A stretch of DNA of 64,000 bases from positions 1 through 64,000 of IMG/VR virus record IMGVR_UViG_3300009506_000016; one strand, written 5' to 3'. The position numbers were made by a program, and so were the translations under genes. Origin of the DNA: a virus. Positions 1 through 64,000 of this stretch are shown in pieces (positions within the stretch are counted from its first letter, which is position 1; every line of letters starts with the position of its first letter). The notes below the pieces were generated by a model, which saw only the letters and a program-made list of their open reading frames with translations, was not told the origin of the DNA and did not search any database.

Positions 1-663
1 TACGAGAAACCACGTAATCACTGGAAATGGATGCAAGAGAATGTTTCCATTCCCCTGTATTTGCTTATGGAGCGCCAGGAAGTCCCAATGGGAATTAGAT
101 ATCCCATTGAGGATGTGATGGCTATGCTTCCACAAGCAAGGCGGAAAAAGGTGTTCTCGAGTTCGTTTGACTATCTCATGGGTCTTGCGATCTATGAGGG
201 ATTTGAACAAATTGAATGCTACGGTTTTGAGATGGGTTCGGACACCGAGTATAGGTATCAACGAGAGGGTGCGGCTTATTGGATTGGTTATTGCGATGCG
301 AAAGGGATTGAATTAATTCTTCCAGAAAATACCGCATTGCTACGAAACAAGATGTACGGCTACCAGGGAGGTAGCATGATTTATCGTCAAGATATTGAAC
401 GGTTGAAACAGGCTCGACAACAGCAGAAAGTTGAGGCTCATGCTCGTCTTTCTTACTTCGAGGGACAGATGAAACTCGCGGTTGAAAAATATGGTGAGAA
501 TAGCCAGGAAGCGCAAGACATTGCTAAGAAATGGCAGGACCAATATGAGCTAACACTGGTTATTCACGGCGCACTTCAAGAGAATGAATATTTGCTTAAA
601 GAGATCGATCTAGAAGAACCGTCCGAGGAACTTACCAATCCGATGATGAGAATTCCCGTATAG
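1..663 (+). CDS. 5'-partial phage protein with sialyltransferase/MAF-like (GT29-related) signature and C-terminal coiled coil
   Basis: Frame is open from base 1. The motif FSSSFDYLMGLAIYEGFEQIECYGFEM..EY.YQR resembles the 'I.LYGFD' region of GT29/MAF-fold proteins. Confidence 0.45.
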   Translation, partial: YEKPRNHWKWMQENVSIPLYLLMERQEVPMGIRYPIEDVMAMLPQARRKKVFSSSFDYLMGLAIYEGFEQIECYGFEMGSDTEYRYQREGAAYWIGYCDAKGIELILPENTALLRNKMYGYQGGSMIYRQDIERLKQARQQQKVEAHARLSYFEGQMKLAVEKYGENSQEAQDIAKKWQDQYELTLVIHGALQENEYLLKEIDLEEPSEELTNPMMRIPV

Positions 664-710
664 AGGAATGAGGATTGAAATATAGCAGAGTACCATGATA
701 GGAGTGAGTA

Positions 711-1055
711 ATGTTCTGGCGTGTTTATTATGGAGATGGCACAACCTTTAGCAACGAGGATGGCTTTGTATACAATGTGCCTACTCGTAATGTTCAGGTT
801 ATTGTTCAGCACTCCAAAGAACACGGCATAGAACTAATCTCAAGCACAGACTATTATATTTGGAATAACAATCGCTGGTATGGTGTTGATCAGTTTGGAT
901 TATATGATTACTTAATAGATCCTGGATGGAAACGTGTTCTCTTTGGTCGTATGCTCACTAAAGAGGAATATAATGCGATCTGGAGTCTGGTTTCGGAAGA
1001 AGCCAAAGAAGAAAAAACCGCATTCGAAAAATGGGAACGGAGGCCGAATGAGTAA
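711..1055 (+). CDS. hypothetical protein
   Basis: 114-aa ORF with SD (AGGAG) upstream; overlaps the next start. Confidence 0.7.
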   Translation: MFWRVYYGDGTTFSNEDGFVYNVPTRNVQVIVQHSKEHGIELISSTDYYIWNNNRWYGVDQFGLYDYLIDPGWKRVLFGRMLTKEEYNAIWSLVSEEAKEEKTAFEKWERRPNE

Positions 1056-1350
1056 GTATATCTATATTTCTTGTTTGGGTGTCCGTTTGGATGATAACGA
1101 CAACCGTATCACCTTGACATGGATAGGTCCAGATGAAATCGAGCGTACTTATTCGGTAAGACAAAATATACTGGATCAGTATACAACTGCCGAAGAATTG
1201 AAAGCCGCAATTGATCTATGGACACAAGTGAATTTGGGATATACCCTTGATGATCTGTTTATCCATCTAAATAGGGATGGTACTTTCGCGCTTGCTACAG
1301 GCGCATTACTGGATGTGTGGCCCGAAGATATGCCCGCCGAGGGAGTGTAA
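1048..1350 (+). CDS. hypothetical protein (start re-assigned to MSKYIY)
   Basis: GGAGG SD 4 nt before ATG 1048; same frame as track ORF 934..1350. Confidence 0.7.
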   Translation: MSKYIYISCLGVRLDDNDNRITLTWIGPDEIERTYSVRQNILDQYTTAEELKAAIDLWTQVNLGYTLDDLFIHLNRDGTFALATGALLDVWPEDMPAEGV

Positions 1351-1353
1351 AGC

Positions 1354-4300
1354 ATGGGTGCGGCTGTTACTAATCAAAACACCTTCCGGTTCAGGGAAGA
1401 TGATGGTAATGAAACTGGTGCATCGTGGATTGATGCACAGGGGAGTAACATCAATCGCGGAACTGGAACGGCCAATAAGTTTCGCGTTCGCAATCTTGTT
1501 CAAGAAACAAATAACGGTGCGGCCAACGTTCCTTGGCCTCTGTGGGCAAGCTATAATGGCGGCTCTTATTTCGTTGTAACCACCACAAGCTCATACGTTC
1601 AATCTGTTGCGCAAGTGGAACAGTAACCGATGACACGCTTACTACTGCTCAACTCACATTTTCTGGATCGTTTGTTCAAGGGAGATTTGACAGCAACGGG
1701 GCGATGGAAAACAATACCATCCTCAAATCCCAATATTCGGAGATGGAGTATTGTGTTTTCATTGTTAACGATGATGTAAATAACGGCGACACTATTGACT
1801 TCCGTACATACGAGACAGTAACGGCACCCGCAGATTCATATACCGCAACTGGCAGAGTCACAGTAACAAAAGCCGCATCCAGCAATCTTACAGTAGACGA
1901 TGCCTACGTAACTACGCAAGTTGATCCAGTCTCAACAACGAAGTCAGATACGCTCGTTATCGCAGACGCATCGATAGAACCGAATGCAGATAACGTTATA
2001 ACCACCAAATCGGACACATTAGTAATCGCTGATGCCAGCGTTGAAACGCAAGTAGACGCTCCTACAATAACCGAGATTGGTGGTGCGGTTGACCTTACTG
2101 TTGACGATGCGTATGTGACTACTCAAGTGGATGCGGTTCAGACAACGAAGTCCGACACTCTTGTTGTCGATGATGTTTATGTAGAAACTCAAACTGATAA
2201 TATAACAATTACAAAGTCTGATACTTTATCTGTTGCAGATTTATATGCTACTACTCAAATGGACTCCCCAACCCTTATTGCTCCACAAGGGATAATAATT
2301 GAAATCCATCTTGAAGAGGATCTTTCGGAATTTACCAGTACTGTCACAGATGGGGGTGATTTATATTGGTCTGCTGATGCTGCACTCGCTGGTTCTTCTG
2401 GCGGCATGGCATGTTTTATTGATGATAACACGGAAATTTATGGCGTAAATAGCTTTACTGAAATATCCTCCGGTATTTGGCGCACTAGATTTTATCTTGA
2501 TCCTAATAGTATTGCACTCGAAAATTATAGAGGTGTAGGATTACAGCAATTTCGGTTGTCTGGAAGGCCCATAGCAACAATATATATCGGGAATCCTGGC
2601 GATGGGTCACATTCTATTTTTTCTGGTGTTTATGATGATAATTCGGTTTGGCAAAATACATCTTGGTACGCTATTTCGGATGAGGAACATTATGTCGAGG
2701 TTTTATTTGAGTCGGCTACTGGTGAAGATAGCAATGATGGTATCATAACAATATGGATTGATGGAGTCCAAAAGGGACAAAAAACTGGTCTGGATTTATA
2801 CACCTATGGCAAAATTGATACGTCCAGATTTGGTATTATGAATCCAGGATCATCAAATGGGACTGTCTATCTTGACGAACTAATCGTCAACGATGATGGC
2901 TCAGAGATTGGACCGGTTGGTGGAAGCGGAACAACATTAACCGTAGCCGATGCCTGTGTAACCACGCAAGTTGACGCCGTAAACACAACGAAATCTGACA
3001 CCCTGGCGATAGCGGATTCTTACGTGACAACGCAGATAGATGAATCGGCGGTAGCAGAGGTTGAGCCAAGTCACACAATTATTGAAATTCACCTAGAAGA
3101 AGATTTGAGCGAATTTACATCCACTGTTACAGATGGTGGAGATTTATATTGGTCAGCCGATGCCGCACTCGCTGGCACTTCGGGCGGCATGGCATGTTTA
3201 GTTGATGATACAAATGCCATTTATGGGGAAGCAGTTGTTACACCGGCCAACACCAGTGGAGTTTTACGCTGGCGTGTGTATCTTGATCCTAATTCCCTAA
3301 CAATGGCAGATGGGGATGTGTTCTATATTGCTGGTTTATATAATAGTAGCAGTAATGAGATTTGTGGATTCCAATTACGGTATTACACCGCCGGAGGTTA
3401 TCAAGTACGTGGATTTGTAACAAACGATTCCAATACTCAGACTGTAGTGAATGTATATATCACGGATGCTCCGCATTATATAGAAATGATGGTAACGAGG
3501 TCAGATGGCGGAGACAATGGCGCTTGGAGTTGGTGGATTGATGGAGATGCGCAGACCGGCGCTAGTAATCTTGATAATGATACATTTTTCGCAAATTTCT
3601 CATATATCAGAATCGGAGCAATTGACAAATTAGATACTGGAACGCACGACACATTTTATCTTGATGAATTGATCGTCAACGATGACGGCTCTGAGATTGG
3701 ACCGGTAAGCGGTGGAAATAACTTATCAGTTGATAATGCTTATGTAACTACTCAGGTAGATCCAGTATCTACTACAAAATCAGATACACTGATTGTATCA
3801 GACATATCCGTTGAAACTCAGATTGACAATGTAGCGGTCACGAAATCGGATACCATCTCCATTTCTGATTCAAGTGTTGATACACAGGTCGATCATGTAT
3901 CTACAACAAAGAGTGACACACTCGTTGTTTCTAATGTTTATGTAGAAACTTATGTGGATGCTGTAGAAATAAATAGTGCGCAATTCTTATCTGTTGATGA
4001 TGCTTATATTGAAACACAAGTTGACCAAATATCAATAAGCAAATCAGATACGCTAGTAGTTGCAAATACATATACGGATACGCAAGTTGATGAAGTATCA
4101 ATTACAAAATCCGATACGCTCGTTATCGCCGATGCCTATTCAACGACACAAGTAGACAGTCTAAATCTTTCTGGATCTACAACATTATCTGTCGATAATG
4201 CTTATGTAACAACACAATCTGATAATGTTGAAGTACAAAAGTCAAGCTCTCTATCTGTTGATAATGCTTATGTTGAAACACAAACAGATAATGTGACCGT

Positions 4301-4925
4301 AACTTCGTCAACCACATTGTCGGTTAACAATACCTATGTAACAACTCAAGTAGATGGATTATCGGTAACAAAGTCTGACACGCTGATTATCAGTGATAGT
4401 TACGTTACAACCCAAGTTGATTCTTTTGCTGTTTCGTCACTATCTGGATTAGCGATTGATAATGTTTATGTTATTCCGGCGCTTGATAATCTGGTGGTCG
4501 TTCAACATCAGACTCTCGTAATTGATGATGCTGAACATGGAAATACAACTGATGGCAATCTTGTATTTATTCAATATCAATCGCTTTCAATTGACGAAAC
4601 TGTTCACGACAATTATACAGATGGTCCAATTCTTCCTGTTCAACACCAAACCCTTGTAATTGCGGACACTGAGCATGGACAAGAATCAGAGGATGGATTA
4701 GTATTTATTCAATACCAAACTTTGGCAATTGATGATACCGAACACGCCAATTATACGGATGGTCCGGTACTTATTCCAAAAACACTAACGATTCAGGAAG
4801 CACTTCATGGTCATCTTGTTGATTATATTGTCTTTGATGGATATGATGTAGTTGGAGTGCAAACCAGCAGAAAGTTGTATCTTGGAGCCTATAGAAGAAT
4901 TAGATCGTTTGGTAATAGGATGTAA
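1354..4925 (+). CDS. large repeat-rich virion fibre/decoration protein (~1190 aa), interrupted by a frameshift near 1609-1611
   Basis: ORF 1354..1626 (FRFREDDGNETGASW...) continues naturally in the frame of 1704..4925 from ~1611 (ASGTVTDDTLTTAQLTFSGSFVQGRFD...SEMEY...DFR). Contains Thr/Asp/Val repeats and two beta-sandwich-like domains. Confidence 0.7.
1887..4830 (+). repeat. ~22-aa tandem repeats (consensus L.VdDayveTQVD.v.ttKSDT) in three blocks
   Basis: Many degenerate copies are visible in the translation; C-terminal variants read L.IDD.EH...TDG. Confidence 0.85.
2292..3707 (+). repeat. duplicated ~210-aa domain (2292-2918 and 3078-3707), ConA/LamG-like beta-sandwich
   Basis: Both copies start IIEIHLEEDLSEFTSTVTDGGDLYWSADAALAG and end YLDELIVNDDGSEIGPV; the interiors are divergent. 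Confidence 0.85.
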
Positions 4926-4930
4926 TAAAC

Positions 4931-5437
4931 ATGGCGCTATCATTTAACATAAAATCAATTCCATCAAGATTTTCGCGCTATAAAGCTATATCCGATTCCG
5001 CATTAAGGCATCAGGTCGATTTTAAGATAAAACAGGTTGCAGAAGGTGAGCGCCTTGTAATGTGGAATAAACTTCACGAGCTTACAAGTACATGGAATCA
5101 TTATCCAGGTTTTACATACAAAACAGAAAGAAATGGTGACGAACTCAGAGTCACGGTGAGCACAGATGACGAAATATTTTATTACTTGGATCAAGGAACG
5201 AGCGTAAGATATGCTACAATGACAGATGACTTTGAGCCAAAAACATCTGTTGGATCTCTCAAAAGTAGCAGGGGTGCTGGCGGATTGGCGTATGTAAGCA
5301 CAAAGAACCCACACGAAGGAATTGCCGCACGCAATTTCTTTGGCACACTTGCTGATGAAAGAGAAAAACCGTTTGATGATAATGTTGAAAGAATGATCAA
5401 CAAAGTAATAGATGATTGGTGGAATTCTTTAGGATAG
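4931..5437 (+). CDS. putative neck/tail-completion protein (HK97 gp10-like)
   Basis: Motifs Y.YLDQGT and HEGIAARNFF resemble gp10-like proteins; structural-region context. Confidence 0.5.
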   Translation: MALSFNIKSIPSRFSRYKAISDSALRHQVDFKIKQVAEGERLVMWNKLHELTSTWNHYPGFTYKTERNGDELRVTVSTDDEIFYYLDQGTSVRYATMTDDFEPKTSVGSLKSSRGAGGLAYVSTKNPHEGIAARNFFGTLADEREKPFDDNVERMINKVIDDWWNSLG

Positions 5438-5445
5438 GAGAATAA

Positions 5446-5664
5446 ATGTTATTTCCAGAAGATATTCAGGCGCAATGGCTTTCTGTCATTCGCAGGTTAC
5501 AAAGTAAAGCAAAAAGTGAGGGACTTGCTGTTCTTACTATTAACATTCTGGTTGATCAGAATGGTGTTCCTCAAGCGTGGACAGAACCCGTTCAGACGAA
5601 AATAGAGCCCAAGAACGCATCATCGGCCATTTTATCTCTGTTTACCGGTAAAATATCTCATTGA
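5446..5664 (+). CDS. hypothetical protein
   Basis: 72 aa with a strong AGGAG SD. Confidence 0.7.
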   Translation: MLFPEDIQAQWLSVIRRLQSKAKSEGLAVLTINILVDQNGVPQAWTEPVQTKIEPKNASSAILSLFTGKISH

Positions 5665-5701
5665 ATGGATACACGCACAAGTTTTTATGATATAATCACA
5701 A

Positions 5702-7483
5702 ATGGAGTACAATATGGATCAAGATAGTACAGAACAAAAATCCATGAATGAAGAACTCAGTAGCATGTATCGAGACATTGTAGATAATTGGGGAATCACT
5801 TCATTCTCCGATCTCGAAAATGTAGATCGATCAGAAGATGTTATTGACGATCTAATGACTCTGCAAGCCATAGCCGGGATCATGCTTGGTAACATTCGTG
5901 CTTATTCTGACGATAAAATAAGCGCCGTTAGAAAAATGCTAACCGAATATGATAGCATGGCGATGGCATTGCTGGACGAATACGAAAACCGGAGCGATAA
6001 CAAGGAAGAACGAAAAGTTATGTTAGATGAGTTATCAAACCTATTTAATGTATTCAGGTCAAAAGAGAAGAAATACAAGACTGAGGGCGGCGTAAAATAC
6101 AGCGCCAGCGACTATCTTTATGTTGGTGACTCAAGCAAACCTTCGACATGGAAACTTCGTATAGCAGAAGGGAGTTCGGGACATGTAACCATAGCTCAAT
6201 TAGGACGCGCCGCCGCCGCATTTTCAAGTGGCGGATTTCGTGGAAATAAAGTACAACTTCCATCTGGTGAGGCTGGAAAGATAAAGGCTAAACTACGAAG
6301 GTTGTACAAAAAGTTGGGTGCAAAGGATGAAGATATTCCAGAGAGTATTAAAAAAGAGCAACCGTTTATGTTGTTTAAGGATGCACTTGGGAATTGGCGC
6401 TGGTTTGCACGGTACTCAAACAATTATCGGGATAATGATCGACCTGCTGAGATTATTTCAAAACAGTCGCATCTCGATTTTGTAAAAATGGTTGATAGTG
6501 GTCAAGCACCCATGCCGGAACTTTGGCATTGGCACATCCCTGGAAGTAAATGGGGTGAGGCCGATTGGGTTGCTTATGATGAGGACAATGGAATTGCGAT
6601 GGCCGCTGGTTATGTCCTTTCGGGCCACGAGAAAGAAGCTGAGGCTCTTTCTGACCTTATTGATAGCGGCGAATTTGATCTTGGCGTATCTCATGGAATG
6701 CCAAGGCCAACGGTGAAGTATGATAGCGCTGATGACTCGATCATCGTTGCGCATATCACTAAAGAGATCAGCGACTTGCCTCTTTGGGCGGCGGCAAATA
6801 AGCTGACGAGTTTCTCTATATTCAAGGAGAAGGATATGGCTGTAATTTCTGCACAAAAGAAAGAATATCTGAAAGCCGTAGGTTTCTCCGATGAGGCTAT
6901 TGAGGACATTGAGGCCGGTAATAAAGCTCTGGCTGAGTTTGCAAAGCAAGCGGAGATCGAATCGAAAGAAGCGAGTGAAAATGAGAACGATGAAGCTCCC
7001 CAAGTAGATGAAAATCAAGCAGAAGCTGAGGCTCAGGAAAAAGAGCAGGAAACGCCAGCCGAAGATGTTTCAAGCGATGAGACAAAATCTGATGCGGAAG
7101 CCGATGAGCAAAAAGAAGGCGCAACTGTAGCGCTTGTTGGTGCTGTAGAAGTGGCCGATGCAATTGCTCAGGTTTCGAATGCGCTTATGGACGAGATCAA
7201 GTCGTTGAAGTCTCAGATCGATGACCTACGGAAAGAAAGGGATGAAGAAAAGGAAAAGCAATCCGCCACCCCGGATGAATATGTTCCTACTGCATCTCTG
7301 GCGGCAATGATCGCCAAACAACTGAGTGCTGTTGGATCGAAAGAAGCGGCAGTACACAAAAACTCTACTCTGGCTAAGAGTGGTCCTGACGAGACACCCG
7401 TTGAGGACGAAACCAATACCCTCGTGAACACTGGTAACCCTGTCATTGACAGTGTAATCTCCGGTGTGATTGGAAGGAAATAA
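5702..7483 (+). CDS. prohead protease / scaffold fusion
   Basis: Directly upstream of the capsid gene. Central YSNNYRD..AEII / HWHIPG / GVSHG pattern resembles HK97-type (S78-fold) proteases; acidic coiled-coil C-terminus. Confidence 0.7.
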   Translation: MEYNMDQDSTEQKSMNEELSSMYRDIVDNWGITSFSDLENVDRSEDVIDDLMTLQAIAGIMLGNIRAYSDDKISAVRKMLTEYDSMAMALLDEYENRSDNKEERKVMLDELSNLFNVFRSKEKKYKTEGGVKYSASDYLYVGDSSKPSTWKLRIAEGSSGHVTIAQLGRAAAAFSSGGFRGNKVQLPSGEAGKIKAKLRRLYKKLGAKDEDIPESIKKEQPFMLFKDALGNWRWFARYSNNYRDNDRPAEIISKQSHLDFVKMVDSGQAPMPELWHWHIPGSKWGEADWVAYDEDNGIAMAAGYVLSGHEKEAEALSDLIDSGEFDLGVSHGMPRPTVKYDSADDSIIVAHITKEISDLPLWAAANKLTSFSIFKEKDMAVISAQKKEYLKAVGFSDEAIEDIEAGNKALAEFAKQAEIESKEASENENDEAPQVDENQAEAEAQEKEQETPAEDVSSDETKSDAEADEQKEGATVALVGAVEVADAIAQVSNALMDEIKSLKSQIDDLRKERDEEKEKQSATPDEYVPTASLAAMIAKQLSAVGSKEAAVHKNSTLAKSGPDETPVEDETNTLVNTGNPVIDSVISGVIGRK

Positions 7484-7484
7484 A

Positions 7485-8894
7485 ATGAACCCTGATGAAA
7501 TTTTAGCTCAATTGATTGAGGGTCAGAACGCTGTTCTCAAAGAGGCGGCGGATAAACTAAAGACGGTTGGGAACTCACAAACTGCAAACAAGCTGCATGG
7601 CATCAATGGTTTGTGGTCTACTCCGGGCCTGGACCGTGAGGTTATTACTGCTCACGTTCGTCCGCATGGCTTTGCGAGTATGCTACCTGCACTTCCATCC
7701 GTCACGGAAGATCCGCGTTTCGCATCTCTAACCGGGATTACTGAAACAACTGGCACTCAGCCTACCGAGCCTTGTGATGACGCTCCTTATGCGTTTATGA
7801 AAGGCTGTAACCTGACGGCCCGGTTCGGCATTCTCCGTTTCGATACCAATACCATTGACATCTCGCAAACGTTCCGTCAAGTGAACCGCAGTGATTTCAA
7901 GGATCTGGTTTTGCGCGGACGCTTGCTTGGCCTGACTGATCTTCATCCCCAGGAACTGAGTGAATCTCAGGTCTTGGACGTGCTTACAAAAGCCGAAATG
8001 GTGGTTGCTGGCATTAGTGCCGAGCGCGAACTGAGTAAGCAAATGTGGCAAGGTATTACTACGGTTGCCGGGAACTTCCCTGGCCTGGACGTTCAGATTG
8101 CTACCGGGCAGAAAGACGCTGATTCAAGCGTTCTGTGTCCTGCTCTGGACAGTGATATCAAAGACTTCGCTTATGATCTGGTTGGCGGGGATGGGCGCGA
8201 CATTGTTGAGTATCTCTCGATGTTGATGTTCTACCTTGAAAACAATGCTATGACGATGGGTCTTGATCCCGTTAGCTTTGCTATCGTGATGCGCCCTGGC
8301 CTGTGGCAAGAACTAAGCGCGGTTTGGCCGATTGTTTACAATACTAATCGTGCGAACGCCGTTCCTACTGGCGCAACTCTGTTCGTGGATGGCCGGGATA
8401 ATATCTCTGACCGCGATACGATGCGGAGCGGAATGTTCATTGACATCAATGGCAAGCGCTATCCTGTGGTTGTGGATACTGGCATTTATGAGCACAACAA
8501 CATTAATGATGCAAACTTGCTGGCTGGCGAGTACGCATCGAGCATCTATGTTGTTCCTCTGAGCATCACCGGCAATATGCCTGTGACTTATCGTGAGTTC
8601 CTGGATTTCCGGGCTGGTGATAATGATAGCGCTCTCTTGCGCGGCATGAACACTTTCTGGACTGACAGCGGCGTTTACTCATGGGCTGTTGAGAATAACA
8701 AGTGGTGCTACAAGCTGAGTCTGCGGACTGAACAGCGTGTGATTTTGCGCACACCGCAACTGGCCGGTAAGATCCAGCATGTCAAGTATGTGCCTCTGCA
8801 ACACCTACGCGATCCTTATCCTGAATCACCGTACTTCGCTGATGGTGGTGTTAGTCTGCGTGACTACACTTCTGGCGATGCTGTGTGGCTCTAA
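7485..8894 (+). CDS. major capsid protein
   Basis: 469 aa from MNPDEIL. Follows protease/scaffold, has biased codon usage, a 'GNFPGL' motif typical of HK97-fold capsids, and a strong terminator downstream. Confidence 0.8.
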   Translation: MNPDEILAQLIEGQNAVLKEAADKLKTVGNSQTANKLHGINGLWSTPGLDREVITAHVRPHGFASMLPALPSVTEDPRFASLTGITETTGTQPTEPCDDAPYAFMKGCNLTARFGILRFDTNTIDISQTFRQVNRSDFKDLVLRGRLLGLTDLHPQELSESQVLDVLTKAEMVVAGISAERELSKQMWQGITTVAGNFPGLDVQIATGQKDADSSVLCPALDSDIKDFAYDLVGGDGRDIVEYLSMLMFYLENNAMTMGLDPVSFAIVMRPGLWQELSAVWPIVYNTNRANAVPTGATLFVDGRDNISDRDTMRSGMFIDINGKRYPVVVDTGIYEHNNINDANLLAGEYASSIYVVPLSITGNMPVTYREFLDFRAGDNDSALLRGMNTFWTDSGVYSWAVENNKWCYKLSLRTEQRVILRTPQLAGKIQHVKYVPLQHLRDPYPESPYFADGGVSLRDYTSGDAVWL

Positions 8895-8922
8895 TAAGCT
8901 AATCGCAATAACGATTGAAGTG

Positions 8923-8952
8923 AAAAACCCCCTGAGTTATCAGGGGGTTTTT
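8923..8952 (+). terminator. intrinsic terminator after capsid gene
   Basis: AAAAACCCCCTGA-GTTA-TCAGGGGGTTTTT. Confidence 0.85.
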
Positions 8953-9013
8953 ATATGTTAAAAAAGGGTATAATTATCTTATGTTTGTTGTATAATATTA
9001 CATGGGAGAATAA

Positions 9014-9961
9014 ATGAATAAGACTACATTCGATGCTTGTATGGATCACCATACTGGAAAGATAGAAACAACGTGGAAAGACCTAGCAAAGAAATTCGGA
9101 TATACGTCAGGCGAAGCTATTCGATCAGTTTTCAAAAGAGAAAGAACAAAACTTGGGATTATCAAAACCGAGTCTAAACCCTATTGTGGAAAGTATCCGA
9201 GAATAATAGTGTTTGATCTCGAAGTCACACCGATGCTGGTATACACATTTGATCTACGAGATAATTTTATTTCTCCTGATCATGTAGCTGTGGACGGTAA
9301 TCTTATTTGCTGGTCTGCCAAAGAACTCAACGATTCTGAAATGCACAATGACGTGCTTACAATGTCTGAGGCAAAAAGCCAAGATGATAAGCGTATTACT
9401 GCAAGTTTATGGAAATATCTAAACGGGGCAGATATTTTGATAGGGCATAATATAAAAAGTTATGATATCAAATATATGAACTCAAGATTTATATACTACG
9501 GTCTTGCGCCTATTTCTTCTTATCAGTCGATTGACACATTGCTTGAGGCCCGGAAATATTTCAGGTTCACAAGTAACAAACTCAGCTTTATCAACAAGTC
9601 TTTAGGAATAACTGAAAAATTATCCAATGATGGAATGGATCTATGGATCAGGTGCATGAAAGGATTTCCAAAAGCTCTTAGAGATATGCAAGAATATTGT
9701 GATGGTGATATACTGGCAACCGAGGAACTTTACTATCGACTCAGGCCATATATAACCGGCCATCCTAACCTTGGTCTTTATATTGAAACAGAAGATCCGG
9801 TTTGTCCGAATTGTGGATCTGCACAATTGATCGATAATGGATCTTACTATACGAATGCGAATGTTTATAATTCATTAAGGTGTGGACGTTGTGGCGCTTT
9901 GTCTCGCGAGAGGCTTGCGTCAACTCCGCCAGAAACAAAGAAACGACTTCTAAGGAACTAA
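9014..9961 (+). CDS. DEDD 3'-5' exonuclease (RNase H-like/YprB-like) with C-terminal Zn ribbon
   Basis: ExoI FDLEVT, ExoII GHNIKSYD, ExoIII YCDGD; CPNC...CGRC. Confidence 0.85.
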   Translation: MNKTTFDACMDHHTGKIETTWKDLAKKFGYTSGEAIRSVFKRERTKLGIIKTESKPYCGKYPRIIVFDLEVTPMLVYTFDLRDNFISPDHVAVDGNLICWSAKELNDSEMHNDVLTMSEAKSQDDKRITASLWKYLNGADILIGHNIKSYDIKYMNSRFIYYGLAPISSYQSIDTLLEARKYFRFTSNKLSFINKSLGITEKLSNDGMDLWIRCMKGFPKALRDMQEYCDGDILATEELYYRLRPYITGHPNLGLYIETEDPVCPNCGSAQLIDNGSYYTNANVYNSLRCGRCGALSRERLASTPPETKKRLLRN

Positions 9962-9966
9962 TTACA

Positions 9967-11241
9967 ATGTCGAACTGGCAAAATAGGATATTGTCTTTGG
10001 ACCATGTAGATCCAAAGACGCTGATTGAAAACCCGCTCAACTTTAAGGAGCATCCAGACTTACAACGGCGAATGATGGAAGGCATTCTGGATGATGTTGG
10101 GTGGGTTGATACTGTGTTGGTTAATAAGCGCACAGGCCATGTTATTGACGGTCACATGCGCCTTAAGCTCGCTATTGAACGCGGCGAAGCTACTGTCCCG
10201 GTATTATATATCGATGTGGATGAAGAAGAAGAAAGCAACATTCTTGCAACACTTGATCCGGTAGGTACGTTCGCCAAAGAACGAAGCGAAATGGTATCCA
10301 GCATTCTTGAAAACGTGAATACTAAAAATGCCAATGTGCTTGACCTCTTAGAGCGTGTAGCCAAACGTAACAGAGTTGAATTTGGGCGTTATGATCCTGA
10401 TGAAAAGAAAGCAGATAAGGAAAAGCGTAAAGCAGATGAGGATGAGGCGTTACAGGATCTTACTGATGAACTTGGGATCAAGGATGGACAGGTTTGGAAA
10501 GTTAAAAGCAAATCAGCGCCAGATATGTTCCATCGCCTTATGTGCGGAGATAGCGCGGATAAATCGGCTGTCAAGAAATTCCTTGGCAACACCCATGCCT
10601 TTCTAATGGTAACCGATCCGCCTTACGGAGTTGACTTTAGTGATCAGAAATTCAATCCTTATGCAAAAGATTGGGATGGAATTGAGGGAGACAAAGTTAC
10701 TGGTGTTGCTTTACGTGAATGGTTCAAAAATGTACTAAATATATGGATGCCTTTCATGGATGATAAGTCGGCTTATTATATTTGGGCGGCAATGTTTGAA
10801 GAAGGATTTGCTTTATATTATTCTCTGAAAGATGTAGGCTTGAATGTTCAATCCCAAATTATGTGGAGCAAATCACATATTACGTTGGGCCAAGCAGATT
10901 ATCAATGGAAACACGAGATATGCTGGTATGCGTTTATGAAAGGCAAAAAGCATAACTGGTTTGGTGGTCGTGACCAAAACACGGTTTGGGACGTGACTAA
11001 AGTGGCTCAGGGAGCATATCTTCATCCCATGCAAAAGCCGGTTGACCTTTATTCTACGCCTATACGAAATCACACAAAACCGGGTGATATCTGTTTAGAT
11101 CCATTCTTGGGAAGTGGAACTCAAATTATTGCCGCTGAACAGCTTGGCCGGATATGTTATGGGGTTGAGAAAGATCCTAAATGGGTGGCTACCACGATTA
11201 AGCGATTACAGGAATTTGGATTAGAGGTTTATCTGGAATGA
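9967..11241 (+). CDS. ParB/Srx-like domain fused to beta-class N4/N6 DNA methyltransferase
   Basis: N-terminal NPLN..H / VIDGHMRL; TDPPYG precedes DPFLGSGT. Confidence 0.9.
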   Translation: MSNWQNRILSLDHVDPKTLIENPLNFKEHPDLQRRMMEGILDDVGWVDTVLVNKRTGHVIDGHMRLKLAIERGEATVPVLYIDVDEEEESNILATLDPVGTFAKERSEMVSSILENVNTKNANVLDLLERVAKRNRVEFGRYDPDEKKADKEKRKADEDEALQDLTDELGIKDGQVWKVKSKSAPDMFHRLMCGDSADKSAVKKFLGNTHAFLMVTDPPYGVDFSDQKFNPYAKDWDGIEGDKVTGVALREWFKNVLNIWMPFMDDKSAYYIWAAMFEEGFALYYSLKDVGLNVQSQIMWSKSHITLGQADYQWKHEICWYAFMKGKKHNWFGGRDQNTVWDVTKVAQGAYLHPMQKPVDLYSTPIRNHTKPGDICLDPFLGSGTQIIAAEQLGRICYGVEKDPKWVATTIKRLQEFGLEVYLE

Positions 11242-11969
11242 ACGAGTTAGAAGTTGTTGTGTTTACGTGCGATAGGCACTTATGGGCTGTGAGGCCAATG
11301 GCTTATTTATTCAACAAATATTGGTCGGCAGAACAACGAGTAACAGTAGTTGGATTCAAGCGTCCAGAATTTGAACTTCCGCCAAATTTCAAGTTTTATT
11401 CCGTGTGCATGAAAGAGCTACCGGCTGATCGGTGGGTAGATGCGGCTCGCAATTATCTTGAAACGTCAACCGATTCTCACTTTATTATGTTCCATGAAGA
11501 TTACTGGCTGGTGAGAAAAGTAAATCTTGACATCATTCAAACGCTTTATGAATTTGCAAATGCGCATGGTGATATTGTTCGCGTTGATCTTACGGGCGAC
11601 AGATTATATGCAAGTGACATGCACGATGTTGCGTATCTCAAAGACCTTGATATTATTGAGGCTCCAGGATCACAGTACGAGATGTCACATCAGGCCGGGA
11701 TATTTAATCGCAAGCATTATTTGAATATTGTTTCGAGACTTGCCAAAGATCAGCGTTCGGCGTGGAATGTTGAACTTGAAGGCACTTCGATTATCAATAA
11801 CAATGTATGGATGAAAGTATATGGAACTCGGCAATGGCCGGTTCGCTATGCGAATGGAATGCTTAAAGGAAAACTCGACCTAAACGAATTGAAAAAAATC
11901 GAGAAAAACGATTATAATAAAATAGTCGAGTGGATACCCGAACACTATTTGAAAGAGGATCATACATGA
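11238..11969 (+). CDS. GT-A fold glycosyltransferase-like protein
   Basis: VVVFTCD start and FHEDYWL acidic motif; lies in the glycosyltransferase cluster. Confidence 0.6.
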   Translation: MNELEVVVFTCDRHLWAVRPMAYLFNKYWSAEQRVTVVGFKRPEFELPPNFKFYSVCMKELPADRWVDAARNYLETSTDSHFIMFHEDYWLVRKVNLDIIQTLYEFANAHGDIVRVDLTGDRLYASDMHDVAYLKDLDIIEAPGSQYEMSHQAGIFNRKHYLNIVSRLAKDQRSAWNVELEGTSIINNNVWMKVYGTRQWPVRYANGMLKGKLDLNELKKIEKNDYNKIVEWIPEHYLKEDHT

Positions 11970-12523
11970 GAACTGCTTATGAATTATCGGATTGGCAAGG
12001 TTATCTGACACATAACGAAATTGACGAAATACAGAAATGCGTTCGAGAGCTTTTCGTGCAATACCGGCCAATTGCGGTAAACATTGGCGCTGGCGGGGGA
12101 ACTTCTACAATTGCTATGCTTGAACAGGATTCAAGGATCGTTGTATTCTCTATCGACATTGCGGCGGCTGGACAGGAAACAGTGACGAATGAACATTTGA
12201 GACTTGATGAATGCGGACCCGAATATGTTGGGAGGGTGAAGCGCATTTGGGGTGATAGCAAGATGGTTGGCAAAAACTGGCCCGTAAAAGTTGATCTCGT
12301 TTTTGTGGATGGGGATCATACGCTTGAGGGATGTGCCGGTGATATTGAGGCATGGGCTGATCATATTCGCTCCGGTGGCTACATGCTTTTCCACGATTAC
12401 GGATCTCCAAACTGGCCCGGCGTTGCTCAGGCAGTTGATTCTATGATGGGCGTTTATGAAGAATTGGGCGCTGTTCAAAAAATAAAGCTAGTAGACTCTT
12501 TGATGGTGTATAAGATACTATGA
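11966..12523 (+). CDS. class I SAM-dependent methyltransferase (Methyltransf_24-like)
   Basis: NIGAGGGTS; DLVFVDGDH...GG.MLFHDY; ATGA overlap with the previous gene. Confidence 0.85.
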   Translation: MRTAYELSDWQGYLTHNEIDEIQKCVRELFVQYRPIAVNIGAGGGTSTIAMLEQDSRIVVFSIDIAAAGQETVTNEHLRLDECGPEYVGRVKRIWGDSKMVGKNWPVKVDLVFVDGDHTLEGCAGDIEAWADHIRSGGYMLFHDYGSPNWPGVAQAVDSMMGVYEELGAVQKIKLVDSLMVYKIL

Positions 12524-12858
12524 CCGGTACGGATGACAATCACGAAGCATTGAAATTATTTGCTACAAAATTGGGCGAGAGGATCGTTAAAAATTCAGAT
12601 GAAATACTGCGCTCTAACGGGCTTAATGAAACACGATTTTCTGTTGGCGTGCTTGTGAAACCGGCAGTATTTCAGATTGTTATTTCTTGTAATGAGTTTA
12701 TCTATAACGTTCCAGAGATGAACATCTTTGAGCATTTCAAAGGATCAAAGTGGGAAACCGAGATAACCGAATTCGTTGATAGTTATGCTCGATTTCTTGC
12801 ATGGGATTATCTCAAATATTGTGGCATAGAGGCTAAATTTGAAGAACAGAAAACTTAA
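12520..12858 (+). CDS. hypothetical protein
   Basis: 112 aa, translationally coupled (ATGA). Confidence 0.65.
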   Translation: MTGTDDNHEALKLFATKLGERIVKNSDEILRSNGLNETRFSVGVLVKPAVFQIVISCNEFIYNVPEMNIFEHFKGSKWETEITEFVDSYARFLAWDYLKYCGIEAKFEEQKT

Positions 12859-15817
12859 AGTATTCATGTTCCCAGGCAAGGGATCAATAGGCCAGCCAAA
12901 TGGTATTTCACGAGTAATAGAAAACTATTACAAGTACAGCCATCTTATTAATGTTGAATTTGTAGATACAGATAATAATGCAGATTTAAGAGTTGCTCAC
13001 GCTGGCATGAAAGATGGAGATTGTGATGTATCCATTCTTCATGGTATATATTTTACGGGTGATTATAGATCCCCAAAATATGAGCATAAAGTAAATAGGC
13101 AAATCGCCGAGTCAATTCACTCAGCATATTCGGTAACTGTTCCTACAAGTTGGGTGGCTGAAATTATTCAGAGAGATACGCATATCAATCCATTTGTCGT
13201 TCCTCATGGTATCGATGCAGAGTTATGGAAGCATGATTATCAGTTTGAACCCTATTTCTTATATAATAAGAACAGGGATGGATCAGACGTATGCGATAGT
13301 ACAGCGCTTGATAAACTTGCCGGTATGTCTCCTGATGTAAAATTTGTTTCTACTTTCTCGCGTGCTAACCACCCAAATATCCGGGTTACCGGTGTTATGT
13401 CACCTGATGATATGAAACCGTATATACAGAGGGCTGGCGGTTATTTGTCGCTTACAAAGGAAACATTCGGTATTGGGGTGTTGGAAGCGCTGGCGTCCGG
13501 TGTGCCGGTGTTAGGCTGGCGGCATGGCGGCAATGTTGACTTGATAAAACATGGCGTAAATGGCTATTTGGCAGAACCCGGAAATTATGATGATCTAATA
13601 GCCGGAATGCGCTATATTATTAAATATAGAAAAGTTTTATCATATAACGCGAGTATCTCGGCAAGAGAGTGGACTTGGGAAAATGCTCTAAATAAACTCA
13701 GAGTTGCTCTTGATGATGCTTACTCAAAGAAACATGAACCCGCAACAGTGAGTGTTATTGTTCCAGCTTATAATTATGGTGATAAGATTGGCCGCTGTCT
13801 TGATAGCATTGATGAGCAATCTTTTCGCCCCTCCGAAGTCATTGTGGTAGATGATGGGTCAGAAAAAGATCAAGCTAAAACTACCAAAAAGGTTTCAAAA
13901 GATCACGGCGCTTATTATTATTTCAAAAATAACGGTGGTGTAGCAACTGCTCGTAACTATGGTGGAATCGTATCACAATCAAAATATCTATGTTTTATAG
14001 ATGCTGATGACGAGATGGATTCTGAATTCTTGAATGTGTGCGTGCAAGCACTTGAAAACGACAAGTCTCTATACGTGGCATATACTGGACTGAAAGCTAT
14101 TCATCCAGATGGACGAGAGCAAGTATCTCAATGGCCCGGCGAATGGAATTTTGATGCTCAACTAAAACGAAAAAATCAAATTCCTACTTGTTGCGTAATG
14201 CGCAGAGAAGCCTTTGAAAGAACAGGCGGATATCGTCAGCGCTATGCACCTCATGGCGCTGGATCTGAGGACGCTGATCTTTGGACTCGCATTGGTGCAT
14301 TAGGAATGAAGGCAAAACAAGTAACCACTGATCCATTATTCCGTTATCATGTTGGGGAGGGACACACCAGCCAGTCAGGATACAGAGAAGTTGATTGGCT
14401 AGGATGGAACGGGTATTTAAAGTCTGGACTTCATCCATTTGCCAGCTATGCCACTCCGAATAATAAATTTGCGCATCTTGTATTTCAATATGATGAACCG
14501 ATGGTAAGTGTTATTATTCCAGTTGGTCCAGGACACGAGAATGTTATTGTAAATGCGCTTGATAGCATTGAGGGTCAGACTTATAAAAAGTGGGAAGTGA
14601 TTGTTGTATCTGACACGGTTAACAATATTGATCTTTCTCCTTGGCCTTTTGCCCGTATATTTCATACTGATAAACCCAAAAGTGGTCCGGGTGTGGCGCG
14701 TAACATAGGCGTAAAGAATGCACGCGGAAAGTTTGTTGTGTTCCTGGATGCTGATGATTGGCTTGCGATTGATGCTCTTGAAAAGATGCTCGTTCACTAC
14801 ACGCTTAATAGCGGAATTGTTTACAGTAATTACTTTGGAATATCATCGGCAGAACCTGATGATCTTAAGAAATATAAGACAAAGATCGTGGCCTACGATG
14901 AAAAAAAGAAAATGGCGCTTGCAAAACATGAAGCAAGCGAGTATGATTGTAAACGAGCGCAGATGCAACCAAGAGATCCGTTGTATCATTGGTGTCTTGT
15001 TACTTGTCTTATCCCTAAAGTTTGGCATGATGAAATCGGCGGGTTCGATGAAAACATGTCAAGTTGGGAAGATGTAGATTACCACTGGCGTATGGCGCGT
15101 ATGGGCAAATGCTACTCGCGTATTGAAGATACGTTAGTGTATTATAATTTCAATACCGGATATCGTAGAAATCTAGCGAGTCCAGAACAAAATCTTGATC
15201 ACGCCAAGTCGCTAATCGCGTACATGGCAGACAAATATAAGAAAGGTGATGAACCTATGGCATGTCGAACTTGCGGGAAAACGAATCCCGCCTCTGGTGT
15301 TGCTCCATCTTCTGTTACCGCAATGAGCGCTATGGCGGCAAAGAATGAGGATAATTCTTATGTGATGATTGTTTATAATCATCCTAATCGTGGAACCCAT
15401 CGAGTTATTGGTCCTTCTACTGGTACGGATTATGGCTATCGCGCCGGTGGTGAACACTTCCTTGTTCATGTGAATGATGTACAACTTATGCCAGCATTAT
15501 TTGTAAAACAGGCAATCAAAGTTGTTAACGCATCCATTCCAGTTGAGCAAGAAGCGCCAAAGAAACTTGAGGCTCCAAAAATGATCGATGGAACTCCTGT
15601 GATATCAAAAGATAAGCCGTTTGACGTGGGTGTTATTGCGGGTATCACTCCTGCGATTGCGAAGAAACTCATTGATGCTGGCGTTGACTCTCGTGATAAG
15701 TTTTTATCACTTACTAATGATTACTTGGTAGATATTGATGGCATTTCTAATACGCGTGCAAAAATTATCATGGGTGTGATCGATAAAATGAGACAGGAAG
15801 ATGCCAGTGACTCTTGA
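12839..15817 (+). CDS. multi-domain glycosyltransferase: GT4 + two GT2 domains + C-terminal CxxC and helix-hairpin-helix region
   Basis: ETFGIGVLEALASG (GT4); VSVIVPAYN..VDDGS..FIDADD and VSVIIPVG..FLDADD (GT2); IAGITPAIAKKL and IDGISNTRAK (HhH). Confidence 0.9.
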   Translation: MKNRKLKVFMFPGKGSIGQPNGISRVIENYYKYSHLINVEFVDTDNNADLRVAHAGMKDGDCDVSILHGIYFTGDYRSPKYEHKVNRQIAESIHSAYSVTVPTSWVAEIIQRDTHINPFVVPHGIDAELWKHDYQFEPYFLYNKNRDGSDVCDSTALDKLAGMSPDVKFVSTFSRANHPNIRVTGVMSPDDMKPYIQRAGGYLSLTKETFGIGVLEALASGVPVLGWRHGGNVDLIKHGVNGYLAEPGNYDDLIAGMRYIIKYRKVLSYNASISAREWTWENALNKLRVALDDAYSKKHEPATVSVIVPAYNYGDKIGRCLDSIDEQSFRPSEVIVVDDGSEKDQAKTTKKVSKDHGAYYYFKNNGGVATARNYGGIVSQSKYLCFIDADDEMDSEFLNVCVQALENDKSLYVAYTGLKAIHPDGREQVSQWPGEWNFDAQLKRKNQIPTCCVMRREAFERTGGYRQRYAPHGAGSEDADLWTRIGALGMKAKQVTTDPLFRYHVGEGHTSQSGYREVDWLGWNGYLKSGLHPFASYATPNNKFAHLVFQYDEPMVSVIIPVGPGHENVIVNALDSIEGQTYKKWEVIVVSDTVNNIDLSPWPFARIFHTDKPKSGPGVARNIGVKNARGKFVVFLDADDWLAIDALEKMLVHYTLNSGIVYSNYFGISSAEPDDLKKYKTKIVAYDEKKKMALAKHEASEYDCKRAQMQPRDPLYHWCLVTCLIPKVWHDEIGGFDENMSSWEDVDYHWRMARMGKCYSRIEDTLVYYNFNTGYRRNLASPEQNLDHAKSLIAYMADKYKKGDEPMACRTCGKTNPASGVAPSSVTAMSAMAAKNEDNSYVMIVYNHPNRGTHRVIGPSTGTDYGYRAGGEHFLVHVNDVQLMPALFVKQAIKVVNASIPVEQEAPKKLEAPKMIDGTPVISKDKPFDVGVIAGITPAIAKKLIDAGVDSRDKFLSLTNDYLVDIDGISNTRAKIIMGVIDKMRQEDASDS

Positions 15818-16136
15818 ACGCATGTTCATGTTTCTAATCCTTAGTCTTGCAACGTGGCGGTTATCCAGCTTGTTCGCTCGTGAAAAAGGACCGTTCGATG
15901 TGTTCACCTGGATACGTAAGAAAATTTATACTAGAACGGTGTATAATTTAATGAGAGCGCTATTTATAACACTCAATGACGGTTTATCTTGTATGTGGTG
16001 TAACTCTGTCTGGTTTGGACTTTTACTAGCACCGATCATCTCGACAAACCCGCTAGAGTGGATCATCATGGGGTTAGCGCTCTCTACTGTTGCAATTATC
16101 GTGGAGGAAAAGTTAAATGGCAATCGCATCAATTAG
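15801..16136 (+). CDS. DUF1360-like membrane protein
   Basis: LATWRLSSL..E.GPF...LSCMWCNSVW plus hydrophobic helices. Confidence 0.75.
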   Translation: MPVTLERMFMFLILSLATWRLSSLFAREKGPFDVFTWIRKKIYTRTVYNLMRALFITLNDGLSCMWCNSVWFGLLLAPIISTNPLEWIIMGLALSTVAIIVEEKLNGNRIN

Positions 16137-17367
16137 GACGTTTCTGAGCCTGGATAGATACGCTCAAATACTCGGTATTAACCCTGTATTCTTTGCTGGC
16201 AGTAGTGATATTGAGTTAAGCGATGGCCGCGTTCTATTTCCTCTCAGTAATGCACAAAATGATTTATGGCCTCAATATTCGTGGCAAAATTTTGATCAGG
16301 TGAGTCGTGAAGAACTTGCTCGACAAATTCATATTGCTGAACTCGCAATTATAGATTACCTGGGATTCAATCCGTATCCTAATTGGGTCGAGAATGAAAG
16401 ACACGACCTGGGCTGGCACTATCGTTCTGAACTTCAATACCGGCCTATGCGTTATGACGCGGCTGGAAATGAGGGGCAAATAACAACCGGCCTATCTCAA
16501 TTCATATCTGGTGGTAGACGTGCTGTTTCTCTTATAGAAAGTCCATTAGTTGTTTACTCAGATCCTGATGCCGATGGATGGGATGAGCTTGCAACCATCA
16601 CAGTCAATATTGCCGCTGGTACTGATCCACTTGAGGTTAAACTATATTTCTATGGAAACGATGGTGACCAAATATTTGAAATTAGAGAGCCGCGTACAAA
16701 AGTGGCGACTGCCGCTACGGTTACATTCACATACAATACTTGGCAATTGGTTGATCCAGAAATTTATGAAAGGTTGCCTAGTAGTGACACTGAGCTTATT
16801 GGCGTTGATCTTAACGATCCGTCCGTGTTGGTAGCACAGGTTGACGCATATCGTGAATACAATGATACAACCGAAAATCATGTTGTGTTCTACTCCAATA
16901 ACCGGACCGATGGATCTATATCAGAGCAAGGTGGTTTTATCTACCGCATTCAGGATGACAACTTTATCACTCCTGTTCAAGCTGATTACGATGCTACTTC
17001 CGGGGCATGGGTACGTTCAACAACTCAATGCGTATATCCAGATTACATGAATCTGTGGTATTATTCTGGTATGAAAGATTTTCGCCGACAAATCAAGACT
17101 ACTGAGGACTATATGCCTCAAGACATTGCGGTAGCAATCGCGTACATGGCTACTGCACGATTAGAGCGAGCGTTCTATTCTAATAACAATGCAACTGCTC
17201 TGGCCGCTGATTTACGCGAAGATCATTTACAAACTGACCGAACTCAATATAAAGCCGCTCCACCGGATGCGTTCACAAATCCATTCGGCTCAAGAGTTGG
17301 TGAGTTGAGAGCATGGCGCTTAGTACAAAGGTTTCACACGGCTACGCGAAGTGGGGGATCTTTATGA
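16117..17367 (+). CDS. putative head-tail adaptor / structural protein
   Basis: Lies between head and tail genes; 'AE..I.DYLG' and 'AVAIAYMA' helices resemble adaptor proteins. Confidence 0.5.
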   Translation: MAIASIRTFLSLDRYAQILGINPVFFAGSSDIELSDGRVLFPLSNAQNDLWPQYSWQNFDQVSREELARQIHIAELAIIDYLGFNPYPNWVENERHDLGWHYRSELQYRPMRYDAAGNEGQITTGLSQFISGGRRAVSLIESPLVVYSDPDADGWDELATITVNIAAGTDPLEVKLYFYGNDGDQIFEIREPRTKVATAATVTFTYNTWQLVDPEIYERLPSSDTELIGVDLNDPSVLVAQVDAYREYNDTTENHVVFYSNNRTDGSISEQGGFIYRIQDDNFITPVQADYDATSGAWVRSTTQCVYPDYMNLWYYSGMKDFRRQIKTTEDYMPQDIAVAIAYMATARLERAFYSNNNATALAADLREDHLQTDRTQYKAAPPDAFTNPFGSRVGELRAWRLVQRFHTATRSGGSL

Positions 17368-17660
17368 AGCGTGTTTTTAAGCAAGATGACAACGGGGTGA
17401 TGCGTTGTTTTCTGTTGCGCGATATAGATGATGAATCAAATCCCGAGATTGGTATTCCTCTCAATCCGCCGCCCATCGAGAGGGTTGTGTGTGAATACGC
17501 AAAGGAAATGGAAAATCAACTTGTGCGCATGGGCGTTTTGACCTATCGTGATCTTATGGCTAATCCACAAGCGGTGTCGAAAGTGGTGAACGCCTTGAGG
17601 TTGAGGTTGATACAAGAATATAAATTAGAGGAGTCTCGTAAAGATGGCAAGTTACAATAA
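17364..17660 (+). CDS. hypothetical protein
   Basis: ATGA overlap; start MKRVFK. Confidence 0.65.
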   Translation: MKRVFKQDDNGVMRCFLLRDIDDESNPEIGIPLNPPPIERVVCEYAKEMENQLVRMGVLTYRDLMANPQAVSKVVNALRLRLIQEYKLEESRKDGKLQ

Positions 17661-19152
17661 GCCTCTCAAAACTGGTTTTTCCCGCGTGTTTCTAATTGCT
17701 GGACGCGCACGCGGCGATCATGCGCCAGAGTACTTCTCGCAGTTAAAGATGGGTGGGATTTCTCAAAACTTCGGTGACATCACTCGTGTTGAGATTCCTG
17801 ACCCTGATGAGTATGGCAAGTTTTTGGAAGTTGACCGCATTCGCGGTACTGAGGAACGGGCCGCATTCACGCTTATGGGACGCTACGCGGCGGCTGTCAA
17901 AAGTCGTTTGCTTGAGCTTGCTCGTAACAAATGCCCGGTGGATATTCAATTACACATGGGCGAATGCACAGACCCTTCCGCTTTCAACATCTTCACCAAA
18001 GCAATTATCGCAGAGGACGCAATCCTAACTTCTCATTCGACTGAGGATTTGGGCGCGTTGGAATCTGGCGAGAACGCACAAGTAAACGAAACGGCTGATA
18101 TTCAGTCTCGTGATTACTATGAAGTGTTGCCTCTTACGTTCACTCAACGGGCGGCTGATATTATCACCAATCACATTAACAATGTTGTTGTGATTGATAC
18201 CGCCTCATGTGGTGGATCTTGCGCAGACGAGTCCAATGGCTGTCAGAAGTTTTTCGCTGTAAGTGATGCGGCTGGTGGTAGTCCAGGCACTCCGCCTGAT
18301 GTTGTTTTCTCTCTTGATGGTGGAAGCAATATGTACGCTCACGATGTTGATTCTTTGTCATCGACTGATGACGCGCTGGCTGTGGCTGGCGTTGGAGATT
18401 ACATCGTGGTTGTTTCGAATTCGGATGGTTCTCTCAGCTACGCTGAAATTCAAGATTTCATCGATCTGGTTGATCCCACGTTTACCGCTGTTACTACGGG
18501 TATCGTGGCCGGTGGAGAACCGAATCACATCTTTAGTCTTGGGCGCAAGGCTTATGTGGTTGGTGATGGTGGGTACGTGTACTTTACCGATGATCCTACT
18601 GCTGGCGTTGACGTTCTTGATGCTGGCGTTGCTACCGCTGATGACCTGAACTTTGTTCATGCCTATGATGAGTACAATGCTGTTGCCGTTGGTGATAATG
18701 GCGCGGTTATTCATACGACTGATAAGACCAGTTGGGATACCGCTCTAACATTCCCGGTTGGCGTTGGCATTGATCTTACTGGCGTGTTTATGAAGTCAGA
18801 AACCGAGTGGTGGGTGACTGCAAGCAATGGCACGATGTACTACACGCTCAATTCCGGTAAAACCTGGACCGCTAAAACTCTCCCAGGCACTACGCCTTCG
18901 AAGATGGATGCAATTGCATTCTCAAGCGATTCCGTTGGTTATGCCGCTGGCGTTGTGAGTTCTCATGGCCGCATTTACCGCACGTTCGATGGTGGATATT
19001 CTTGGGTGGTAACACCAGAGGGTACTTCATCCATTCCTACGGGCGATGAGTTCCTATCAATCGCAGTTTGCGAAAATGACGTGAACCTTGTTATTGGTGC
19101 TGGTATTGCCGATGACGCTACAGATGGTATCTTGGTAGTCGGTAAAATCTAA
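17644..19152 (+). CDS. major tail tube protein fused to a YCF48/BNR-like beta-propeller
   Basis: Precedes the chaperone pair and tape measure; GGAG SD; Asp-box-like repeats (SLDGGS, TLNSGKTW, TFDGGYSW). Confidence 0.7.
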   Translation: MASYNKPLKTGFSRVFLIAGRARGDHAPEYFSQLKMGGISQNFGDITRVEIPDPDEYGKFLEVDRIRGTEERAAFTLMGRYAAAVKSRLLELARNKCPVDIQLHMGECTDPSAFNIFTKAIIAEDAILTSHSTEDLGALESGENAQVNETADIQSRDYYEVLPLTFTQRAADIITNHINNVVVIDTASCGGSCADESNGCQKFFAVSDAAGGSPGTPPDVVFSLDGGSNMYAHDVDSLSSTDDALAVAGVGDYIVVVSNSDGSLSYAEIQDFIDLVDPTFTAVTTGIVAGGEPNHIFSLGRKAYVVGDGGYVYFTDDPTAGVDVLDAGVATADDLNFVHAYDEYNAVAVGDNGAVIHTTDKTSWDTALTFPVGVGIDLTGVFMKSETEWWVTASNGTMYYTLNSGKTWTAKTLPGTTPSKMDAIAFSSDSVGYAAGVVSSHGRIYRTFDGGYSWVVTPEGTSSIPTGDEFLSIAVCENDVNLVIGAGIADDATDGILVVGKI

Positions 19153-19189
19153 GCATAAACACAATCCCTTCGTACTGGAGGATCTATAA

Positions 19190-19726
19190 ATGACTAACAC
19201 TTCTCAAGTTGTCTCAAAGGCCGCTCGTTCATTGAAAAATGAAAATGAGCAGAGCGGCCTTATTACGCTTTCTACCGGCGTTATTCTTACTCCTACTATT
19301 GTTCCCAACATGCTTTATCTGGAAATCATGGGCCGCTTCAAAGCACCAAAGATTCCACGCTTTTTCAATGAGGATCTTGGGCGCGAAGAAGAAAACCCGA
19401 ACCATCCTGACTACATTGCCGAAATGCAAGAATATACTCAGGAAATGTCAAAGGCAATGATTGATCTTATGATCCTATTTGGAACGGAGATTAACAAATG
19501 TCCAAAGGGGGTTGATCCTTTAGAAAGTAGTAAGTGGGTTAATAAACTAAAACTTACTCATTTTGAATTTGATCCTGATGATGAGTATGATCGTTATCTC
19601 AATTGGATTAAGGCTGTAGCCGCTCCAAGTGATGAGGATATCGAAGCTATATCGGTTGGAGTAGGGCGGCTATCTGGCGTTGTCGAAGATGACGTGCAAG
19701 ATGCCGTTAACCAGTTTCGGGATTGA
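19190..19726 (+). CDS. tail assembly chaperone (gpG-like)
   Basis: Between tail tube and tape measure; ends ...CAG TTT CGG GAT TGA. Confidence 0.75.
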   Translation: MTNTSQVVSKAARSLKNENEQSGLITLSTGVILTPTIVPNMLYLEIMGRFKAPKIPRFFNEDLGREEENPNHPDYIAEMQEYTQEMSKAMIDLMILFGTEINKCPKGVDPLESSKWVNKLKLTHFEFDPDDEYDRYLNWIKAVAAPSDEDIEAISVGVGRLSGVVEDDVQDAVNQFRD

Positions 19727-19988
19727 CCTTAACGACACACCAATCTTAGACCTGCCTGTGTCTCACAGCGACATGCTCGGTATCAGTATTTCTCAACAAC
19801 CTGTTCCGGGTATGGTGTCGTTTTATGAAGAACATATGTCACGAAGCGATGCTGGCTATACGATACAAGAGTGGTATAATCTTAATGGACGCGAACGAGC
19901 ATCAGAAGTTGCTCTTGCACGAATAAAGAATGCAATTGAATATCACAAGATGAAAGAGCAAGAACGAGCGTCAAAGCGCAAGCAATAA
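19715..19988 (+). CDS. tail assembly chaperone extension (gpT-like), likely reached by +1 frameshift
   Basis: Overlapping +1 frame ORF without a convincing RBS or start; ends 11 nt before the tape measure gene. Confidence 0.65.
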
Positions 19989-19999
19989 ACGGAGACAAA

Positions 20000-22900
20000 A
20001 TGGCGATTAGACAACTCGGAATACAAATGGTAGTACGCGGTGCAGAACGTTTTGCACGCGATATTTCGCATGTCGCTCTTTCGATGTACAACTATAGCAA
20101 GGCAGTAAACAGCGCAGAAAAGAGTATGATCCGTCTTGCAAGTAGTACGGCCAAACGTGCCGAGACTCAGATGAAATCTCAGGAACGAGTTGTTGCTCGT
20201 ACAACTGATGCTTACTGGAAACAAGCGGCGGCTGTATCAAATCTTATAACAAAGATTAACCAAATGCAATCCGCAATTGCTTTAAAGCCAATTGCTACAG
20301 ATGCAATAACAAGACTATCAGTACATATTGCGAAACTTAAAGTTGGCATTGCTGATGTTCGTAAGGCAATGGGACAAACAGACAATCAAACACTGTTAGA
20401 TGCTTATCAAAAGAAATTTGATAATCTACAATTTAGACTTTCTAGATCAGTATTAGCACTCAATGAATGGAAACAAAAGTTACGTGATGCCCAAAAAGCA
20501 GAAAAAGACATCGGTGATGCTACTGATAAACTTGACGATTCTTATACTAATCTTGAAAACGTATTTGGTAAGTTAGGACAAGAGACAGAAACGCTAACGC
20601 AATATACAGACCAAAACGCCCAGGCTCAACAATCATTACAAGACATACTCGGGCAATCTGGTGGTGTACTTTCAACAATATCGAAGTATTTCTCTGTACT
20701 TACTGGAAAGTTCGGAGAGAACATTGTTGGCGCAACAAAGCTGGATACCGTATTGCTAAAACTTGGATTACAAGGAGCGGCTCTTGGAGTTGCGTTGAAT
20801 GGTGTTGTTCTTGTTCTTGATGCAATCGCAATTGTAGTAAAACTTGTTGTTGGTGCGGTAGGACTTATCATAAATGCCTTTGGAAAACTCTTGTCCATTG
20901 CAGTGAATGTTGGTAAGGCAATTGGCAATTACATTCTAAAAGGACTTAAGGCAATCGCCGCATTACCATTCAAGATAGTGGCTGGTGGATTGAATAGTAT
21001 TTGGCAATCTCTAAAACGGATTGGTGAGATTGCAATTGGCATGAATATTTCCAACCTTATCTGGCATATTGGCGCTCAGATAAAAGATGTTGGCGCTATG
21101 GCGGTTGAGGCCGCTGGTGACTTCCAGCTAATGCAGATTCGGTTGCGTGGTCTTGTGCAACGCGAATTGGCGGAATCGGATGCGAGTTTAGACTTTGCTG
21201 ACTCTCTTGCTGTGGCAACACAACGAGCACAAGAACTATCTTATTGGGTTAGCAATCTAGCAGTGAAGTCAATTTTCAGCGCGGAGGATATCAACAACAC
21301 GCTTACGCTGGCAATGGCTTATGACTTTACAAGTCAGGAAGCTCAGGATCTAACAGAATCAATTATCAATTTCTCAACAGGTATGGGTCTTACTGACGAG
21401 CAAATGCGTAGGATCATTGAGAACTTTGGTCAGATGAAGGCCGCTGGAAAAGCCGCTGGTACTGAATTGCGTGACTTAGCTCGTGGTTCGTTTGTTCCGG
21501 TGAATAAAGTATTTGAACTGATGAATGAGCGTTTGCAATTGGTTGATGCAAGCACAAATAATATTGGCGAGATTAGAACAAAAATTCAAACCATGATATC
21601 TGAGGGATCGATTGATATCAATGAATTCTTCAAGTCATTTATTGAATTATCCGGTACTGCTTTTCCAAATGCAATTGAGCGCTCTCAAACAGCCTGGAAC
21701 GTTGTAAAGTCAAACATTCAAGACTTCATTCAGTCAATTATCGGTTGGCGTGTTATCACACCAACGCTTGATCTTGTATCAGAAAGATTGACATCATTCA
21801 TTGCATCTATGATGACACCAGAGGCTCGGTCACTTGCAGAAAACCTTGGGTCAGCCTTTGCGTTTGTTGCGAAAGGGATCTTCCGGGTATCTGATGCTTT
21901 ATCGCCTACATTCCTTAAGCACTTTGATAAGTACATTGGCTATGCTAACAGTATGCTAAAATCGCTTAAGAGTTTCGCAACAGGCGGAAAATCATACAAC
22001 GAAACGTTTGTAAGTTTGATTGGAAGCTTTGATAATATGGGATTGCGCGGGAAGAACATTCAAGCGATTTCAAAACATATTATCAATCTTACTCAAGCGT
22101 TTTCGAATCTTGTAAGTGGAAAAGGCGATATCAAAGAAACGCTTACAACAATAAAAGATGAAGTTAGTGGACTGTTCACCCTTTTATGGAACGAGTTGAT
22201 TGTCCCTCAAATGAAGAAGATATGGGAAGAAAAACTACTTCCAAAACTAAAGGAGTTGTGGGGATTCATAACCGGATTTGTAACCGATCTTTGGGAAAAT
22301 AAAATCCCGGCATGGTGGGAAGAAACCGGAAAGCCAGCATTGCTTGGACTGATCGCAAAGCTCGTTGAGTGGGTAACTGAATCCGATGATGCTAAAGAGA
22401 TTGGAAAGAAAATAACCAATGGGATTGTAGCCGGTATTCAAGCCGCAAAGGATAGCGGATTTCTCGCGGCTGTATCAGAAATACTTCAAACAGTTTTGAT
22501 ATCCGCCGCTACCGCTGGCGTCCAGGCACTTATTGGAATACTATCTGGTGGTGGTGGTCCAGACCAACAAGCAATATCAGAAGGATCTAATCGACACGCT
22601 GGTACTGACAATGGCGAAGAAGGAATCAGCGGAATAGCCGGTGCGATTGATAATCTCAAAACGAAGGCTCAGGATGCTTTAGATAGTAGTCTATCTGAGT
22701 TCTTTGATCTATTTGAACAAAAGTATCCAGCGCTATTTCAGGCCGGTGATGCGCTTGCTGTTATAGCAACGGCGATCTGGAAAATAACATCCTTGGAGTT
22801 AGAGAACCTAAAAACGATTGTAGAATCAATGGTAAGGATATCAGATGCTCTTGGCGGTCCAATGTCTGATGGGGCTACCAACCTTGATAGTGTGTCTCAG

Positions 22901-23923
22901 TCTATGGAAAATATCGTAAAGCATGTTAGTCCTATATCTCGTATTGCATTCAGCATGGAGAAATTAGCAGACGCATTAGAGCGAATGAATCCTACTGCTC
23001 TTGATTTCTTGAAAAACATTCCAGAGTTCATTACAAACCCTGGCGCTCTTGCTAGTTGGGCGATGGATGCTGGAGCCAATCTTCTCCCCGGCATAACCGG
23101 GACGCCAGGAGAAGCAGTAACAATTGATGTCAAGCCAAACGTTATTGCTCCCGATCCTGACATGACCGGACTTCAAGCGCTATTTGAGAACATAAAAGGA
23201 AGCATTACTGGCCTGTTCACTCCAATGACAGAAAGTGCTACAACGGAAACAGGACTCACGGAATTACAGTTTCAAACATTAAGTGATAGGCTTGTTGGTC
23301 AATCAATCATCCCGGATATGATGACTGCTATCTATGAAGTTATGACATCCAAGTTTACAGAGTTGTACGGATGGGTTGATACAAGTTTTGTCCAGCCTTT
23401 TGTGGGATTATTTACCAGTATTGACTTTACTGCTACGGGCCAGAGAATAGTAGAAACTCTACGTGCTGGACTTGAAGCCGGTGTTCCCGATTTGCTTGCA
23501 TGGTGGGCTACCATCAAAGCACAATTCCAAATAACCGCTAGTGTAAGTTTCTCTTATGCTGGAAAAACAATTCCTTCCGGTGGTAGTGCATTTGATCTTG
23601 GCGCTGGAAAAACTGGAGATACAGGTGATGTTGTAGCGGCAAAAGGAGCGAACTTTGTTGTTCCACCAGGATATCCAAATGACACTTTTAGAATGCGTGT
23701 TTCATCTGGTGAGCAGGTCATTGTTATTCCGAACGCAGTAAAAAGTATACAGAGTCGCTCTGGCTATGGATCTTTATTCTCGATGCGTCAAAACGTGATG
23801 GGTGGAATGAATAATCAAAATACTTATCAAAGTAGTAAAACGTATCAATTGAACGTGAGTGCAAACAGACAGCTAGAAAGCCTTGTGCAAGAATACGAAA
23901 TTATGAGATTATTAGGAGAATAA
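20000..23923 (+). CDS. tape measure protein
   Basis: 1307 aa, helical and Ala/Leu-rich; NFGQMKAAGKAAGTELRDLA tape-measure motif; C-terminal AAKGANFVVPPGYPND..VSSGE. Confidence 0.92.
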   Translation: MAIRQLGIQMVVRGAERFARDISHVALSMYNYSKAVNSAEKSMIRLASSTAKRAETQMKSQERVVARTTDAYWKQAAAVSNLITKINQMQSAIALKPIATDAITRLSVHIAKLKVGIADVRKAMGQTDNQTLLDAYQKKFDNLQFRLSRSVLALNEWKQKLRDAQKAEKDIGDATDKLDDSYTNLENVFGKLGQETETLTQYTDQNAQAQQSLQDILGQSGGVLSTISKYFSVLTGKFGENIVGATKLDTVLLKLGLQGAALGVALNGVVLVLDAIAIVVKLVVGAVGLIINAFGKLLSIAVNVGKAIGNYILKGLKAIAALPFKIVAGGLNSIWQSLKRIGEIAIGMNISNLIWHIGAQIKDVGAMAVEAAGDFQLMQIRLRGLVQRELAESDASLDFADSLAVATQRAQELSYWVSNLAVKSIFSAEDINNTLTLAMAYDFTSQEAQDLTESIINFSTGMGLTDEQMRRIIENFGQMKAAGKAAGTELRDLARGSFVPVNKVFELMNERLQLVDASTNNIGEIRTKIQTMISEGSIDINEFFKSFIELSGTAFPNAIERSQTAWNVVKSNIQDFIQSIIGWRVITPTLDLVSERLTSFIASMMTPEARSLAENLGSAFAFVAKGIFRVSDALSPTFLKHFDKYIGYANSMLKSLKSFATGGKSYNETFVSLIGSFDNMGLRGKNIQAISKHIINLTQAFSNLVSGKGDIKETLTTIKDEVSGLFTLLWNELIVPQMKKIWEEKLLPKLKELWGFITGFVTDLWENKIPAWWEETGKPALLGLIAKLVEWVTESDDAKEIGKKITNGIVAGIQAAKDSGFLAAVSEILQTVLISAATAGVQALIGILSGGGGPDQQAISEGSNRHAGTDNGEEGISGIAGAIDNLKTKAQDALDSSLSEFFDLFEQKYPALFQAGDALAVIATAIWKITSLELENLKTIVESMVRISDALGGPMSDGATNLDSVSQSMENIVKHVSPISRIAFSMEKLADALERMNPTALDFLKNIPEFITNPGALASWAMDAGANLLPGITGTPGEAVTIDVKPNVIAPDPDMTGLQALFENIKGSITGLFTPMTESATTETGLTELQFQTLSDRLVGQSIIPDMMTAIYEVMTSKFTELYGWVDTSFVQPFVGLFTSIDFTATGQRIVETLRAGLEAGVPDLLAWWATIKAQFQITASVSFSYAGKTIPSGGSAFDLGAGKTGDTGDVVAAKGANFVVPPGYPNDTFRMRVSSGEQVIVIPNAVKSIQSRSGYGSLFSMRQNVMGGMNNQNTYQSSKTYQLNVSANRQLESLVQEYEIMRLLGE

Positions 23924-23927
23924 AACA

Positions 23928-26762
23928 ATGAAGCAACTTCTTCCTGATCTGGTTAGTGGGTATGAAATAGCTCCGATAAGCGGATTATTCTCCATTGTTG
24001 AGCCAGAAGAAAGCATAAACTTAATACACAACCCAACGCCTCAATATTGGGATACCGGATATGGCGGGGTAAGTAGCGCTACGGTTACTAGGTCTATTGA
24101 ACAGCAGAGGCGTTCAGAATTCTCTATGAAAGTAGAATCTGGATCTGCAAGCGGTTCTGGTATAGATTATGATGTTACTCTCGATAATGATACACGCTAT
24201 ACATTCAGTGTTGATGTATATGGCTTACCAGGAATTGATTATGCTCTTGAAGTATATTACGGAGCAACGCTTATTGCAAGAAAGATATTTAGATCAAACC
24301 GAAGGTGGCGGAGGCCATATCTTGTTTTTGGTACGACCAGCGCTGGATCTCATTCTTTTCGTGTTACTCAAAGCACCGCAAAGGCGCACACCTATTATAC
24401 CGATGGCTGGCAAGTAGAAGAAAAAAGTCATCCAACCACATTCTTTCATGGTGATATGGAAGGATATGTTGTTGGCGATAGTCCCTATCTGTGGCTTGGC
24501 GCAAAGTACGCATCAAGAAGTTATCGATCAGAAACTACGAATTCTGGTGGTCGTGAGCATTTTCTCCGTGAATTCAATTTTAGGCTCACGGGATATTCTG
24601 GACTTGGAATGTCACCGGTTAACACGCTTACAAGTGAACTCGTACAAGGCGGTAGTTTTTATAATGGATCAGTAAAAAAGGAAAGACCATTTACTCTTGT
24701 AGGTACAATATTTGGATCTTCATCATTTGAGATTGGGAAAAACAGGGCCGGGATAATCAATATTGTTCGTCCTGATAGAAATAAGTTTGCTCAACCAATT
24801 CAAATGCGTTACTATCCAAGAGATGATGAGTCGGATGGTGATGTATACCTTATTAAATGTGTATATCAATCTGGACTTGAGGGAAACATAACTAACCCGT
24901 ATCAAGAACAAGTTGCAATACAATTTTTGCAAACAGATCCAACTATTCAGTTTGATCAGTTTTTTGTTCAAGAACTTGATCAGTTTGAATTCAGCACAAC
25001 TTATACTGCCGCTGATCAGCCTGGGATTATAATCAGGAAAGATGCTCAAAGCGAATTAGTGGAATGTTTGTATGGTGCTAATGGCGATGTGACTGCAATG
25101 ACTTGGTTTCCTGATGGAAACCTTTACTTTGGCGGAGATTTTACCACAGCAGAATCTATAACTCTAAATCATCTCGGTGTTTGGGATGGTGAGAATATTA
25201 GTTACTTGGGATCACCCGGTGATGGAATTGGAGGAATATTTAATTGCGTAAATAAGATGATTGCTGTTCCAAACGGAGAAATATGGATTGCTGGCGGCTT
25301 TGAATATGGTGGAACTGGCGCGGCGCAATCAAGCATGGCAAACCTTATGGCTTACAAACCATCTACAGGAACATGGAGAGCCATAGGAACTCCAAGTCAT
25401 TATGTATATGATATGATCTATCTTGATGGAACAATATTCGTTTGTGGTGTCTTTACTACTATTGGTGGCACTACTGCTTGGAGTGTTGCCAAAACATCCG
25501 ATTTCGGCAATACATGGGAAGCCATAACTGCCGACATGCTCTCAATTTGTTACTGCATAACTGGATACATGGTTAATGGTGAGCCTAGATTATATCTTGG
25601 AGATACGAATCATGGCATTTATTATTTTGATGGAACATCGTATACCGAAATACTTACTTGGCACATAGGTGGCATCGGAACTCAGGCTCTAACATGGGGA
25701 AAATTCATAAAGATACATGATAATGAGCATTATGCAACGGGATGGGTTATTGATGCCACATATTCATATCTATACTTTTATCTTTGGAGAATTACTGGAA
25801 CAAAAGTAGAGCTTGTTGCCAATGTTGATTATTTTGGCATGGATATACCAAGTCTAAAAAACGCTTTGGCTAAATATACGAATAGTGTTCTTGTTGGAAT
25901 AAATGATGGAACAGTGATTATAGGATCTGATGGAAAGACACAAAACTTTCCTGGCGGATACTTTAGTTATAACCATAATCAAATTTTCAGTCCAGGAATT
26001 ATATCGAGTATTACTGGTGTTTCTGTATTTGCAATAAAAAACGATACTGTTGAAAACTCAGAAATAGCTTATGGCTTGTGGAGAGATCCAGAATATGAAA
26101 ACCGAACATACAGCTATTCTCGAAACGTTATACAAAATGATACAGAATCAGAATATTGGCCCAGGATACGAGTTCTTGGCCCAGGATATTTATATTTCTT
26201 GATGAGTGCAGTTGCTAATAAGTACGCACGTTTTAGTAAGTTATATTTGGGAGAGGACGAAGAATTAATCTGCGATTTCTCTCCGGACGGATACAAGTTT
26301 ACTTCTAATTATCGCGGTGATGTTTCAAATAAGTTATACGGATCTCGTTCTCCTAATTTCAGCCTTGATCGCGGAAAAAACATATTCATGTTTGTTTCTG
26401 ATGGATCTAAAGTTCTGTCTGGTGATATGAACGGAGAATCAGTAACTATACTTGGTGCAAATAATGACAATACAGATGATGGGGTTTTGTATGTAACTAT
26501 TAGTGGCTCGTCTACTGATCTACAATGGGACTTCTATAGCGATTCTGGAAAGACTGATCTTGTTGGATCGGCTAATCATGTTGGTACTGGTGCTCCTGCC
26601 GCTGATGATATTCTTCCGATCCAAGAAGAAAATAACTCTGGATTGCATGGCTGGATATTTCTTGATGGTACATATAACACTGGTAACGCTACTATAAAAG
26701 CGTTGCGCGGATATATTTCCTGGAAAAGACATTATGGATCTCTTGATGAAGTGGTGGCCTAA
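23928..26762 (+). CDS. distal tail/baseplate protein with carbohydrate-binding and beta-propeller insertions
   Basis: Follows the tape measure; N-terminal CBM-like domain (YTFSVDV...YYTDGWQVEE), Dit-like segment, LYFGGDFTT propeller repeats. Confidence 0.7.
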   Translation: MKQLLPDLVSGYEIAPISGLFSIVEPEESINLIHNPTPQYWDTGYGGVSSATVTRSIEQQRRSEFSMKVESGSASGSGIDYDVTLDNDTRYTFSVDVYGLPGIDYALEVYYGATLIARKIFRSNRRWRRPYLVFGTTSAGSHSFRVTQSTAKAHTYYTDGWQVEEKSHPTTFFHGDMEGYVVGDSPYLWLGAKYASRSYRSETTNSGGREHFLREFNFRLTGYSGLGMSPVNTLTSELVQGGSFYNGSVKKERPFTLVGTIFGSSSFEIGKNRAGIINIVRPDRNKFAQPIQMRYYPRDDESDGDVYLIKCVYQSGLEGNITNPYQEQVAIQFLQTDPTIQFDQFFVQELDQFEFSTTYTAADQPGIIIRKDAQSELVECLYGANGDVTAMTWFPDGNLYFGGDFTTAESITLNHLGVWDGENISYLGSPGDGIGGIFNCVNKMIAVPNGEIWIAGGFEYGGTGAAQSSMANLMAYKPSTGTWRAIGTPSHYVYDMIYLDGTIFVCGVFTTIGGTTAWSVAKTSDFGNTWEAITADMLSICYCITGYMVNGEPRLYLGDTNHGIYYFDGTSYTEILTWHIGGIGTQALTWGKFIKIHDNEHYATGWVIDATYSYLYFYLWRITGTKVELVANVDYFGMDIPSLKNALAKYTNSVLVGINDGTVIIGSDGKTQNFPGGYFSYNHNQIFSPGIISSITGVSVFAIKNDTVENSEIAYGLWRDPEYENRTYSYSRNVIQNDTESEYWPRIRVLGPGYLYFLMSAVANKYARFSKLYLGEDEELICDFSPDGYKFTSNYRGDVSNKLYGSRSPNFSLDRGKNIFMFVSDGSKVLSGDMNGESVTILGANNDNTDDGVLYVTISGSSTDLQWDFYSDSGKTDLVGSANHVGTGAPAADDILPIQEENNSGLHGWIFLDGTYNTGNATIKALRGYISWKRHYGSLDEVVA

Positions 26763-27892
26763 TGAGTACTCGGTTTGCTGAATATACAGTTGAATATTTC
26801 AATCGTCTTGGAACTTCTATGGGAACGATTCAGTATTTCCATAAGCTCGAATATGCTAAAAAAGAAAATGAGATAGGATATCTATATATTGACGTTCCAA
26901 ACATATATCCGATAAACTTCTTTGAGATAGATGGCTATTTCGTGGTTCACAGAAAAATTGGTGCTTTACCAGATTACGTTGAACTCAATGCAATGTGGTA
27001 CATAAGGCTTGTGCGCACAAAATACGATAAGGGAATCAGCCTTGTTCATATTGCATGTAGAGATGCAGTAGATATTGTAGATCGCCGAATAGTTGCTTAT
27101 GATTGTGCATCTGATTATTCCAACAAGACTGATCAGGGTGATGCAATGATGAAAGCTATTATGCGTGAGAACTTTGGGTCACTTGCAACCGACTCTAACC
27201 GTGATATATCGGATTTTCTATCAATCGAAGATGACGATACAAATAGCGCATGTCCAGAAATAACAAAAGAGTTTTGTAGGAGAAAGGTGCTTCCATTACT
27301 ACAAGATATTGTCGAAGAAGTGAAAGCAAATGATTTTTATATTGCATTCGATGTAGTCTATGGTGCTACCGGTATTCCTCAATTCAAAACATACACCGGA
27401 CAACGTGGAGTATACAAAGGGATAACATCAGAAAGCTCGTTTGTGTTTTCTATCGAGCGTGGAAACCTTGAATATGCCACTATAGCTTATGATCATCTTG
27501 AGGAATATAATTATATCTACGCGGGTGGTAGAGGAAAAGATGATGACAGAGTTATTGCGGTTGCTTATGATGAAGATTGGATTGCTCTTTCTCCAATAAA
27601 CCGCAGAGAGGATTGGATCGATGCTGGCGATAAAGAATCATATGAAAATGTGTTATCCGAAGCTACCATGCGGTTACAAGAGGCAGGACCAAAGGTATCG
27701 GTCAACGGGCATATCATCCAAACCATAGACAGCATATACGGTTACCATTACAATTTTGGAGATGTATGTGTATTCATGTTTGAAGGTAAAAGCCTTGATA
27801 TTCATCTTGATTCCGTTCATGTAACTGTTACAGGAAACGACAATGAAGATATTCAAATATATACACGTAACCTTGATGACACGGAGTATTAA
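26762..27892 (+). CDS. minor tail protein (ReqiPepy6 Gp37-like)
   Basis: VFS.E.GNL, N.IYAGGRG....R, RRE.WIDA, YG.HYNFGD motifs. Confidence 0.75.
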   Translation: MSTRFAEYTVEYFNRLGTSMGTIQYFHKLEYAKKENEIGYLYIDVPNIYPINFFEIDGYFVVHRKIGALPDYVELNAMWYIRLVRTKYDKGISLVHIACRDAVDIVDRRIVAYDCASDYSNKTDQGDAMMKAIMRENFGSLATDSNRDISDFLSIEDDDTNSACPEITKEFCRRKVLPLLQDIVEEVKANDFYIAFDVVYGATGIPQFKTYTGQRGVYKGITSESSFVFSIERGNLEYATIAYDHLEEYNYIYAGGRGKDDDRVIAVAYDEDWIALSPINRREDWIDAGDKESYENVLSEATMRLQEAGPKVSVNGHIIQTIDSIYGYHYNFGDVCVFMFEGKSLDIHLDSVHVTVTGNDNEDIQIYTRNLDDTEY

Positions 27893-28677
27893 TGGACGCG
27901 CAGACAGCTAGAAAAATACATGAACTTGAAAGAAAGATAGAAAGATTATCGGCTATAGAGCATGGAAGCTCTATCGGCGATGTATATGGAGCGTTCCGGG
28001 CATTGCCTTATGTAAGAGCATACTGGCCGATGAGTGATTATTATTTAAACCTTAAAGATCATAGTGTTCACGGAAATAATCTTACTGGTGTTTCACCAAG
28101 TCCTATAAGATATACATCAAACGGTTTATTTACTTATACAACTTATGATGGCGTTTCACAATATTTTTATATGTTGGACAGCGGAGCTATTGAACCTGGA
28201 GCTTATGGAACATTTGGTGGATGGTTTTATCCTCAAGATTTTAGTTACACACAAGGTCTGTTTGCAAAATGGAATTCATCAACCGCTAATGATAGGTCGT
28301 GGATGATATGGAATGCGTCAACATCTAATGTTCTTGAATTCACTGTATCAGGTGATGGAATAAACAGAGTTTGGACTGATTTATCAAACATACCATTAAA
28401 CCAATGGATATTTATTGTTGCAAGAATGCACTCTAGTGTAAGTATAAAACTAAATTTATTCTCAAAATACGACACTAGAGAAAGCTCTAACACAACGAGT
28501 ATTCCGGCAACACTGTATAATGGCAATGCAGAATTAAGAGTTGGTCACGCATCAAGCACATCAACTACAACTCCTTACAAGGGATATATTTCTAATTTAT
28601 TCTTTTGCACGTCAGAAATGACTGATAGGATTATAGAAAATCTATTCAGCATCAGTAGAGTATTTTATGGCGTATAG
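27892..28677 (+). CDS. LamG/concanavalin A-like tail protein
   Basis: AYWPM...D.S.HGN.LT, TFGGWF, NQWIFIV. Confidence 0.75.
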   Translation: MDAQTARKIHELERKIERLSAIEHGSSIGDVYGAFRALPYVRAYWPMSDYYLNLKDHSVHGNNLTGVSPSPIRYTSNGLFTYTTYDGVSQYFYMLDSGAIEPGAYGTFGGWFYPQDFSYTQGLFAKWNSSTANDRSWMIWNASTSNVLEFTVSGDGINRVWTDLSNIPLNQWIFIVARMHSSVSIKLNLFSKYDTRESSNTTSIPATLYNGNAELRVGHASSTSTTTPYKGYISNLFFCTSEMTDRIIENLFSISRVFYGV

Positions 28678-28725
28678 GTGTTATAATACTGTTAGACAAC
28701 AGTGAGAAATAAGAAAGGCAATTTC

Positions 28726-29250
28726 ATGCTAGACGATAAAATCGTAGTCAACATTCAAACACTTATTGCTATAGCTGTGCCACTTTTAACTTTGTTAGGT
28801 GCTGGCATTACTAAATTATTTGATTATAGGAATCAACTAGCAACAATAAAGCTAGAGAATAGGAAAACAGATCTTGATGATGAACGAGTAGACATTGAAC
28901 GCATGAATAGTGATGCAAGTGCCGCCGCAAATCTCGCAGATGTATTATCAACAGTTGTTCAGCCGCTTGCAAACCGAATATCTATGCTTGAGGATGAGGC
29001 AATCGCACGACAGAAGATGATCATTGAATTATCTGATACTGTCTATGAACTCAAGAAAACAATTCGTGATAAAGACGAAGAACTTGATAAATTGAGGAAA
29101 GAATACGATGTGCAGGTTGCAATATCAGCAGAGCAAGAAGTAAGAATTTGTGAGCAAAATGATAAAATTTCCGCTCAGGAACTCCGCATTATTGAGTTGG
29201 AAATGAAGATAAAGGAAATGAAAAAAGCGGAAGAATGTAAGGAAGATTAG
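28726..29250 (+). CDS. membrane-anchored coiled-coil protein (possibly lysis-associated)
   Basis: N-terminal transmembrane helix followed by heptad repeats. Confidence 0.6.
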   Translation: MLDDKIVVNIQTLIAIAVPLLTLLGAGITKLFDYRNQLATIKLENRKTDLDDERVDIERMNSDASAAANLADVLSTVVQPLANRISMLEDEAIARQKMIIELSDTVYELKKTIRDKDEELDKLRKEYDVQVAISAEQEVRICEQNDKISAQELRIIELEMKIKEMKKAEECKED

Positions 29251-29251
29251 A

Positions 29252-29578
29252 ATGGAAAACTTAGCAAACACTTACCAATCACTCAGTAGTATTCTTGTAT
29301 GGCTAACCGGTACTGGCGGTGGAGCTTGGCTTATTGTGGCATGGCTTGTTTCTTGGATTGCCGAAGATATTCCGGCATGGGCGAAACTGAATTCAAAACT
29401 GAAAACCGTTATTATGCTCGTGGTAGCTGGCGCTATTGGAGCGGGTGGACAGGCGCTATTGTTTCGTCCAGAGGTTGTTGCGGCGATTGATCCTTACGTC
29501 CGTCCATTCATGTACAGTGCTATGATTTGGCTTACCAATCAGCTTGCTCACGGAAAGAACCCACTGCGAAAAGAATAG
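29252..29578 (+). CDS. holin-like membrane protein
   Basis: 108 aa, 2-3 hydrophobic helices, basic C-terminus, last gene of the structural operon. Confidence 0.55.
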   Translation: MENLANTYQSLSSILVWLTGTGGGAWLIVAWLVSWIAEDIPAWAKLNSKLKTVIMLVVAGAIGAGGQALLFRPEVVAAIDPYVRPFMYSAMIWLTNQLAHGKNPLRKE

Positions 29579-29592
29579 AATTTGGGGGAATC

Positions 29593-29622
29593 AAAAAGGC
29601 CGGGCTTATGACCCGGCCTTTT
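29593..29622. terminator. bidirectional terminator between the convergent arms
   Basis: AAAAAGGCCGGG-CTTATGA-CCCGGCCTTTT. Confidence 0.85.
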
Positions 29623-29628
29623 ATTTTT

Positions 29629-29847
29629 CTACACGTTCCTCACGGCGCTGTAGAAATTATATTCGGATGAATTAGTAAGATATGGTCTAGCACACATATC
29701 CAAATAATCATGTGTTGATGCTCCGTATGGTACTGATATATTAACAGTTACCAGACTCCCTGTTTTCTTATGCTGATAAGTAATTGTCCAGGGAAGATTA
29801 GGGATTTCAACATCGTTAAGATTAATTTTTTTATTCTTGTTACCCAT
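29629..29847 (-). CDS. hypothetical protein
   Basis: Start MGNKNKK with GGAG SD. Confidence 0.6.
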   Translation of the reverse strand: MGNKNKKINLNDVEIPNLPWTITYQHKKTGSLVTVNISVPYGASTHDYLDMCARPYLTNSSEYNFYSAVRNV

Positions 29848-30712
29848 ATATAAACTCCAATTCTCGAATAGCGTTTCCAATAGTTGTGTTATTCATAATA
29901 CTGTATAGATCAATAATATCAAGACCAATGGGATGATACAGTTGACATCTTGAACTTAAACATCTTGCTCTGTTGGTCACGGTATCAATCGTGAAACTTG
30001 GATGCCTGTCTTTATGATTTGGATGAATACATCGTGACATCCAGTATCTTCCATCGGCTGATGTTCGGCGCGTGAAAGCAAACTGAGATACAAAGTTTAG
30101 AATCGAAATACGGCTCTTGAGTTCTGTTATGGACACCTGAGCGCCAATATCAAATAGGTCTTTTGTATGTAATCCATCACCGTGATAATTCTCAGGCGCA
30201 TATTCGGGAAACACATTTCCAAGTGTTTCAATCTCCATAAGGTCATCAGGAGATCCGATTGCTTCATATTTCATTCCGGTAGGATGAATAGATGGCGGTG
30301 CAAGTGTATAATTGCCACTACAACGTACATCGATACTTGTATCCGGGTATTTCCTTGAGTTTTCCTTTCGTGATGTTTTTAGATACAGGTGCATTCCTCT
30401 TGGCGTTCTAACACGATATGTTTTTGCCGCAATTACTTTCCACTGGTCGTCACGCCTGATCATATCTTTGCGCCAATCGTGATAACTGTTAATGTCATCA
30501 AAATCGAGTATAGCTAAATTTTGAGGACCGCCACAAACAACGGCTAAATTCCTATCGTCTTGACTGAACCAATAATCAACAACCTTTCTTGGCGGTATCC
30601 TGTTTTGCCACATCTTCCAATCGATAGCGGGTCTTTTTGACAAGTGCATTATCGGAATCGGAGCGATTCCTTTACTCATCCACAACAGAGCGGTTTGTTG
30701 AAGATCGTTCAT
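29840..30712 (-). CDS. bifunctional DNA primase/polymerase (AEP Prim-Pol) with C-terminal CHC2-type Zn finger
   Basis: ILDFDD, TPRGMHLY, YTLAPPSIHPTG; CIHPNH.D.HPSF...CLSSRC. Confidence 0.88.
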   Translation of the reverse strand: MNDLQQTALLWMSKGIAPIPIMHLSKRPAIDWKMWQNRIPPRKVVDYWFSQDDRNLAVVCGGPQNLAILDFDDINSYHDWRKDMIRRDDQWKVIAAKTYRVRTPRGMHLYLKTSRKENSRKYPDTSIDVRCSGNYTLAPPSIHPTGMKYEAIGSPDDLMEIETLGNVFPEYAPENYHGDGLHTKDLFDIGAQVSITELKSRISILNFVSQFAFTRRTSADGRYWMSRCIHPNHKDRHPSFTIDTVTNRARCLSSRCQLYHPIGLDIIDLYSIMNNTTIGNAIRELEFIYG

Positions 30713-30723
30713 ATTACAATTCC

Positions 30724-30885
30724 TTATGTATATAATTTTATGTCCATTATGGAATGAATTCGTCTTTTATGATCACTGAAACGCTCGCTATCTGCTCGCA
30801 AACGGCCATAGCCATTCATCTTCCAGGGTTTGCACATTAGGCATCCAGCCCGAGCGCTCTTTGGTTTCTTGCGTTTGTGATTCAT
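30724..30885 (-). CDS. small basic CxxC protein (53 aa, MNHKRKKPKSARAGCLMCKPWK...)
   Basis: Below the ORF-track cutoff; ATGA-coupled to the upstream ORF. Confidence 0.6.
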   Translation of the reverse strand: MNHKRKKPKSARAGCLMCKPWKMNGYGRLRADSERFSDHKRRIHSIMDIKLYT

Positions 30886-31061
30886 TTCCAATAATCCACT
30901 ATTATAAAACCATGCTTTTCCTGTTCAAGATTAGGGCAATAGTATTGATGAAATGACAAATGTACAATGTGACCATCCTGAAATGCCCAACAAATAAGAA
31001 ACGGCCCTATCCATATCGACTTGAAAAATCCAACAAGATCAATGCTAATAAACTTTACCAT
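30882..31061 (-). CDS. small hypothetical protein (59 aa)
   Basis: Fills the gap; start and stop overlap both neighbours. Confidence 0.5.
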   Translation of the reverse strand: MVKFISIDLVGFFKSIWIGPFLICWAFQDGHIVHLSFHQYYCPNLEQEKHGFIIVDYWK

Positions 31062-31219
31062 GTTTTATAATTGACCTCACTCATTGCCGCAGGAAGGCCG
31101 CGTTGATGACGTTCATCTTTCCAATATCGTCTGCGCAACTTTGATAATTTTCGTTTCCAATACTTGCCGGTGTGTCTACCGGGCCACCTTAGATAGTACC
31201 TTGGATCTTTGACGCGCAT
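31055..31219 (-). CDS. small basic protein (54 aa, MRVKDPRYYLRW...)
   Basis: GAGG SD; Arg/Lys/Trp-rich. Confidence 0.55.
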   Translation of the reverse strand: MRVKDPRYYLRWPGRHTGKYWKRKLSKLRRRYWKDERHQRGLPAAMSEVNYKTW

Positions 31220-31583
31220 GTTTTTCCTCATTCGTAAGATAATGATACATACGTTTCACATGTTGCAATGCTGTGGAATCCTTAAGGAAATCTCCATCAG
31301 TAAGCATATTTTTGGTAACTCTTATGACATACCATCCTAGAAAGGCCGCATGGTTATATTTGATACAATCACGCTCAAAACCATCACCTTTTGTATGCCT
31401 ACCACCCCACAGGCCACCCTCAACTTCGATAGCCATCTTGATATCCGGGTATGCAAAGTCGAACCTCCAAAATCGTTCCTTACTAAATCTGTACTCTCGA
31501 ACAGGTGATGGAAGATCAGAAGTCCTTATTTGTTCTTCCATCATCCGTTCGAGATAACTAACTGTTTGTTTTGTCCGCGTCAC
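31176..31583 (-). CDS. PD-(D/E)XK endonuclease (DUF559-like)
   Basis: EYRF...R.WRFDFAYP..KMAIEVEGG. Confidence 0.8.
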   Translation of the reverse strand: MTRTKQTVSYLERMMEEQIRTSDLPSPVREYRFSKERFWRFDFAYPDIKMAIEVEGGLWGGRHTKGDGFERDCIKYNHAAFLGWYVIRVTKNMLTDGDFLKDSTALQHVKRMYHYLTNEEKHARQRSKVLSKVAR

Positions 31584-31807
31584 TATATTGCTTGAAGAAC
31601 CACGTCACGAATAATATCTGAAACATTATTCATATCTATTGCCTCGCCGCATACTTCGCATGTTGATCGAATGATAAGTCTGCCATCATTTTTTCCATTG
31701 TCGTCTGCATACAGGTCGTCAATTGTTAGCACAAGATCCGACTGACACGATGGGCATCTTTTATTGCGTTTCCATGTCCGCCAATCTCGAATTTTTGTTT
31801 TTGACAT
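31583..31807 (-). CDS. Zn-ribbon protein
   Basis: CPSC...CEVC. Confidence 0.65.
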   Translation of the reverse strand: MSKTKIRDWRTWKRNKRCPSCQSDLVLTIDDLYADDNGKNDGRLIIRSTCEVCGEAIDMNNVSDIIRDVVLQAI

Positions 31808-31844
31808 GTTCCTTTTCCCTTCGATAGATTTGACTCATCTATTA

Positions 31845-32108
31845 TTATACATCAGAATCAAAATCAATTTCTGTATCGAGAACCAATGACTTTATATCTC
31901 CTTGAGTGAGATATGTACGACAAAACTTACAATGATATGAGTATCCCTTGCGTGACGTGCTTCTTACTTTGTGCTTACATTTTGGGCATATAGGATATGT
32001 TTCCCAATATGGCAAGCATCCCCAACAATGATCGATATTACCGGCAACCTTTGGATCGTGAGCTTCGCCAGTACACTTAACCCATATAACAGATAGTTTT
32101 GTATCCAT
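31845..32108 (-). CDS. Cys-rich Zn-finger protein
   Basis: C..H..HCWGC..CPKC..CKFC. Confidence 0.65.
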   Translation of the reverse strand: MDTKLSVIWVKCTGEAHDPKVAGNIDHCWGCLPYWETYPICPKCKHKVRSTSRKGYSYHCKFCRTYLTQGDIKSLVLDTEIDFDSDV

Positions 32109-32109
32109 G

Positions 32110-32706
32110 TTAATTCCAATCAAACCAAGTTAGAACTGTCTCGTGATCACGATCTTGCATATCCCAAATGAACACTGCGAAAGCATAATCGTTTGTTTTT
32201 CCGGTATTGTTGAATGATGGTCGTCCGGCAAGAACACTCACCTCGGTTGGTGGGAATTCTTGCCATAGCCCACGACAGCGCTTTTTGCTTTCAAGGAATG
32301 CCAACTTGAGAAGAAATACGATCCGTCCATTATCACTAAGTAGCTCACGAGATTTTCTAATAAACATTTCAGCATGAGAATAGGGCGGATTTCCAATAAT
32401 GAGATCATATAGAAAATACGAATTGAATATTGAGAAATCTTTGTTATAGAAAGAGCTATAAGGATTGATCCCATTCATCCATTCTCGTTTTTCAAGATCA
32501 ACACCATGAATTACTGTCTTTTCGCTATGGGGATAGCCATCACGAATAGCATGACCGAATACTCCATACCCACATCCAGGATCAAGAGCATAGGTTGGTC
32601 TTATACCAGCTTTCTCAATAACCATTTCATACGCGAGTTCGTAGGGCGTTGGGTAGAAATCATTCTTTGGTCTTTCACTCGTTTGTTTCTTTGTTATGAT
32701 TACCAT
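32110..32706 (-). CDS. N6-adenine DNA methyltransferase (gamma-class motif order)
   Basis: DFYPTP, LDPGCGYG, IIGNPPYS. Confidence 0.88.
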   Translation of the reverse strand: MVIITKKQTSERPKNDFYPTPYELAYEMVIEKAGIRPTYALDPGCGYGVFGHAIRDGYPHSEKTVIHGVDLEKREWMNGINPYSSFYNKDFSIFNSYFLYDLIIGNPPYSHAEMFIRKSRELLSDNGRIVFLLKLAFLESKKRCRGLWQEFPPTEVSVLAGRPSFNNTGKTNDYAFAVFIWDMQDRDHETVLTWFDWN

Positions 32707-32920
32707 TCAGTTTCCATTCTTTAGCATACCAAGTGAAAAATTCATCACGTTCCTCTTTGGTCCCTTCTGGATTGCTACTTCCACAGTAGCCGCAACAATA
32801 TCCTTGAAGGTGCGGATAGCCGCAATGAACACATGGAAGAATATGCGGGGCATACGCTCTAGCTAGATCATCAGCTTTATCTTCCCAATCATCAGTATAT
32901 GGCATTACTCGATCAATCAC
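32675..32920 (-). CDS. small Zn-binding protein
   Basis: GTG start after GGAGG; CVHC...CCGYC. Confidence 0.55.
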   Translation of the reverse strand: MIDRVMPYTDDWEDKADDLARAYAPHILPCVHCGYPHLQGYCCGYCGSSNPEGTKEERDEFFTWYAKEWKLNGNHNKETNE

Positions 32921-34550
32921 GTATGGCCTCCTTGAACCAATTAGGATATGATGCTTTTGCTTGTTGAGTAAGTGCGCTACCATCGGCAATAGCGGCAACA
33001 TTGAGCATGTATTCACCATTATCGTCTTGCTCTCCGCGTGTGACACGTCCGGTAGCCTGAACAACACTCGCATACGCATTCCAAAACGCATATCGCTTTC
33101 CAGTTGGCGTACTCATTCTTAGTTGGTCAAAACGGTCACCCGGATTAGAAAATGGCACGCCAGCCACGATTGACATACGAGCGGTATCATATTCCAATGA
33201 CAAGCCGCTACCCCATCCCTGAATTGTTCCTACAACGATTTTACCGGGATCTGTATTAGATGTAAAGGCATGTATTTGATCCTTTAGTCCAGCGTCCGGT
33301 GGCGGTATCATCACGCGGCCCGGTAATGATTGAGAAAGGAATGTACGCAACAATCCAATTTTATAATTGGAGCTTGTCAATACAATTCCACGCCATTCAT
33401 TAGGCATCTTAGAAATAAATCGAGCTATTGCATTCGCTTGAGCCTTGTATAATGCTGGCCTACCATCCAGGTTCGCCTTTGTCATTTTATCAACATGCAA
33501 GTTATATACTGGACGCTTGTTTCTCGGAGTTGGGTGTGGATACTCTCGATAAACAAAATTCTGAAATCCCAACTCGTTCATAAGTGGACGCGGGTTTCCG
33601 ATTGTTGCGCTCATCATAAGACGAAGGCTAAAATTATCGGTCATCCTGGACACAAGGTTTTTGACATCAAGAGATCTGATCTGCATTTTTGCGCCACGCG
33701 GTACGGATCTTGTTGCAAATCTCCAATCGTCATTTTGCCTTTCTGTACATTTGTAAAAGATGGGTTGATCAGAAACAACCATCTCAAGCGCAACGGATAG
33801 ATGAGTAAACATACGCTTATTTCGTGCGCCTTCCTGTGTCATCTCGGAAAACAGATCAACTACGCTTATCTTCTGCATAGACTTAACGATCCAATTTGCT
33901 ACAGTGGATTTATCTTTTGAACTTAGCAAGTCTCCTTCACCGTGATATCCGTGTTCTAGTAATGGAAAATTGCCAAACTTATAATCGGCTCGTGTTCTAT
34001 CATCCATTTCGAACTTAGCAAACTCGATAAGCTCTTCATAGCTGTCATGCACTTCATCCATAACAATCACGCCATCTCGATTGTTTACGGCCTCTGATAA
34101 AGCCGCGTACTTATAAGTACATGCCATTCTATTTGATGCAAGCGCAGTCTCGCGTGCAATTACATACGGACAACGGCCAGCGAAAGGACAATCATACATA
34201 CGTTGAAAGTGACAATCGGCGGCTGTAGGAGTGATACCATATACATCCATCCAGTGAGTTACTTTAGATGGTAACACACAAGCATATTCGGGCTTTCCCT
34301 TTACGATATCGAACCCATATATGGATTTGTATTGCTCAAGCAATCCGTGATTATGCACTAATACGGTGACACTTGTATCGTGTCCTAAAGCAGTTGCAAT
34401 TGCAGACTTGCCAATTCCTGTTGGTGCTTCAACGACAAACGTACCATGATTATTTTTATCTAATATCTCTTTTGACTTTTTGTAAGCATCTAATTGTTCG
34501 GGTCGCCAAGCATCATGAGGAACTCCAACACTTCTTGGGTCTTGGCTCAT
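32913..34550 (-). CDS. DinG/XPD (Rad3)-family SF2 helicase with Fe-S cysteines
   Basis: RPEQ Q-motif, EAPTGIGKS, DEVH, MSAT, QATGRVTRG; Cys cluster. Confidence 0.85.
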   Translation of the reverse strand: MSQDPRSVGVPHDAWRPEQLDAYKKSKEILDKNNHGTFVVEAPTGIGKSAIATALGHDTSVTVLVHNHGLLEQYKSIYGFDIVKGKPEYACVLPSKVTHWMDVYGITPTAADCHFQRMYDCPFAGRCPYVIARETALASNRMACTYKYAALSEAVNNRDGVIVMDEVHDSYEELIEFAKFEMDDRTRADYKFGNFPLLEHGYHGEGDLLSSKDKSTVANWIVKSMQKISVVDLFSEMTQEGARNKRMFTHLSVALEMVVSDQPIFYKCTERQNDDWRFATRSVPRGAKMQIRSLDVKNLVSRMTDNFSLRLMMSATIGNPRPLMNELGFQNFVYREYPHPTPRNKRPVYNLHVDKMTKANLDGRPALYKAQANAIARFISKMPNEWRGIVLTSSNYKIGLLRTFLSQSLPGRVMIPPPDAGLKDQIHAFTSNTDPGKIVVGTIQGWGSGLSLEYDTARMSIVAGVPFSNPGDRFDQLRMSTPTGKRYAFWNAYASVVQATGRVTRGEQDDNGEYMLNVAAIADGSALTQQAKASYPNWFKEAIRD

Positions 34551-34652
34551 GACTCTTCCTTAGTGATGAATTCAGGTCACCCGAAAGTGACCTGTTTTGT
34601 TTTGCTATTTAATTATAGCAATTATTCGTATCTTGATCAAGCCTTAAATTTC

Positions 34653-34958
34653 TCAGGCATCAAGATATCTGGATAGTGTTTGTAAGTTACGTGACATATA
34701 TGGAGAATCAACGGACGACTCAAGTTCCTCTGCTATCATATCGAGATCGTTTCCTTCGCCAACCAAAGACAACATAAGCCTTACTGACAACTCGATAAGA
34801 GCGGAACCATTCTTACCGCGTCCAAACTCGACATGTTCCTTTAGAAGATCCAGGGTATCAGGAGTCATTGTTATCTTGATATCTTGCCTATTTGATTGTC
34901 CGTTCGCCGTTCTGCCGTACAACTTACGAAGATCGTGAAATACATTATTTGTTACCAT
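34653..34958 (-). CDS. hypothetical protein, possible ribbon-helix-helix regulator
   Basis: IKITMT..TL..L....S.LIE.SVR pattern. Confidence 0.45.
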   Translation of the reverse strand: MVTNNVFHDLRKLYGRTANGQSNRQDIKITMTPDTLDLLKEHVEFGRGKNGSALIELSVRLMLSLVGEGNDLDMIAEELESSVDSPYMSRNLQTLSRYLDA

Positions 34959-34973
34959 ATTACTACCTATAAA

Positions 34974-35552
34974 TTACTGATCACCCACCTCTTTGTTATT
35001 ATCAAGAAAGCTCATCGTTTCTACGCTTTTTGCATAGTATACAGAACGAGATTCTGAAACGTCATAGCTTGTTGCGTTTTCAACCGAAACCCCAAGACTT
35101 GTTGACAGCGACTTGGTTGTAAAATCGTCAAGGTTAGCCCCAAGAAATATTACTTTTCCGCCCTTATTCTCAAACGTTCTCACAAGATCAAGCAATTGTT
35201 TTGTGGTGTATCTAAATGATGCGTTCTCAAGTCCATCGGTCATAAGAACAACAACTTTCTTTATATCTTTGTGCATTCCGTTCATAAGAACAAGTTCTTC
35301 GCCGAATACATCCAGCAGTGGTGTCATTCCATTGCAGATATATTTATCTCTAGTAATAACTGGCGCATCTATAGCCTCTCCGAGATAGATGATATCGCGC
35401 CGAGCATCGTCCCAAACAACAATTTTAATGATTGTTTCTTTCAATGCTCTAACTGTATTCAAATACTCATTAATAGCATCAACGGTAACTGGTATGTTCG
35501 GAATCATCGATCCAGAACCATCCATAAGTAATGAAATTCTACTCTCTGTCAT
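34974..35552 (-). CDS. vWA domain protein
   Basis: MIDAS DGSGSM, GMTPLLD, MTDGLENAS. Confidence 0.88.
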   Translation of the reverse strand: MTESRISLLMDGSGSMIPNIPVTVDAINEYLNTVRALKETIIKIVVWDDARRDIIYLGEAIDAPVITRDKYICNGMTPLLDVFGEELVLMNGMHKDIKKVVVLMTDGLENASFRYTTKQLLDLVRTFENKGGKVIFLGANLDDFTTKSLSTSLGVSVENATSYDVSESRSVYYAKSVETMSFLDNNKEVGDQ

Positions 35553-35884
35553 ATTGTATTGTCCTCAATACGATTGATAGACCTTTCCTTAGAAAAGCCT
35601 TCCGGGTATCGCTTTTTAAGTTTTCCAATGTTCATGTTAGCGATTGTGCTAAGATCAAAACCTAACGCATCGGCCAGATATGCAATGTACCAAAGGCAAT
35701 CACCGGCCTCATCAAGCAATTTTATAGCGTCAACTTTGTGACCATGCCATTTCATTTTCTTGATAATGTTAGCAAGTTCTCCGGCTTTGCCAGCCAAGCA
35801 CAGTCCGGCAAATACCAATCTATCTTCCTCTGGAATTCCATTGGCTGTTCTCATTGCAAGGTTTTGATATTCTTCAAATGTCAT
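35549..35884 (-). CDS. MazG-like NTP pyrophosphohydrolase
   Basis: YQ..A.RT, G(K)AGE, EAGDCLWY, NI.KL.KRYP. Confidence 0.85.
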   Translation of the reverse strand: MTFEEYQNLAMRTANGIPEEDRLVFAGLCLAGKAGELANIIKKMKWHGHKVDAIKLLDEAGDCLWYIAYLADALGFDLSTIANMNIGKLKKRYPEGFSKERSINRIEDNTI

Positions 35885-36231
35885 ATTCCCCATTTCCCTT
35901 TCCGGTATATCAACCAGATAATACAATAAACCGCGAGATCCGTAATAGTATCCTCAATGGATTCGTTTTTTGGATCAAGCGGTTCTTCGAATTCAGATGA
36001 TTTTATCTCAATTCGGAATCCCATCAAATTCATAAGCCTTGCCATTTTATCCCACGTTCGGGTTGCGAGTCCAATCTCTCCTGTTCCAAGTATATTAGCA
36101 GGACTGTAATCCGCGTTTTTATCGAGATGTACTTCATACATGTGTTCGATAATATCTCGGAAAGCCTCGGTCTGTTCTGGACGCAGATCCTCGGTAATAT
36201 GAGTTGGCCTATCAAGATTTATATATCCCAT
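35881..36231 (-). CDS. DUF1599 / nucleotide-modification-associated domain 1 (Nmad1)-like protein
   Basis: KNADY, DKMARL, ESIEDT..DLAVY. Confidence 0.75.
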   Translation of the reverse strand: MGYINLDRPTHITEDLRPEQTEAFRDIIEHMYEVHLDKNADYSPANILGTGEIGLATRTWDKMARLMNLMGFRIEIKSSEFEEPLDPKNESIEDTITDLAVYCIIWLIYRKGKWGI

Positions 36232-36800
36232 TTTGTCCTTCCGTTGTTCATGTTTATAGCACCAAGTTTCAATACATCCTGAATGCTATCAACTCTCGGG
36301 GCCCAAAAGTCATTAGCATTATGGGGCTGATTGTATAATATCTTGTATCCCGAGTATGCGCGTATGTTATGTATTCCGTCATCGAGTAGCGTTCCATAAC
36401 TTCCGTTTAGTAAAGACTTATCACCAACCTCAATATAGTCCTTCTGGAAACGCTTTGATTCGAGAAATCCATAGTCGTACAACCATTGTAATTTTCTACC
36501 CTGATTCTTATAAACCGGGGTAGTGGCGAATACAACTCTGTATCCAAGCTGTTTCAATGCAGAGATGGTTCGCTTTACTACATATTCGGGTTCGAGTAAA
36601 AACACTTCATCATACAACGTTGGATCATCAAGATATTCATAGATAATTTCACCGCATTCTGGTTTTACGAATTTCCTCATATCCCATTCGGTGATATCTT
36701 TCTTTTGAAGATGGTCGTTGTAGTCTTTATTGTATCTACGCAACCATGCGGATAGAAGATCAGCGATAGTATCATCAATATCAATATAAAATGTTTTCAT
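36219..36800 (-). CDS. 5'(3')-deoxyribonucleotidase (HAD, NT5C-like)
   Basis: YIDIDDTIAD, K..WL, LLDD..HN, YNQPHN. Confidence 0.85.
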   Translation of the reverse strand: MKTFYIDIDDTIADLLSAWLRRYNKDYNDHLQKKDITEWDMRKFVKPECGEIIYEYLDDPTLYDEVFLLEPEYVVKRTISALKQLGYRVVFATTPVYKNQGRKLQWLYDYGFLESKRFQKDYIEVGDKSLLNGSYGTLLDDGIHNIRAYSGYKILYNQPHNANDFWAPRVDSIQDVLKLGAINMNNGRTKWDI

Positions 36801-36898
36801 AATAGACCTCAATTGCGCATCTCCGATTTGAACGGAGAATATGGCCTTTATTTTGATACCAATGCGCAAACTAATTATACATGATTATGTATAACTTT

Positions 36899-37612
36899 TC
36901 AACCGTCAAACACGTCTTTGCCATTCTCGATTCCCCACGCCTCAATAGTGATTTGTGGGAGTTTACCGGCCTTTATAAATTCAAGAACAACTTCACGAAG
37001 TTCAGGGACTTTCTCAGCTATGTAAGCAATATCAGCGCACAGATTTTCTTGATGGACGCGAAGTTCAACAGCCTGTCCTTCCGAATCAATACCAAGGTTC
37101 TGATCAATATACTGATCAACGCGCTCCGAAATCGCTTCCTCAATAGTCTTAGTACCATAGAACCTGCGATTGTCATCTTCCGCTTTCATTCCAGCGAAGT
37201 ATGATTCGCGTTGAACCTTTTGCAAGCTATCCGTTGCGTTTTTGAGTTCTGTTTCTGCCTCAAGAACAGCCGGTTCGTAATGGGCAGATAACTGAGCAAG
37301 CTCGCGCTCTTGTTTAGCCTTAAGCTCTGCAAGTTGTTGTCTGTGTGCCGCATCCATTTCCGTAATCTTTGATCTTCGCTCGTTTTCTAAGCGAGTCACA
37401 ACTGCCTGACGTGTCCCACGAAACTGAACAGCATCAGCGATAAGTTTGCGCCATTTCTCAGCGTTCACTTCGATCTCAAGCTGTTCCATGAAAGACTTTC
37501 TACGCCTGTTCTTGAATGTTGTAACATCGGGAACACGATCACCATAAAAATCTGAAATAGCAAGACGCAACATCTTTACCATGTGCGCCATTCGTTCCGG
37601 GCCTATAGCCAT
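36899..37612 (-). CDS. coiled-coil hypothetical protein
   Basis: 237 aa with AGGAG SD. Confidence 0.7.
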   Translation of the reverse strand: MAIGPERMAHMVKMLRLAISDFYGDRVPDVTTFKNRRRKSFMEQLEIEVNAEKWRKLIADAVQFRGTRQAVVTRLENERRSKITEMDAAHRQQLAELKAKQERELAQLSAHYEPAVLEAETELKNATDSLQKVQRESYFAGMKAEDDNRRFYGTKTIEEAISERVDQYIDQNLGIDSEGQAVELRVHQENLCADIAYIAEKVPELREVVLEFIKAGKLPQITIEAWGIENGKDVFDG

Positions 37613-37623
37613 TTTACATTCTC

Positions 37624-37911
37624 CTATTCACTAAGATCGAAACACCTCATATTCGATTCATCGGCAAAGTAACACACGATATTTGTATCTCTATCATACA
37701 TTTTTATGATTGTACGATAACCAGATGAATGATATGGTAAAACTTGTATGACAACATCACCAACATACTGAGTATTGGCAGTTATATCATCTTCTGATAC
37801 GATCTGCGCTCCTTGTTGATCTTGTGGAACGTAAGCAATAGCGAATGCTGTCATTACAGAGAGAACAACAACAATCGCAAATACGAGATATAGATTACGA
37901 AACTTGTTCAT
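37624..37911 (-). CDS. secreted or membrane-anchored hypothetical protein
   Basis: AGGAG SD; signal-peptide-like N-terminus. Confidence 0.65.
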   Translation of the reverse strand: MNKFRNLYLVFAIVVVLSVMTAFAIAYVPQDQQGAQIVSEDDITANTQYVGDVVIQVLPYHSSGYRTIIKMYDRDTNIVCYFADESNMRCFDLSE

Positions 37912-37972
37912 CTTGTTATATAACACTCCTGGAATCGTTGAGGGCGCACTAAGCGCCCTCAACAAACTTTGG

Positions 37973-39592
37973 TTATTTGTATCCGATGAACTCGTTGATC
38001 AGTTGCGGTACGTTTCCATCAAACCCGGCCACGTCCAGAGCAAGCGGATCAGAAGTGTCACCAATCGTATACCCGGTGGGTGTCATTGACATGGTAACCA
38101 GATTGACATCATGTCTTACATGAGATCGATACTGGTTTAGAGCAACAAACGGATGAACCCAACCTGCCCAAGTTTCACTGTCTGTGATGCAAACAAATGC
38201 GTCAAAGTCACGGCCTTGTCTCTTTGCCCAAGAAAAAGCGAGTGATGCGTCTGTTCCACCAAATGACATGTGGCTCGTTATCGCCATAGCCTGATCAAGT
38301 TTCATTCCGGCGCTGATCCCGAGCGGCCTGATATTATCAGCGAAGCCGATAATCTCGTAGTTTGGCTCGGAGTTAGCAAGAACAAGTGCCATAGCCGCCG
38401 CTCCAAGGTTTGGAGTAAAACCAGCAATGCCATTGATCGATCCGTAGGTCATTGAGCCACTCACATCAAGCGCATAGCAGATATTCTTGTGTGTGGCCGG
38501 TGCGTTTTTGAATGCAGAGTAGAAAGTGTTCTCACATGCGTAAGAGATATCACGATCAACATTCCACCGATTTTGACCACGCGTATCTACGCCAGCGTTA
38601 TATTGCAATGATGCAATCAAAGCCTTGATAGGATGCAAGCGGTTTTTGTGCAACCACTCAACATCGTTGAGGCGGCTGATGATCAGATTCTTGGAATCGC
38701 GGTCTTTCAGAACACCATAACGAGTCATATTTGCGAGATTGCGGACCATTGCCTCAGCACCCATTTGGGGTAGTAGAGCGATCCACACGTCACGATCAGT
38801 CAGATATTCGGTTGGTACAATCTCTCTCGGTGCATTCGCTGTGCGAATCACATCGATGATACCTTCCTTATTGCCCCTGGCCGCATAATCTTTCATCACT
38901 TCTGCGGCTGTAATGATATCTGGCACAAGAAAAGTATTGTATTCCTTTCCCAATGACCACAACATTGCCGCTTGGTGCGCCGGTGATGCAAAGCTAAAAT
39001 CAACATGCGCAAGACGAATGACATCCTTCTGCGACCATCCCTCACGTTGTTGATATTTAGCCAACTGGTAAGCCAGCGAGTTAGGGCTACGATCAAGATA
39101 CCATTTGGAAACGGCCCGGCGCACAGCCCTTCCCCATCCGCGTTTTGCGTGCAAGAAACTTGCAAACGTGAACAGGTGAGTACCAGTACGAACAACCTTC
39201 GGCAACGCATTTAGAGCTAGCTTACGTGCGTATGCCATTCCGTTTGTGTAAGACGCGGCAACTGCAAGAGCAAAAATAGCAGGATCGTTACTTGCGGCGC
39301 GTCCATTGTCGCTCACATCAACAATCATATCAATGGTGCGCGTTGGATCTTCATTAAGACATCGAAGAATGTTGGTGTAATTCTCGAACGTCCGCTTTTT
39401 CTCGTTGGCGTAGTAGGTTGGTCCTTCTGTACCAAGGATCAAAAACCGTTCAAGTTGAGTAAACATGCCAGCATCAAACACATATCCGCCAGCGTTATTC
39501 ATAACTTGCTTTTTGCCAGGAACAGGCCGAGATTGAGGAATATTACCAACCTTGTTGCTTGTTCCAGCATTGATATAGGTTTTTCGTGCCAT
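37973..39592 (-). CDS. rsr: Ro60 / TROVE-domain RNA-binding protein (Rsr) with C-terminal vWA domain
   Basis: Start MARKTY after GGAGG. NNAGGYVF, LERFLILGTEG.TYY, VRTGTHLF.F, RGWGRAVRRAV..WY, KYQQREGWSQKD..RL.H, RNL..MT, LHP, DVSGSM, GGTDASL, TDSETW and GFD are hallmark Ro60 motifs. Confidence 0.96.
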   Translation of the reverse strand: MARKTYINAGTSNKVGNIPQSRPVPGKKQVMNNAGGYVFDAGMFTQLERFLILGTEGPTYYANEKKRTFENYTNILRCLNEDPTRTIDMIVDVSDNGRAASNDPAIFALAVAASYTNGMAYARKLALNALPKVVRTGTHLFTFASFLHAKRGWGRAVRRAVSKWYLDRSPNSLAYQLAKYQQREGWSQKDVIRLAHVDFSFASPAHQAAMLWSLGKEYNTFLVPDIITAAEVMKDYAARGNKEGIIDVIRTANAPREIVPTEYLTDRDVWIALLPQMGAEAMVRNLANMTRYGVLKDRDSKNLIISRLNDVEWLHKNRLHPIKALIASLQYNAGVDTRGQNRWNVDRDISYACENTFYSAFKNAPATHKNICYALDVSGSMTYGSINGIAGFTPNLGAAAMALVLANSEPNYEIIGFADNIRPLGISAGMKLDQAMAITSHMSFGGTDASLAFSWAKRQGRDFDAFVCITDSETWAGWVHPFVALNQYRSHVRHDVNLVTMSMTPTGYTIGDTSDPLALDVAGFDGNVPQLINEFIGYK

Positions 39593-39604
39593 TTCGTACC
39601 TCCA

Positions 39605-39743
39605 ACAGAAAGTATAGTCGTGCAAAACGGTTGGCGGGATTCGAACCCGCCTTTTGCCATTAACCGTTATGGAGCGGCTGGTTGCTCAACCGGTACAACC
39701 TGTTCTTCTCCATTCGATGTAATAACCGACAAACAATCGTATA
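39605..39743 (-). ncRNA. structured rsr leader / Y-like RNA with a tRNA T-arm
   Basis: GGCGGG-UUCGAAU-CCCGCC stacked on an AACGGUU/AACCGUU helix; 5' end UACGA...GUCGGUUAU matches the Y-like elements. Confidence 0.65.
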
Positions 39744-39746
39744 ATA

Positions 39747-39775
39747 ATTATACCATATATTCGATCATATTGCAA
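39747..39775 (-). promoter_or_regulatory. sigma70-type promoter for the rsr leader and gene
   Basis: TTGCAA-17-TATAAT with extended TGn. Confidence 0.8.
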
Positions 39776-39786
39776 AACGAGTTTTC

Positions 39787-40017
39787 TCATCGAGAGATAA
39801 GAAAAACAATATAAGCAATAAAAGCAATGTTGATAATTGTTAATAATGCAACGCCCATTTTTTCTGTATCATCAAGACAATATACAGAGTTATGCTCAAT
39901 TCTCACAGCAATGAAAATGGGCCAAACAAATATAAGCATTATTGTAATAACAACATAAACGGCAAGACTTGAAATCATCTTAATAGGATATCCAATAATG
40001 AAAAACACCTTTCTCAT
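39787..40017 (-). CDS. small membrane protein
   Basis: Two hydrophobic helices. Confidence 0.6.
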   Translation of the reverse strand: MRKVFFIIGYPIKMISSLAVYVVITIMLIFVWPIFIAVRIEHNSVYCLDDTEKMGVALLTIINIAFIAYIVFLISR

Positions 40018-40325
40018 TTGCTTATCCCTTCTGAAAGAAATAACAATCCATGTTCTTCAAGTGGTTCTATTTGCATTTCGTCAACAAGTTTCTTGATTGC
40101 AATAGGAACGCCTTTTATCTCAAGTTTTCCGCCATATAGAGGAATGTAGATAATATCGCTACGCCATATAATCTCATCACTCTCATTTCTTGCACAAACT
40201 GTAATCTCAACCTGATCGTACAATACACGGCCAACAATGATCGTAAGCTGAATTGTTGGCTCATCTTTCATACCACTTCTTATGTAATCATTGACTAATT
40301 TTCCGAATGTCAGCTTGTTTCCCAT
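40014..40325 (-). CDS. hypothetical protein
   Basis: 103 aa, AAGGA SD. Confidence 0.65.
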   Translation of the reverse strand: MGNKLTFGKLVNDYIRSGMKDEPTIQLTIIVGRVLYDQVEITVCARNESDEIIWRSDIIYIPLYGGKLEIKGVPIAIKKLVDEMQIEPLEEHGLLFLSEGISK

Positions 40326-40365
40326 GTCTTAATCATTCCTTAATATAAGTTTAATAAAAACTGAC

Positions 40366-40413
40366 TTGACTTGCGTATAGCAAAAATGGTACAATAGAGG
40401 GTGGGAGGGAGGG
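40366..40413 (+). promoter_or_regulatory. antisense-oriented sigma70-like promoter followed by a G-quadruplex motif
   Basis: TTGACT-18-(TGG)TACAAT, then GGGTGGGAGGGAGGG at 40399-40413. Confidence 0.5.
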
Positions 40414-40418
40414 AATAG

Positions 40419-40643
40419 TTAAAATAGCATGTTGTCACCAAAATCTCGCCATTCCTTAAGCTCTTCCCTAATTCTCTCAGAATCAATAGCGAGTTCTTTC
40501 GACTCATCAGCATATCCCTTCATGATGCTATCGGGGATAGGATGATAATTCGCAATCATAACTATGATCTTAATAATAATGGTTAATAATCGAGTCATGA
40601 ATGCAAACATCTCAATAATCATTCTCTTATCATTTTTGTCCAT
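40419..40643 (-). CDS. small protein with a hydrophobic helix
   Basis: AGGAG SD; 74 aa. Confidence 0.65.
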   Translation of the reverse strand: MDKNDKRMIIEMFAFMTRLLTIIIKIIVMIANYHPIPDSIMKGYADESKELAIDSERIREELKEWRDFGDNMLF

Positions 40644-40661
40644 TGTTGTATTTCTCCTATT

Positions 40662-40693
40662 AAAAATGCCCGTAGATGCGTTCTACGGGCATT
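40662..40693 (-). terminator. intrinsic terminator
   Basis: Minus strand: ATGCCCGTAGA...TCTACGGGCAT followed by a T-tract. Confidence 0.7.
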
Positions 40694-40735
40694 CTAAGCC
40701 ATTTTTAGGCCATATACGTTATTTGATAACGGATA

Positions 40736-41167
40736 TCAAAGGTAGTGGGTGTATTCCCGTTCTGTGTGTTCCAGGCGGTATAAAACGTCCTCAAGCATAG
40801 TATGAAGGACCGCCATTTGGCGATTGTACTCTCCATGACCTTTAACACGTTCAAGATCGGCGAATGACATGAGTGATTCGACAAGCGTGATTGCTATGTC
40901 AATTGACTCTATATTAAGAGCCTGGCCGGTTGAGATATTGGCACGATTGTTCATACCAAGGATTTTTACGATATCGTTTTCTCCAAGGGTTGTCAATCCA
41001 CGAGTCACAAACCCAAGACCCTGATAGCGTTCTTTTGCCGATCTATCTTTTTTGATATCAACACCGAGATCAGCACAAAACGTTTCAAGAGATGAACGAT
41101 AGTAATATTCACCAAGCTCTTTTATGAGTAGATTGATAAACTCTTTCCTTGTCATTGTGGTTGGCAT
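40736..41167 (-). CDS. hypothetical protein
   Basis: 143 aa, AGGAG SD. Confidence 0.7.
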   Translation of the reverse strand: MPTTMTRKEFINLLIKELGEYYYRSSLETFCADLGVDIKKDRSAKERYQGLGFVTRGLTTLGENDIVKILGMNNRANISTGQALNIESIDIAITLVESLMSFADLERVKGHGEYNRQMAVLHTMLEDVLYRLEHTEREYTHYL

Positions 41168-41175
41168 CGTGACTC

Positions 41176-43353
41176 CTAATAATCAACTTTCACATCACGA
41201 ATTGCGAACGTGAAGTGTTTGTCATCAAGATCAACCTCAGCGCCATCACGGGTGTCAAGATCGGGGAACCATTGTTTGCACAGCAAGACAGCAAACCGTG
41301 TTCTCTGGATCTTATCACGCACATTTCTCAAATCATTCTTCACGCGATTGAGACTCGCCTTTGCATATTCCAGGGTCGATAGCGGATCTTTTGAGTTAGG
41401 CATATTGTTCTCAAATGATTTTATGACATCGGACATAAGTTGATTGGATGGTGTGAGTTTCTTTCCGTCAGCCATTTTTGACAACACGTCATCAATCTTT
41501 GGAGCGCTGGAATATCCCTTGATCTTTACCTCAAATTCCTTGGCGAAGTAGTGATCGATGCTTTCTTCCTTGTCTACCGGTGGTGAATATAAGCGATCAT
41601 GCTTAATCCCGTAGGTTTCAAGGAATTCGATCTGCTCGTTCGTGAATTCGCTCGTGACTTTTTCCATGATCCCGGTTGGATCTAATTCCTTGATCTTGTT
41701 GTTCAGGAATTTTTGCATGAACGTAAGCTCAAGCTCGTGATCCAGCCACCCACAATATTCGGTAGATGTTGGCGCAGTGGCAATCTTCTTGTTCACCAGA
41801 GGAACAGCACCTAAGTCAACAAGATAGATTGTATCTTCATCGTGTTCATCATAGTAGTTATCTGGTAGCATACCAGCATCGACTAACCGATGAAACGTGT
41901 CATAACTCATTGACACTGGAAGGGTGGGCGTGTTCAAGATGCTATCTTTGACCAGGGTGTAGTTGCGATATTGATGACACTGGAAATACTCTCTGAGGCC
42001 AACATGCACAGCATCAGGAAGATTAACATGTCCAGGAATTTTTGCAAGGATGGAAAGATTCAGGCGTTTTTGATTCCATGTCAGATGATTGAATGGACAG
42101 GCCGTAGTAGAGTCTGCAAAGAATTTTGGATATCCATCGCGTGTCTTTGTGGGTACGCCGGTGCGCTTGTAGTTGAACAACTCGTGGCGTGGATAGAAGT
42201 ATGCTTTGCTATCTGCCATAAGCAAGTCAATAGCATCAAGCAAGCAAAACGCATCATCGGCTGGAACAAAATCGGTATCTTGTCCCTCAATGAACCTGAA
42301 CGCCTCAGAATCAAGTGATAGCAACATGCTGTTTTGCGCATTGCCATATTCCTCATTTGTGAATGCGTTGTTCACTTCTTTGATCAATGCAACTTCGCCG
42401 ATAGATCCAAGCATCTCAATAGCAATGTCTGACTTTGCGGAAGAAACAAATGCGTATGCCAGGGCCACAGGAGCAACGTATGATTGCTCATACGTCATTG
42501 ACGAAACCGTATCATAATGAGTCAGATCGTGCATGTGATTGATATCAGCAAGGACATAGATGGTGTTAGCGTTCTCTGGAACGTATGTTACAGCATCCAT
42601 AGTGTTGAGTATCTCAACAGGATACTGCTGGACGTTGAAGCCATCGTATCCAACTACCATCAGAGGTTGCATAACTGGAAGTGGTACTGAAACGCGCAAC
42701 GCCTTCTCAGATCCAACAAATTGCTCCATGCTCGAATCAAACTCGGTAAGGTGGCTGGAATGGATAAGAGTCCCGCCGATATTCGCTGTCATCTGAGCCA
42801 TAAGCTCTTTATTATAGTAGTCACCATAACCAACCAGCATCACAGACGAAACTTTGTCGTTCAGCGCACGCATGGTATTGAGAATTTTTTGTACTTCCTG
42901 TTTGTAGTTACTTACAACCGGATATCCGTCCGTCATAAACATGAGCGATACGGTTCCAGGAAGTGCGGAAAGATTACCGATGATGTTATCATAGGTATCT
43001 GCCAGGATCTCAGAAAAGCATGTGAGGCCTACAACGCTTTTGTATTTCTGTAATGCACTTTTTACAGTATTTTGGAATGACGAATTAACGGAAAGGCCGA
43101 TAAAGATCCAGCCAAACTTCCCGTTTTCAGTTGAAAACCAACCGATTGATAAGGTATCTCCATCGCGGAGTTGCTTGGAACGCTCAACCATATCATCAAC
43201 CAATTGAGGCAATGTATAATACATTGATCCAGAACGGTCAAAGATCCAAACGTGATTTGTAGGATCAGGAACAGAAGCCTTTTCCTCAGAGCGATCCAAT
43301 TCGATAGCGAACAAGTTGTACTTATTCTTTACAGGGGCTACAGATACTTTCAT
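41176..43353 (-). CDS. large vWA-domain protein (725 aa)
   Basis: N-terminal MIDAS DRSGSM, GLT, MTDGY; C-terminal half unassigned. Confidence 0.8.
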   Translation of the reverse strand: MKVSVAPVKNKYNLFAIELDRSEEKASVPDPTNHVWIFDRSGSMYYTLPQLVDDMVERSKQLRDGDTLSIGWFSTENGKFGWIFIGLSVNSSFQNTVKSALQKYKSVVGLTCFSEILADTYDNIIGNLSALPGTVSLMFMTDGYPVVSNYKQEVQKILNTMRALNDKVSSVMLVGYGDYYNKELMAQMTANIGGTLIHSSHLTEFDSSMEQFVGSEKALRVSVPLPVMQPLMVVGYDGFNVQQYPVEILNTMDAVTYVPENANTIYVLADINHMHDLTHYDTVSSMTYEQSYVAPVALAYAFVSSAKSDIAIEMLGSIGEVALIKEVNNAFTNEEYGNAQNSMLLSLDSEAFRFIEGQDTDFVPADDAFCLLDAIDLLMADSKAYFYPRHELFNYKRTGVPTKTRDGYPKFFADSTTACPFNHLTWNQKRLNLSILAKIPGHVNLPDAVHVGLREYFQCHQYRNYTLVKDSILNTPTLPVSMSYDTFHRLVDAGMLPDNYYDEHDEDTIYLVDLGAVPLVNKKIATAPTSTEYCGWLDHELELTFMQKFLNNKIKELDPTGIMEKVTSEFTNEQIEFLETYGIKHDRLYSPPVDKEESIDHYFAKEFEVKIKGYSSAPKIDDVLSKMADGKKLTPSNQLMSDVIKSFENNMPNSKDPLSTLEYAKASLNRVKNDLRNVRDKIQRTRFAVLLCKQWFPDLDTRDGAEVDLDDKHFTFAIRDVKVDY

Positions 43354-43394
43354 TGTGTGTCCTTTCGAATCGAATACGAATTAGACTTACAACA

Positions 43395-43465
43395 TGGACC
43401 GTAAGAGATTCGAACTCTATCTTCTCGTTGCAACGGAGATGATCTGCCATTTGATCTAACGGCCC
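43395..43465 (-). tRNA. tRNA-Ala(UGC), atypical anticodon and T stems, no encoded CCA
   Basis: GGGCCGU/ACGGUCC acceptor stem with G3:U70 and A73, GAUC D-stem, UUCGAAU T-loop. Confidence 0.75.
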
Positions 43466-43474
43466 ATTTTATCT

Positions 43475-43828
43475 TTATGGAACAGGATAACTAACATCGG
43501 GAGCCGGGTACGGCTCTACAGGAGCGGGGTATCCGATATCTTGTGTTGGCCGAACAATTCTTCGTAGGAATAAAGGAATAGTAGCTTGAAGGTCTTCTTC
43601 GTGTTCTCCGCTTTCGTTTTCGTCATCTGTTGAGTTATCGGTTGTGTTAATAGCATTCATTTCAATGTTCTTTGGAACACGAGTTGGAGTCGAAAAAGAT
43701 ACTACGGCAGGATCATTGTTATCGATCATATAAGCCTTAGCTCTGTTTTTCATTATACCAAACATGATAAAAGCGAGAATGAATGATACAAATAGAATAA
43801 TTATCGTTTTTTGTTTTAGTGAGGTCAT
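43475..43828 (-). CDS. membrane-anchored Pro/Thr-rich protein with YPAP repeats
   Basis: Start MTSLKQK; transmembrane helix; C-terminal GYPAPVEPYPAPDVSYPVP. Confidence 0.7.
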   Translation of the reverse strand: MTSLKQKTIIILFVSFILAFIMFGIMKNRAKAYMIDNNDPAVVSFSTPTRVPKNIEMNAINTTDNSTDDENESGEHEEDLQATIPLFLRRIVRPTQDIGYPAPVEPYPAPDVSYPVP

Positions 43829-43850
43829 TGTTGCCAACCTTAAATAAGTG

Positions 43851-43887
43851 GCCCGGTGGGTAAGGAGGTGAAAAAAACCCACCGGGC
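43851..43887 (-). ncRNA. hairpin displaying the 16S anti-SD sequence UCACCUCCUUA
   Basis: Perfect 10-bp stem GCCCGGUGGG/CCCACCGGGC; loop UUUUUUUCACCUCCUUA. Confidence 0.55.
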
Positions 43888-43900
43888 GCTCAATATTGAA

Positions 43901-44038
43901 CACGGTAATGTGGTGAGAAACCGGTTTAGCTCTGGCCGGGATTCGAACCCTAGAGCGAACAAGTATTACTCGTCCAGCAACCACGCCACTAGCCATCATA
44001 GTCTGGTAGATAGATAACAGTCTCTCTTTCGTACCGCG
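43901..44038 (-). ncRNA. Y-RNA-like element Y6 (138 nt; T-loop, cloverleaf-like interior)
   Basis: CGCGGUA-C-G...UUACCGUG lower stem; GAGAGACUG/CGGUUUCUC upper stem; UUAUCU; GGG-UUCGAAU-CCC. Confidence 0.75.
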
Positions 44039-44051
44039 AAAGTCTATTTTC

Positions 44052-44130
44052 ATTCGGTAATAAGTTGCGCTCGATAAAAAACTTCTGTACTGAAGTTTAC
44101 CGAAGGTAACCGAAGCGCGGCGTACCGAAT
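44052..44130 (-). ncRNA. Y-RNA-like element Y5 (79 nt, minimal)
   Basis: AUUCGGUA-C-G...UUACCGAAU; upper stem GCGCUUCG/CGAGCGC; GUUACCU. Confidence 0.75.
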
Positions 44131-44150
44131 CTTTATTAGGTTGTTAAAAC

Positions 44151-44226
44151 AAGGTAATAAATTAGCGCTCGATTTATTAGTTTCGTTTCATATACAAAGT
44201 TTGGTTATCGAACACAAGCGTACCTT
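44151..44226 (-). ncRNA. Y-RNA-like element Y4 (76 nt, minimal)
   Basis: AAGGUA-C-G...UUACCUU; upper stem GUGUUCGAU/AUCGAGCGC. Confidence 0.72.
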
Positions 44227-44238
44227 ATTATCTGTCTC

Positions 44239-44335
44239 GTGGGTGATGCGCCTATCACCCACTTATTCCATTCCGCACCGCAACCAACTTGAAGGAGCTT
44301 GACCAAGGAGATCCCGGCGGCGCTCACCGGTGAGC
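44239..44335 (-). ncRNA. structured element with two CUCCUU-displaying loops plus flanking hairpins
   Basis: GCGCCGC/GCGGUGC encloses GAUC-UCCUU-GGUC and AGC-UCCUUCAA-GUU; GUGGGUGAU/AUCACCCAC hairpin at 44239-44262. Confidence 0.5.
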
Positions 44336-44350
44336 CTTGCTAAGTAATAA

Positions 44351-44481
44351 TCTGGTAATGTATTTGATCACCATGTTTAGCGTCTTAACCACTTAGACCA
44401 CACGGAGCCTCGGCTCACAGGTTGGGATTCGAACCCAAATATCTCTGCCCAAGTCAGATAACAGTGATCTTCCGTACCAGA
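44351..44481 (-). ncRNA. YrlA-like Y RNA Y3 (131 nt; permuted tRNA mimic)
   Basis: UCUGGUA-C-G...UUACCAGA; UUAUCU; T-arm UUGGG-UUCGAAU-CCCAA, then a closed acceptor-like hairpin GAGCC/GGCUC, then D-arm GUCU-AAGUGGUUA-AGAC. Confidence 0.85.
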
Positions 44482-44495
44482 AAGATTCAATAATA

Positions 44496-44639
44496 AAGTG
44501 GTAATAAAAGTAGGCTGGACATTATTTTTCCTCTGCCATTGAGCTACACACGGATCTTCTTTTTCCGCATGACGGGATTCGAACCCGCAACCTATTGTTG
44601 TTTATACAATTGAGATAACCCAACCAATCCGTACCACTT
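44496..44639 (-). ncRNA. YrlA-like Y RNA Y2 (144 nt; permuted tRNA mimic)
   Basis: AAGUGGUA-C-G...UUACCACUU; GUUAUCUCAAUUG; T-arm GCGGG-UUCGAAU-CCCGU, acceptor CAUGCGGA/UCCGUGUG closed by a loop, UA, D-arm GCUC-AAUGGCA-GAG. Confidence 0.85.
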
Positions 44640-44656
44640 AAGTTTTCAATGTTCTG

Positions 44657-44724
44657 GCGGTATTAAGATTGCAGTCGATTTAAGAGTCTGTATACTTGTA
44701 GATAACCGACTTGCTTCGTACCGC
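44657..44724 (-). ncRNA. Y-RNA-like element Y1 (68 nt, minimal)
   Basis: GCGGUA-C-GAA...AUACCGC; upper stem GCA.GUCGG/UCGACUGC; UUAUCU. Confidence 0.75.
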
Positions 44725-44734
44725 ATCATCATAG

Positions 44735-44798
44735 TCGCTTGTGCCGTTGGGTTTGACTTAAGGAGGTCCATAGAGTAGCTAGAACTCGGGACAAGCGA
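44735..44798 (-). ncRNA. structured element with an anti-SD loop (GAC-CUCCUUAA-GUC)
   Basis: UCGCUUGU/ACAAGCGA closing stem; first element after the promoter. Confidence 0.55.
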
Positions 44799-44833
44799 TG
44801 AACCGTTATTTGTTTTTGTTCTAGCATGTATAT

Positions 44834-44862
44834 ATTATACGACTATTCAGAATTATTGTCAA
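44834..44862 (-). promoter_or_regulatory. perfect consensus sigma70 promoter driving the ncRNA array
   Basis: TTGACA-17-TATAAT; predicted TSS near 44827. Confidence 0.88.
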
Positions 44863-45328
44863 TAGGCAATTTTTCTTGGTCGTTATCTTTCTGAGTAACT
44901 GACTTCATTGCTTTCTCATAACGATCTTTTGAGATAAATACAAGCTCGTTCTCAAAAAGAACAGCGAATTGAGGTCGATAGCCAGTTTTATCGTGATGCC
45001 AACGAGCAGACGAATGAATAAAACTGTCATCATCACTCCAATATTTATTAACAAAGCGATCATTGATATCATCGCCAGCAATATTGACATAATCTTTATT
45101 ACTAGCCGCGTAGTAAAGAAAGATATCATCAATCTTTGACGGAAGATCAAATTCATCATCCATATTCACGTCAAGAGCTTTGCATAGGCCAGATAATTGT
45201 AACTGATACCAGTAAGGAATATATGGATCACGGCGATGCTTGTAGAGCGCCCGGATCAACAACTCCACTTCCTTTGACGACACTTTCTTTTCGCGTAAAA
45301 GCTGAATGGTTGCTCGATACTTTGACAT
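44843..45328 (-). CDS. hypothetical protein
   Basis: Start MSKYRA with AAGGA SD. Confidence 0.65.
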   Translation of the reverse strand: MSKYRATIQLLREKKVSSKEVELLIRALYKHRRDPYIPYWYQLQLSGLCKALDVNMDDEFDLPSKIDDIFLYYAASNKDYVNIAGDDINDRFVNKYWSDDDSFIHSSARWHHDKTGYRPQFAVLFENELVFISKDRYEKAMKSVTQKDNDQEKLPIDNNSE

Positions 45329-45330
45329 AG

Positions 45331-45780
45331 CTATTTCCTTGTGAAGAATAGTTTTGAAAACCAAGAAAGATGAGTGCGTTTCTCATAACATTGTTTGCAT
45401 ACAAAGCGTCCATAGCTGTAATCAAAATCATTTAAAAGGTTTTCAAGCTGTTGTGGGCTATCAATGCTAACGCTATCAATATGACCGCAAGAACATGGGT
45501 AACTAATAATGATTCCTTGTTTTTCATTCCAACCATGATATGTGAAATAATAATGATACATTCCACCATCATTCTCAATAGAATTAACAGTATGCACAAA
45601 CTGTATAGGATCAGAACCCTTAGTAACACGAATAACATCTGCTAAAGAGCAATCAAGAAAGTAGGCCAGATGCTTAAGTCGCTCAACGTATCGATAATCG
45701 TTTGACTTCTTTTGGTCGTAAACTGATTTATTCCACCATTTCTCAATACTTTGTTTGATTAATTCACTCATATCTGGCAT
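45331..45780 (-). CDS. hypothetical Zn-binding protein
   Basis: CSCGH...CKQC. Confidence 0.65.
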   Translation of the reverse strand: MPDMSELIKQSIEKWWNKSVYDQKKSNDYRYVERLKHLAYFLDCSLADVIRVTKGSDPIQFVHTVNSIENDGGMYHYYFTYHGWNEKQGIIISYPCSCGHIDSVSIDSPQQLENLLNDFDYSYGRFVCKQCYEKRTHLSWFSKLFFTRK

Positions 45781-46607
45781 TACGGTATCTCCCTAACTCT
45801 GTAGTGTTCAGGCCATTCTTCCGGGTCTGATCCGCTTGTTGATTTATATCCAAGTTTCTTAGCCAATGCACTACCGGATTGTTTCATATAGAATGGAATC
45901 CCGTATATTGAGCATTGTAGCCAAGCGTACTTGGCCCATCCCCAATTCATTTCTCGTGCCTGTGGTCCGCTTTCGCCACCAACAATCACCCAATCTAACT
46001 TTGTGATCCAATCTTTGAAATTTATATAGGAAAGTAATGGCTCGGCGCTGATAAAGTTCTTTCCAGGCCACATTTCCAATAATATAGGTATACGTGCATC
46101 GGCGGTGTCTTGGTTTTCTGTAGTGATCCCGAGCCTTATGTGTAAGTTTCCATCAGGATCTTTGATCCATCTTTCAGGAAACATGCGCTGTGCATTCTCG
46201 ATTCGTTTCGTAAGAATCAGAAATTCAATGTATCCACCGGCTATTTCTCCGGCACGATCAAGAGCATTCCACAAATCATTGCGCCACTCATCAGGAACTT
46301 CATCATCAAACACATCACTGAGTGATGAAACAAATACTCGGTGAAACTGCTTATGATCAAATGCGCATTTGGCCCATGTGAACACGCTATTATGCGTTCT
46401 CTCACTTGTTAATTTACGTGGTGCGCCCTTCCCCCAAGAGCCTTTATCTGTCCATTTGTAGTAAGTGTTTTGCCTTTCGGCGTAACAAAACTTACATCCG
46501 GGACTGATCTTTGTGCATCCAATCCACCAATTAAGTGTTGAACCGGGATGCCAAGATCCATCTTGCCGCTTTGTAGCGGTCCATCCTATCTTGGTTTCTT
46601 TTCCCAT
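45780..46607 (-). CDS. phage Gp37/Gp68 family (DUF5131) protein
   Basis: TKIGWT, GCTKISPGCKFCYAE, VFVSSLSDVF, LTKR, SAEPLL, WVIVGGESG. Confidence 0.9.
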   Translation of the reverse strand: MGKETKIGWTATKRQDGSWHPGSTLNWWIGCTKISPGCKFCYAERQNTYYKWTDKGSWGKGAPRKLTSERTHNSVFTWAKCAFDHKQFHRVFVSSLSDVFDDEVPDEWRNDLWNALDRAGEIAGGYIEFLILTKRIENAQRMFPERWIKDPDGNLHIRLGITTENQDTADARIPILLEMWPGKNFISAEPLLSYINFKDWITKLDWVIVGGESGPQAREMNWGWAKYAWLQCSIYGIPFYMKQSGSALAKKLGYKSTSGSDPEEWPEHYRVREIP

Positions 46608-46656
46608 GCGCCACCTATATTTTATTAGAAACTTCCCTATATAATATTATAACCTA

Positions 46657-46727
46657 AAGGATCAGATCGAGTCGAACGATCATTGACGGCTTCAAAGGCC
46701 GGTGTCCTACCATTAGACGATGATCCT
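46657..46727 (-). tRNA. tRNA-Gln(UUG), no encoded CCA
   Basis: AGGAUCA/UGAUCCU acceptor stem; CGGC-CUUUGAA-GCCG anticodon arm; GAUCG-UUCGACU-CGAUC T-arm. Confidence 0.88.
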
Positions 46728-46733
46728 TAAATT

Positions 46734-47033
46734 CTAGTATTCGCTTGGTAGCAAAATACAGGTTGAGCTTCTATCTGCCTCGGTAATAATCCATATCTTT
46801 GTATTATCATTGAGCAGATAGGCGGAAAGAATACGTGTTCCGCCGTTGATGGATTTGTTGTTTTCCTGCTTGTCAAAGGTTGACACAACTCCCCAATCAC
46901 CAAGGGCATGTTTCATGAGGAATTCTTGTGGGCGCTGTTTTGCCTCATCAAGTGCATATTGAGCGCCTGTGGTAATCACTATTTGCCCAAGCGCGAACAA
47001 CGGTTTTCTGGTATTAGGTATCTTTGGTAGCAC
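46734..47033 (-). CDS. conserved mobile-element protein (LGQIV.T.GA / GDWG / IWIITEADRS.T.ILLPSEY family)
   Basis: Recognisable motif series of a common plasmid/phage family of unknown function. Confidence 0.75.
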   Translation of the reverse strand: MLPKIPNTRKPLFALGQIVITTGAQYALDEAKQRPQEFLMKHALGDWGVVSTFDKQENNKSINGGTRILSAYLLNDNTKIWIITEADRSSTCILLPSEY

Positions 47034-47616
47034 AGTCGCTTACTCCATTATGGTCAGGGTCGCAGAGCATATTTTCAATGCCATTGACTCCATAAGGATC
47101 AGCCATATTGACAGGAACAATGAAGAATGTATCCAGCCGGGTTGCTTGAGCAAGCGCTTTTGTGATCCCGGCCTTTACAGCGGTATTAATCGCCGCCGCG
47201 TCAACAATGGCCCATCCTTTGTTTTGTAAAAATGACACAAGATTGCTTACATCTTCGATGTCACCAAGCTGGCCGCGATTGAAACCGGCCATTGCTTTCA
47301 ATTCCTCTATAGAAGTTATGGTTGTGAGTTTAGCGGAGTCCCAAGCATAGAACGCAACCCCTCTTTCTCCAATAGGCCACACAATCAAAAACTTCGTGCT
47401 TGATGGATCTACAATAATTGTGGACCACCATGCACCGCCCAAAGCACTCCGAACAAGGGCCATAGTCTGAAACTTTCCAATCTGGATCAATTCACCAGGA
47501 GATACAGCGTACTCAAGACCTGGAGCTTGCATTGCCGCAGAGCAACCGTATGATAAAATGACGGATAGCAACAGAGCAACACGAAACACATGTGACATTA
47601 CTTTATTCAATTTCAT
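47014..47616 (-). CDS. putative lipoprotein
   Basis: Signal peptide ending LSYGC (lipobox-like). Confidence 0.6.
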   Translation of the reverse strand: MKLNKVMSHVFRVALLLSVILSYGCSAAMQAPGLEYAVSPGELIQIGKFQTMALVRSALGGAWWSTIIVDPSSTKFLIVWPIGERGVAFYAWDSAKLTTITSIEELKAMAGFNRGQLGDIEDVSNLVSFLQNKGWAIVDAAAINTAVKAGITKALAQATRLDTFFIVPVNMADPYGVNGIENMLCDPDHNGVSDCATKDT

Positions 47617-47706
47617 TTCTCTATCCTTTCGTATCATGGTTTTGCTCTGCCCGGATTGCTCCGGGCAGTTGCATTAGAAGAAAGCGCAATATGATTAAGC
47701 TGAATT

Positions 47707-48243
47707 TTAGATCAGGCCAACCAGTTGCGTAAGGCTCGGCTTGACGACTGAGGAAAACGGCGATCCCTCAACACCATTTGACTTTGCGGCGTTTTCAGCA
47801 GGTCCAGAAACAAGATTACTAATCTTGTCATCCATGAATTTGTGGTATGGATCAGTGTCTTGACCTGACAACATGAAGATGAACGAGAACCTGTAATCAT
47901 GGTATACCTGTTTTGGCACAAGACCTTTATTGGCCGGATGCGCACAATAGGCCATAATAGCTCGCTTGAGGGCCACCACTCTGCCAGTATAATCATCTTT
48001 TTCTTTCAATTCTCCTGGATGAAGAATGGCAATTCCAGTAAACGGAACACCGGTGTAAGCATTGCGAACAACGCATAACACAGCACGCCGAGTACCAACT
48101 ACACGCTTCACGTTATGAATGCTTCTGAGATATTCGGGCAAAAAGTCGCCCAAATAATCAAACTTGATCTCAGTGAACGTCACAGCGATATGGCGCTTTA
48201 GATGACCCTCTCCGGTACGGAAAGTAACCACGTCACCAAACAT
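47707..48243 (-). CDS. hypothetical protein
   Basis: Start MFGDVV with AAGGA SD; own promoter. Confidence 0.65.
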   Translation of the reverse strand: MFGDVVTFRTGEGHLKRHIAVTFTEIKFDYLGDFLPEYLRSIHNVKRVVGTRRAVLCVVRNAYTGVPFTGIAILHPGELKEKDDYTGRVVALKRAIMAYCAHPANKGLVPKQVYHDYRFSFIFMLSGQDTDPYHKFMDDKISNLVSGPAENAAKSNGVEGSPFSSVVKPSLTQLVGLI

Positions 48244-48292
48244 AAGATTATCCTTTCGTCTAATATGAATAGAATTGTAACACGTACATATT

Positions 48293-48321
48293 ATTTTATA
48301 TGAATAACATGCGCGTGTCAA
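48293..48321 (-). promoter_or_regulatory. sigma70 promoter
   Basis: TTGACA-17-TAAAAT. Confidence 0.7.
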
Positions 48322-48334
48322 TACCTAAGTTTTC

Positions 48335-49705
48335 TCAGGATGCTTCTTCAACGTCAACTGCGTTTGGATCTTCCTTGACAATACCCTCAAGAACCTGGAA
48401 CGCATAGTTCTTCGCTTTGTAAGCACGAATTCCACTCGTGTTTTCTACGCGAATCACCACACCTTCCATCAAGTGACGTTTATCAAGAGTTGAACATCTA
48501 TTGTCCAGAAACTTTTCGAGAATAACATTCAGAACACTGCTAACGTATGATTGTTCTTCATTTACATGAATATAAATCATTCTTAGAACAGGAACATGTT
48601 TCAGAAATAGCTCAGAGCATCGTTTCATAGTTTGCAACCACGATAACTCTGTCTCAATTCCATCCTCGTTTTGCACAGTGATGCGATACACGTAAAAGTC
48701 AAATGCTGGATTCATGCCACCATTATCATTCACGGTATTGCATCCGTATGAGTAAACCATTGGCCTACTGCCAATAACATCAAAAGGAAACTTAACAAAC
48801 TTGTCACGTATTTCCTTTTGTAAATCTTTATCCTTGATTTTATCAATAGATTGAGAATTCATAATCGGAGATCCGAACGTATCGAACCCGACTATCTCGT
48901 AGTATATGGTTTCCCCTTTGCGAAGTCTCCCGATCATTGACTTGTGAATTTGCCAGCGATAATGTTCCCTTCCAAGTCCAGTGATATCTTCACGGTTGTT
49001 GCATATCGTGTTTCGAGTACCGGTCACATATTCATACTTTTCTGTGACCACCGGTGCAATAACCTCACGCTTCAATACACGGTTTACCAAACTCGCAATC
49101 ATTCCAAAGCGTTCATGCTGTGCTTTGACGAATCCTGTTCGTCCGCTTGTTCCATGAAGTTTCTCTGTAATGATGAAGAAAGATCCTGGTGGGATCGTGT
49201 CCATATAATACCGGATCTGCTCGGTATCGTAGTGCTTGTTGAGCATGTAATGATCCCTAACCTTTACGGGTTTGTCGGATCTCGATTGGGCTTTGCGGGT
49301 GGCCTCTGTCACATATTTTGTACATATTGGATTTCCGTTTAGCTCGTTGAACGTAAGTCCTTGTACAAGTTCTTTTGTACTACCGGTCCATTCGAACGCT
49401 GATATCTTAACGGCAAACCCTTCTGACTTCACGCCCCTGAACGGCTGGACCCTAACTCTCCTGGTATCCTCAAAGAAACCAGTAACGGTTGTGTCTGCAT
49501 TCTTGGTAGCATCCCTATAAAGATTGTTGTAGTGGCAAAACTCATGGGATAGCTGACCATCAGGCGGAAAGATAACAACAAGATCTCCGATATGGTAATC
49601 CTTACTAACAATGAAGTTTGCACCGTTGTATGGCAGAATCATAAGTCGATCAGCATTTGGGTGATCGAGCAATTGATGAACGGATATGACGTGTGCGTTA
49701 TACAT
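48335..49705 (-). CDS. ATP-dependent RNA ligase (Rnl2-like / DRB0094 family) with N-terminal OB-like domain
   Basis: HPNADRL, R.V....FRGVKSEG; nucleotidyltransferase motifs TEKLHGTS (I), YYEIVG (III), FYVYRI (IIIa), EGVVIR (IV), KAKN (V). Confidence 0.88.
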   Translation of the reverse strand: MYNAHVISVHQLLDHPNADRLMILPYNGANFIVSKDYHIGDLVVIFPPDGQLSHEFCHYNNLYRDATKNADTTVTGFFEDTRRVRVQPFRGVKSEGFAVKISAFEWTGSTKELVQGLTFNELNGNPICTKYVTEATRKAQSRSDKPVKVRDHYMLNKHYDTEQIRYYMDTIPPGSFFIITEKLHGTSGRTGFVKAQHERFGMIASLVNRVLKREVIAPVVTEKYEYVTGTRNTICNNREDITGLGREHYRWQIHKSMIGRLRKGETIYYEIVGFDTFGSPIMNSQSIDKIKDKDLQKEIRDKFVKFPFDVIGSRPMVYSYGCNTVNDNGGMNPAFDFYVYRITVQNEDGIETELSWLQTMKRCSELFLKHVPVLRMIYIHVNEEQSYVSSVLNVILEKFLDNRCSTLDKRHLMEGVVIRVENTSGIRAYKAKNYAFQVLEGIVKEDPNAVDVEEAS

Positions 49706-50135
49706 CCTCGTTATCTCCTTTTTCTCCAACAGTACCAAGATCAACGGTTTGTCCTGGGGGTGCATACTCAACTCCGTAGTCCTCAAGAAGTTGTTGAGCA
49801 TCATGGAATTCATTTAGAGTAGTTGTAAACGCAACTTTGAATGCCACCATCATTTCCTCAAGGCTCGTTTGTTGATGGACGCATTGGCTTGCGAGATACA
49901 TGATCAATGGTCCGCCGCGTGCTAGTAGATCGGCCCACACCATCTCTCGCTCTACAGTGTCATCGAATACGAATTCGAGAAGTATTGTTTGGTCAAGAAA
50001 TTCAACCGACCAAACTCGCTGAGGTTCCCCGTTAGAATCAATCCTGTCACTTCGGGTGACAATTCCTTCGCCCTCAGTGACAGGAAGATTACTAACTATT
50101 CTCTCAGCTAATTTTAAACTAGCTGGATCAATCAT
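49698..50135 (-). CDS. hypothetical protein
   Basis: 145 aa, acidic. Confidence 0.65.
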   Translation of the reverse strand: MIDPASLKLAERIVSNLPVTEGEGIVTRSDRIDSNGEPQRVWSVEFLDQTILLEFVFDDTVEREMVWADLLARGGPLIMYLASQCVHQQTSLEEMMVAFKVAFTTTLNEFHDAQQLLEDYGVEYAPPGQTVDLGTVGEKGDNEDV

Positions 50136-50138
50136 TTT

Positions 50139-51182
50139 TTACCTTGTTTTCAGAATACGATTCACGTCCTTGACACTAATTTCTAGTGCCTTGGCGATCA
50201 GTGGATTTGACTTGCCTTCATCTTTGAGTTCAAAGACTTTTGCGATGATACCGTTCTCGTCCTTTTCGGTGCTGTTTCCGTTACTTTCTTCCTCATCACT
50301 GTTGAGCGGTGGGATATCGTGTAAACGCATGATCATCTTTTGATCTTCTGTAAGCGTTCCGTCAAGAATTGATAACTCGTACTCATCAGGCATTTCATCA
50401 GAAGTAAGTGGCCGATTGCCAACCGGATCTTCCCAATAGCGTCTGATCTCTAACCAAGTGAAAGGTTTCATCTTGCGCGGCAAAACTGATACGATTTGGA
50501 TACCATGATCGGTAACTTTCTGCCGTGAAATTCGCTTGAGGATCAGGCCAATAGGTTCTGGACCGTCCGGGTTATGGCGGAGATAGGCACGCAACAAAGT
50601 TTTTTGCGCCAACGGTAGCTTGCAATCCGGGATCATTTTACCAGTACGTCTACCAGCGATGTTCTCTGGTTTGAGGTGGGTTGTGAGAATGATCAACTTA
50701 GCGGCCTTTTGCAACCGGTTTAGGATAGAGGCTTCATAATTAAATGATTCTTTCCATTCCTCAGCACCCTTGATATCACCTTTCGGTGACCACCTTGAGC
50801 GAAACTGAGTTGGGTTCATATTGACATACGGATGGAAAGTATTCTCGAACCGTGTCCACGTATCCCAAATAAGCACGTCAAACTTTGATCCACGTTCTTC
50901 TGACGCCACGATAAGCTCATCAATGATTTCAAGACATTTCTTATGGAAAGAAATTTCTTTGAGGCCCTCTCCTTCGGAGAATAAGTTTCGGTAGTACCCT
51001 AACTTGTGGCCCTGTTCGTTGATTTGTTCTACGGTCATCACACCTTTGATATCATCATCAATAAAGGCTGTGTTTTCAGGCATTGCCCCACTGCTGAAAG
51101 CAAACATGGTCTTTCCAGCATCGGGCTCGCCGGTCACATGGATTATTCCATGAAACAGAACAGGATTAAATACATCACTCAT
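50139..51182 (-). CDS. RecA-fold AAA ATPase (Sak4/AAA_24-like) with C-terminal HTH
   Basis: GEPDAGKT, VLIWDT, IILTTH; EGKSNPLIAKALEIS. Confidence 0.7.
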   Translation of the reverse strand: MSDVFNPVLFHGIIHVTGEPDAGKTMFAFSSGAMPENTAFIDDDIKGVMTVEQINEQGHKLGYYRNLFSEGEGLKEISFHKKCLEIIDELIVASEERGSKFDVLIWDTWTRFENTFHPYVNMNPTQFRSRWSPKGDIKGAEEWKESFNYEASILNRLQKAAKLIILTTHLKPENIAGRRTGKMIPDCKLPLAQKTLLRAYLRHNPDGPEPIGLILKRISRQKVTDHGIQIVSVLPRKMKPFTWLEIRRYWEDPVGNRPLTSDEMPDEYELSILDGTLTEDQKMIMRLHDIPPLNSDEEESNGNSTEKDENGIIAKVFELKDEGKSNPLIAKALEISVKDVNRILKTR

Positions 51183-51189
51183 ACCAATA

Positions 51190-51909
51190 TCATTCCTCTC
51201 TAATTCCAATATCGAGATTGAGGCCATCAGGCAACCCCAACCACTTCCGCGCTTCGGTTCTAACAAAGTGCCAGTTTTTATCCTTTGTTTTTTGAAGTTC
51301 TTCCCAATCTGTTAGAAACCAGAGAGCAGTTAACAGGTCATCACCAAGACCACGATCCTTGATCATCTGGCGAATCACTTTTGCGCCTTTGATACCGACA
51401 CCAGGAAATGTTGATAGTGTGAGTGTCCAATTCTTCTCAACCGTAAGTAGTGTGCGCGGGACAGTCGATGGAACAAGTATATCCACCGGTGTTTTCTTTG
51501 CGCAAATCTCCTTATCACGTTTTGAGAAATACAGTGATGACGGATTGCCATAGCTTGATAGACTTGTTCCGCCATGATCTACCCACGCATCTATCTTAAT
51601 AACCATATCCTCATAGGATCTGAGTTTATGATCATCAAGTACAATCAATACAGATTGCCAGGGATTAGATCCAAATTCTTGCATCTTGTGAAGATTGAAT
51701 AACAACACATCGACTGTTCCTTCGCTTACATCAGGAGCATGAATAACGCGGTACAAGATAGCGCCAGCATCTACATGCTTTTTGATCATTGCGTCAGTCA
51801 TCGGCGGGAATCCTTTTGGAGAGATAAGCACGTCAGCGCCACACCGCTTTTTTAATTCGGGTGACTCCTTACCGTCTGGAATGTTATCTTCCAGATCGTA
51901 GAATATCAT
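51190..51909 (-). CDS. ERCC4-like nuclease-fold protein with HhH motif (possibly degenerate)
   Basis: GADVLI; LSTFPGVGIKGAKVI. Confidence 0.45.
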   Translation of the reverse strand: MIFYDLEDNIPDGKESPELKKRCGADVLISPKGFPPMTDAMIKKHVDAGAILYRVIHAPDVSEGTVDVLLFNLHKMQEFGSNPWQSVLIVLDDHKLRSYEDMVIKIDAWVDHGGTSLSSYGNPSSLYFSKRDKEICAKKTPVDILVPSTVPRTLLTVEKNWTLTLSTFPGVGIKGAKVIRQMIKDRGLGDDLLTALWFLTDWEELQKTKDKNWHFVRTEARKWLGLPDGLNLDIGIREE

Positions 51910-51973
51910 TAGGATTCTCCTTGAAGGGGAGACTATAACGGCCTCCCCTTCTATTTATATATAGGGTTGAACG

Positions 51974-52780
51974 TTACGCGGTCTTTTCAATTTGTTTGAT
52001 AGTGGAAACGGGAAGTCCATAATCGGATGCAATCTTGGTGGATTTGGTTCCACGACCCAATTCTGCACGAATCTCTTTAATGGTACTGGCCCAAGTTTCA
52101 TCATCATAGCCTTCGGGCATGGGGATAGAAACTTCAACAGATTCAGCATCATCACTCTTTTCTTCAATGCCACAAAATTCAAGCGCGGCTTCCTTTGTGT
52201 CAAACAATTGCACAGGATACGCCACAAGCGGATACACGGTTTCCATTTGCGGATCTCCGTTGTCATCGAATAGAGTGTTTCCATCTGCATCGCGTTTTTC
52301 TTGCGTGCGTGGCTTACCGCCCTTATCTTCATCCCAGGTAACAGCGGACCAATATTTACCAAGTTTATTGATTTCCAATTCGCGCAACTTAGGCGCTATG
52401 ATCTTGGTATACATATCAGACGTTGGGAATAAGAAGAACCACCGGTCATTTTCCCATGAAACCTCACGGTTAAGTACCGTATCTTTGTACAAGCGGATCA
52501 TGAAAACGTTATAGGGGTTCTTTTCCAAGCCGTTAGCCACAACAAACTGATTAGCCTTAGCGCGTGCGGCCTTGATGCTTTCTTTGTTACCAATCGCATA
52601 GGGGAAGTAGGTTTCTTCCATTTCGAACCCATCGGCTTTCGTGGTAAACACTTTCCAAACGAATGCAATCTCAATCTGTAATACAGTACCACCGGAGCGC
52701 CCTTCCTTCTCGGCCTGTTCCATCTGTTCCCAAAAGTCCATAGTGGGTTCTTGGGAGTTATCCAATAAATCTTGACTCAT
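51974..52780 (-). CDS. putative ssDNA-binding/recombination protein with C-terminal HTH
   Basis: First gene of the recombination operon; acidic; ends in HTH-like KSTKIASDYGLPVSTIK. Confidence 0.45.
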   Translation of the reverse strand: MSQDLLDNSQEPTMDFWEQMEQAEKEGRSGGTVLQIEIAFVWKVFTTKADGFEMEETYFPYAIGNKESIKAARAKANQFVVANGLEKNPYNVFMIRLYKDTVLNREVSWENDRWFFLFPTSDMYTKIIAPKLRELEINKLGKYWSAVTWDEDKGGKPRTQEKRDADGNTLFDDNGDPQMETVYPLVAYPVQLFDTKEAALEFCGIEEKSDDAESVEVSIPMPEGYDDETWASTIKEIRAELGRGTKSTKIASDYGLPVSTIKQIEKTA

Positions 52781-52828
52781 GTAAATCTCCTAAACAAACA
52801 GTAATGTGGATAAAAATTGACATATATA

Positions 52829-52857
52829 ATTATATGCCAATTCCTAAGCTATGTCAA
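52829..52857 (-). promoter_or_regulatory. perfect consensus sigma70 promoter
   Basis: TTGACA-17-TATAAT. Confidence 0.85.
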
Positions 52858-52925
52858 TCGCCAATTATCTTGTACGAGATTAAAGCAAAAGAGGGAGAAA
52901 CGCATAAGCATCTCTCCCTCTTTGG

Positions 52926-53333
52926 TTAATCATTCGTTTGAGTTGGTGGATTTTCTTCACCATCGATATGATCGCTATACAAGACGCACAGTAGTATGTC
53001 TTGTGGATCAAAGTATTCGGGCCATTTTAGTCTATCTGCAATTACAGCATTCTCATCAGGAATGACACCGGCTATTGAGATATCGTTTCCTTCTATGTTT
53101 AGGGCAATGAGAGGAAATAGTGGTGTGTTCTCATTTGCTCCTTTTTGTTTCCGTACTTCATCGGCAATAGCTTTGATGCTAACTGCAATTGGAGCGCCAC
53201 AGGATATTCTAACTGACCCCTTAAACTCTCTGCGCCATACACAACTTTCGCAGTTTGATTGATCAAAACCGTATTCGAGATATTGCTTGACGAGTTCAGA
53301 GTTCTTTGGTGCTGTTCCGTTATTTCCTGACAT
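52926..53333 (-). CDS. hypothetical Cys-containing protein
   Basis: CESC..ISC...WP..FDP..I..C. Confidence 0.65.
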   Translation of the reverse strand: MSGNNGTAPKNSELVKQYLEYGFDQSNCESCVWRREFKGSVRISCGAPIAVSIKAIADEVRKQKGANENTPLFPLIALNIEGNDISIAGVIPDENAVIADRLKWPEYFDPQDILLCVLYSDHIDGEENPPTQTND

Positions 53334-53607
53334 TGTTTTTCCTTATGTATTCCATTGTGCGCCTGTGTTTTATAGTCCTTATAGCAGAACCAACAAAAGC
53401 GGCACTAAAGCTACCAACAACGGCGAATATATAAATGAACACAGGAAACAATACGGCGATGATTGTAGGAAGTAGGACAAATCCCCACGACTTCCAATCC
53501 ATAAACTCAGTACCGAATATCTTTGCAGATAAGAAGATGGCCTGAACAACGAGCCACACAACAAAAACCTGACCCATGCAAGATTGTGATTTTTGGTTGT
53601 TACCCAT
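53320..53607 (-). CDS. membrane protein
   Basis: Hydrophobic; W.SW..VLLP motif. Confidence 0.65.
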   Translation of the reverse strand: MGNNQKSQSCMGQVFVVWLVVQAIFLSAKIFGTEFMDWKSWGFVLLPTIIAVLFPVFIYIFAVVGSFSAAFVGSAIRTIKHRRTMEYIRKNNVRK

Positions 53608-53821
53608 CTGGTTTTATCTCCATGCTTAGTAGGCTTTCTTTTCCAGCCTCATCAGACACAACTCCGTAGAGCATGATAATCGGATCATCGTGGTATCTGG
53701 TAATGTTAAGATCGAGATCTTGATTAAGTTGAATCCACTCATTGTGCCCAACTTTAAAATCATCAAGATCAATTGTTTCAAGCGTAGATTTTGCAAGTTG
53801 AATTGCCTCTTGTGTTGTCAT
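53600..53821 (-). CDS. hypothetical protein
   Basis: AAGGAG SD. Confidence 0.7.
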   Translation of the reverse strand: MTTQEAIQLAKSTLETIDLDDFKVGHNEWIQLNQDLDLNITRYHDDPIIMLYGVVSDEAGKESLLSMEIKPDG

Positions 53822-53839
53822 GTTTCTCCTTAAAAAAAG

Positions 53840-54080
53840 AGATCAAGTTCTACGGTTGCTTAAGCCTATGAACTTCCTCATGAGCGTTACCTAGGGATAC
53901 TCAAGATTGAAACAGTCTCTGACGGTGGCAAGAACGCATACTTATGAAATCGACCACCACCCTGTAAAGATGGGTAATCAGAATCTTTGGTAGATATAGA
54001 TCAGGGTGGTTTGAGTAAAACATATACGTTCTCTATCCTGTTTCCGCCGGTCAACAAAGAAAATATAGGGGTTCATAAAA
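53840..54080. ncRNA. candidate structured non-coding RNA or leader
   Basis: 290-bp gap without a convincing ORF, containing nested long-range complementarities (see findings). Confidence 0.4.
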
Positions 54081-54111
54081 CGCCCGTTCTCGTTCGAGCG
54101 TAATATGCAAG

Positions 54112-54339
54112 TTAGGGTTTGACGAAGCGAATTCGGTTATCGTTCATAGCCATTCCGAGACAGGCCAGCAACTCAAGGGTTGCGTCAAGGCCAAAGCGTA
54201 TATTCGGATGCTTTGCCTTGATGTTATCTCGTAACTGTCCGGCGATGCGCATTATGTTTTCTTGTTCTTCTTCGCTTAGGTCGCCGAACGCTTTGCGAAT
54301 AACCTCAGTCATTTCGTCAGAGGACAATGTGTTTACCAT
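54112..54339 (-). CDS. hypothetical protein, probably from a leaderless mRNA
   Basis: ATG 8 nt after the -10 box; no SD. Confidence 0.65.
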   Translation of the reverse strand: MVNTLSSDEMTEVIRKAFGDLSEEEQENIMRIAGQLRDNIKAKHPNIRFGLDATLELLACLGMAMNDNRIRFVKP

Positions 54340-54347
54340 GTTGATTC

Positions 54348-54375
54348 ATTATAGCATGATAAACACATTTGTCAA
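54348..54375 (-). promoter_or_regulatory. sigma70 promoter
   Basis: TTGACA-16-TATAAT with TGn extension. Confidence 0.75.
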
Positions 54376-54439
54376 CAATGAGTTTTCTTATTTATACACT
54401 TTCGGTTTGTTACTTATTGAGTTGATCATTTCAGTCTCT

Positions 54440-55378
54440 TTATTCAGATTGTAGCTCTAGTTTGTTCACAAACTCTTTTGCCAGTTTGCGCACTTTTAAA
54501 AAGTCGCGTGACCTACGCCATTCATAAGCAAGATCATCGCAACCAACACACGAGTCGCTTTTAGATCTTACATTGAAGAAAAACCACTTGTTAAGCAGTA
54601 ATAATACAAGTGGATTATCGTTGATAGATCCAAACGGAAGATTGCTTCCAAAACAACATCCATCCGATGACTTTCCATTTGGAAGAATTGAAATAGTGTT
54701 CCGATAATAGCAAGCATTTCGAAGTCCAGCATCTCTAACACCGATTCCGTTCTTAAAAGCGCGGCCAACGTTATTTGTTCCTCTATCTTCCCAACTTTTC
54801 TCTACATAAAAACGATTTTCTTTCACAGCATCTCTAAGGTTGTATGGTTCCTCATCATACTCGCTGTATATTCCTGCATCGTAGAGGCCAAATCCTTCTT
54901 CTCCGAAGTAATCATCAAACATAAATTCAACTTTGTTCTTTCTGAATTCAGAATGATAATTATCGTTTGATACTCTTATTGACAAAGCCTCATCACCAAA
55001 GTGGTAGCCAATAATGTCAAGAAACTTTCGCAACGCTTTGGGTTTTTCAAGCCACCATCCATTTGTTGTCATCTCTATTTTATATTCATCAGAGTATCCC
55101 ATTATAAAATCAAATGCACGCTCAAATTTATACAATGGCAATGTTGGCTCGCCGCCAATCAGGTTTATTTCCGGCCTGAGATTATATAATTCAAGTATCC
55201 TACACCATCCAATCACCTTTCGCATGATCTCCATGCTCATATACTTACCGGATTTGTGCGGACCACAAAAATACATACAGTGATCACACTGGAAATTACA
55301 TTTTTCTGTAAGTAACAGAGATAAAGTAACTTCATTATCTATAGCTTCTTCGTAAATAGCACTAAATGTTGTACTCAT
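54440..55378 (-). CDS. radical SAM protein with SPASM/twitch-like C-terminal cysteines
   Basis: CNFQCDHC, GGEP, MTTNG, C....I.PNG....CC, C..C. Confidence 0.88.
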   Translation of the reverse strand: MSTTFSAIYEEAIDNEVTLSLLLTEKCNFQCDHCMYFCGPHKSGKYMSMEIMRKVIGWCRILELYNLRPEINLIGGEPTLPLYKFERAFDFIMGYSDEYKIEMTTNGWWLEKPKALRKFLDIIGYHFGDEALSIRVSNDNYHSEFRKNKVEFMFDDYFGEEGFGLYDAGIYSEYDEEPYNLRDAVKENRFYVEKSWEDRGTNNVGRAFKNGIGVRDAGLRNACYYRNTISILPNGKSSDGCCFGSNLPFGSINDNPLVLLLLNKWFFFNVRSKSDSCVGCDDLAYEWRRSRDFLKVRKLAKEFVNKLELQSE

Positions 55379-55396
55379 GATATGCCTCCTTATTAA

Positions 55397-55434
55397 AATG
55401 AAAAACGGCACATGAAAGTGTGCCGTTTTTCATT
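55397..55434. terminator. terminator-like hairpin
   Basis: AATGAAAAACGGCACAT-GAAA-GTGTGCCGTTTTTCATT. Confidence 0.7.
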
Positions 55435-55437
55435 ATG

Positions 55438-55767
55438 CTATCCTAAAGCCAATAGTTTTTTATGAGTATCAGGGTTGTTTTCATCTTCTTCGAAGTCGAT
55501 TACTGACCTGAATATCATTTTTCCGAGCGTAGATACGGAGAAAAGGCTTTCTTCGGTTGTGTAAACCCAAAGTTTTGGACTTACAATAACAAGTTTTTCG
55601 GGTTTGCAATGTCTTAGAGCGGTTTCTTTTGCATCTTTTAGACTGATTGCTATAACCGTTATATGTCGATACTGGTTTACAATAAATGTTCCGTTATGAT
55701 ATACAGATGTCTTTATGGAAAACTTGTAACCAATGTAAGGATCAATGTAATTAATGTAATTGTCCAT
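55438..55767 (-). CDS. hypothetical protein
   Basis: Start MDNYINY with GAGG SD. Confidence 0.6.
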   Translation of the reverse strand: MDNYINYIDPYIGYKFSIKTSVYHNGTFIVNQYRHITVIAISLKDAKETALRHCKPEKLVIVSPKLWVYTTEESLFSVSTLGKMIFRSVIDFEEDENNPDTHKKLLALG

Positions 55768-55768
55768 A

Positions 55769-55948
55769 TCAGTCCTCATCGGCCCACAAGATAAGCCACC
55801 AACAAAGCTGTTGGCTCGCCATTCCAATAAGCACATTAACTATTCGTGGAACGCTTGGAAAGAAATACAGTCTTAAGCACACAATCACGATAGAAAGTGG
55901 CAAAGACAAAAACATAGAGATTACAAATTGCTTAATCCACTTCTTCAC
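55769..55948 (-). CDS. small membrane protein
   Basis: GTG start after AAGGAG. Confidence 0.55.
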   Translation of the reverse strand: MKKWIKQFVISMFLSLPLSIVIVCLRLYFFPSVPRIVNVLIGMASQQLCWWLILWADED

Positions 55949-55958
55949 AGTATTCTCC

Positions 55959-58673
55959 TTAGTTAAATGTGAACCCAAGTTCCTCAACAAATGGCGACCA
56001 GGGACATTCTTGGTTGAGCCACTCTGCCGATTCTACAAGGATCAGCTTGTGCATTGCTCTGGTAGCACCAACATAGGCAAGATTTCTTTCATCTTCGATG
56101 CTGTTTGGGATACCGGTTGGTAATTGACCCTTCTTTCGTTTCGGTGGGACAATCGGAAGTCTTGTCATATTAAGAATGACGTTTGGCTTTTCTAGTCCCT
56201 TATATTTATGGATCGTTGATACCTCAACGACCTCATCTGAATTCTCCGATACTTGAGCAAGACTATCAAGATCGGTGAGGAACTGCTCTACAGTCATGGT
56301 TGTTTTGATAATCTGGCGCAACACATCGAAATCTTCTGCTTTTGATTCTTCACCAGGATCATCAGCGTCCGAGTATCCCTCCTCATGAGCAAGCCAGGGC
56401 ATAACCGATTCGGATAGAATGACGTTCATACAAGCCAGCGCGTCTTGACTGAATTGGCTAATGCGATTCACGAAATAAACAAGGTCGCCAGCACCTTTGG
56501 ATGCAAGAGTTGGATGATGACCTTTATTAGTTTCAAACTGTTGTGCCTCAATTCCTCTCCATGATCCAGCGGCGGCTACGCTTTGAGCGCCATAATAGCG
56601 CACCGTACTCATGTCCACGTTCTCGCGGACCACTACCGGACACCCGCAATCAACCCAAGGCTTCGTATTGGAGCATCCTTCAATATGTCGGCGGCGAGTC
56701 ATAGGCGCTACAAAGTGGTCACTGGCAACATTCGCCACTTCTCTCAGAATATCAAGATCATCGCGTGCGCCCTGATAATTGATTGCCAGCCGCATGTAAG
56801 CCAGCACCTTGCGAATGTGAGATGCGCCAAACAACAATCCGCCATTCAAGTTTATAGCCGGTATCCCTTGCTTTATAAGCTCTGTATGGATAGCGGCACA
56901 CTCAGCGCGTGTTCTGCTGAGTATAGCCCAATCGCCAAACTCCTTACTTTCAAGTAGCTTCTCGGCCACAAAGAGATTAAGTTCATCGAAAGTATCGAAA
57001 GACACATAATCGATTGGCTGTCCTCTCTCAGATCCTGGGCGCGGTAGCGCATCCTCAACCTTGATTTCTCCGGTATAGTTATGGCGAATGAGTTTATTGG
57101 TTGCATCGATGATCACTTGATCTGAACGGTAATTGATAGGCATCCCGAAAGTTTTTGTATCTTTCCAGTGTTTCTGAAACTCAACTTCCATAATTTCAGG
57201 TTTCGCGCCTTTGAACCTATAGATGCTCTGCCGAGTATCACCGATTGCAGTGATGTTCTTCTTTTTCTCAATGATTGAGAATAAGATTTCAGCCTGAATG
57301 AAATCGGTATCTTGAAACTCGTCAACCACAACGAAATCAAACTTTGACATCAGGTTATCGAGAAATGAGCGATCAGTCCGAATTCGTTTTAGCAACTCGG
57401 TCTGCATCATTGTAAAGCTAACAAGGTTATGGGCCTTACAGTATTGAAGATAGCGAAAGTAGATATCCGAAAGCCACTGTGGGGCATCGTAAGGAACATC
57501 GCTGTACCTCGCTAACCTGCTTTCGAACCACACTTTAGAGTTCCTGGTATCGACCATGTTTTCTACCGCAAGGTCAATCCACCATTGGATATTCTTCGGA
57601 CTTTCTTGCCATCCAAATTCATCAAGCGAATCATTGATAATCTGCTTGACTTGGAACCAATGAGGCGATGTGTTACTAAGCACATTCACTTTTACGCCAC
57701 TGGCCTTGAGTAGTCTGAGGCTCATAGCATGAATAGTGCATACCCAATCCACGAGAAACATGCGAATAGGGTCTGCCTCAACCCAATCGCGGTTAAGTTG
57801 TACTTCGGCAAATGGATCATCCTCTTGTTGTGTTCCGGCGTTTGGATCTGCAAAGAAAGCAAGTTCAGCATCCGTTATATCTGCCCATAAAGCCTTGGCA
57901 ATACGAATGCGCATCTCTGCGGCGGCCTTGCGTGTGAACGTAACGGCGAGAATACGGGATGGATCAATACCATTAAGAATCATATTGATTATCATGTCAA
58001 CCATCGTGGTAGTCTTTCCGCTCCCGGCTGACGCGGTAACTTTACTTGCACCGTATCCCAGGTTGTTTACGACTGCAAGTTGTTTGTCATTAAGGCGATT
58101 GAAATCTGGTGGCCTTACTTTGCTTCGATCAACAGGAACAAGAACAGGCGGAAGTGAACTAGACACTTTCGATTCTATCTTTCCATGTTTCTCTTGGTAT
58201 TCTCCGATTGCCATCTTTGCAGACGGATTGATAACTTTCCATCCATTATCATGAGAATATTTGCGGCACGATGCAAACAGCTTTCCAACGTGTTTGCTCT
58301 TTGGATTCTGTACAATGTTCACTCTGAGAAGTTTTCCACAAGTTGCGCACAGGTCCAATTGATCAAGAATGCCAACCATGTTTTCGATCTTCTCGTACAT
58401 TCGTGCTTTCCATCCTGGAGTACGAGTGACATAGTTGAGAAGTTTGGCCTTTTCACTGATCACAAAATCGCCATTGAGATCCATCAAAAGAATTCGAATG
58501 GAGTTCTCACCAGTGGAATCTGCTATTCCACTTGGGCCGATGCTGGAACGGATAATGAGCTTTGCATTTGTTAATGGTACTTCAAACACATGCTCTCCGC
58601 CCACGATTCCAACATCGATTGAGTCATCAGGCAACGCCTGTTTAAACTCGTCAAGTGTAAATCGTTCAATCAT
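55959..58673 (-). CDS. UvrD/PcrA-family SF1 helicase with N-terminal Zn-ribbon extension
   Basis: LNDKQ, ASAGSGKT, TFTRKAA, VDEFQD, GD.RQSIYRF.GA, NYRS, STIHKYKGLE, ERNLAYVGATRA. Confidence 0.92.
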   Translation of the reverse strand: MIERFTLDEFKQALPDDSIDVGIVGGEHVFEVPLTNAKLIIRSSIGPSGIADSTGENSIRILLMDLNGDFVISEKAKLLNYVTRTPGWKARMYEKIENMVGILDQLDLCATCGKLLRVNIVQNPKSKHVGKLFASCRKYSHDNGWKVINPSAKMAIGEYQEKHGKIESKVSSSLPPVLVPVDRSKVRPPDFNRLNDKQLAVVNNLGYGASKVTASAGSGKTTTMVDMIINMILNGIDPSRILAVTFTRKAAAEMRIRIAKALWADITDAELAFFADPNAGTQQEDDPFAEVQLNRDWVEADPIRMFLVDWVCTIHAMSLRLLKASGVKVNVLSNTSPHWFQVKQIINDSLDEFGWQESPKNIQWWIDLAVENMVDTRNSKVWFESRLARYSDVPYDAPQWLSDIYFRYLQYCKAHNLVSFTMMQTELLKRIRTDRSFLDNLMSKFDFVVVDEFQDTDFIQAEILFSIIEKKKNITAIGDTRQSIYRFKGAKPEIMEVEFQKHWKDTKTFGMPINYRSDQVIIDATNKLIRHNYTGEIKVEDALPRPGSERGQPIDYVSFDTFDELNLFVAEKLLESKEFGDWAILSRTRAECAAIHTELIKQGIPAINLNGGLLFGASHIRKVLAYMRLAINYQGARDDLDILREVANVASDHFVAPMTRRRHIEGCSNTKPWVDCGCPVVVRENVDMSTVRYYGAQSVAAAGSWRGIEAQQFETNKGHHPTLASKGAGDLVYFVNRISQFSQDALACMNVILSESVMPWLAHEEGYSDADDPGEESKAEDFDVLRQIIKTTMTVEQFLTDLDSLAQVSENSDEVVEVSTIHKYKGLEKPNVILNMTRLPIVPPKRKKGQLPTGIPNSIEDERNLAYVGATRAMHKLILVESAEWLNQECPWSPFVEELGFTFN

Positions 58674-58674
58674 C

Positions 58675-59217
58675 TTATTCCTCCTTTTTAAGATATTCTT
58701 CTGGAATAGTGGTAGAATCATCAAGCCAACCGTGCAAAGTATCATCGTCAACAAACGCAACTGGTTTAACATACTTGGCAAACAACATGTGACCATCACG
58801 CACACTTGTACCTACCGGAGAAAGCATAGAACTTTTATCTGGAATAGCTTCCTTTCCATATAAATACCATAATCCATCAGGTATTTCTCCGCTCGTCCAG
58901 AATATAGCCAAGTGTGAGTTGTCAAATCCGTAGGCTGGTGAGATAATATACTCAACGTCCTTTTTATAGGGTTCATACTCGCACAATAGGGCGTGCCGGG
59001 TGTTGAAGTATGCGGAGAAGAACAGCGCATCGTATATTCCACGCCCTATAAGTGGATAGCAGAACACCGGCCCAAACTTTGGGGTTGTCTTTCTGCCGAT
59101 TGCGTATTTCAACTGTGCTTTGCTCGCAAGCATAGAGCGGTAATAGTATCCCTGAGATAAGGGAACTTTTGTTACCACCTTAATACAATACTTAACTTGC
59201 CTCTTTTTTCGTGGCAT
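58675..59217 (-). CDS. hypothetical protein
   Basis: AAGGAG SD and own promoter. Confidence 0.7.
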   Translation of the reverse strand: MPRKKRQVKYCIKVVTKVPLSQGYYYRSMLASKAQLKYAIGRKTTPKFGPVFCYPLIGRGIYDALFFSAYFNTRHALLCEYEPYKKDVEYIISPAYGFDNSHLAIFWTSGEIPDGLWYLYGKEAIPDKSSMLSPVGTSVRDGHMLFAKYVKPVAFVDDDTLHGWLDDSTTIPEEYLKKEE

Positions 59218-59262
59218 GTTTCAAACTCCTTTCGGTTTTCTGTGTAACTAATATATGGTTAT

Positions 59263-59291
59263 ATTGTACAATGAAGTTGTGTACTTGTCAA
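59263..59291 (-). promoter_or_regulatory. sigma70 promoter
   Basis: TTGACA-17-TACAAT. Confidence 0.75.
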
Positions 59292-59343
59292 CTATACTGA
59301 GAAAACTCGATTGGTGATATAATCAATAAGCGGGAGATGCTTT

Positions 59344-61188
59344 ATGACAAATTTCAACGACCAAGTAACTGGTATAGACACAAGCGAATGGCAGGATAAC
59401 TCGTCCACGCCGCAAGAGATCGACTGGACAAAGCCACGCACCAACAACATCAAGTTTGTAATCAATCGAGCGTCCTTTGGCACTTATGAGGACAGCATCT
59501 ATGCTCATAGCATAAATAAACAACGTGAGCTTGGATACCTTACAAGTGCATACGGTTTTTATAATAACCTTGCGGGAGCACCAACGATTGAAAATCAAGC
59601 AAAAAAGTTTGCCAGCATTGTTAAGTCCGCTGGTGGAGTAACGCTACCGGCAGTATTCATGGACTATGAGCGTGCAAACTCTAATTATCCTGAGTTACCA
59701 AAACGGGATGGTAGCCTTGATATCATCAAAAGATTCACGACCACCGTTGAGGACATACTTGGTATTGAATGCGGTTTATATACAAGCGCATCACATATTC
59801 GCTATAATATAATGGCAACCGACTATGGTACTTATGGGGATATCCCTACGTGGCTTGCGGTTAAGCCGCTGTGGGTAGCCGCATGGGTGAAAACTTTGCT
59901 TGGAGAAGATCCGATTGATGCTGTTATCAGAACCGGATTTATTCCAAACTTATACAATCAATGGAACAACAAGTACACGATCTGGCAGTTTTCAGAAAAG
60001 GGAGATGGAATTCTTAATGGCATGGAAAGCTATGGACTTGATATGAACAAGTACAACGGTACTTACGCCGATATGCTCTCTTGGGCCAAACATGAAGTTC
60101 CAACACCTGAGCCGCCAGTTGAAATTCCTGATAATGGAGATGTAAATATGTGGGAAGATAACGTAATGATTGCCGCTTTCAATAAGGTGGGCAATTACAA
60201 TGAGCCTACTACGGTAGACTTCAATGCAATTAAGGCAATGGGGTTTAGTGCCGTATTGCTCAGGGCCGGAAGCTCTACAGATCAGCTTAATTATGATGAT
60301 CCGAGCGCAAACTTCGCAGATGATATACGCTACGGCACATTCTTATCGGCGGCAAAGGCCGCTGGACTTATGATCCTGGTGGATTATGACTTCAACGCTA
60401 TGCTCGACAGCGTGAATGCGTATGACGGATCACGCACCTTACAGCACTTAAACTTTGTGTTAAGTGGTGGAAAGGTTCCTAATCTTGGAGGTGGTTTACT
60501 ACTTAACTGTGAGCGCAATACATGGTACGAGAGTGGTAACATGAAAACATGCGTTTCGAGCATGTACGGAAAAGATCTTAAGAACGTGTTCAATGCAATA
60601 TGGGATAAGTACACGCTTGTTCCAGGAGTGAGAACAGGTCGATGGTTCTTGGATAAACAGGACACGAGTGGAGTTGCCATTAAGTCTCAAATTCCCTGGC
60701 TCGACATGGGAAATTTGAGCGTTCCGATATTCTTCGCAAAGCTGGAAAAGACTGTTGGATCTTACATAACCGGTGACGTGCATGATCTTATTGCTGACGT
60801 TCCTGATCCTGCCACCACGTACTTGACAATCAACAACGTTCAAGAAAACGAGCAAGCATATTATCTATACTTTGGTAATCAGACCAAATGGATGGGATGG
60901 GAGCTTGCATGGGTGAAAAACTCAGCAGTCAAAGACAAGTACAACAATGATGCCATGTTCCGCGCTATTCTTTGGGATGGTAACGAAGCAGAATTCCGCT
61001 CGTACTTCAACATTTCCGCAGACGACTCGAATGATGGTAATGATGGAGATAATGGTGACAGCGAAATTCCATCCGCTGATCTTGTTGCATTACAAACACA
61101 GGTGAACGAGCTTGAAGCGATTGTCGCTGATCTTTCAAACAAGATGAATGCTATCGTGGAATGCGGGATCACTATCTCGAAGATGTAA
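59344..61188 (+). CDS. endolysin: GH25 muramidase + second degenerate GH25-like domain + coiled coil
   Basis: GIDTSEWQ, FVINRAS.G, FMDYE, LWVAAW, IWQFS..G, LDMN; Pro-rich linker; second barrel-like domain. Confidence 0.85.
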   Translation: MTNFNDQVTGIDTSEWQDNSSTPQEIDWTKPRTNNIKFVINRASFGTYEDSIYAHSINKQRELGYLTSAYGFYNNLAGAPTIENQAKKFASIVKSAGGVTLPAVFMDYERANSNYPELPKRDGSLDIIKRFTTTVEDILGIECGLYTSASHIRYNIMATDYGTYGDIPTWLAVKPLWVAAWVKTLLGEDPIDAVIRTGFIPNLYNQWNNKYTIWQFSEKGDGILNGMESYGLDMNKYNGTYADMLSWAKHEVPTPEPPVEIPDNGDVNMWEDNVMIAAFNKVGNYNEPTTVDFNAIKAMGFSAVLLRAGSSTDQLNYDDPSANFADDIRYGTFLSAAKAAGLMILVDYDFNAMLDSVNAYDGSRTLQHLNFVLSGGKVPNLGGGLLLNCERNTWYESGNMKTCVSSMYGKDLKNVFNAIWDKYTLVPGVRTGRWFLDKQDTSGVAIKSQIPWLDMGNLSVPIFFAKLEKTVGSYITGDVHDLIADVPDPATTYLTINNVQENEQAYYLYFGNQTKWMGWELAWVKNSAVKDKYNNDAMFRAILWDGNEAEFRSYFNISADDSNDGNDGDNGDSEIPSADLVALQTQVNELEAIVADLSNKMNAIVECGITISKM

Positions 61189-61205
61189 AACACCATATAT
61201 ATATA

Positions 61206-61249
61206 TTAAATGAAAATAACCCGCATGAGAGTGCGGGCTTTTCATTTAA
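61206..61249 (+). terminator. terminator after endolysin
   Basis: CCCGCAT-GAGA-GTGCGGG then CTTTT. Confidence 0.7.
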
Positions 61250-61261
61250 GAAATTTCAATA

Positions 61262-61290
61262 TTGACAGAGATAGTCCTATTAATTATAAT
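61262..61290 (+). promoter_or_regulatory. perfect consensus sigma70 promoter
   Basis: TTGACA-17-TATAAT. Confidence 0.85.
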
Positions 61291-61321
61291 TAATTAAATA
61301 GAATCTATAAGGAAAACGAAC

Positions 61322-61609
61322 ATGAGAATGATTATATTTATTATGTTAGCCATCTCGCTGTTAGTGCCAGCACAAGAGTTGGCCGACTATTGCGTTGTGC
61401 CGTATTCTCCGCAAATCGCTGAATTTGGGGCTCCGGTATATTCTTATCCCGATATGTATGCCGAGATTGTCGGCAGAAAATTTCCCGGAGAGGAAATTCG
61501 CTTATTCGGTGAGCTTCGTGAGTGGTGGTGGGTTTATGGGGGATGGATCGAGAAAAGAAACTGTATCCCCACCTGGAAGATATACATGCCATCAATCACA
61601 AAGAGATAG
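61322..61609 (+). CDS. secreted SH3b-like protein with C-terminal IYMPSI motif
   Basis: Signal peptide; VYSYP....IVG...PGE.I...G....WW.V..GWI. Confidence 0.6.
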   Translation: MRMIIFIMLAISLLVPAQELADYCVVPYSPQIAEFGAPVYSYPDMYAEIVGRKFPGEEIRLFGELREWWWVYGGWIEKRNCIPTWKIYMPSITKR

Positions 61610-61612
61610 AAT

Positions 61613-61750
61613 ATGAGGAAAATAAAAATTGATTGGGAGTTAGTTGTAATTATGTTCCCCGCAATATTTTGGTTGACTTTACTGATTGCATTAATTATCT
61701 TGTTGTGTGTATCTGGTAAAGACATTATTTATCTTATATATTGGAGTTAG
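61613..61750 (+). CDS. small membrane peptide (45 aa)
   Basis: Single long hydrophobic helix filling the gap. Confidence 0.5.
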   Translation: MRKIKIDWELVVIMFPAIFWLTLLIALIILLCVSGKDIIYLIYWS

Positions 61751-61755
61751 CGATT

Positions 61756-62532
61756 ATGAATGATTTATTTCAAGAGATTGGTTTATCTCTTGACTTCGCC
61801 GATGAATTTGACTTGCAACAGCGGCGTGACGAGCGCATGAAACTTTGCATGAAAATGGCACATATCCGCGAGTTACCGTCCGGTGGTCGCAAGATAACTT
61901 ACTGGCGCTGTAAAGATCCGCGCTGTGATAATTGCAATAACTACAAGGGTGAGCAGTACCGCAACCGGATGCTCAGGGTTCTTGAAGAAGGCCGCACGCT
62001 GTATTGTACCTACTTATTTGGTGACGCGGCCAAGAAACTCGTCAGGAGGCTACGCAAAGATAACTACCTGAGATTACCACAGGACAATGAGTTATCTATT
62101 ATATTCTTTACAATGCCAGAAGGAAAGAAATCGCTTGCTGAGGAATACTTCAAAGAGGATGTGATGGAACTTGATTGGACCGATGCCGTGAGATCACGCG
62201 GAAGCTCCATCATATCCGGTAATCTAGGAAAAGAAAAAGAAGAAGAACCGGATACCGGATATATTCTTGTTGAGGCAGAGGATATGGTCGCTGGCCCTAT
62301 CCAAGATGTGATCCAGGCTATCGTGCGAACAAGCACAGGGGTTATCGCATGGCAAGATCCAGAGGACGTAGAAGAAAACAACCGCTTTCGCCGCCACTAT
62401 AACGCCGAGTTGCTAAAAAATCTCAAACTACAAGGATGCCGGGTATTATATACGGTTGAGCATACCATATATGTACCGGACCTAAAGATAAACTTCTTCG
62501 AATTTGATCGAGATGAAATTCCGAAAAAATAG
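61756..62532 (+). CDS. hypothetical protein with Rep/IS91-like N-terminal Zn-binding motif
   Basis: C-x20-C-x4-C-x2-C; GGAG SD; no HUH motif seen. Confidence 0.55.
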   Translation: MNDLFQEIGLSLDFADEFDLQQRRDERMKLCMKMAHIRELPSGGRKITYWRCKDPRCDNCNNYKGEQYRNRMLRVLEEGRTLYCTYLFGDAAKKLVRRLRKDNYLRLPQDNELSIIFFTMPEGKKSLAEEYFKEDVMELDWTDAVRSRGSSIISGNLGKEKEEEPDTGYILVEAEDMVAGPIQDVIQAIVRTSTGVIAWQDPEDVEENNRFRRHYNAELLKNLKLQGCRVLYTVEHTIYVPDLKINFFEFDRDEIPKK

Positions 62533-62582
62533 ATGCGCCGCGCATATTTAAATATATAGAAAAGTTTTGCATTTAAATAGAG

Positions 62583-62613
62583 AGAGCGGCGGATCTCCAT
62601 TGTCCGCCGCTCT
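62583..62613. terminator. hairpin between convergent genes
   Basis: AGAGCGGCGGA...TCCGCCGCTCT. Confidence 0.7.
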
Positions 62614-62622
62614 GGTATTTTC

Positions 62623-62727
62623 TTAGTGTTTCAGCCGTTTATTCTTACGGCGCTCGAAGAAGAACCCGAACGTTCCAGCGCCTCCACCGAGTATGATGAT
62701 CGCAAGGCAGAGACAGCACTCAATCAT
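62623..62727 (-). CDS. small membrane peptide (34 aa)
   Basis: MIECCLCLAIIILGGGAGTFGFFFERRKNKRLKH; overlaps the upstream stop. Confidence 0.45.
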   Translation of the reverse strand: MIECCLCLAIIILGGGAGTFGFFFERRKNKRLKH

Positions 62728-63499
62728 TAGCTTCTTCCTGTTGTTCTAGCTCTGCGAGTACTTCCTTTTCAGCCTTTTCTTTCTCGGCCTTCTCGATCTT
62801 TTCGTTCTCGCGCTCAACTGCCTGGGCCATGAAGTAGAATGGCAATCCATCGCTCTCATCAGGTTCTCGGTAGTTGTTGAGTTCTATTTCCATACCGCCA
62901 TATACCCAATCAGCGATGCTCTTTGACCACTTCTCGGAGTTCCACGTTCCCTTCTGGATAATCTCGCCATACTTCTTCATGATTTCCATCTTTGCGGTTG
63001 GTTCGGATACAGCAAGTGCATGAACAACCTGGAAATCCGAGTAACCGCATACGCTCGACCACCGGTTGCATGATGAGTCCGGGTAATCATCTCTGGCAAC
63101 GAAAGTGTCTGATCTTGGATCATAAATCACTTCAATCACGCTGTTTTTCCGATTCAGAAGATTGATGACAGAGTTTGGATCATCTTTTGTGGTATAGCTG
63201 GACTCGTCATACAGGCCCTTGGAGAGCATCCGGTACATATTGAATAGCAGGTCGATGTCATCGTTGTCAACTTGTAGATTGCGTGTTGAAAATTCGATGG
63301 TATCCAAGTACCAGACTTGCCACCTTTTTCTCTCGCTGGACAGCCATGTGTTCCACTGTATCTTGAGCGGCCAATTTGGAACGTATGAGCTATTGAGTGT
63401 GTTGTAGTATGACGTGAACAAGAGTTCGAGCGTCATATAATCCTGGTTGCGCGACTTATACAGTCCACCGCGCATGTAAATATTCTTTTGTTTCGGCAT
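62720..63499 (-). CDS. hypothetical protein
   Basis: 259 aa, AAGGAG SD. Confidence 0.7.
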   Translation of the reverse strand: MPKQKNIYMRGGLYKSRNQDYMTLELLFTSYYNTLNSSYVPNWPLKIQWNTWLSSERKRWQVWYLDTIEFSTRNLQVDNDDIDLLFNMYRMLSKGLYDESSYTTKDDPNSVINLLNRKNSVIEVIYDPRSDTFVARDDYPDSSCNRWSSVCGYSDFQVVHALAVSEPTAKMEIMKKYGEIIQKGTWNSEKWSKSIADWVYGGMEIELNNYREPDESDGLPFYFMAQAVERENEKIEKAEKEKAEKEVLAELEQQEEAND

Positions 63500-63510
63500 G
63501 ATCTTTCTCC

Positions 63511-63834
63511 TTATTCCTGGTCAAAAAGCAAGAATACGAACGTATCGTTGAAAGCTAGAGTTTTACATACTCCCCATGCCTCAACAATATCGCCATCTTC
63601 TTCACGGATGAAGAATGAGCGAAACTCATACGGTAATCCCATGTCTGTGAACATGGGCGAGAGCCGGTCCTGTAGCGCCTCAACCTCTCTGGTGGTGTTG
63701 ACGTGTACCAGAGTATTGAGATGGACGCTCTTGACTGCCCCGAGCCGTTTGAACTCGATGATCTCGCTACCTTCGCGCCTGGATTCTTTGATCATCGCTT
63801 CTTCGTTTTCATCTGGCGGGAAGTAGTAGCTCAT
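63511..63834 (-). CDS. hypothetical protein
   Basis: 107 aa. Confidence 0.65.
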   Translation of the reverse strand: MSYYFPPDENEEAMIKESRREGSEIIEFKRLGAVKSVHLNTLVHVNTTREVEALQDRLSPMFTDMGLPYEFRSFFIREEDGDIVEAWGVCKTLAFNDTFVFLLFDQE

Positions 63835-63836
63835 GT

Positions 63837-64000
63837 TTACGATCTTTCTGATAAGTAATCACAAAGATGTTTTGTGCCACGCAGAGCGCGATCATGGGCC
63901 TCTTCGTAGTCTTTGACAACAAGACCCCATTCAAGGCTACTGATGATCCAGAAAAATGCTTGCTGTACATTGCCCGGATTGAGATTGCGCACAACATTGC
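63837..64000 (-). CDS. 3' end of a CDS truncated by the window edge
   Basis: Open frame ...NVVRNLNPGNVQQAFFWIISSLEWG...LSERS* ends just before the next start. Confidence 0.5.
   Translation of the reverse strand, partial: NVVRNLNPGNVQQAFFWIISSLEWGLVVKDYEEAHDRALRGTKHLCDYLSERS

Follow-up and report, generated by a model that had tools for sequence, protein, structure and literature searches.

A Ro60 gene with a putative Y-like RNA array and an ATP-dependent RNA ligase in one neighbourhood of an uncultured marine-sediment phage

The bacterial Ro60 orthologue Rsr has PNPase as a documented partner. Phage Ro60 genes are adjoined by Y RNAs (PMC4201824), and Ro60 of the Thermus phage phiLo binds two Y-like RNAs and the host PNPase, the activity of which is lowered in vitro (PMC12135203). 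A response to damaged tRNA is the theme of the RtcR-regulated rsr-yrlBA-rtcBA operon of Salmonella (PMC7790460). Islands of jumbo phages consisting of tRNAs, ligases of the Rnl1, Rnl2 or RtcB type, PNK, HAD or 2H enzymes, RlaP and, occasionally, TROVE proteins were described by Iyer et al. in 2021, and the counter-defence rationale for phage RNA-repair islands is already in print (PMC7824862). The concept of RNA repair has thus been published for jumbo phages. The Ro60/Y systems used for comparison were Deinococcus Yrn1, Salmonella and Mycobacterium YrlA/YrlB, mycobacteriophage YrlA and Thermus phage phiLo Yrl1/Yrl2. The comparison of loci covered some 200 from related phages.

The source record belongs to an uncultured marine-sediment phage and contains 77,565 bp with a completeness estimate of 68%, so further partners may exist beyond it. 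In the window, i.e. the whole 64-kb stretch of DNA analysed, 12 kb suffice to hold Ro60, two tRNAs, a putative nick-sealing RNA ligase and six small RNAs that resemble Ro60 partners. All the parts listed in an earlier sequence-only reading, namely Ro60, a 725-aa vWA protein, tRNA-Ala, the array, tRNA-Gln and the ligase, were found on the minus strand and had been identified correctly, the family of each being tied to RNA surveillance or repair. The shared strand has no weight because the entire 29.8-59.2 kb block is minus-strand; the block also encodes Prim-Pol, two helicases, MazG and NT5C. The region is best read as an accessory neighbourhood centred on RNA within the replication and nucleotide-metabolism module of the phage. 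It is probably not a single operon, since the promoter scan detected several promoter-like sites in it, including those before the array (12/12) and before Ro60 (10/12). The features outside the array are as follows.

34974..35552, minus strand: 192-aa stand-alone vWA/MIDAS protein (phrog_7371, 4.8e-24; weak Pfam VWA match)
37973..39625, minus strand: Ro60 (Rsr) orthologue with a TROVE ring and a C-terminal vWA domain, MIDAS motif DVSGSM
39590..39775, minus strand: Ro60 leader, which contains promoter-like TTGCAA-17-TATAAT and, at 39647, an orphan T-arm motif
41176..43353, minus strand: 725-aa vWA-headed protein (phrog_2426, 6.5e-132; predicted fold)
43394..43466, minus strand: canonical tRNA-Ala(UGC) (ARAGORN; Rfam tRNA, 42.4 bits)
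45780..46607, minus strand: DUF5131 protein of the Gp37/Gp68 type, its gene separating the array from tRNA-Gln (Pfam DUF5131, 1.7e-51)
46656..46728, minus strand: canonical tRNA-Gln(UUG) (ARAGORN; Rfam tRNA, 58.7 bits)
48335..49705, minus strand: Rnl5-type (DraRnl/NgrRnl-like) ATP-dependent RNA ligase, open frame extending to 49813

The Ro60 protein matches Pfam TROVE (2e-34), vWA_Ro60 (1.9e-45) and phrog_850 (1.3e-66), and its identity to other Ro60 genes, 16 of them viral and 361 from GenBank phages, is 35-41%; its real start is probably the ATG located 11 codons into the frame. Like the bacterial and phage Ro60-Y systems, the locus possesses a TROVE ring with a vWA/MIDAS protein and nearby small RNAs with paired 5′ and 3′ ends and tRNA-like modules. 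Unlike those systems, in which one to two RNAs are adjacent to the gene, it has six RNAs in one promoter-driven array 4.3 kb away, with interleaved hairpins bearing anti-SD-like loops, and a small stand-alone vWA protein as a conserved neighbour. The leader is a probable Y-like or tRNA-like element immediately upstream of Ro60, as in relatives; orphan T-arms were found by the T-arm scan on the strand of Ro60 and within about 1 kb of it in 11 of 16 related loci.

The gene coding for the 192-aa vWA protein is 2.4 kb from Ro60, outside the region 37973-49705 covered by the sequence-only reading. In 8 of 13 lineages (G002/3, G006, G007/8, G009, G010, G014, G042 and the window phage), a small (~200-aa) stand-alone vWA protein of phrog_7371 is encoded no more than 3.6 kb from Ro60, and no other protein accompanies Ro60 as steadily in related phages; among Ro60-free records chosen by the 725-aa protein it occurred once (G062). 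In Gordonia phage Mareelih, Ro60 is followed by a tRNA array and then directly by a phrog_7371-type small vWA gene. The 725-aa protein has no Pfam match, contains a MIDAS-type DRSGSM motif, and its AlphaFold model (pLDDT 86.8) resembles 4fx5 (E 1e-10), ITIH1, ArnB and the Sec23/24 trunk, the vWA likeness covering about 390 N-terminal residues. It is adjoined by Ro60 in only one of 21 loci (L119), and the order 725-aa protein, o101, helicase is kept in relative L104, the record of which (G064) possesses neither Ro60 nor the ligase; the protein is encoded by a backbone gene of the phage group belonging to the replication module and is no Ro60-specific partner. DUF5131 is absent near the Ro60 and ligase loci examined, and nothing was seen to link it to either gene.

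The ligase, with the probable start at 49705, matches Pfam RNA_ligase (3.4e-11) and phrog_968 (1e-54), the latter having matches among the control genomes in D. radiodurans only. It contains the motif I sequence KLHGTS, and residues K182-x-H184-G185, E270, E414-G415, K430 and K432 are invariant in 32 homologues. An OB domain at the N-terminus, suspected from the sequence and borne out by the predicted structure, is followed by an adenylyltransferase domain. The ligase had initially been labelled as Rnl2-type, a label that gives way to Rnl5/DraRnl-type since its AlphaFold2 model (pLDDT 89.9) matches NgrRnl over the full length in Foldseek (E 4e-14). Like DraRnl (DRB0094) from Deinococcus radiodurans and NgrRnl from Naegleria gruberi, which is its best structural match, it consists of OB and adenylyltransferase domains with the motif I lysine and without a C-terminal domain; unlike NgrRnl, with which it shares 13-15% identity, it is about 100 residues longer, phage-borne and putative in its activity. 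Rnl5-type ligases require 3′-OH/5′-phosphate ends and, according to work on DraRnl and NgrRnl, prefer duplex nicks to open anticodon loops.

Ro60, Y-like RNAs and an RNA ligase share one neighbourhood here, as Ro60, Y RNAs and a ligase do in the Salmonella operon (PMC7790460). Unlike in Salmonella, the phage record is without RtcB, RtcA and RtcR, the parts probably do not form one operon, and the ATP-dependent Rnl5 ligase, joining 3′-OH and 5′-phosphate ends, is of the opposite end chemistry. As in the jumbo-phage islands, a TROVE protein is encoded by the same phage as an ATP-dependent RNA ligase and tRNAs; unlike in those islands and T4 Rnl1/Pnkp, the genome is smaller (a 77.5-kb record, 68% complete), there are only two tRNAs, the ligase is situated within the replication module, and no kinase, phosphatase, 2H enzyme, RlaP or Thg1 was found in the record. 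The sequence-only reading had recognised no RtcB, RtcA or polynucleotide kinase in the window and had called for an end-healing enzyme to be sought beyond it; across the full 77,565-bp record (68% complete) there was likewise no match to RtcB, RtcA, an AAA_33 kinase, a metallophosphoesterase or a 2H enzyme, nor was any phosphatase or cyclase found. In the absence of an end-healing enzyme, breaks of the PrrC, colicin or MazF type (2′,3′-cyclic-P/5′-OH) are unsealable by an ATP-dependent ligase alone.

We give a roughly even chance to the region being a loose grouping of units, with a Ro60/Y-RNA particle and the ligase apart from it, and not one integrated machine. The unit tied together by the evidence would include the ring protein, the tRNA-like leader element and the separately transcribed six-RNA array, with the 192-aa vWA protein as a probable member. 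From established Ro60 biology we infer that the closing stem common to the Y units would bind the outer face of Ro60, that the variable payloads, i.e. tRNA-like elbows and anti-SD-like loop hairpins, may tether or sequester host RNA-handling proteins, and that in an infected cell Ro60-Y activity would thereby reprogram how the host degrades RNA and controls its quality. The two phage tRNAs may replace or supplement those of the host. The ligase, a backbone protein of the phage encoded next to a Sak4-like ATPase, would most likely work independently of Ro60 and in parallel with it, its substrates being RNA nicks left by metal-dependent nucleases or ends that host enzymes have healed.

The sequence-only reading had proposed an integrated decoy-and-repair system, in which Ro60-Y particles would act as decoys for tRNA/rRNA-cleaving defence nucleases or pass captured broken RNAs to the ligase. 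In such a system the tRNAs would be spares, and the vWA proteins would serve as adaptors. Its parts stand, as does their recurrence: Ro60, the ligase family and tRNA genes occur jointly in tRNA islands (L032, L063, L097, L194), and Ro60 is 1.5-10 kb from the ligase in five independent arrangements (L032, L063/L176, L097, L194 and the window), all inside tRNA- or Y-RNA-rich islands. In L063/L176, which represent one lineage, Ro60, three tRNA-like RNAs, a small vWA, the ligase and two metallophosphoesterases form a compact cassette, which hints at cooperation between Ro60 and the ligase; a small vWA adjoins both in several loci. The two genes are at most 11 kb apart in 5 of 11 whole records holding both and 1.5-2.2 kb apart in two further metagenome loci, and tRNAs, ATP-dependent ligases and TROVE are listed as RNA-repair equipment in the jumbo-phage survey (PMC7824862). 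Such proximity, together with the cassette, makes parallel action on RNA damage plausible, while a direct hand-off from the Ro60-Y RNP to the ligase is purely conjectural.

Joint occurrence in related phages, by which the sequence-only reading had proposed to judge this system, mostly fails. In all 16 Ro60 loci, the 10 kb around Ro60 are free of the ligase, the 725-aa protein and DUF5131, and Ro60 is within 10 kb of the ligase in 5 of 160 ligase loci. The ligase is present anywhere in the record in 4 of 14 Ro60 records and TROVE in 5-6 of 47 ligase records, and these frequencies do not exceed those in a comparison set for which phages were chosen by the 725-aa protein, unrelated to both genes (ligase 8/16, TROVE 3/16). 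Mycobacteriophage I3 and Mareelih, both isolated, possess Ro60 but no such ligase. The comparison of loci shows that Ro60 travels with small RNAs and the small vWA, not reliably with the ligase, and hence the region varies a phage RNA-maintenance neighbourhood that is already known and is no demonstrated new machine. Given also the separate promoter-like sites, the ligase preference for duplex nicks and the cyclic-phosphate breaks not healable by the phage genes seen, the integrated system is considered unlikely.

It is likewise improbable that the ligase is a replication or recombination enzyme with no part in tRNA damage, its clustering with Ro60 being coincidental. In that role it would act jointly with the neighbouring Sak4-like ATPase, the helicases and Prim-Pol at RNA-DNA junctions, such as primer or ribonucleotide remnants, and seal nicks with an RNA 3′-OH. 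The block o268 - o239 - AAA_24 - o145 - ligase is present both here and in relative L122, in which the synteny AAA_24 - o145 - ligase - o204 is preserved, although L122 is an 8-kb fragment in which the ligase backbone is visible and the Ro60 region is out of reach. In about 16-17 of 80 viral loci the genes around the ligase are those for primase, DnaB, SNF2 helicase and FEN, and the Prim-Pol, helicase, MazG and NT5C genes of the same minus-strand block and the record without an RNA end-healing gene point the same way. Against this, tRNA genes occur within 10 kb in 35 of the 80 loci (three or more in 24 of these), the families most often encoded near the ligase serve RNA repair (AAA_33 kinase 19, Metallophos 11, RlaP 8 and Thg1 7 of 80), and tRNA-Gln is 1.6 kb downstream of it here.

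The array, detected by pattern scan, folding, a partial YrlA match and T-arm repeats, includes the following elements.

44834..44862, minus strand: sigma-70-type consensus promoter TTGACA-17-TATAAT (12/12) ahead of the array
43901..44724, minus strand: the array itself, with its six Y-like RNAs
44657-44724, 44496-44639, 44351-44481, minus strand: Y-like units 1-3
44151-44226, 44052-44130, 43901-44038, minus strand: Y-like units 4-6
43851..43887, minus strand: perfect 11-bp hairpin closing the array (inverted repeat), loop ...CACCUCCUUA, like the 16S 3′ end

The GGTAC...TACC closing stem with paired flanks occurs six times in the array (43902-44724, ~830 nt) and once in the other 63 kb of the window. 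In folding, the 5′ end of every unit is paired to its 3′ end, with z-scores from -1.7 to -2.9 in five of the six units and -0.1 in unit 3, and tRNA-like T-arm modules are found in units 2, 3 and 6. CTCCTT, an anti-SD-like motif, occurs four times in the 990-nt array, one copy being in the loop of the closing hairpin (Poisson p ~9e-5). The Rfam YrlA model gives only a partial match at 44528-44594 (21.9 bits against a gathering score of 69, which none of the six units reaches), although in unit 2 the T-arm then D-arm order is that of YrlA model positions 25-83. The units are regarded as putative Ro60 ligands by analogy with the known systems. It is very unlikely that they are instead relics of tRNA genes, whether degenerate or processed, and the structured spacers of an operon of tRNAs: the missed YrlA score, the folding of unit 3, no better than that of shuffled sequence, and the flanking by two tRNA genes would suit relics, but the six units have a common closing-stem sequence, so concentrated here, with co-varying flanks, the array has a consensus promoter of its own, and comparable orphan T-arm RNAs exist in most related Ro60 loci. 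The Y-like RNAs of L176 and the units of the window have a common GGUUAUC-plus-T-arm layout.

The record that holds the window comprises 77,565 bp, the window being its first 64 kb, with a completeness of 68% (CheckV), and was assembled from a marine-sediment metagenome. The sequencing runs containing this DNA are marine-sediment metagenomes, all from one study, with no RNA run among those listed, and the 11.8-kb region gave no megablast match among GenBank phages. The plus strand of the window carries genes coding for a tape-measure-like protein, glycosyltransferases and a lysozyme-family protein. Between about 29.8 and 59.2 kb every gene lies on the minus strand, and this block codes for Prim-Pol, a methyltransferase, two helicases, MazG, an NT5C deoxynucleotidase, a Sak4-like AAA_24 ATPase and a radical-SAM protein, the region in question being placed within this replication and nucleotide-metabolism module. 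The sequence-only reading was right in locating all its components on the minus strand, but their shared strand carries no information, since the whole surrounding block has it. Both tRNA genes it reported, tRNA-Ala(UGC) and tRNA-Gln(UUG), are canonical. The other features are as follows.

34974-35552, minus strand: stand-alone 192-aa vWA protein with DGSGSM (phrog_7371, weak PF00092 match)
37973-39625, minus strand: Ro60 with TROVE and vWA_Ro60 domains
41176-43353, minus strand: 725-aa protein with the MIDAS motif DRSGSM (phrog_2426)
43901-44724, minus strand: array of six Y-like units
45780-46607, minus strand: DUF5131 (Gp37/Gp68) protein with a CX5CX2C motif
47014-47637, minus strand: ORF between the ligase and tRNA-Gln with a lipoprotein-like signal sequence (…LSYGC…) at the N-terminus
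48335-49705, minus strand: RNA ligase (phrog_968), 49705 being its probable start
54440-55411, minus strand: radical-SAM protein of the same block, separate from the DUF5131 protein

Neither the DUF5131 protein nor the radical-SAM protein showed a link to Ro60 or the ligase. The ORF 47014-47637 has no family match and, judging by its signal sequence, may code for a membrane or exclusion protein rather than an RNA enzyme.

The Ro60 assignment holds in both its parts: the protein contains a TROVE (HEAT-repeat ring) domain (Pfam PF05731, 2e-34, residues 42-211 plus a second stretch) and a C-terminal vWA domain (PF25045 vWA_Ro60, 1.9e-45, residues 382-547) with the MIDAS motif DVSGSM. Candidate partner RNAs, which are its predicted ligands, are encoded nearby. 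Between tRNA-Ala and tRNA-Gln there are six units starting with GGUAC and ending with UACC, with the flanks paired, and this pattern occurs six times in the approximately 830 nt of the array versus once in the remaining 63 kb of the window. A perfect TTGACA-17-TATAAT promoter-like site is located upstream of the array. When folded, all six units form closed 5′/3′ stems, and T-arm motifs are found in three of them (units 2, 3 and 6). Unit 2, with an 8-bp closing stem, has the YrlA layout, namely a tRNA-like T-arm ahead of a D-arm with the 5′/3′ stem around them, and was aligned to the T-arm, acceptor-like stem and D-arm of the YrlA model (Rfam RF02553); the best score, at 44528-44594, is 21.9 bits (E 0.11, model positions 25-83 only), which is below the gathering threshold of 69 bits. 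The motif CTCCTT is found four times in the 990-nt array (window 43851-44798, minus strand) against 0.22 expected, and this enrichment is real; both minus-strand sites of ACCTCCTT in the window lie inside 43851-44798, and a perfect 11-bp hairpin carries one of them in its loop. The Y/anti-SD array of the sequence-only reading is confirmed as six Y-like closed-stem units with anti-SD-like CTCCTT sites. The true start of the ORF 43475-44053, which overlaps unit 6, is probably the ATG at 43816.

Similar RNA elements accompany Ro60 elsewhere. Orphan T-arm motifs outside the tRNA calls, on the same strand as Ro60 and within about 1 kb of it, are present in 11 of 16 related loci, with a chance expectation of about 0.01 per locus, and the Ro60 leader in the window itself has one at 39647. 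The heptamer GGUUAUC followed by a T-arm is common to the Y-like RNAs of L176, a Ro60-bearing comparison locus, and to units 1, 2, 3 and 6 of the window. As for proteins, the most consistent neighbor of Ro60 in related phages is the small vWA protein family phrog_7371 (about 200 aa, stand-alone), located not more than 3.6 kb from Ro60 in the viral records G002/3, G006, G007/8, G009, G010, G014 and G042 and in the window, that is, in 8 of 13 lineages. Among the Ro60-free records chosen via the 725-aa protein it appears only once, in G062, where it adjoins the 725-aa protein. In Gordonia phage Mareelih a member of this family is the first gene past the 30-tRNA array that follows Ro60. The association is not universal, as the Cluster C mycobacteriophage I3, a Ro60 phage, has no phrog_7371 gene, and some Pseudomonas and Microbacterium phages possess one without Ro60. 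The family directly adjoins the ligase in L042/L043 and in L176/L063. Given this conserved proximity, the small vWA protein is likely to be an additional Ro60 partner; no description of it in that role was found in the literature searched, the main RNA repair survey lying outside that search. Another Ro60-bearing record, L011 (168-kb phage), contains a gene for a bacterial-type RNase P RNA (10407-10724, plus strand, Rfam 165.7 bits) embedded among 22 arrayed tRNA genes, with Ro60 and the small vWA gene a few kb away.

The 725-aa protein has no Pfam match; its model (pLDDT 86.8) matches vWA-headed proteins (Foldseek, 4fx5, E 1e-10), which together with the MIDAS motif supports its description as a vWA protein, the DxSxS motif with this fold being common to it (DRSGSM) and the 192-aa protein (DGSGSM). 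The C-terminal 330 residues of the family have no recognized fold match. The closest homologues of the 725-aa protein and of the ligase are 46-51% identical to them. Of 16 records with a member of the 725-aa family, eight also have the Rnl5 ligase, about 10-13 kb away in several lineages (loci noted L103, L113, L116 and L120), and in L119 one directly follows a divergent TROVE protein. Gene order was compared with two relatives of the window phage only, L122 and L104. The former has the same order as the window, o135 - o268 - o239 - AAA_24 (62% identical) - o145 - ligase - o204, and in the latter, whose record is 80% complete and contains no Ro60 or ligase, the order 725-aa protein - o101 - helicase is preserved. 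Both the ligase and the 725-aa protein are therefore placed at conserved points of the backbone. The stretch that separates the 725-aa protein from o101 in the window is occupied by Ro60, NT5C, MazG and the small vWA gene, and since L104 has none of them, these four genes look like an insertion.

The ligase model (pLDDT 89.9) was aligned over its full length to the Naegleria gruberi RNA ligase NgrRnl (Foldseek, E 4e-14, TM 0.68 by target), this kinship coming from the fold search, as a sequence search of the PDB gave no match. The fold match places an OB domain, correctly noticed in the sequence-only reading, at the N-terminus, fused to a nucleotidyltransferase domain and with neither an Rnl1- nor an Rnl2-type C-terminal domain; homologues bear the PF21189 PHA02142 OB-fold. 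The covalent nucleotidyltransferase motifs I, III, IV and V (K182-x-H184-G185, E270, E414-G415, K430, K432) are invariant in 32 homologues, and among 14 control genomes the PHROG family of the ligase is matched only in Deinococcus radiodurans. The Rnl2 enzymes T4 Rnl2 and REL1 match the catalytic domain only, with E values from 5e-6 to 8e-7, far behind NgrRnl. The model thus assigns the enzyme to Rnl5 (DraRnl/NgrRnl), so that of the two labels given to it earlier 'DRB0094-type' stands and 'Rnl2-type' does not.

Rnl5 enzymes seal only 3′-OH/5′-phosphate ends, in nicks where the 3′-OH strand is RNA, and the same activity is predicted here by analogy with the class. In 80 viral loci the commonest neighbors of the ligase family are the RNA-repair enzymes AAA_33 kinase (19), Metallophos (11), RlaP (8) and Thg1 (7); in about 16-17 of the loci there is another context, with primase, DnaB, SNF2 and FEN, and 35 of the 80 loci have tRNAs within 10 kb. 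The ligase family is thus found in two different settings, one of RNA repair and one of replication. In L032, one of the loci with both Ro60 and the ligase, a tmRNA gene (8542-8890, plus strand, Rfam 71.7 bits) precedes the Rnl5 ligase by 1.1 kb and a Thg1-like tRNA 5′-end repair enzyme (11854-12837) lies just downstream of it, Ro60 being 9.5 kb away.

Partners able to prepare ends for such an enzyme are not visible in the window phage. RtcB, RtcA, AAA_33 kinase, Metallophos and 2H proteins were found neither by a six-frame search of the whole 77.5-kb record (68% complete) nor by ORF scans. The reported absence of RtcB, RtcA and polynucleotide kinase from the window is hence upheld and extends to the record, where there is no match to PF01139 (RtcB) or PF01137 (RtcA) and so no rsr-yrl-rtcBA-like operon, and no polynucleotide kinase/phosphatase or other end-healing enzyme of the kind that accompanies a T4-type ligase. 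The search of the rest of the genome suggested earlier thus returned nothing in this 68%-complete record, and RtcB is missing from all 14 related Ro60 phage records as well. Several candidates were rejected: the NT5C-type HAD protein (36219-36869) belongs to the deoxynucleotidase family, a weak tblastn match to AAA_33 kinase at 29986-30120 falls within the Prim-Pol primase gene, and for the ORFs 47707-48321 and 47014-47637, which separate the ligase from tRNA-Gln, searches of Pfam, PHROG and the PDB gave nothing, the protein atlas placing them in uncharacterized phage clusters only. Since Rnl5 needs 3′-OH/5′-phosphate ends and no end-healing gene is visible, breaks made by PrrC, colicins or MazF would be repairable only with host help or by genes on the third of the genome that the record lacks.

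Whether Ro60 and the ligase travel together was judged from 16 viral Ro60 loci (35-41% identity), 80 viral and 80 metagenome ligase-family loci and 21 viral loci of the 725-aa protein, collected by alignment-based searches, as a single-protein search gave no ligase locus and one 725-aa locus. No gene for the ligase, the 725-aa protein or DUF5131 comes within 10 kb of Ro60 in any of its 16 loci, and Ro60 is that close to the ligase in 5 of 160 ligase loci (L032, L063, L097, L176, L194). In whole records, the ligase is present in 4 of 14 with Ro60, and TROVE in 5-6 of 47 with the ligase; in the comparison set picked via the 725-aa protein the values are 8/16 and 3/16, so co-presence is no higher than the general gene richness of large environmental phages. 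GenBank phage isolates include approximately 361 records with Ro60 and 375 with the ligase family, from largely different host groups, and both I3 and Mareelih have Ro60 and no ligase. Where both occur they are often close, at 8.7 kb in the window and 10.8, 9.5, 2.4 and 4.6 kb in others (5 of the 11 whole records with both) and 2.2 and 1.5 kb in two metagenome loci. Uniform placement gives p of roughly 0.02-0.03, a lenient null because accessory genes cluster, and every close pair is located in a tRNA island. L063 and L176 (Ro60 68%, vWA 60% and ligase 60% identical between them) have a compact cassette of Ro60, three tRNA-like RNAs, small vWA, ligase and two metallophosphoesterases. The expected neighborhood of TROVE and a DRB0094-type ligase is therefore seen in such cassettes and in the closeness of the pairs, but not in the Ro60 loci or in any excess of co-presence.

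Taken with the end chemistry of the ligase and the lack of a visible end-healing gene, these statistics lead us to read the region, on present evidence, as a Ro60/Y-RNA module, probably including the small vWA protein, and a ligase that would act independently of it, with a common theme and no common pathway. In the module, the stems of the Y RNAs would bind Ro60 and their payload modules would tether effectors such as PNPase; the precedents reported are work on Rsr of Deinococcus and Salmonella and on a phage Ro60. The only biochemical study of a phage Ro60 concerns Thermus phage phiLo, whose Ro60-Yrl complexes bound host PNPase in vitro and lowered its activity by about 70-76% (PMC12135203); Y RNAs adjoining phage Ro60 genes are described in PMC4201824. 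The integrated decoy-and-repair system proposed earlier is partly supported; it retains its confirmed parts, the closeness of the two genes when both are present and the L063/L176 order, and is weakened by co-presence that is not raised and by the missing end-healing gene. A broader version would unite Ro60, its tRNA-mimicking Y-like RNAs, the stand-alone vWA protein of ~200 aa and the Rnl5 ligase, plus metallophosphoesterases where present, in a recurrent phage RNA-repair cassette, in which Ro60-Y would recognize damaged tRNA or rRNA and present it so that its ends can be healed and sealed. The window would then have a dispersed form of the cassette that depends on host end-healing, its six different payloads and anti-SD-like loops targeting several host RNA-handling factors or ribosome-directed nucleases. 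We consider this broader version rather unlikely.

Transfer RNAs, ATP-dependent ligases and TROVE proteins have been described as RNA-repair equipment of jumbo phages (PMC7824862), and phage Ro60 genes with Y-like RNAs are already published (Chen et al. 2014; phiLo 2025). Compared to these, the window is new in how large and diverse its array is, in its hairpins of anti-SD-like type, in having an Rnl5 ligase with no end-healing partners and in the conserved small vWA neighbor. In this locus a canonical Ro60 is accompanied by candidate partner RNAs that are unusually numerous and diverse, and the small vWA protein emerges as a likely further partner, while neither the neighboring ligase nor the 725-aa vWA protein is to be assumed part of the Ro60 machine, which is a usable negative.

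Two of the comparison loci have further peculiarities. In L176 a tRNA-like/Y-like element adjoining Ro60 (4600-5400, plus strand) is apparently split by a reverse-strand ORF of 224 aa (4658-5332), with the repeated TTCGATCCCTGGCTTCCTGACCT flanking both sides of the split, which looks like a homing-endonuclease or intron-type insertion. L063 contains genes for NAD salvage and synthesis (1310-4649, plus strand), coding for NAPRTase, NAD synthase, isochorismatase-type nicotinamidase and cytidylyltransferase-like NMNAT, directly upstream of its tRNA/Ro60/ligase island, as well as a peptide deformylase gene at 15511-16242.

Follow-up and report, generated by a model that had tools for sequence, protein, structure and literature searches.

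Background

Bacterial small RNAs (sRNAs) with C/U-rich seeds complementary to the Shine-Dalgarno (SD) sequence include the 'cuckoo' RNAs of Alphaproteobacteria (CcsR, alpha-r14, NfeR1) and the RsaE/RoxS and LhrC RNAs of Bacillota. They are encoded by chromosomal stand-alone genes with a terminator of their own, and their anti-SD seeds read CCUCCUCCC or UCCC. Y RNAs, in turn, tether the Ro60 protein to PNPase, and their further roles in bacteria and phages constitute an open question. Described members include YrlA and the phage Y RNAs (RF02553; PMC4201824), among them Yrl1 and Yrl2 of phage phiLo, whose Y-like RNAs bind host PNPase (PMC12135203). RNAs of the YrlB/Yrn2 kind, co-encoded with Ro60 and YrlA-like RNAs, consist of a hairpin with a pyrimidine-rich loop.

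In this work we analyze a phage Ro60/Y-RNA system in a 64,000-nt stretch of viral DNA (hereafter, the window), in which an initial annotation had proposed that RNAs interleaved with Y elements display CUCCUU in hairpin loops. The three segments concerned, elements i, ii and iii, share their locus and predicted transcript with phage Y RNAs, but they lack both Y arms (GGUACG..GGUUAUC paired with AUUACC) and, unlike RNAs of the YrlB/Yrn2 kind, the Ro60-binding helix. They resemble the anti-SD sRNAs in presenting an SD-complementary C/U-rich tract in a hairpin or unpaired region, in keeping the loop while the stem is free to change and in occurring as several copies per locus, and they differ from them in forming a phage module inside a Y-RNA array transcript, with a U-run 5' of CCUCCUU and no following terminator. 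The locus provides a well-defined case of a seemingly widespread and so far undescribed phage habit, the presentation of anti-SD sequences in stable hairpin loops, and it brings to this case a stem-covariation test on unselected loci and four comparable loci.

Data and searches

The array is carried by an uncultured marine-sediment phage, and the sole sequencing run matching its DNA is one DNA run from a marine sediment metagenome, possibly its source, with no matching RNA run. A blastn search of the GenBank phage collection with the array returned no match, and when viral and genome collections were searched with Ro60, only relatives of at most 45% identity came up, with Y arrays of the GGGCCGGA-arm type. 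Homology to a 725-aa protein encoded near the array led to two related loci, L154 and L155 (51% and 48% identity, respectively). The pattern GGTACG-N9-10-GGTTATCT, run against IMG/VR, returned mostly noise and one real, recognizable Y locus, L122; the L122 Ro60, used as a query, recovered L122 itself only. The pattern GGTTATC-N15-30-GGTTCGAATCC yielded 20 GGCCG-type Y loci and also matched many true tRNAs. The comparative set is small, at four loci including the window. Because MAFFT alignments of the hairpins left their stems unregistered, base pairs were tallied manually, starting next to the loop.

Genomic context of the array

The window encodes Ro60 at 37973..39625 on the minus strand, with TROVE and Ro60 vWA domains, and all features described below lie on that strand. 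A consensus sigma70 promoter (44834..44862; TTGACA-17 nt-TATAAT, 12/12 matches) is positioned to drive a non-coding array, the transcript of which should, in our model, start near 44827. Behind this perfect promoter we predict an untranslated unit of about 1 kb that carries six Y modules; the three RNAs of the initial annotation are, in this prediction, non-Y segments (i, ii and iii) of that one transcript. The Y-RNA-like modules, with approximate limits 43903..44724, are interrupted by element ii, in agreement with the interleaved arrangement first described; their 5' GGUACG motifs fall at 44722, 44635, 44478, 44224, 44126 and 44035, and T-loops are present only within Y2, Y3 and Y6 (44585, 44435 and 43949). 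A cmscan search of positions 43300-45000 returned a weak YrlA match in Y2 (44528-44594) and no match to Rfam anti-SD sRNA families (e.g. ar14/cuckoo) at E up to 10, and neither cmscan nor ARAGORN found a tRNA-like domain in elements i, ii or iii.

Downstream of the array lie an ORF of 117 aa starting at the ATG at 43828 (43475..43828), which has an N-terminal membrane helix, a weak UAAGG ribosome-binding site 8 nt past the element iii hairpin and no match in a Pfam search; a predicted tRNA-Ala(UGC) at 43394..43466; and the 725-aa protein used as anchor to find L154 and L155 (41176..43353; phrog_2426), with an invariant DRSGSM (MIDAS-like) motif. Besides the Ro60, the tRNAs and the Y RNAs, which have tRNA-like domains, an RNA ligase is encoded in the neighborhood of the array. 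The analysis below establishes the CUCCUU motif with its enrichment and strand, the predicted exposure of its loop and the covariation of the stem around a conserved loop; that the array is transcribed and processed into separate RNAs, that these pair with mRNAs, and that they are connected in any way to Ro60 are steps that we infer.

Anti-SD copies and their predicted folds

Of the four copies of CUCCUU that had been counted within less than 1 kb of one minus-strand unit, element i contains one (44765-44760), element ii two (44310-44305 and 44297-44292) and element iii one (43867-43862). Dinucleotide shuffling of the 982-nt array reached four copies of CTCCTT in none of 5000 replicates, and these four are the only sense-strand (minus) copies in the minus-coding block of about 29 kb (30-59 kb). 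Outside the Y-module motifs, just two 6-mers recur in the array with at least four copies, CTCCTT and GAGCGC. The latter occurs ahead of both ii and iii; these two elements have the 5' context GAGCGCC..CCGG..GGG in common and look like duplicates.

Display of the motif in hairpin loops, which the initial annotation had attributed to all copies, holds to different degrees for the individual elements. Element iii (43851..43887) is a perfect GC-rich stem of 10-11 bp, with arms GCCCGGUGGG / CCCACCGGGC, enclosing a loop of 15-17 nt that reads U7-CACCUCCUUA. Its predicted minimum free energy (MFE) is -22.8 kcal/mol (z -5.2), and its CUCCUU is fully open, with a predicted probability of being unpaired of 1.00. 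The match of the loop end to the 16S rRNA tail is also borne out: UCACCUCCUUA is identical to the final 11 nt of rrsH from E. coli K-12, and the CC that comes after it matches the precursor as well, extending the identity to 13 nt. Element i (44735..44798) is a 64-nt domain (MFE -16.5 kcal/mol, z -2.25) with ACCUCCUUAAGUC inside a solid 8-bp closing stem (UCGCUUGU/ACAAGCGA). The GAC/GUC hairpin proposed to lie within it has 3 bp and is missing from the centroid structure, leaving the motif moderately open (0.78). Element ii (44275..44323; z -1.3) is closed by the helix GCGCCGC/GCGGUGC, which contains one G-U pair. Instead of two adjacent hairpins, its MFE structure has the CUUGG that belongs to the first copy base-paired to UCAAG, so that this copy is mostly paired (0.35), and leaves only the second copy open (0.79). 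A plain hairpin of 9 bp with a 6-nt loop, GUGGGUGAU, lies 3' of element ii (44239..44262) and carries no anti-SD motif.

Element iii was also considered, and rejected, as an intrinsic terminator. The scan called no minus-strand terminator at this position, and the hairpin is not an intrinsic terminator because it has no 3' U-run: its 3' flank is CACUUAUUUAAGG, the U-run lies inside the loop, and that loop is long. The same holds for the L154 and L155 hairpins.

The CUCCUU motifs almost certainly lie on the transcribed strand, since the minus strand also bears the consensus promoter, every Y module, the tRNAs and the genes on either side. A function of the plus strand, with AAGGAG/GGA acting as SD sites of small ORFs, as a ribosome sponge or as a CsrA sponge, is scarcely tenable. 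GGA would indeed fall in hairpin loops on that strand, where element i folds slightly better (-21.5 vs -16.5 kcal/mol). However, no promoter-like site precedes 43851-44798 on the plus strand, the sole one called being downstream, at 45322; every neighboring RNA gene and ORF is encoded by the minus strand; and none of the four AAGGAG copies precedes a properly spaced start codon. The longest of them, TAAGGAGGTGA, is followed by A7-CCCACC with no ATG, GTG or TTG at a usable distance, as had been noted. Element ii and the L122 element described below are less stable on the other strand; in element ii the difference amounts to 6.6 kcal/mol (-17.7 on the minus vs -11.1 kcal/mol on the plus strand), consistent with the earlier remark that its G-U pairing favors the minus strand. 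Furthermore, in other phages the CU-rich orientation is the one in which terminators come after the hairpin. We consequently rejected plus-strand readings, the CsrA/RsmA sponge among them, which would place GGA on a strand without promoter and antisense to all local RNA genes.

Conservation of element iii

The L155 locus is syntenic with the window, with DUF5131, promoter, Y array, 725-aa protein and Ro60 (44% identity) in common. In both L154 and L155 a hairpin on the Y strand carries a loop, GUUUUUCGCCUCCUUUUA and UUUUUAUGCCUCCUUUCU respectively, in which the anti-SD motif is retained, and its stem differs from that of the window at 6 of 9-10 positions with all positions still paired. In the L122 locus, whose Ro60 has 41% identity and whose Y modules share the GGUACG 5' arm, loop UUUCCCCUCCUUUU is carried by a 13-bp hairpin within a domain of about 110 nt closed by a 12-bp stem plus U5. 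This hairpin lies on the same strand as the Y modules, about 1.3 kb past the second of them, and the element folds at -48.6 kcal/mol in the sense orientation vs -36.6 kcal/mol on the other strand, its G-U pairs, like that of element ii, favoring the sense strand. The loop portion common to the window, L154, L155 and L122 is the U-run followed by CCUCCUU. In about 2.3 Mb of loci that had not been retrieved via the hairpin motif, hairpins with a GC stem and a U-run + CCUCCUU loop are limited to those four.

The expectation that homologous loci would conserve the loop despite stem turnover is therefore realized in element iii, and in that element only; no counterpart of element i or element ii was detectable in the relatives, and nothing of element i was seen in L154 or L155. 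On this comparison, element iii is the real conserved feature among the non-Y segments, and it is probably a functional RNA module, given that related phages keep the loop while the stem changes. Elements i and ii may represent weaker, lineage-specific additional copies of the anti-SD motif. That the non-Y segments are structural spacers, serving the Y RNAs as processing sites, insulators or exonuclease blocks, with CUCCUU having no function of its own, is improbable. Motif-free plain hairpins of similar geometry do occur in the arrays (44262-44239 in the window; 1733-1767 in L155, with a 15-nt loop), and the lack of conservation and weak internal folds of i and ii would suit such a role, but spacers would account neither for a loop that is kept across four independent loci while the stems change nor for a copy number that array shuffles never attain.

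The position of the hairpin within the array varies, from the end in the window to the start in L155 and ahead of two Y modules in L154. Y modules follow it in both L154 and L155, and no ORF lies 3' of it in either locus; regulation in cis of the downstream ORF, for instance through a possible CCUUA:UAAGG pseudoknot, was for this reason rejected as a general role. The origin of element iii as a captured host 16S-ITS-tRNA-Ala fragment was likewise rejected, since there is covariation in the stems and the tRNAs of the relatives are different ones, Gly(UCC) and Asn(GUU).

Beyond these loci, in four unrelated phages (L242, L270, L271 and L278) the same hairpin type, read in the CU-rich orientation, stands ahead of a separate canonical terminator, and the type is also present in phage records that have no detectable Ro60 and are incomplete. 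All nine listed hairpins keep the heptamer CCUCCUU, five of the nine having been retrieved with a pattern that contains it. No gathering-level Rfam match was found in L154, L155, L242, L265, L266, L270 or L271. Element iii is, in the loci compared, a recurrent phage hairpin type that accompanies Y loci with the 5' arm GGUACG-(9-11 nt)-GGUUAUC. The 20 GGCCG-type Y loci yielded a single weak hairpin, so that anti-SD hairpins are not associated with Y loci in general; in Ro60-linked Y arrays with the GGGCCGGA 5' arm, CTCCTT stands at chance level (6 in 11.9 kb).

Candidate functions of the anti-SD loop

By analogy with the C/U-rich seed sRNAs, our leading reading, held tentatively and at slightly less than even confidence, is that the exposed loop acts by pairing with the SD and the A-rich spacer that follows it. 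The stable hairpin of element iii would hold open a pyrimidine loop composed of the U-run and CCUCCUU; this loop would pair with a strong SD plus A-rich spacer (AAGGAGG-NN-AAAAA) on mRNAs, and the pairing would mask their ribosome-binding sites. As in those sRNAs, an SD-complementary tract is predicted to be exposed in element iii, element i and the second copy of element ii, and not in the first; a loop kept while the stem covaries is found in element iii. The conserved U-run is complementary to the A-rich spacer between SD and AUG.

Potential targets within the phage were evaluated by predicted duplex formation. Several phage genes have CUUAAGGAGG-type ribosome-binding sites to which element i is complementary, the best predicted duplex being with the gene that starts at genome position 71264 (-21.7 kcal/mol). 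Compared with shuffled flanks, those of element i are predicted to bind phage ribosome-binding sites better (P = 0.007, a value due in part to an extra C that makes CCUCC), and the same test was not significant for element iii (P 0.67) or the two copies of element ii (P 0.29 and 0.15). No phage site lies within 3 mismatches of the full element iii loop. The phage's own genes do use AAGGAG/GGAGG sites, as previously noted, and a generic blocker would therefore also strike the phage unless timing or affinity conferred selectivity.

Alternatively, the loop may mimic the single-stranded 16S 3' end and serve as bait or decoy for a tail-recognizing factor, a reading that we regard as distinctly unlikely. 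Candidate targets are a MazF-mt3-type anti-phage ribonuclease, a 16S 3'-end trimming exonuclease (e.g. PNPase) or another tail-binding protein. MazF-mt3 cuts UCCUU, which is present in every copy; against this reading, we know of no characterized anti-phage system that targets the 16S tail. The loop reproduces the mature E. coli 16S terminus exactly over 11 nt (13 nt with the precursor), and the neighborhood is rich in RNA repair and mimicry (Ro60, tRNA-like Y RNAs, tRNAs, RNA ligase); both observations are in keeping with a decoy. Yet the relatives keep only the 7 nt of CCUCCUU and not the longer 16S match, and the U-run 5' of the motif is absent from 16S, where GGAUCA stands. The rrsH tail is moreover a free 3' end after helix 45, whereas the element iii copy sits in a loop closed by a GC stem with U7 ahead. 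UCCUU is not avoided in the phage sense strand (42 observed vs 49 expected), which therefore bears no sign of selection by a toxin that cuts UCCUU. Nothing in the sequence alone separates the blocking of ribosome-binding sites from a 16S-tail decoy; the balance leans to SD pairing, since the conserved U-run complements the A-rich spacer and is not 16S-like.

The pyrimidine loop might instead bind the single-strand RNA-binding domain of a protein (KH/S1 of PNPase, ribosomal protein S1 or Hfq) and not mRNA, which we consider unlikely, if credible. The loop is nearly pure pyrimidine with a conserved U-run, a Y module of L155 carries the motif, and the phiLo Y-like RNAs bind host PNPase (PMC12135203). 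In opposition to this, elements i-iii have no Ro60-binding helix (no GGUACG..AUUACC arms), the hairpin type extends to incomplete phage records without detectable Ro60, and exact conservation of CCUCCUU in 9/9 listed hairpins (five of them pattern-retrieved) is stricter than a generic pyrimidine tract requires.

Under either SD pairing or mimicry of the 16S tail, the anti-SD hairpin could be a cargo or partner module of the phage Ro60/Y-RNA particle, a proposal to which we assign a low but appreciable probability. Such a module would link Ro60, and via it host PNPase, to the translation apparatus, either by guiding the particle to SD-bearing mRNAs or by mimicking the 16S 3' tail to capture a ribosome-acting factor. 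If true, this reading would provide Y RNAs with sequence-specific targeting, so far undescribed. The hand-off of mRNAs to Ro60/PNPase is speculation, the sole hint being L155, where a second CACCUCCUU lies inside a Y module and the motif is thus cargo of a module with Y-type arms. A loop complementary to ribosome-binding sites, predicted to be co-transcribed with Y modules and located inside one of them in L155, points to a link between Ro60 and translation or the ribosome that can be tested.

The depletion of CCTCC in the window (26 vs 62 expected) was rejected as evidence, as on both strands and with a Markov expectation it is only mild (35 vs 53). Other words are far more depleted than CCTCC, in a manner typical of restriction avoidance.

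Organization of the array and its strand

The predicted non-coding array of this Ro60-encoding phage contains a real and non-random cluster of CUCCUU copies, for which functional display of the anti-Shine-Dalgarno (anti-SD) sequence is the likely explanation. Loops bearing anti-SD seeds are already known, and what is new here is their embedding in a phage Y-RNA array.

The record behind the window measures 77.6 kb, the window being its first 64 kb, and a marine sediment metagenome (DNA) is the sole public sequencing run containing the stretch. One minus-strand gene block, spanning about 30-59 kb, encodes an orthologue of Ro60 (37973-39625; TROVE and Ro60-vWA domains), a phrog_2426 protein of 725 aa with an invariant DRSGSM (MIDAS-like) motif (41176-43353), an RNA ligase, a DUF5131 protein and the tRNAs for Ala and Gln. 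At the head of the array unit (44862-43851) stands a perfect sigma70 promoter (TTGACA-17-TATAAT), and the roughly 1 kb behind it contains no credible ORF. The unit holds six modules with Y-RNA arms (5′ GGUACG..GGUUAUC, 3′ AUUACC), three of them with GGUUCGAAUCC T-loops and one with a weak YrlA match. Elements i (44735-44798), ii (44275-44323) and iii (43851-43887) are best modelled as the three non-Y stretches of this single predicted unit.

The minus strand carries the promoter, every Y module, both tRNAs and every flanking gene, and no plus-strand promoter-like site was called upstream of the region, the single call being downstream at 45322. The four AAGGAG copies of the plus strand all lack a suitably spaced start codon, and the closing helix of element ii contains a G-U pair through which its minus-strand fold gains 6.6 kcal/mol over the plus-strand fold. 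Unrelated phages with this type of hairpin have a canonical terminator 3′ of it, in the CU-rich orientation. Since all these lines favour the minus strand, plus-strand readings as SD sites or as a CsrA sponge were rejected.

A further element resembling a Y RNA or a tRNA lies immediately upstream of the Ro60 start (39620-39750, minus strand) and contains GUCGGUUAUUAC together with a T-arm, GGGUUCGAAUCCC. Across the whole genome, counts of several words fall far below expectation on both strands (CGACG, 0 observed against 34 expected; GCAGC, 5/71; CCCAG, 19/84; CCTCG, 20/73), a pattern that looks like restriction-site avoidance.

Anti-SD copies and their predicted display

Re-reading of the sequence bore out all the sequence statements of the initial annotation. 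The minus strand carries four copies of CTCCTT, one in element i, two in element ii and one in element iii, with no other in the whole minus-coding block. When the 982-nt array was shuffled 5000 times with its dinucleotides preserved, four copies never arose and two were reached in 2% of the shuffles; GAGCGC excepted, CTCCTT is the sole recurrent array hexamer outside the Y scaffold. The only other sense-strand CCUCC copies within the minus-coding block belong to a C-rich tract, UUCCCUCCCUCCCACCCUC, located 3′ of a small ORF's stop codon (40395-40420, minus strand).

The proposal that these copies are exposed in hairpin loops holds to different degrees. Element iii combines a GC-rich stem of 10-11 bp with a loop of 15-17 nt (MFE -22.8 kcal/mol, z -5.2), and a partition function over the whole transcript leaves its motif 100% unpaired. 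In element i, a good closing stem of 8 bp surrounds an inner hairpin of just 3 bp, and the motif is mostly open (P(unpaired) 0.78). In the best fold of element ii, which is no better than those of shuffled sequences, the second copy alone is exposed (0.79) and the first is mostly paired (0.35). Element iii is the one robust conserved hairpin of the three, and elements i and ii are weaker, lineage-specific copies. Elements ii and iii have a 5′ context in common, GAGCGCC..CCGG..GGG (44324-44337 and 43888-43895, minus strand), which suggests a duplication, and element ii is preceded by a perfect 14-nt palindrome, GCUCACCGGUGAGC.

Several known identities were considered for the hairpin and set aside. 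Element iii lacks the 3′ U-run of a terminator, as do its counterparts in the metagenome contigs L154 and L155; the anti-SD hairpin has neither the arms nor the tRNA-like domain of a Y RNA; and it has no Rfam match at E values up to 10. Cis-regulation of a downstream ORF as a general role was discarded on account of L154 and L155, where no ORF follows the hairpin, and a captured rRNA-operon fragment was dismissed on the grounds that the stems covary and the relatives' tRNAs differ.

Conservation of the element iii hairpin

Close relatives are rare, the top Ro60 matches in IMG/VR and GTDB genomes reaching 41-45% identity. In the loci of the best matches, the Y array immediately upstream of Ro60 is of a different type (5′ arm GGGCCGGA), and CTCCTT is no more frequent there than by chance, with 6 copies over 11.9 kb. 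The Ro60 homologues of cellular origin (39-45% identity) include those of Candidatus Parabeggiatoa and Thiomargarita from marine sediments, at most a faint hint on host range.

A profile of the 725-aa protein and its five best homologues was used as anchor and retrieved L154 and L155, whose homologues of this protein show 51% and 48% identity. L155 is syntenic with the window, running from DUF5131 through a promoter close to consensus, a Y array of six modules with a tRNA and the 725-aa protein to Ro60 (44% identity). Both contigs carry an element iii-like hairpin on the Y strand, with a 9-bp stem and loop GUUUUUCGCCUCCUUUUA in L154 (1-36) and an 11-bp stem and loop UUUUUAUGCCUCCUUUCU in L155 (1170-1209). 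When the stems of the window, L154 and L155 are registered from the loop, 6 of 9-10 positions differ, with a standard pair at every position; this covariation is unselected, because both contigs were found through the protein and not through the hairpin. A second copy in L155, UUUCACCUCCUUGG, lies inside a module with Y arms and is predicted to be mostly unpaired (0.67).

A fourth instance, L122, emerged from a noisy pattern scan and lies in a 169-kb phage record. The locus contains a Ro60 gene (41% identity) as well as Y modules that share the window's 5′ arm (GGUACG-(9 nt)-GGUUAUC). About 1.3 kb downstream of the second module, and on the same strand, a structured domain of about 110 nt (7396-7508, plus strand; 12-bp closing stem followed by U5) encloses an anti-SD hairpin of 13 bp, rich in G-U pairs, with loop UUUCCCCUCCUUUU. 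The domain folds at -48.6 kcal/mol (z -4.8), against -36.6 on the opposite strand; upstream of it lie Ro60, two Y modules, a tRNA and a GIY-YIG-like ORF. With these counterparts in L154, L155 and L122, the loop of element iii is conserved despite stem turnover. In about 2.3 Mb of loci not retrieved through the motif, GC-stem hairpins with a U-run and CCUCCUU in the loop occur only in these three loci and the window.

At E <= 1e-20 the 725-aa protein has 452 homologues. It lies between Y array and Ro60 in the window and in L155, and most distant homologues have no adjoining Y array. L155 also has an odd tRNA-like call (ARAGORN 'tRNA-???', 6191-6266) at the equivalent position before its Ro60.

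Putative mechanism and targets

The conserved part of the loop consists of a U-run, 2-4 variable bases and CCUCCUU, and it exactly complements a strong ribosome-binding site (RBS), AAGGAGG followed by an A-rich spacer. The exposed loop would be able to mask RBSs by pairing with the SD and A-rich spacer of mRNAs, a mechanism that we put forward tentatively as the best supported. The loop might instead imitate the end of 16S rRNA as a mimic or decoy, and the match described initially is exact: UCACCUCCUUA in element iii equals the last 11 nt of E. coli K-12 rrsH, and two further precursor bases also match. The conserved U-run, however, is foreign to 16S rRNA, whose tail follows GGAUCA, and relatives keep only 7 nt of the match. 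For these reasons we favour SD pairing over strict 16S mimicry, which we consider unlikely, although sequence by itself does not tell the two apart. As for a decoy of a UCCUU-cutting toxin, UCCUU is not avoided on the phage sense strand, so nothing supports pressure from such an enzyme. The hand-off of mRNAs to Ro60/PNPase proposed initially is speculative, the one hint being the L155 copy inside a Y module. A protein-binding pyrimidine loop is plausible by analogy with Ro60-bound hairpin RNAs with small pyrimidine-rich loops, described by Chen et al. (PMC4201824), and with the Y-like RNAs of phage phiLo, which bind host PNPase (PMC12135203).

Under RBS masking, some of the phage's own genes are weak candidate targets. 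Element i complements CUUAAGGAGG-type sites in a cluster of these genes at 69-71.3 kb of the genome, its best predicted partner being GACUUAGGAGGUC before the gene starting at 71264 (-21.7 kcal/mol). Its flanks are computed to bind phage RBSs better than shuffled flanks (P = 0.007), partly owing to an extra C that completes CCUCC; the same test gave no effect for the other three motifs. No phage site matching the whole loop of element iii was found. Two genes outside the window, at 70716-70800 and 71264-71340 of the complete record (G000:C1, minus strand), have strong RBSs, UUAAGGAGGAUGAUAAG-AUG and GACUUAGGAGGUCAUU-GUG, and these sites rank first among the predicted partners of elements iii and i. 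Both genes are preceded by an identical small hairpin motif, GG-UGUGAG-UCCG, that may be a phage regulatory signal.

Occurrence of the hairpin type in other loci

Y loci in general are not enriched in the hairpin, which was present in 1 of 20 GGCCG-type loci of an independent sample; its association with Y modules holds for the four loci sharing the GGUACG 5′ arm. Scanning IMG/VR with the pattern GGGTTTTT-N2-4-CCTCCTT-N1-3-CC returned 52 stretches, mostly with trivial stems. Several have perfect stems of 6-11 bp, namely the phage family formed by L239, L242, L270 and L271, with loop UUUUUCGCCUCCUUUU (16 nt identical to L154), and L265, L266 and L278. In the L242 family and L278 the hairpin lies 3′ of a stop codon and 5′ of a separate intrinsic terminator, and in the former it is additionally flanked by further CU-rich tracts. 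Ro60 was not detected in the L242-family and L278 records, which are incomplete; since the hairpin type occurs in records without detected Ro60, Ro60 systems are not its only setting. The L242-family unit (8340-8480 of L242, minus strand; also in L239, L270 and L271) is apparently a small RNA from a phage family unrelated to this one, in which a leader rich in C and U, the 11-bp hairpin and another CU-rich tract precede a strong intrinsic terminator. Hairpins with GC stems and CCUCCU loops were also observed just 3′ of tRNA genes in other phage contigs, at about 545 and 1527 of L287 (plus strand) and at about 3546 of L301 (plus strand), the latter with a 10-bp stem and loop CCUCCUUGAUC.

What the first reader, a model, noticed from the sequence alone, without database searches (positions are those of the whole stretch)
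43901..44862. Tandem array of six diverse Y-RNA-like elements behind a perfect sigma70 promoter, about 4 kb from a phage Ro60 gene
SEEN: on the minus strand six units (44657-44724, 44496-44639, 44351-44481, 44151-44226, 44052-44130, 43901-44038) each begin NNGGUACG and end U(U/A)UACCNN or AUUACCNN, with the flanking bases co-varying (GCGG/CCGC, AAGUGG/CCACUU, UCUGG/CCAGA, AAGG/CCUU, AUUCGG/CCGAAU, CGCGG/CCGUG). Each forms a lower helix with a single unpaired C, an internal loop, and an upper helix of about 7-9 bp that differs in sequence between units, followed by UUAUCU (Y1, Y2, Y3, Y6) or a variant. The interiors are unrelated and the units range from 68 to 144 nt. Linkers are short and AU-rich, and a TTGACA-17-TATAAT promoter sits directly upstream. 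KNOWN: a bulged-C terminal helix is the Ro60-binding site of Y RNAs; characterised bacterial rsr loci carry one or two (YrlA/YrlB) or a few Y RNAs, and some phages encode Ro60 with YrlA. INFERENCE: this is a polycistronic array of constant Ro60-docking stems with variable payload domains, giving one Ro60 a repertoire of RNA adaptors or decoys. I am not aware of a described phage array of this size and diversity.
Basis: partly seen in the sequence, partly recalled or inferred. Interest (0 to 1): 0.95.

Follow-up and report, generated by a model that had tools for sequence, protein, structure and literature searches.

The report
Six-unit phage Y RNA array
A marine-sediment phage carries six small RNA genes behind a perfect promoter, all built on the stem that docks Y RNAs onto the Ro60 protein; similar arrays of 3 to 7 units accompany Ro60 genes in many uncultured phages, and I found no published description of them.

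Summary
Six minus-strand units lie at the stated coordinates. Each has GGUACG, a 10-11 nt gap, then UUAUCU or a variant, and a 3' (A/U)AUACC or AUUACC strand. All share a closing helix, an internal loop and an 8-9 bp upper stem. A 12/12 sigma70 promoter lies 109 nt upstream. A true Ro60 gene lies 4.3 kb downstream on the same strand.

The motif occurs nowhere else in the 77.5-kb phage record. The same module sits beside Ro60 genes in about 20 independent metagenomic and phage loci, usually in 2-7 copies. Two of those loci also start with a perfect promoter. Covariation supports both helices, and in the long units a tRNA-like T arm, acceptor-like stem and D arm, as in YrlA. Related short units pass Rfam's nematode stem-bulge RNA model. 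A model built without window sequences hits only this array in the window.

The window units reach no Rfam threshold. Expression and Ro60 binding are untested.

One unexplained lead: a sediment run holds a closed 143-nt cycle equal to unit Y6 with its ends joined, which may be a circular form.

This scan has already noted Y-like arrays beside diverged Ro60-like genes on other DNA. The array is a new variant of a known kind.

The parts
44834..44862 (-). sigma70-type promoter TTGACA-17-TATAAT; predicted transcription start near 44827
   Evidence: 12 of 12 consensus positions. Equally perfect promoters head the related arrays in L058 and L053.
44725..44833 (-). 109-nt leader. A 12-nt imperfect hairpin (44798-44787 with 44746-44735) carries ACCUCCUUA (44767-44759) in its loop.
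44657..44724 (-). Y1, short stem-bulge-type unit (68 nt), GGUACGAAG...GUUAUCU...AAUACC
   Evidence: The non-window model R2 scores it 18.9 bits, E=0.002.
44496..44639 (-). Y2, long YrlA-type unit (144 nt) with V stem, T arm, acceptor-like stem-loop and D arm
   Evidence: Rfam YrlA partial match, 21.9 bits, model positions 25-83. Five-helix consensus with covariation. R1 scores it 26.5 bits.
44351..44481 (-). Y3, long YrlA-type unit (131 nt) with T arm, acceptor-like stem and D arm
44227..44350 (-). 124-nt structured spacer without the Y scaffold. It has three hairpins, including a perfect 9-bp stem (44262-44254 with 44247-44239), and CUCCUU motifs at 44310 and 44297.
44151..44226 (-). Y4, short unit (76 nt; the helix can extend to 44148-44229), variant motif AUAACC
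44052..44130 (-). Y5, short unit (79 nt), variant motif GUUACC; paralogue of Y4 (shared upper stem)
   Evidence: R2 scores it 13.8 bits, E=0.09.
43901..44038 (-). Y6, long unit (138 nt) with a T arm but no acceptor-like stem or D arm. A 143-nt closed form (43898-44040) is held in run X2.
   Evidence: R2 scores it 24.5 bits, E=4e-5, with exactly these ends. Head-to-tail joint 44040->43898 in a 173-nt contig.
43851..43887 (-). Perfect 11-bp hairpin with a 15-nt loop (U6 followed by CACCUCCUU) that ends the array; a possible terminator or 3' protective structure
   Evidence: The terminator scan did not call it because the loop is too long.
37973..39625 (-). Ro60 orthologue (TROVE ring plus vWA domain), the presumed protein partner
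48335..49813 (-). ATP-dependent RNA ligase on the same strand, 3.5 kb upstream of the array; a candidate for sealing processed Y RNA ends (inference)
   Evidence: PF09414 at 3.4e-11 and phrog_968 at 1e-54
43394..43466 (-). tRNA-Ala(UGC) downstream of the array. With tRNA-Gln at 46656-46728 it brackets the locus.

Best explanation
The stretch is one transcription unit that encodes six Y RNA homologues. Y1, Y4 and Y5 are minimal stem-bulge types of 68-79 nt. Y2 and Y3 are YrlA-like, with a tRNA-like T arm, acceptor-like stem and D arm inserted in the apical loop. Y6 is long and has only a T arm.

Shown here: the shared scaffold, its covariation, its restriction to this locus, and its recurrent linkage to Ro60 genes elsewhere.

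Inferred:
1. A strong sigma70 promoter drives one precursor.
2. Host RNases cut it in the A+U-rich single-stranded linkers and trim back to the closing helices.
3. Each mature RNA docks through its 5' strand GGUACG(R) and the bulged closing helix onto the outer surface of the phage Ro60 ring.
4. The variable inner domain tethers the ring to a different partner or gates its cavity. Candidate partners are PNPase-type exonucleases for the hairpin types and tRNA-handling enzymes for the tRNA-like types.

One Ro60 would thereby be given several specificities during infection.
For: - Motif statistics.
- Common scaffold and cognate-specific pairing.
- Bona fide Ro60 on the same strand.
- Linkage from the RNA side: the same 5' module plus T arm was found in 4 IMG/VR, 23 metagenome and 3 genome loci. 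11 of 26 loci hold Ro60 inside the short fetched stretch, and most carry 2-7 modules.
- Closest relative: L058 has a 12/12 promoter, five tandem units and a terminator directly after Ro60. L053 has a 12/12 promoter, three units, then Ro60.
- Short units: 12 non-window units give an RNAalifold closing helix and upper stem. 87% of cells pair against 67% after shuffling (0 of 500 shuffles as high) and 34-46% when partners are slid.
- Long units: 10 units including Y2, Y3 and Y6 give 92% against 65%, with 27 of 32 pairs compensatory.
- Model R2, built without window sequence, finds only the array in 64 kb.
- In the IMG/VR Ro60 loci fetched through the protein, all 9 R2 hits lie within about 800 nt upstream of Ro60 on its strand.
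- Related short units pass the gathering score of Rfam RF01656, the nematode stem-bulge RNAs that are Y RNA homologues, with the same 10-nt spacing and UUAUC (PMC4450293, PMC4726728).
- Phage Ro60 binding to two adjacent Yrl RNAs, and a ternary complex with PNPase, were shown for Thermus phage phiLo (PMC12135203).
Against: - No window unit reaches a curated Rfam score. YrlA gives 21.9 bits against a cut-off of 69. There is no Y_RNA or RF01656 hit at E<=10.
- R2 recovers only Y6 and Y1 at E<0.01.
- The 3' strand is AUUACC or AAUACC rather than the commoner UUGACC. In Y1 the G.U pair is lost.
- The array lies 4.3 kb from Ro60 with five or more genes and a tRNA between them, whereas most relatives are adjacent.
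- There are no expression, processing or binding data. Selecting units by pairing inflates some of my family-wide statistics.
Confidence: 0.8

Rival explanations
1. The units are Ro60-independent structured RNAs. They could be decoys or sponges for a host nuclease, a defence sensor or a tRNA-binding enzyme, and merely share an ancient stem-loop design with Y RNAs.
For: The array has its own promoter and end hairpin and lies 4.3 kb from Ro60. No other gene is shared between Ro60-linked loci. Anti-Shine-Dalgarno-like sequences in the same transcript hint at decoy functions.
Against: The one constant neighbour of this module across unrelated loci is Ro60. The most conserved part is the strand that Ro60 contacts in solved complexes (Chen 2014, PMC4201824, citing Stein 2005).
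Confidence: 0.1
2. The array is a decayed or rearranged phage tRNA cluster, consisting of pseudo-tRNAs and fragments with no function of its own.
For: Y2, Y3 and Y6 contain T arms, and Y2 and Y3 also D arms. tRNA genes flank the locus. In relatives, Y modules sit inside tRNA clusters and some are called tRNAs by Rfam.
Against: Three units have no tRNA part at all. The non-tRNA scaffold is the conserved, covarying part. The T/AS/D order is the permuted YrlA order, not the tRNA order. A perfect promoter is kept in three independent arrays.
Confidence: 0.04
3. The repeats act at the DNA level, for example as protein-binding iterons or recombination sites, and are not RNA genes.
For: There are six copies of a short constant motif within 830 bp.
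Against: Compensatory changes keep RNA helices of different sequence in every unit. G.U pairs make the structure strand-specific. The array has promoter and hairpin boundaries.
Confidence: 0.02

Closest known systems
Bacterial and phage YrlA/YrlB Y RNAs with Rsr/Ro60 (Rfam RF02553; Chen et al. 2014, PMC4201824)
   Same: They are encoded on the Ro60 strand a few kb away. The 5'/3' stem carries a CG(A/G)A-type Ro60 motif. Y2 and Y3 have the T arm, acceptor-like stem-loop and D arm in YrlA order, and Y6 has a T arm only, like YrlB/Yrn1.
   Different: There are six units in one promoter-driven array instead of one or two. Three units have no tRNA-like part. The motif is GGUACG, not GNCGAAN0-1G in the strict sense. 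A UUAUC motif is present. The Rfam score is far below the cut-off (21.9 against 69 bits); a known mycobacteriophage YrlA also scores only 37.4.
Nematode stem-bulge RNAs and vertebrate Y RNAs (Rfam RF01656, RF00019; PMC4450293, PMC4726728)
   Same: They share the lower helix with GGUNCG, a bulged nucleotide, an upper stem of about 9 bp, UUAUC at the 5' end of the loop, and the same 10-nt spacing. Related phage units pass the RF01656 gathering score.
   Different: The window units themselves do not hit these models. Their 3' strand is AUUACC rather than UUGACC. They are transcribed from a bacterial promoter as a polycistron rather than as single Pol III genes. The eukaryotic replication role of UUAUC has no obvious meaning here.
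Thermus phage phiLo Ro60 with Yrl1 and Yrl2 (PDB 9KOP, 9L5Y; PMC12135203)
   Same: A phage Ro60 with phage-encoded Y-like RNAs upstream. Binding and a ternary complex with host PNPase were shown there, which gives the mechanism assumed here.
   Different: phiLo has two RNAs adjacent to the gene. Its Ro60 is only distantly related to the window's (E=6.5e-7).
Deinococcus radiodurans Rsr / Yrn1 / PNPase (RYPER)
   Same: The Ro60 is close in sequence (2NVO, 3e-95). The Y RNA acts as a tether and gate, and Yrn1 has a T arm like Y6.
   Different: It is a cellular, stress-induced system. It has four loosely related small RNAs rather than a uniform array.
Arrays of 6-11 Y-like units beside diverged Ro60-like (DUF2828) genes noted earlier in this scan
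   Same: A shared handle, variable and partly tRNA-like inserts, tandem arrangement, and a Ro60-type neighbour in phages.
   Different: Those notes describe a different handle and very diverged Ro60-like proteins. Here the protein is a canonical Ro60 and the handle is the canonical Y/stem-bulge one. I did not re-examine those loci.

Membership tests
Y RNA (general, Ro60-binding ncRNA) | The 5' and 3' ends pair into a stem that holds a conserved bulged helix (5' strand GGUCCGA-like) | tested here: met
   All six have GGUACG(R) in a closing helix of 6-8 bp followed by an unpaired C. Across 42 family units the 3' strand is U(G/U)ACC with G.U at the next position in 36 of 42.
Y RNA (general, Ro60-binding ncRNA) | Physically bound and stabilised by Ro60 | not testable with these tools
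   Needs RIP or EMSA. Only genomic linkage is shown.
Y RNA (general, Ro60-binding ncRNA) | Match to Rfam Y_RNA RF00019 at its gathering score | tested here: not met
   No hit even at E<=10.
YrlA (RF02553) | tRNA-like domain with T arm, acceptor-like stem-loop and D arm between the strands of the Ro60-binding stem | tested here: met
   Met for Y2 and Y3 only: partial model match and covarying five-helix consensus. Y6 has a T arm only. Y1, Y4 and Y5 have none.
YrlA (RF02553) | GNCGAAN0-1G motif in the 5' strand (Chen 2014) | tested here: inconclusive
   Y1 has UACGAAG and Y6 has UACGAAAG, so CGAA(N)G is present but the first G is displaced by one. Y2 and Y3 have CGGA. Y4 and Y5 have CGC.
YrlA (RF02553) | Rfam gathering score of 69 bits | tested here: not met
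   Y2 scores 21.9 bits and the others give no hit. As a control, a mycobacteriophage YrlA next to Ro scores 37.4.
YrlA (RF02553) | Within 4 kb of Ro60 and on the same strand (criterion of Chen 2014) | tested here: inconclusive
   The strand is the same. The nearest unit ends 4.28 kb from the Ro60 start (43901 against 39625) and the farthest is 5.1 kb away.
Stem-bulge RNA (RF01656) | Lower stem, bulge, upper stem of about 9 bp, then UUAUC opening the loop | tested here: met
   The spacing equals that of the model consensus. UUAUC is exact in Y1, Y2, Y3 and Y6; Y4 has UAACC and Y5 has UUACC.
Stem-bulge RNA (RF01656) | Rfam gathering score of 38 bits | tested here: not met
   No hit for the window units. 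The score is met by the related units L056 718-782 (39.8) and L068 5002-5067 (38.6).

The most novel reading that the evidence does not exclude
After excision, the Y RNAs of this phage are sealed end to end into circles, plausibly by the RNA ligase encoded 3.5 kb upstream. The Ro60-docking helix would then be capped by a short loop and the RNA would have no ends for exonucleases.

The circle would be the RNA-level counterpart of the loop-capped, tRNA-shaped permuted Y genes seen in related phages. It would also offer a reason for the long-noted linkage of Ro60/Y RNA genes with RNA ligases.

The basis is one 173-nt contig (143 nt plus k-1) in a run labelled metatranscriptomic, joining 44040 to 43898, with nothing else of the locus present.
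Probability: 0.25. Interest if true: 0.85.

Novelty: new variant of a known kind. Interest (0 to 1): 0.68.

Why it matters
Ro60 and Y RNAs are conserved from bacteria to humans, yet what the RNAs do beyond tethering PNPase is still unclear. Published bacterial and phage loci have one or two, in Deinococcus up to four.

This work shows a canonical phage Ro60 accompanied by a promoter-driven array of six Y RNAs. It also shows that arrays of 3-7 units are a recurrent feature of uncultured phages. Each array mixes three designs on one docking stem: a minimal form, a form with a tRNA-like insert, and a permuted tRNA-shaped form. That gives a natural set of "same handle, different cargo" RNAs for working out which cargo recruits which partner.

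The phage modules also carry the metazoan/nematode signature (GGUNCG, 10-nt spacing, UUAUC, UUGACC), and some pass Rfam's stem-bulge RNA model. This bears on the stated view that prokaryotic Y RNAs are not homologous to eukaryotic ones (PMC4726728).

A Ro60-like protein of phage Bas63 was reported to counter the ppl defence system (PMC11482910). These arrays may therefore belong to phage counter-defence or to takeover of host RNA metabolism.

Tried and rejected
- blastn of the array against GenBank phages: no match.
- Exact 24-nt start of Y6 in IMG/VR: no match.
- Model R1 (from Y1, Y4, Y5) found Y2 but not Y3 or Y6. With filters off it could not span the long units. It was too tied to the Y4/Y5 stem sequence and I dropped it.
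- MAFFT alignments of units of unequal length misaligned the 3' strands (A1, A5), so I did not use them for pair counts.
- A Watson-Crick-only contiguous-stem test was too blunt. I replaced it with duplex energies.
- My first degenerate pattern in IMG/VR gave mostly chance hits.
- No gene other than Ro60 is shared between the window and related loci.
- RNA ligase PF09414 is present in only 2 of 5 other Ro60/Y phage records, so there is no firm ligase linkage.
- The RNA ligase has no sequence relative in the PDB.
- The 725-aa protein between the array and Ro60 has no Pfam hit, so "vWA" is not confirmed. It matches phrog_2426, of unknown function.
- Sequencing runs: no RNA holder listed. The nature of runs X2 and X3 (RNA or DNA) is uncertain, and uncovered parts of the stretch carry no meaning.
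- An apparent pseudoknot in the leader rests on an 8-nt complement of the kind expected by chance about twice in this region, so I do not claim it.
- The anti-Shine-Dalgarno-like motif is not conserved in related arrays.
- Reviews PMC10870794, PMC6542706 and PMC6047535 are not held, so I could not check their statements on Y RNA copy number.
Full report
**Origin.** The window is the first 64 kb of a 77.6-kb IMG/VR virus record estimated at 68% complete. The DNA is held in full by a marine-sediment metagenome run that is probably its source.

**Observation.**
- Each begins with 2-5 variable bases, then GGUACG. After 10 nt (11 in Y6) comes GUUAUCU in Y1, Y2, Y3 and Y6, AUAACC in Y4, or GUUACC in Y5. 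Each ends with AUUACC (AAUACC in Y1) plus bases complementary to its own 5' flank.
- GGTACG-N10-RTWAYC occurs five times in the window against 0.04 expected. With a flexible gap it occurs six times in the whole record, all in the array.
- With the interiors removed, all six fold into the same scaffold. Whole units fold the same way.
- Upper-stem duplex energies are -10.5 to -12.9 kcal/mol for cognate strands and mostly -1 to -7 for non-cognate ones. Y4 and Y5 share their stem sequence.
- The promoter matches 12 of 12 consensus positions but lies 109 nt before Y1.
- A 124-nt structured spacer separates Y3 from Y4. A perfect 11-bp hairpin closes the unit.
- The four short linkers are 13-20 nt and 71-86% A+U (read).

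**Protein partner and surroundings.**
- ORF 37973-39625(-) is a full Ro60: TROVE 2e-34 and vWA_Ro60 1.9e-45. It matches D. radiodurans Rsr (2NVO) at 3e-95, Ro60 entry 9NEN at 1e-86, Xenopus Ro60 (1YVP) at 3e-84, and phiLo Ro60 only at 6.5e-7.
- Between the array and Ro60 lie a 117-aa ORF, tRNA-Ala, a 725-aa protein of phrog_2426 (unknown function, no Pfam hit) and small ORFs.
- Upstream on the same strand lie a DUF5131 protein, tRNA-Gln and an RNA ligase (PF09414, phrog_968).

**Known RNA families.**
- At gathering scores Rfam finds only the two tRNAs.
- At relaxed thresholds the one relevant hit is YrlA, at 21.9 bits, over the T arm, acceptor-like stem and D arm of Y2. Y4 and Y5 hit nothing.
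- As a control, the known type of phage YrlA next to Ro in mycobacteriophage Sebata scores only 37.4 bits against a cut-off of 69. The Rfam threshold is therefore too strict for phage members.

**Relatives found through the protein.** Sixteen IMG/VR loci encode Ro60 at 35-41% identity. Only L017 has the strict motif, with three modules directly upstream of Ro60.

**Relatives found through the RNA.**
- The pattern GGTACG-N10/11-GTTATC-N18-48-GGTTCRAWTCC found 4 IMG/VR, 23 metagenome and 3 species-genome loci.
- The 3 genome hits came from 185,579 genomes. One is a Chloroflexi-binned 8.8-kb contig with Ro60 at 43% identity and two modules.
- Eleven of 26 viral and metagenome loci hold a Ro60 gene within the few kb fetched.
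- Most loci carry several modules: L053 three, L056 four, L058 five, L062/L063 six, L068 seven. G001, a 143-kb phage, has at least six scattered in a 30-tRNA cluster around Ro60.
- L058 is the closest in architecture: a 12/12 promoter, five tandem units alternating short and long, and a strong terminator, directly after Ro60. L053 has a 12/12 promoter about 30 nt before its first unit.
- No other window gene recurs in these loci. Ro60 plus Y modules therefore behave as a self-contained module.

**Structure and covariation.**
- Twelve short units from other loci aligned cleanly. RNAalifold predicts the closing helix and upper stem, with 12 of 15 pairs compensatory.
- On the structure I supplied, 87.1% of cells pair against 67.4% after shuffling (0 of 500 shuffles as high) and 34-46% when partners are slid.
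- Ten long units (Y2, Y3, Y6 and seven others) give five helices: closing helix, upper stem, T arm, an 8-bp acceptor-like stem and D arm. Here 92.4% of cells pair against 64.9% after shuffling, and 27 of 32 pairs are compensatory. Y6 lacks the last two helices.
- Across 42 distinct units the 3' strand is U(G/U)ACC. With G the A of GGUACG is the bulge; with U, as in all six window units, the C is.
- Lengths are bimodal, 52-76 and 120-143 nt between the cores.
- Some of these family-wide figures are inflated because I kept only units with a detectable upper stem. The six window units were not selected in that way.

**Independent membership test.**
- Model R2 was built from the twelve non-window units. 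In all 64 kb, on both strands, it finds only the array: Y6 at 24.5 bits (E=4e-5, exactly 43901-44038), Y1 at 18.9 bits (E=0.002), Y5 at 13.8 bits (E=0.09), and a fragment of Y3.
- Over 37 loci it gives 44 hits. In the IMG/VR Ro60 loci all nine hits lie within about 800 nt upstream of Ro60 on its strand.
- In cultured phages it finds a short unit just upstream of Ro in Streptomyces phage BoomerJR (38.4 bits) and in Sebata (17.8 bits). The GenBank records annotate no RNA there.

**Link to eukaryotic Y RNAs.**
- Rfam RF01656 models nematode ceN72-3/ceN74-2, which are stem-bulge RNAs and Y RNA homologues. It passes its gathering score on L056 718-782 and L068 5002-5067, and nearly on L068 4925-4994.
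- The model consensus has the same 10-nt spacing between GGUCCG and GUUAUC and the same UUGACC 3' strand. UUAUC is the conserved start of the loop in stem-bulge and vertebrate Y RNAs (PMC4450293, PMC4726728).
- Chen 2014 does not mention UUAUC or stem-bulge RNAs.

**Topologies.** Some relatives are circular permutations, besides the short and long forms. In them the 3' strand, a 4-6 nt loop and the 5' strand form a capped Ro-type hairpin (for example UUGACCG-GCAA-CGGUACG) at the anticodon-arm position of a tRNA-shaped RNA. Rfam calls these tRNAs of about 125 nt.

**Unexplained lead.**
- Run X2 is a sediment sample from another study. Its library is labelled metatranscriptomic, and the tool rates it "RNA? 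probably DNA".
- It holds a single 173-nt contig that is identical to 43898-44040. Its first 30 nt repeat at its end and it joins 44040 to 43898. Nothing else of the 1.7 kb is held.
- 173 = 143 + 30, which is what a closed 143-nt cycle gives with 31-mers. Phage DNA at that depth should also have covered the flanks, so a circular or multimeric Y6 species is the simplest reading.
- It rests on one low-depth contig of uncertain library type. Contigs cannot show RNA ends.
- If real, the joint would cap the closing helix with a UUCUU loop. The nearby ATP-dependent ligase, or host RtcB, could make it; that is inference. I found no paper on circular Y RNAs.

**Mechanism.** The scaffold, its covariation and the Ro60 linkage are shown here. 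The single precursor, RNase processing in the A+U-rich linkers, Ro60 docking through the 5' strand, and cargo-specific tethering or gating are inferred from established Ro60 biology: RYPER in Deinococcus, YrlA, and phiLo (PMC4201824, PMC12135203).

**Novelty.** Phage Ro60 and phage Y RNAs are known: 22 phages in Chen 2014, and two Yrl RNAs in phiLo. I found no description of promoter-driven arrays of five to seven units, of the stem-bulge signature in phage Y RNAs, or of the permuted tRNA-shaped form. Three reviews could not be read. Earlier agents of this scan reported arrays beside diverged Ro60-like genes on other DNA, so the theme is recurrent within the scan. I rate this a new variant of a known kind.

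Noticed in passing
window 43898-44040 (-): Run X2 holds a 173-nt contig that is a closed 143-nt cycle of unit Y6, joining 44040 to 43898, with nothing else of the locus present. It may be a circular RNA. The library type is uncertain.
   Followed up: partly
window 44759-44767 and 43861-43870 (-): ACCUCCUU, the 3' end of 16S rRNA (anti-Shine-Dalgarno), occurs only twice in the 77.5-kb record. Both copies are in this transcript, in the loop of the leader hairpin and in the loop of the end hairpin. CUCCUU also occurs twice in the spacer. The motif is not conserved in related arrays.
   Followed up: partly
L041 12090-12240, 13567-13694, 13965-14092 (-); L062 878-1007; L068 3027-3150, 4664-4919: These are tRNA-shaped RNAs of about 125 nt whose anticodon arm is replaced by a loop-capped Ro-type hairpin plus UUAUC stem. 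They are circular permutations of the long Y units. Rfam scores them as tRNA.
   Followed up: partly
window 48335-49813 (-): A 492-aa RNA ligase (PF09414, phrog_968) with a roughly 200-aa N-terminal extension and no PDB sequence relative. No polynucleotide kinase was seen among the ORFs tested.
   Followed up: partly
window 41176-43353 (-): A 725-aa protein between the array and Ro60 matches phrog_2426 (unknown function, E=6.5e-132) and no Pfam family. Another first-stage note called it a vWA protein, which I could not confirm.
   Followed up: partly
L041 12288-12752 and 14235-14939 (-): ORFs with HNH-like CxxC/H motifs are interspersed among the Y and tRNA genes of phage G001. They are probably homing endonucleases.
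   Followed up: no
window 44437-44593: The source sample also holds a 175-nt contig about 92% identical across the Y3/Y2 junction. A related phage with the same unit order therefore coexists there.
   Followed up: no
L074 3421-3610 (+), L073 3695-3904 (+): The cultured phages Streptomyces BoomerJR and Mycobacterium Sebata have unannotated Y-type units just upstream of their Ro-like genes: R2 at 38.4 and 17.8 bits, and YrlA at 37.4 bits. They are culturable systems for testing.
   Followed up: partly
window 43475-44053 (-), 43856-44017 (+), 44141-44302 (+): These mechanical ORFs overlap the RNA units and are probably spurious. The 192-aa ORF most likely starts at the ATG at 43828, after the end hairpin.
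   Followed up: no
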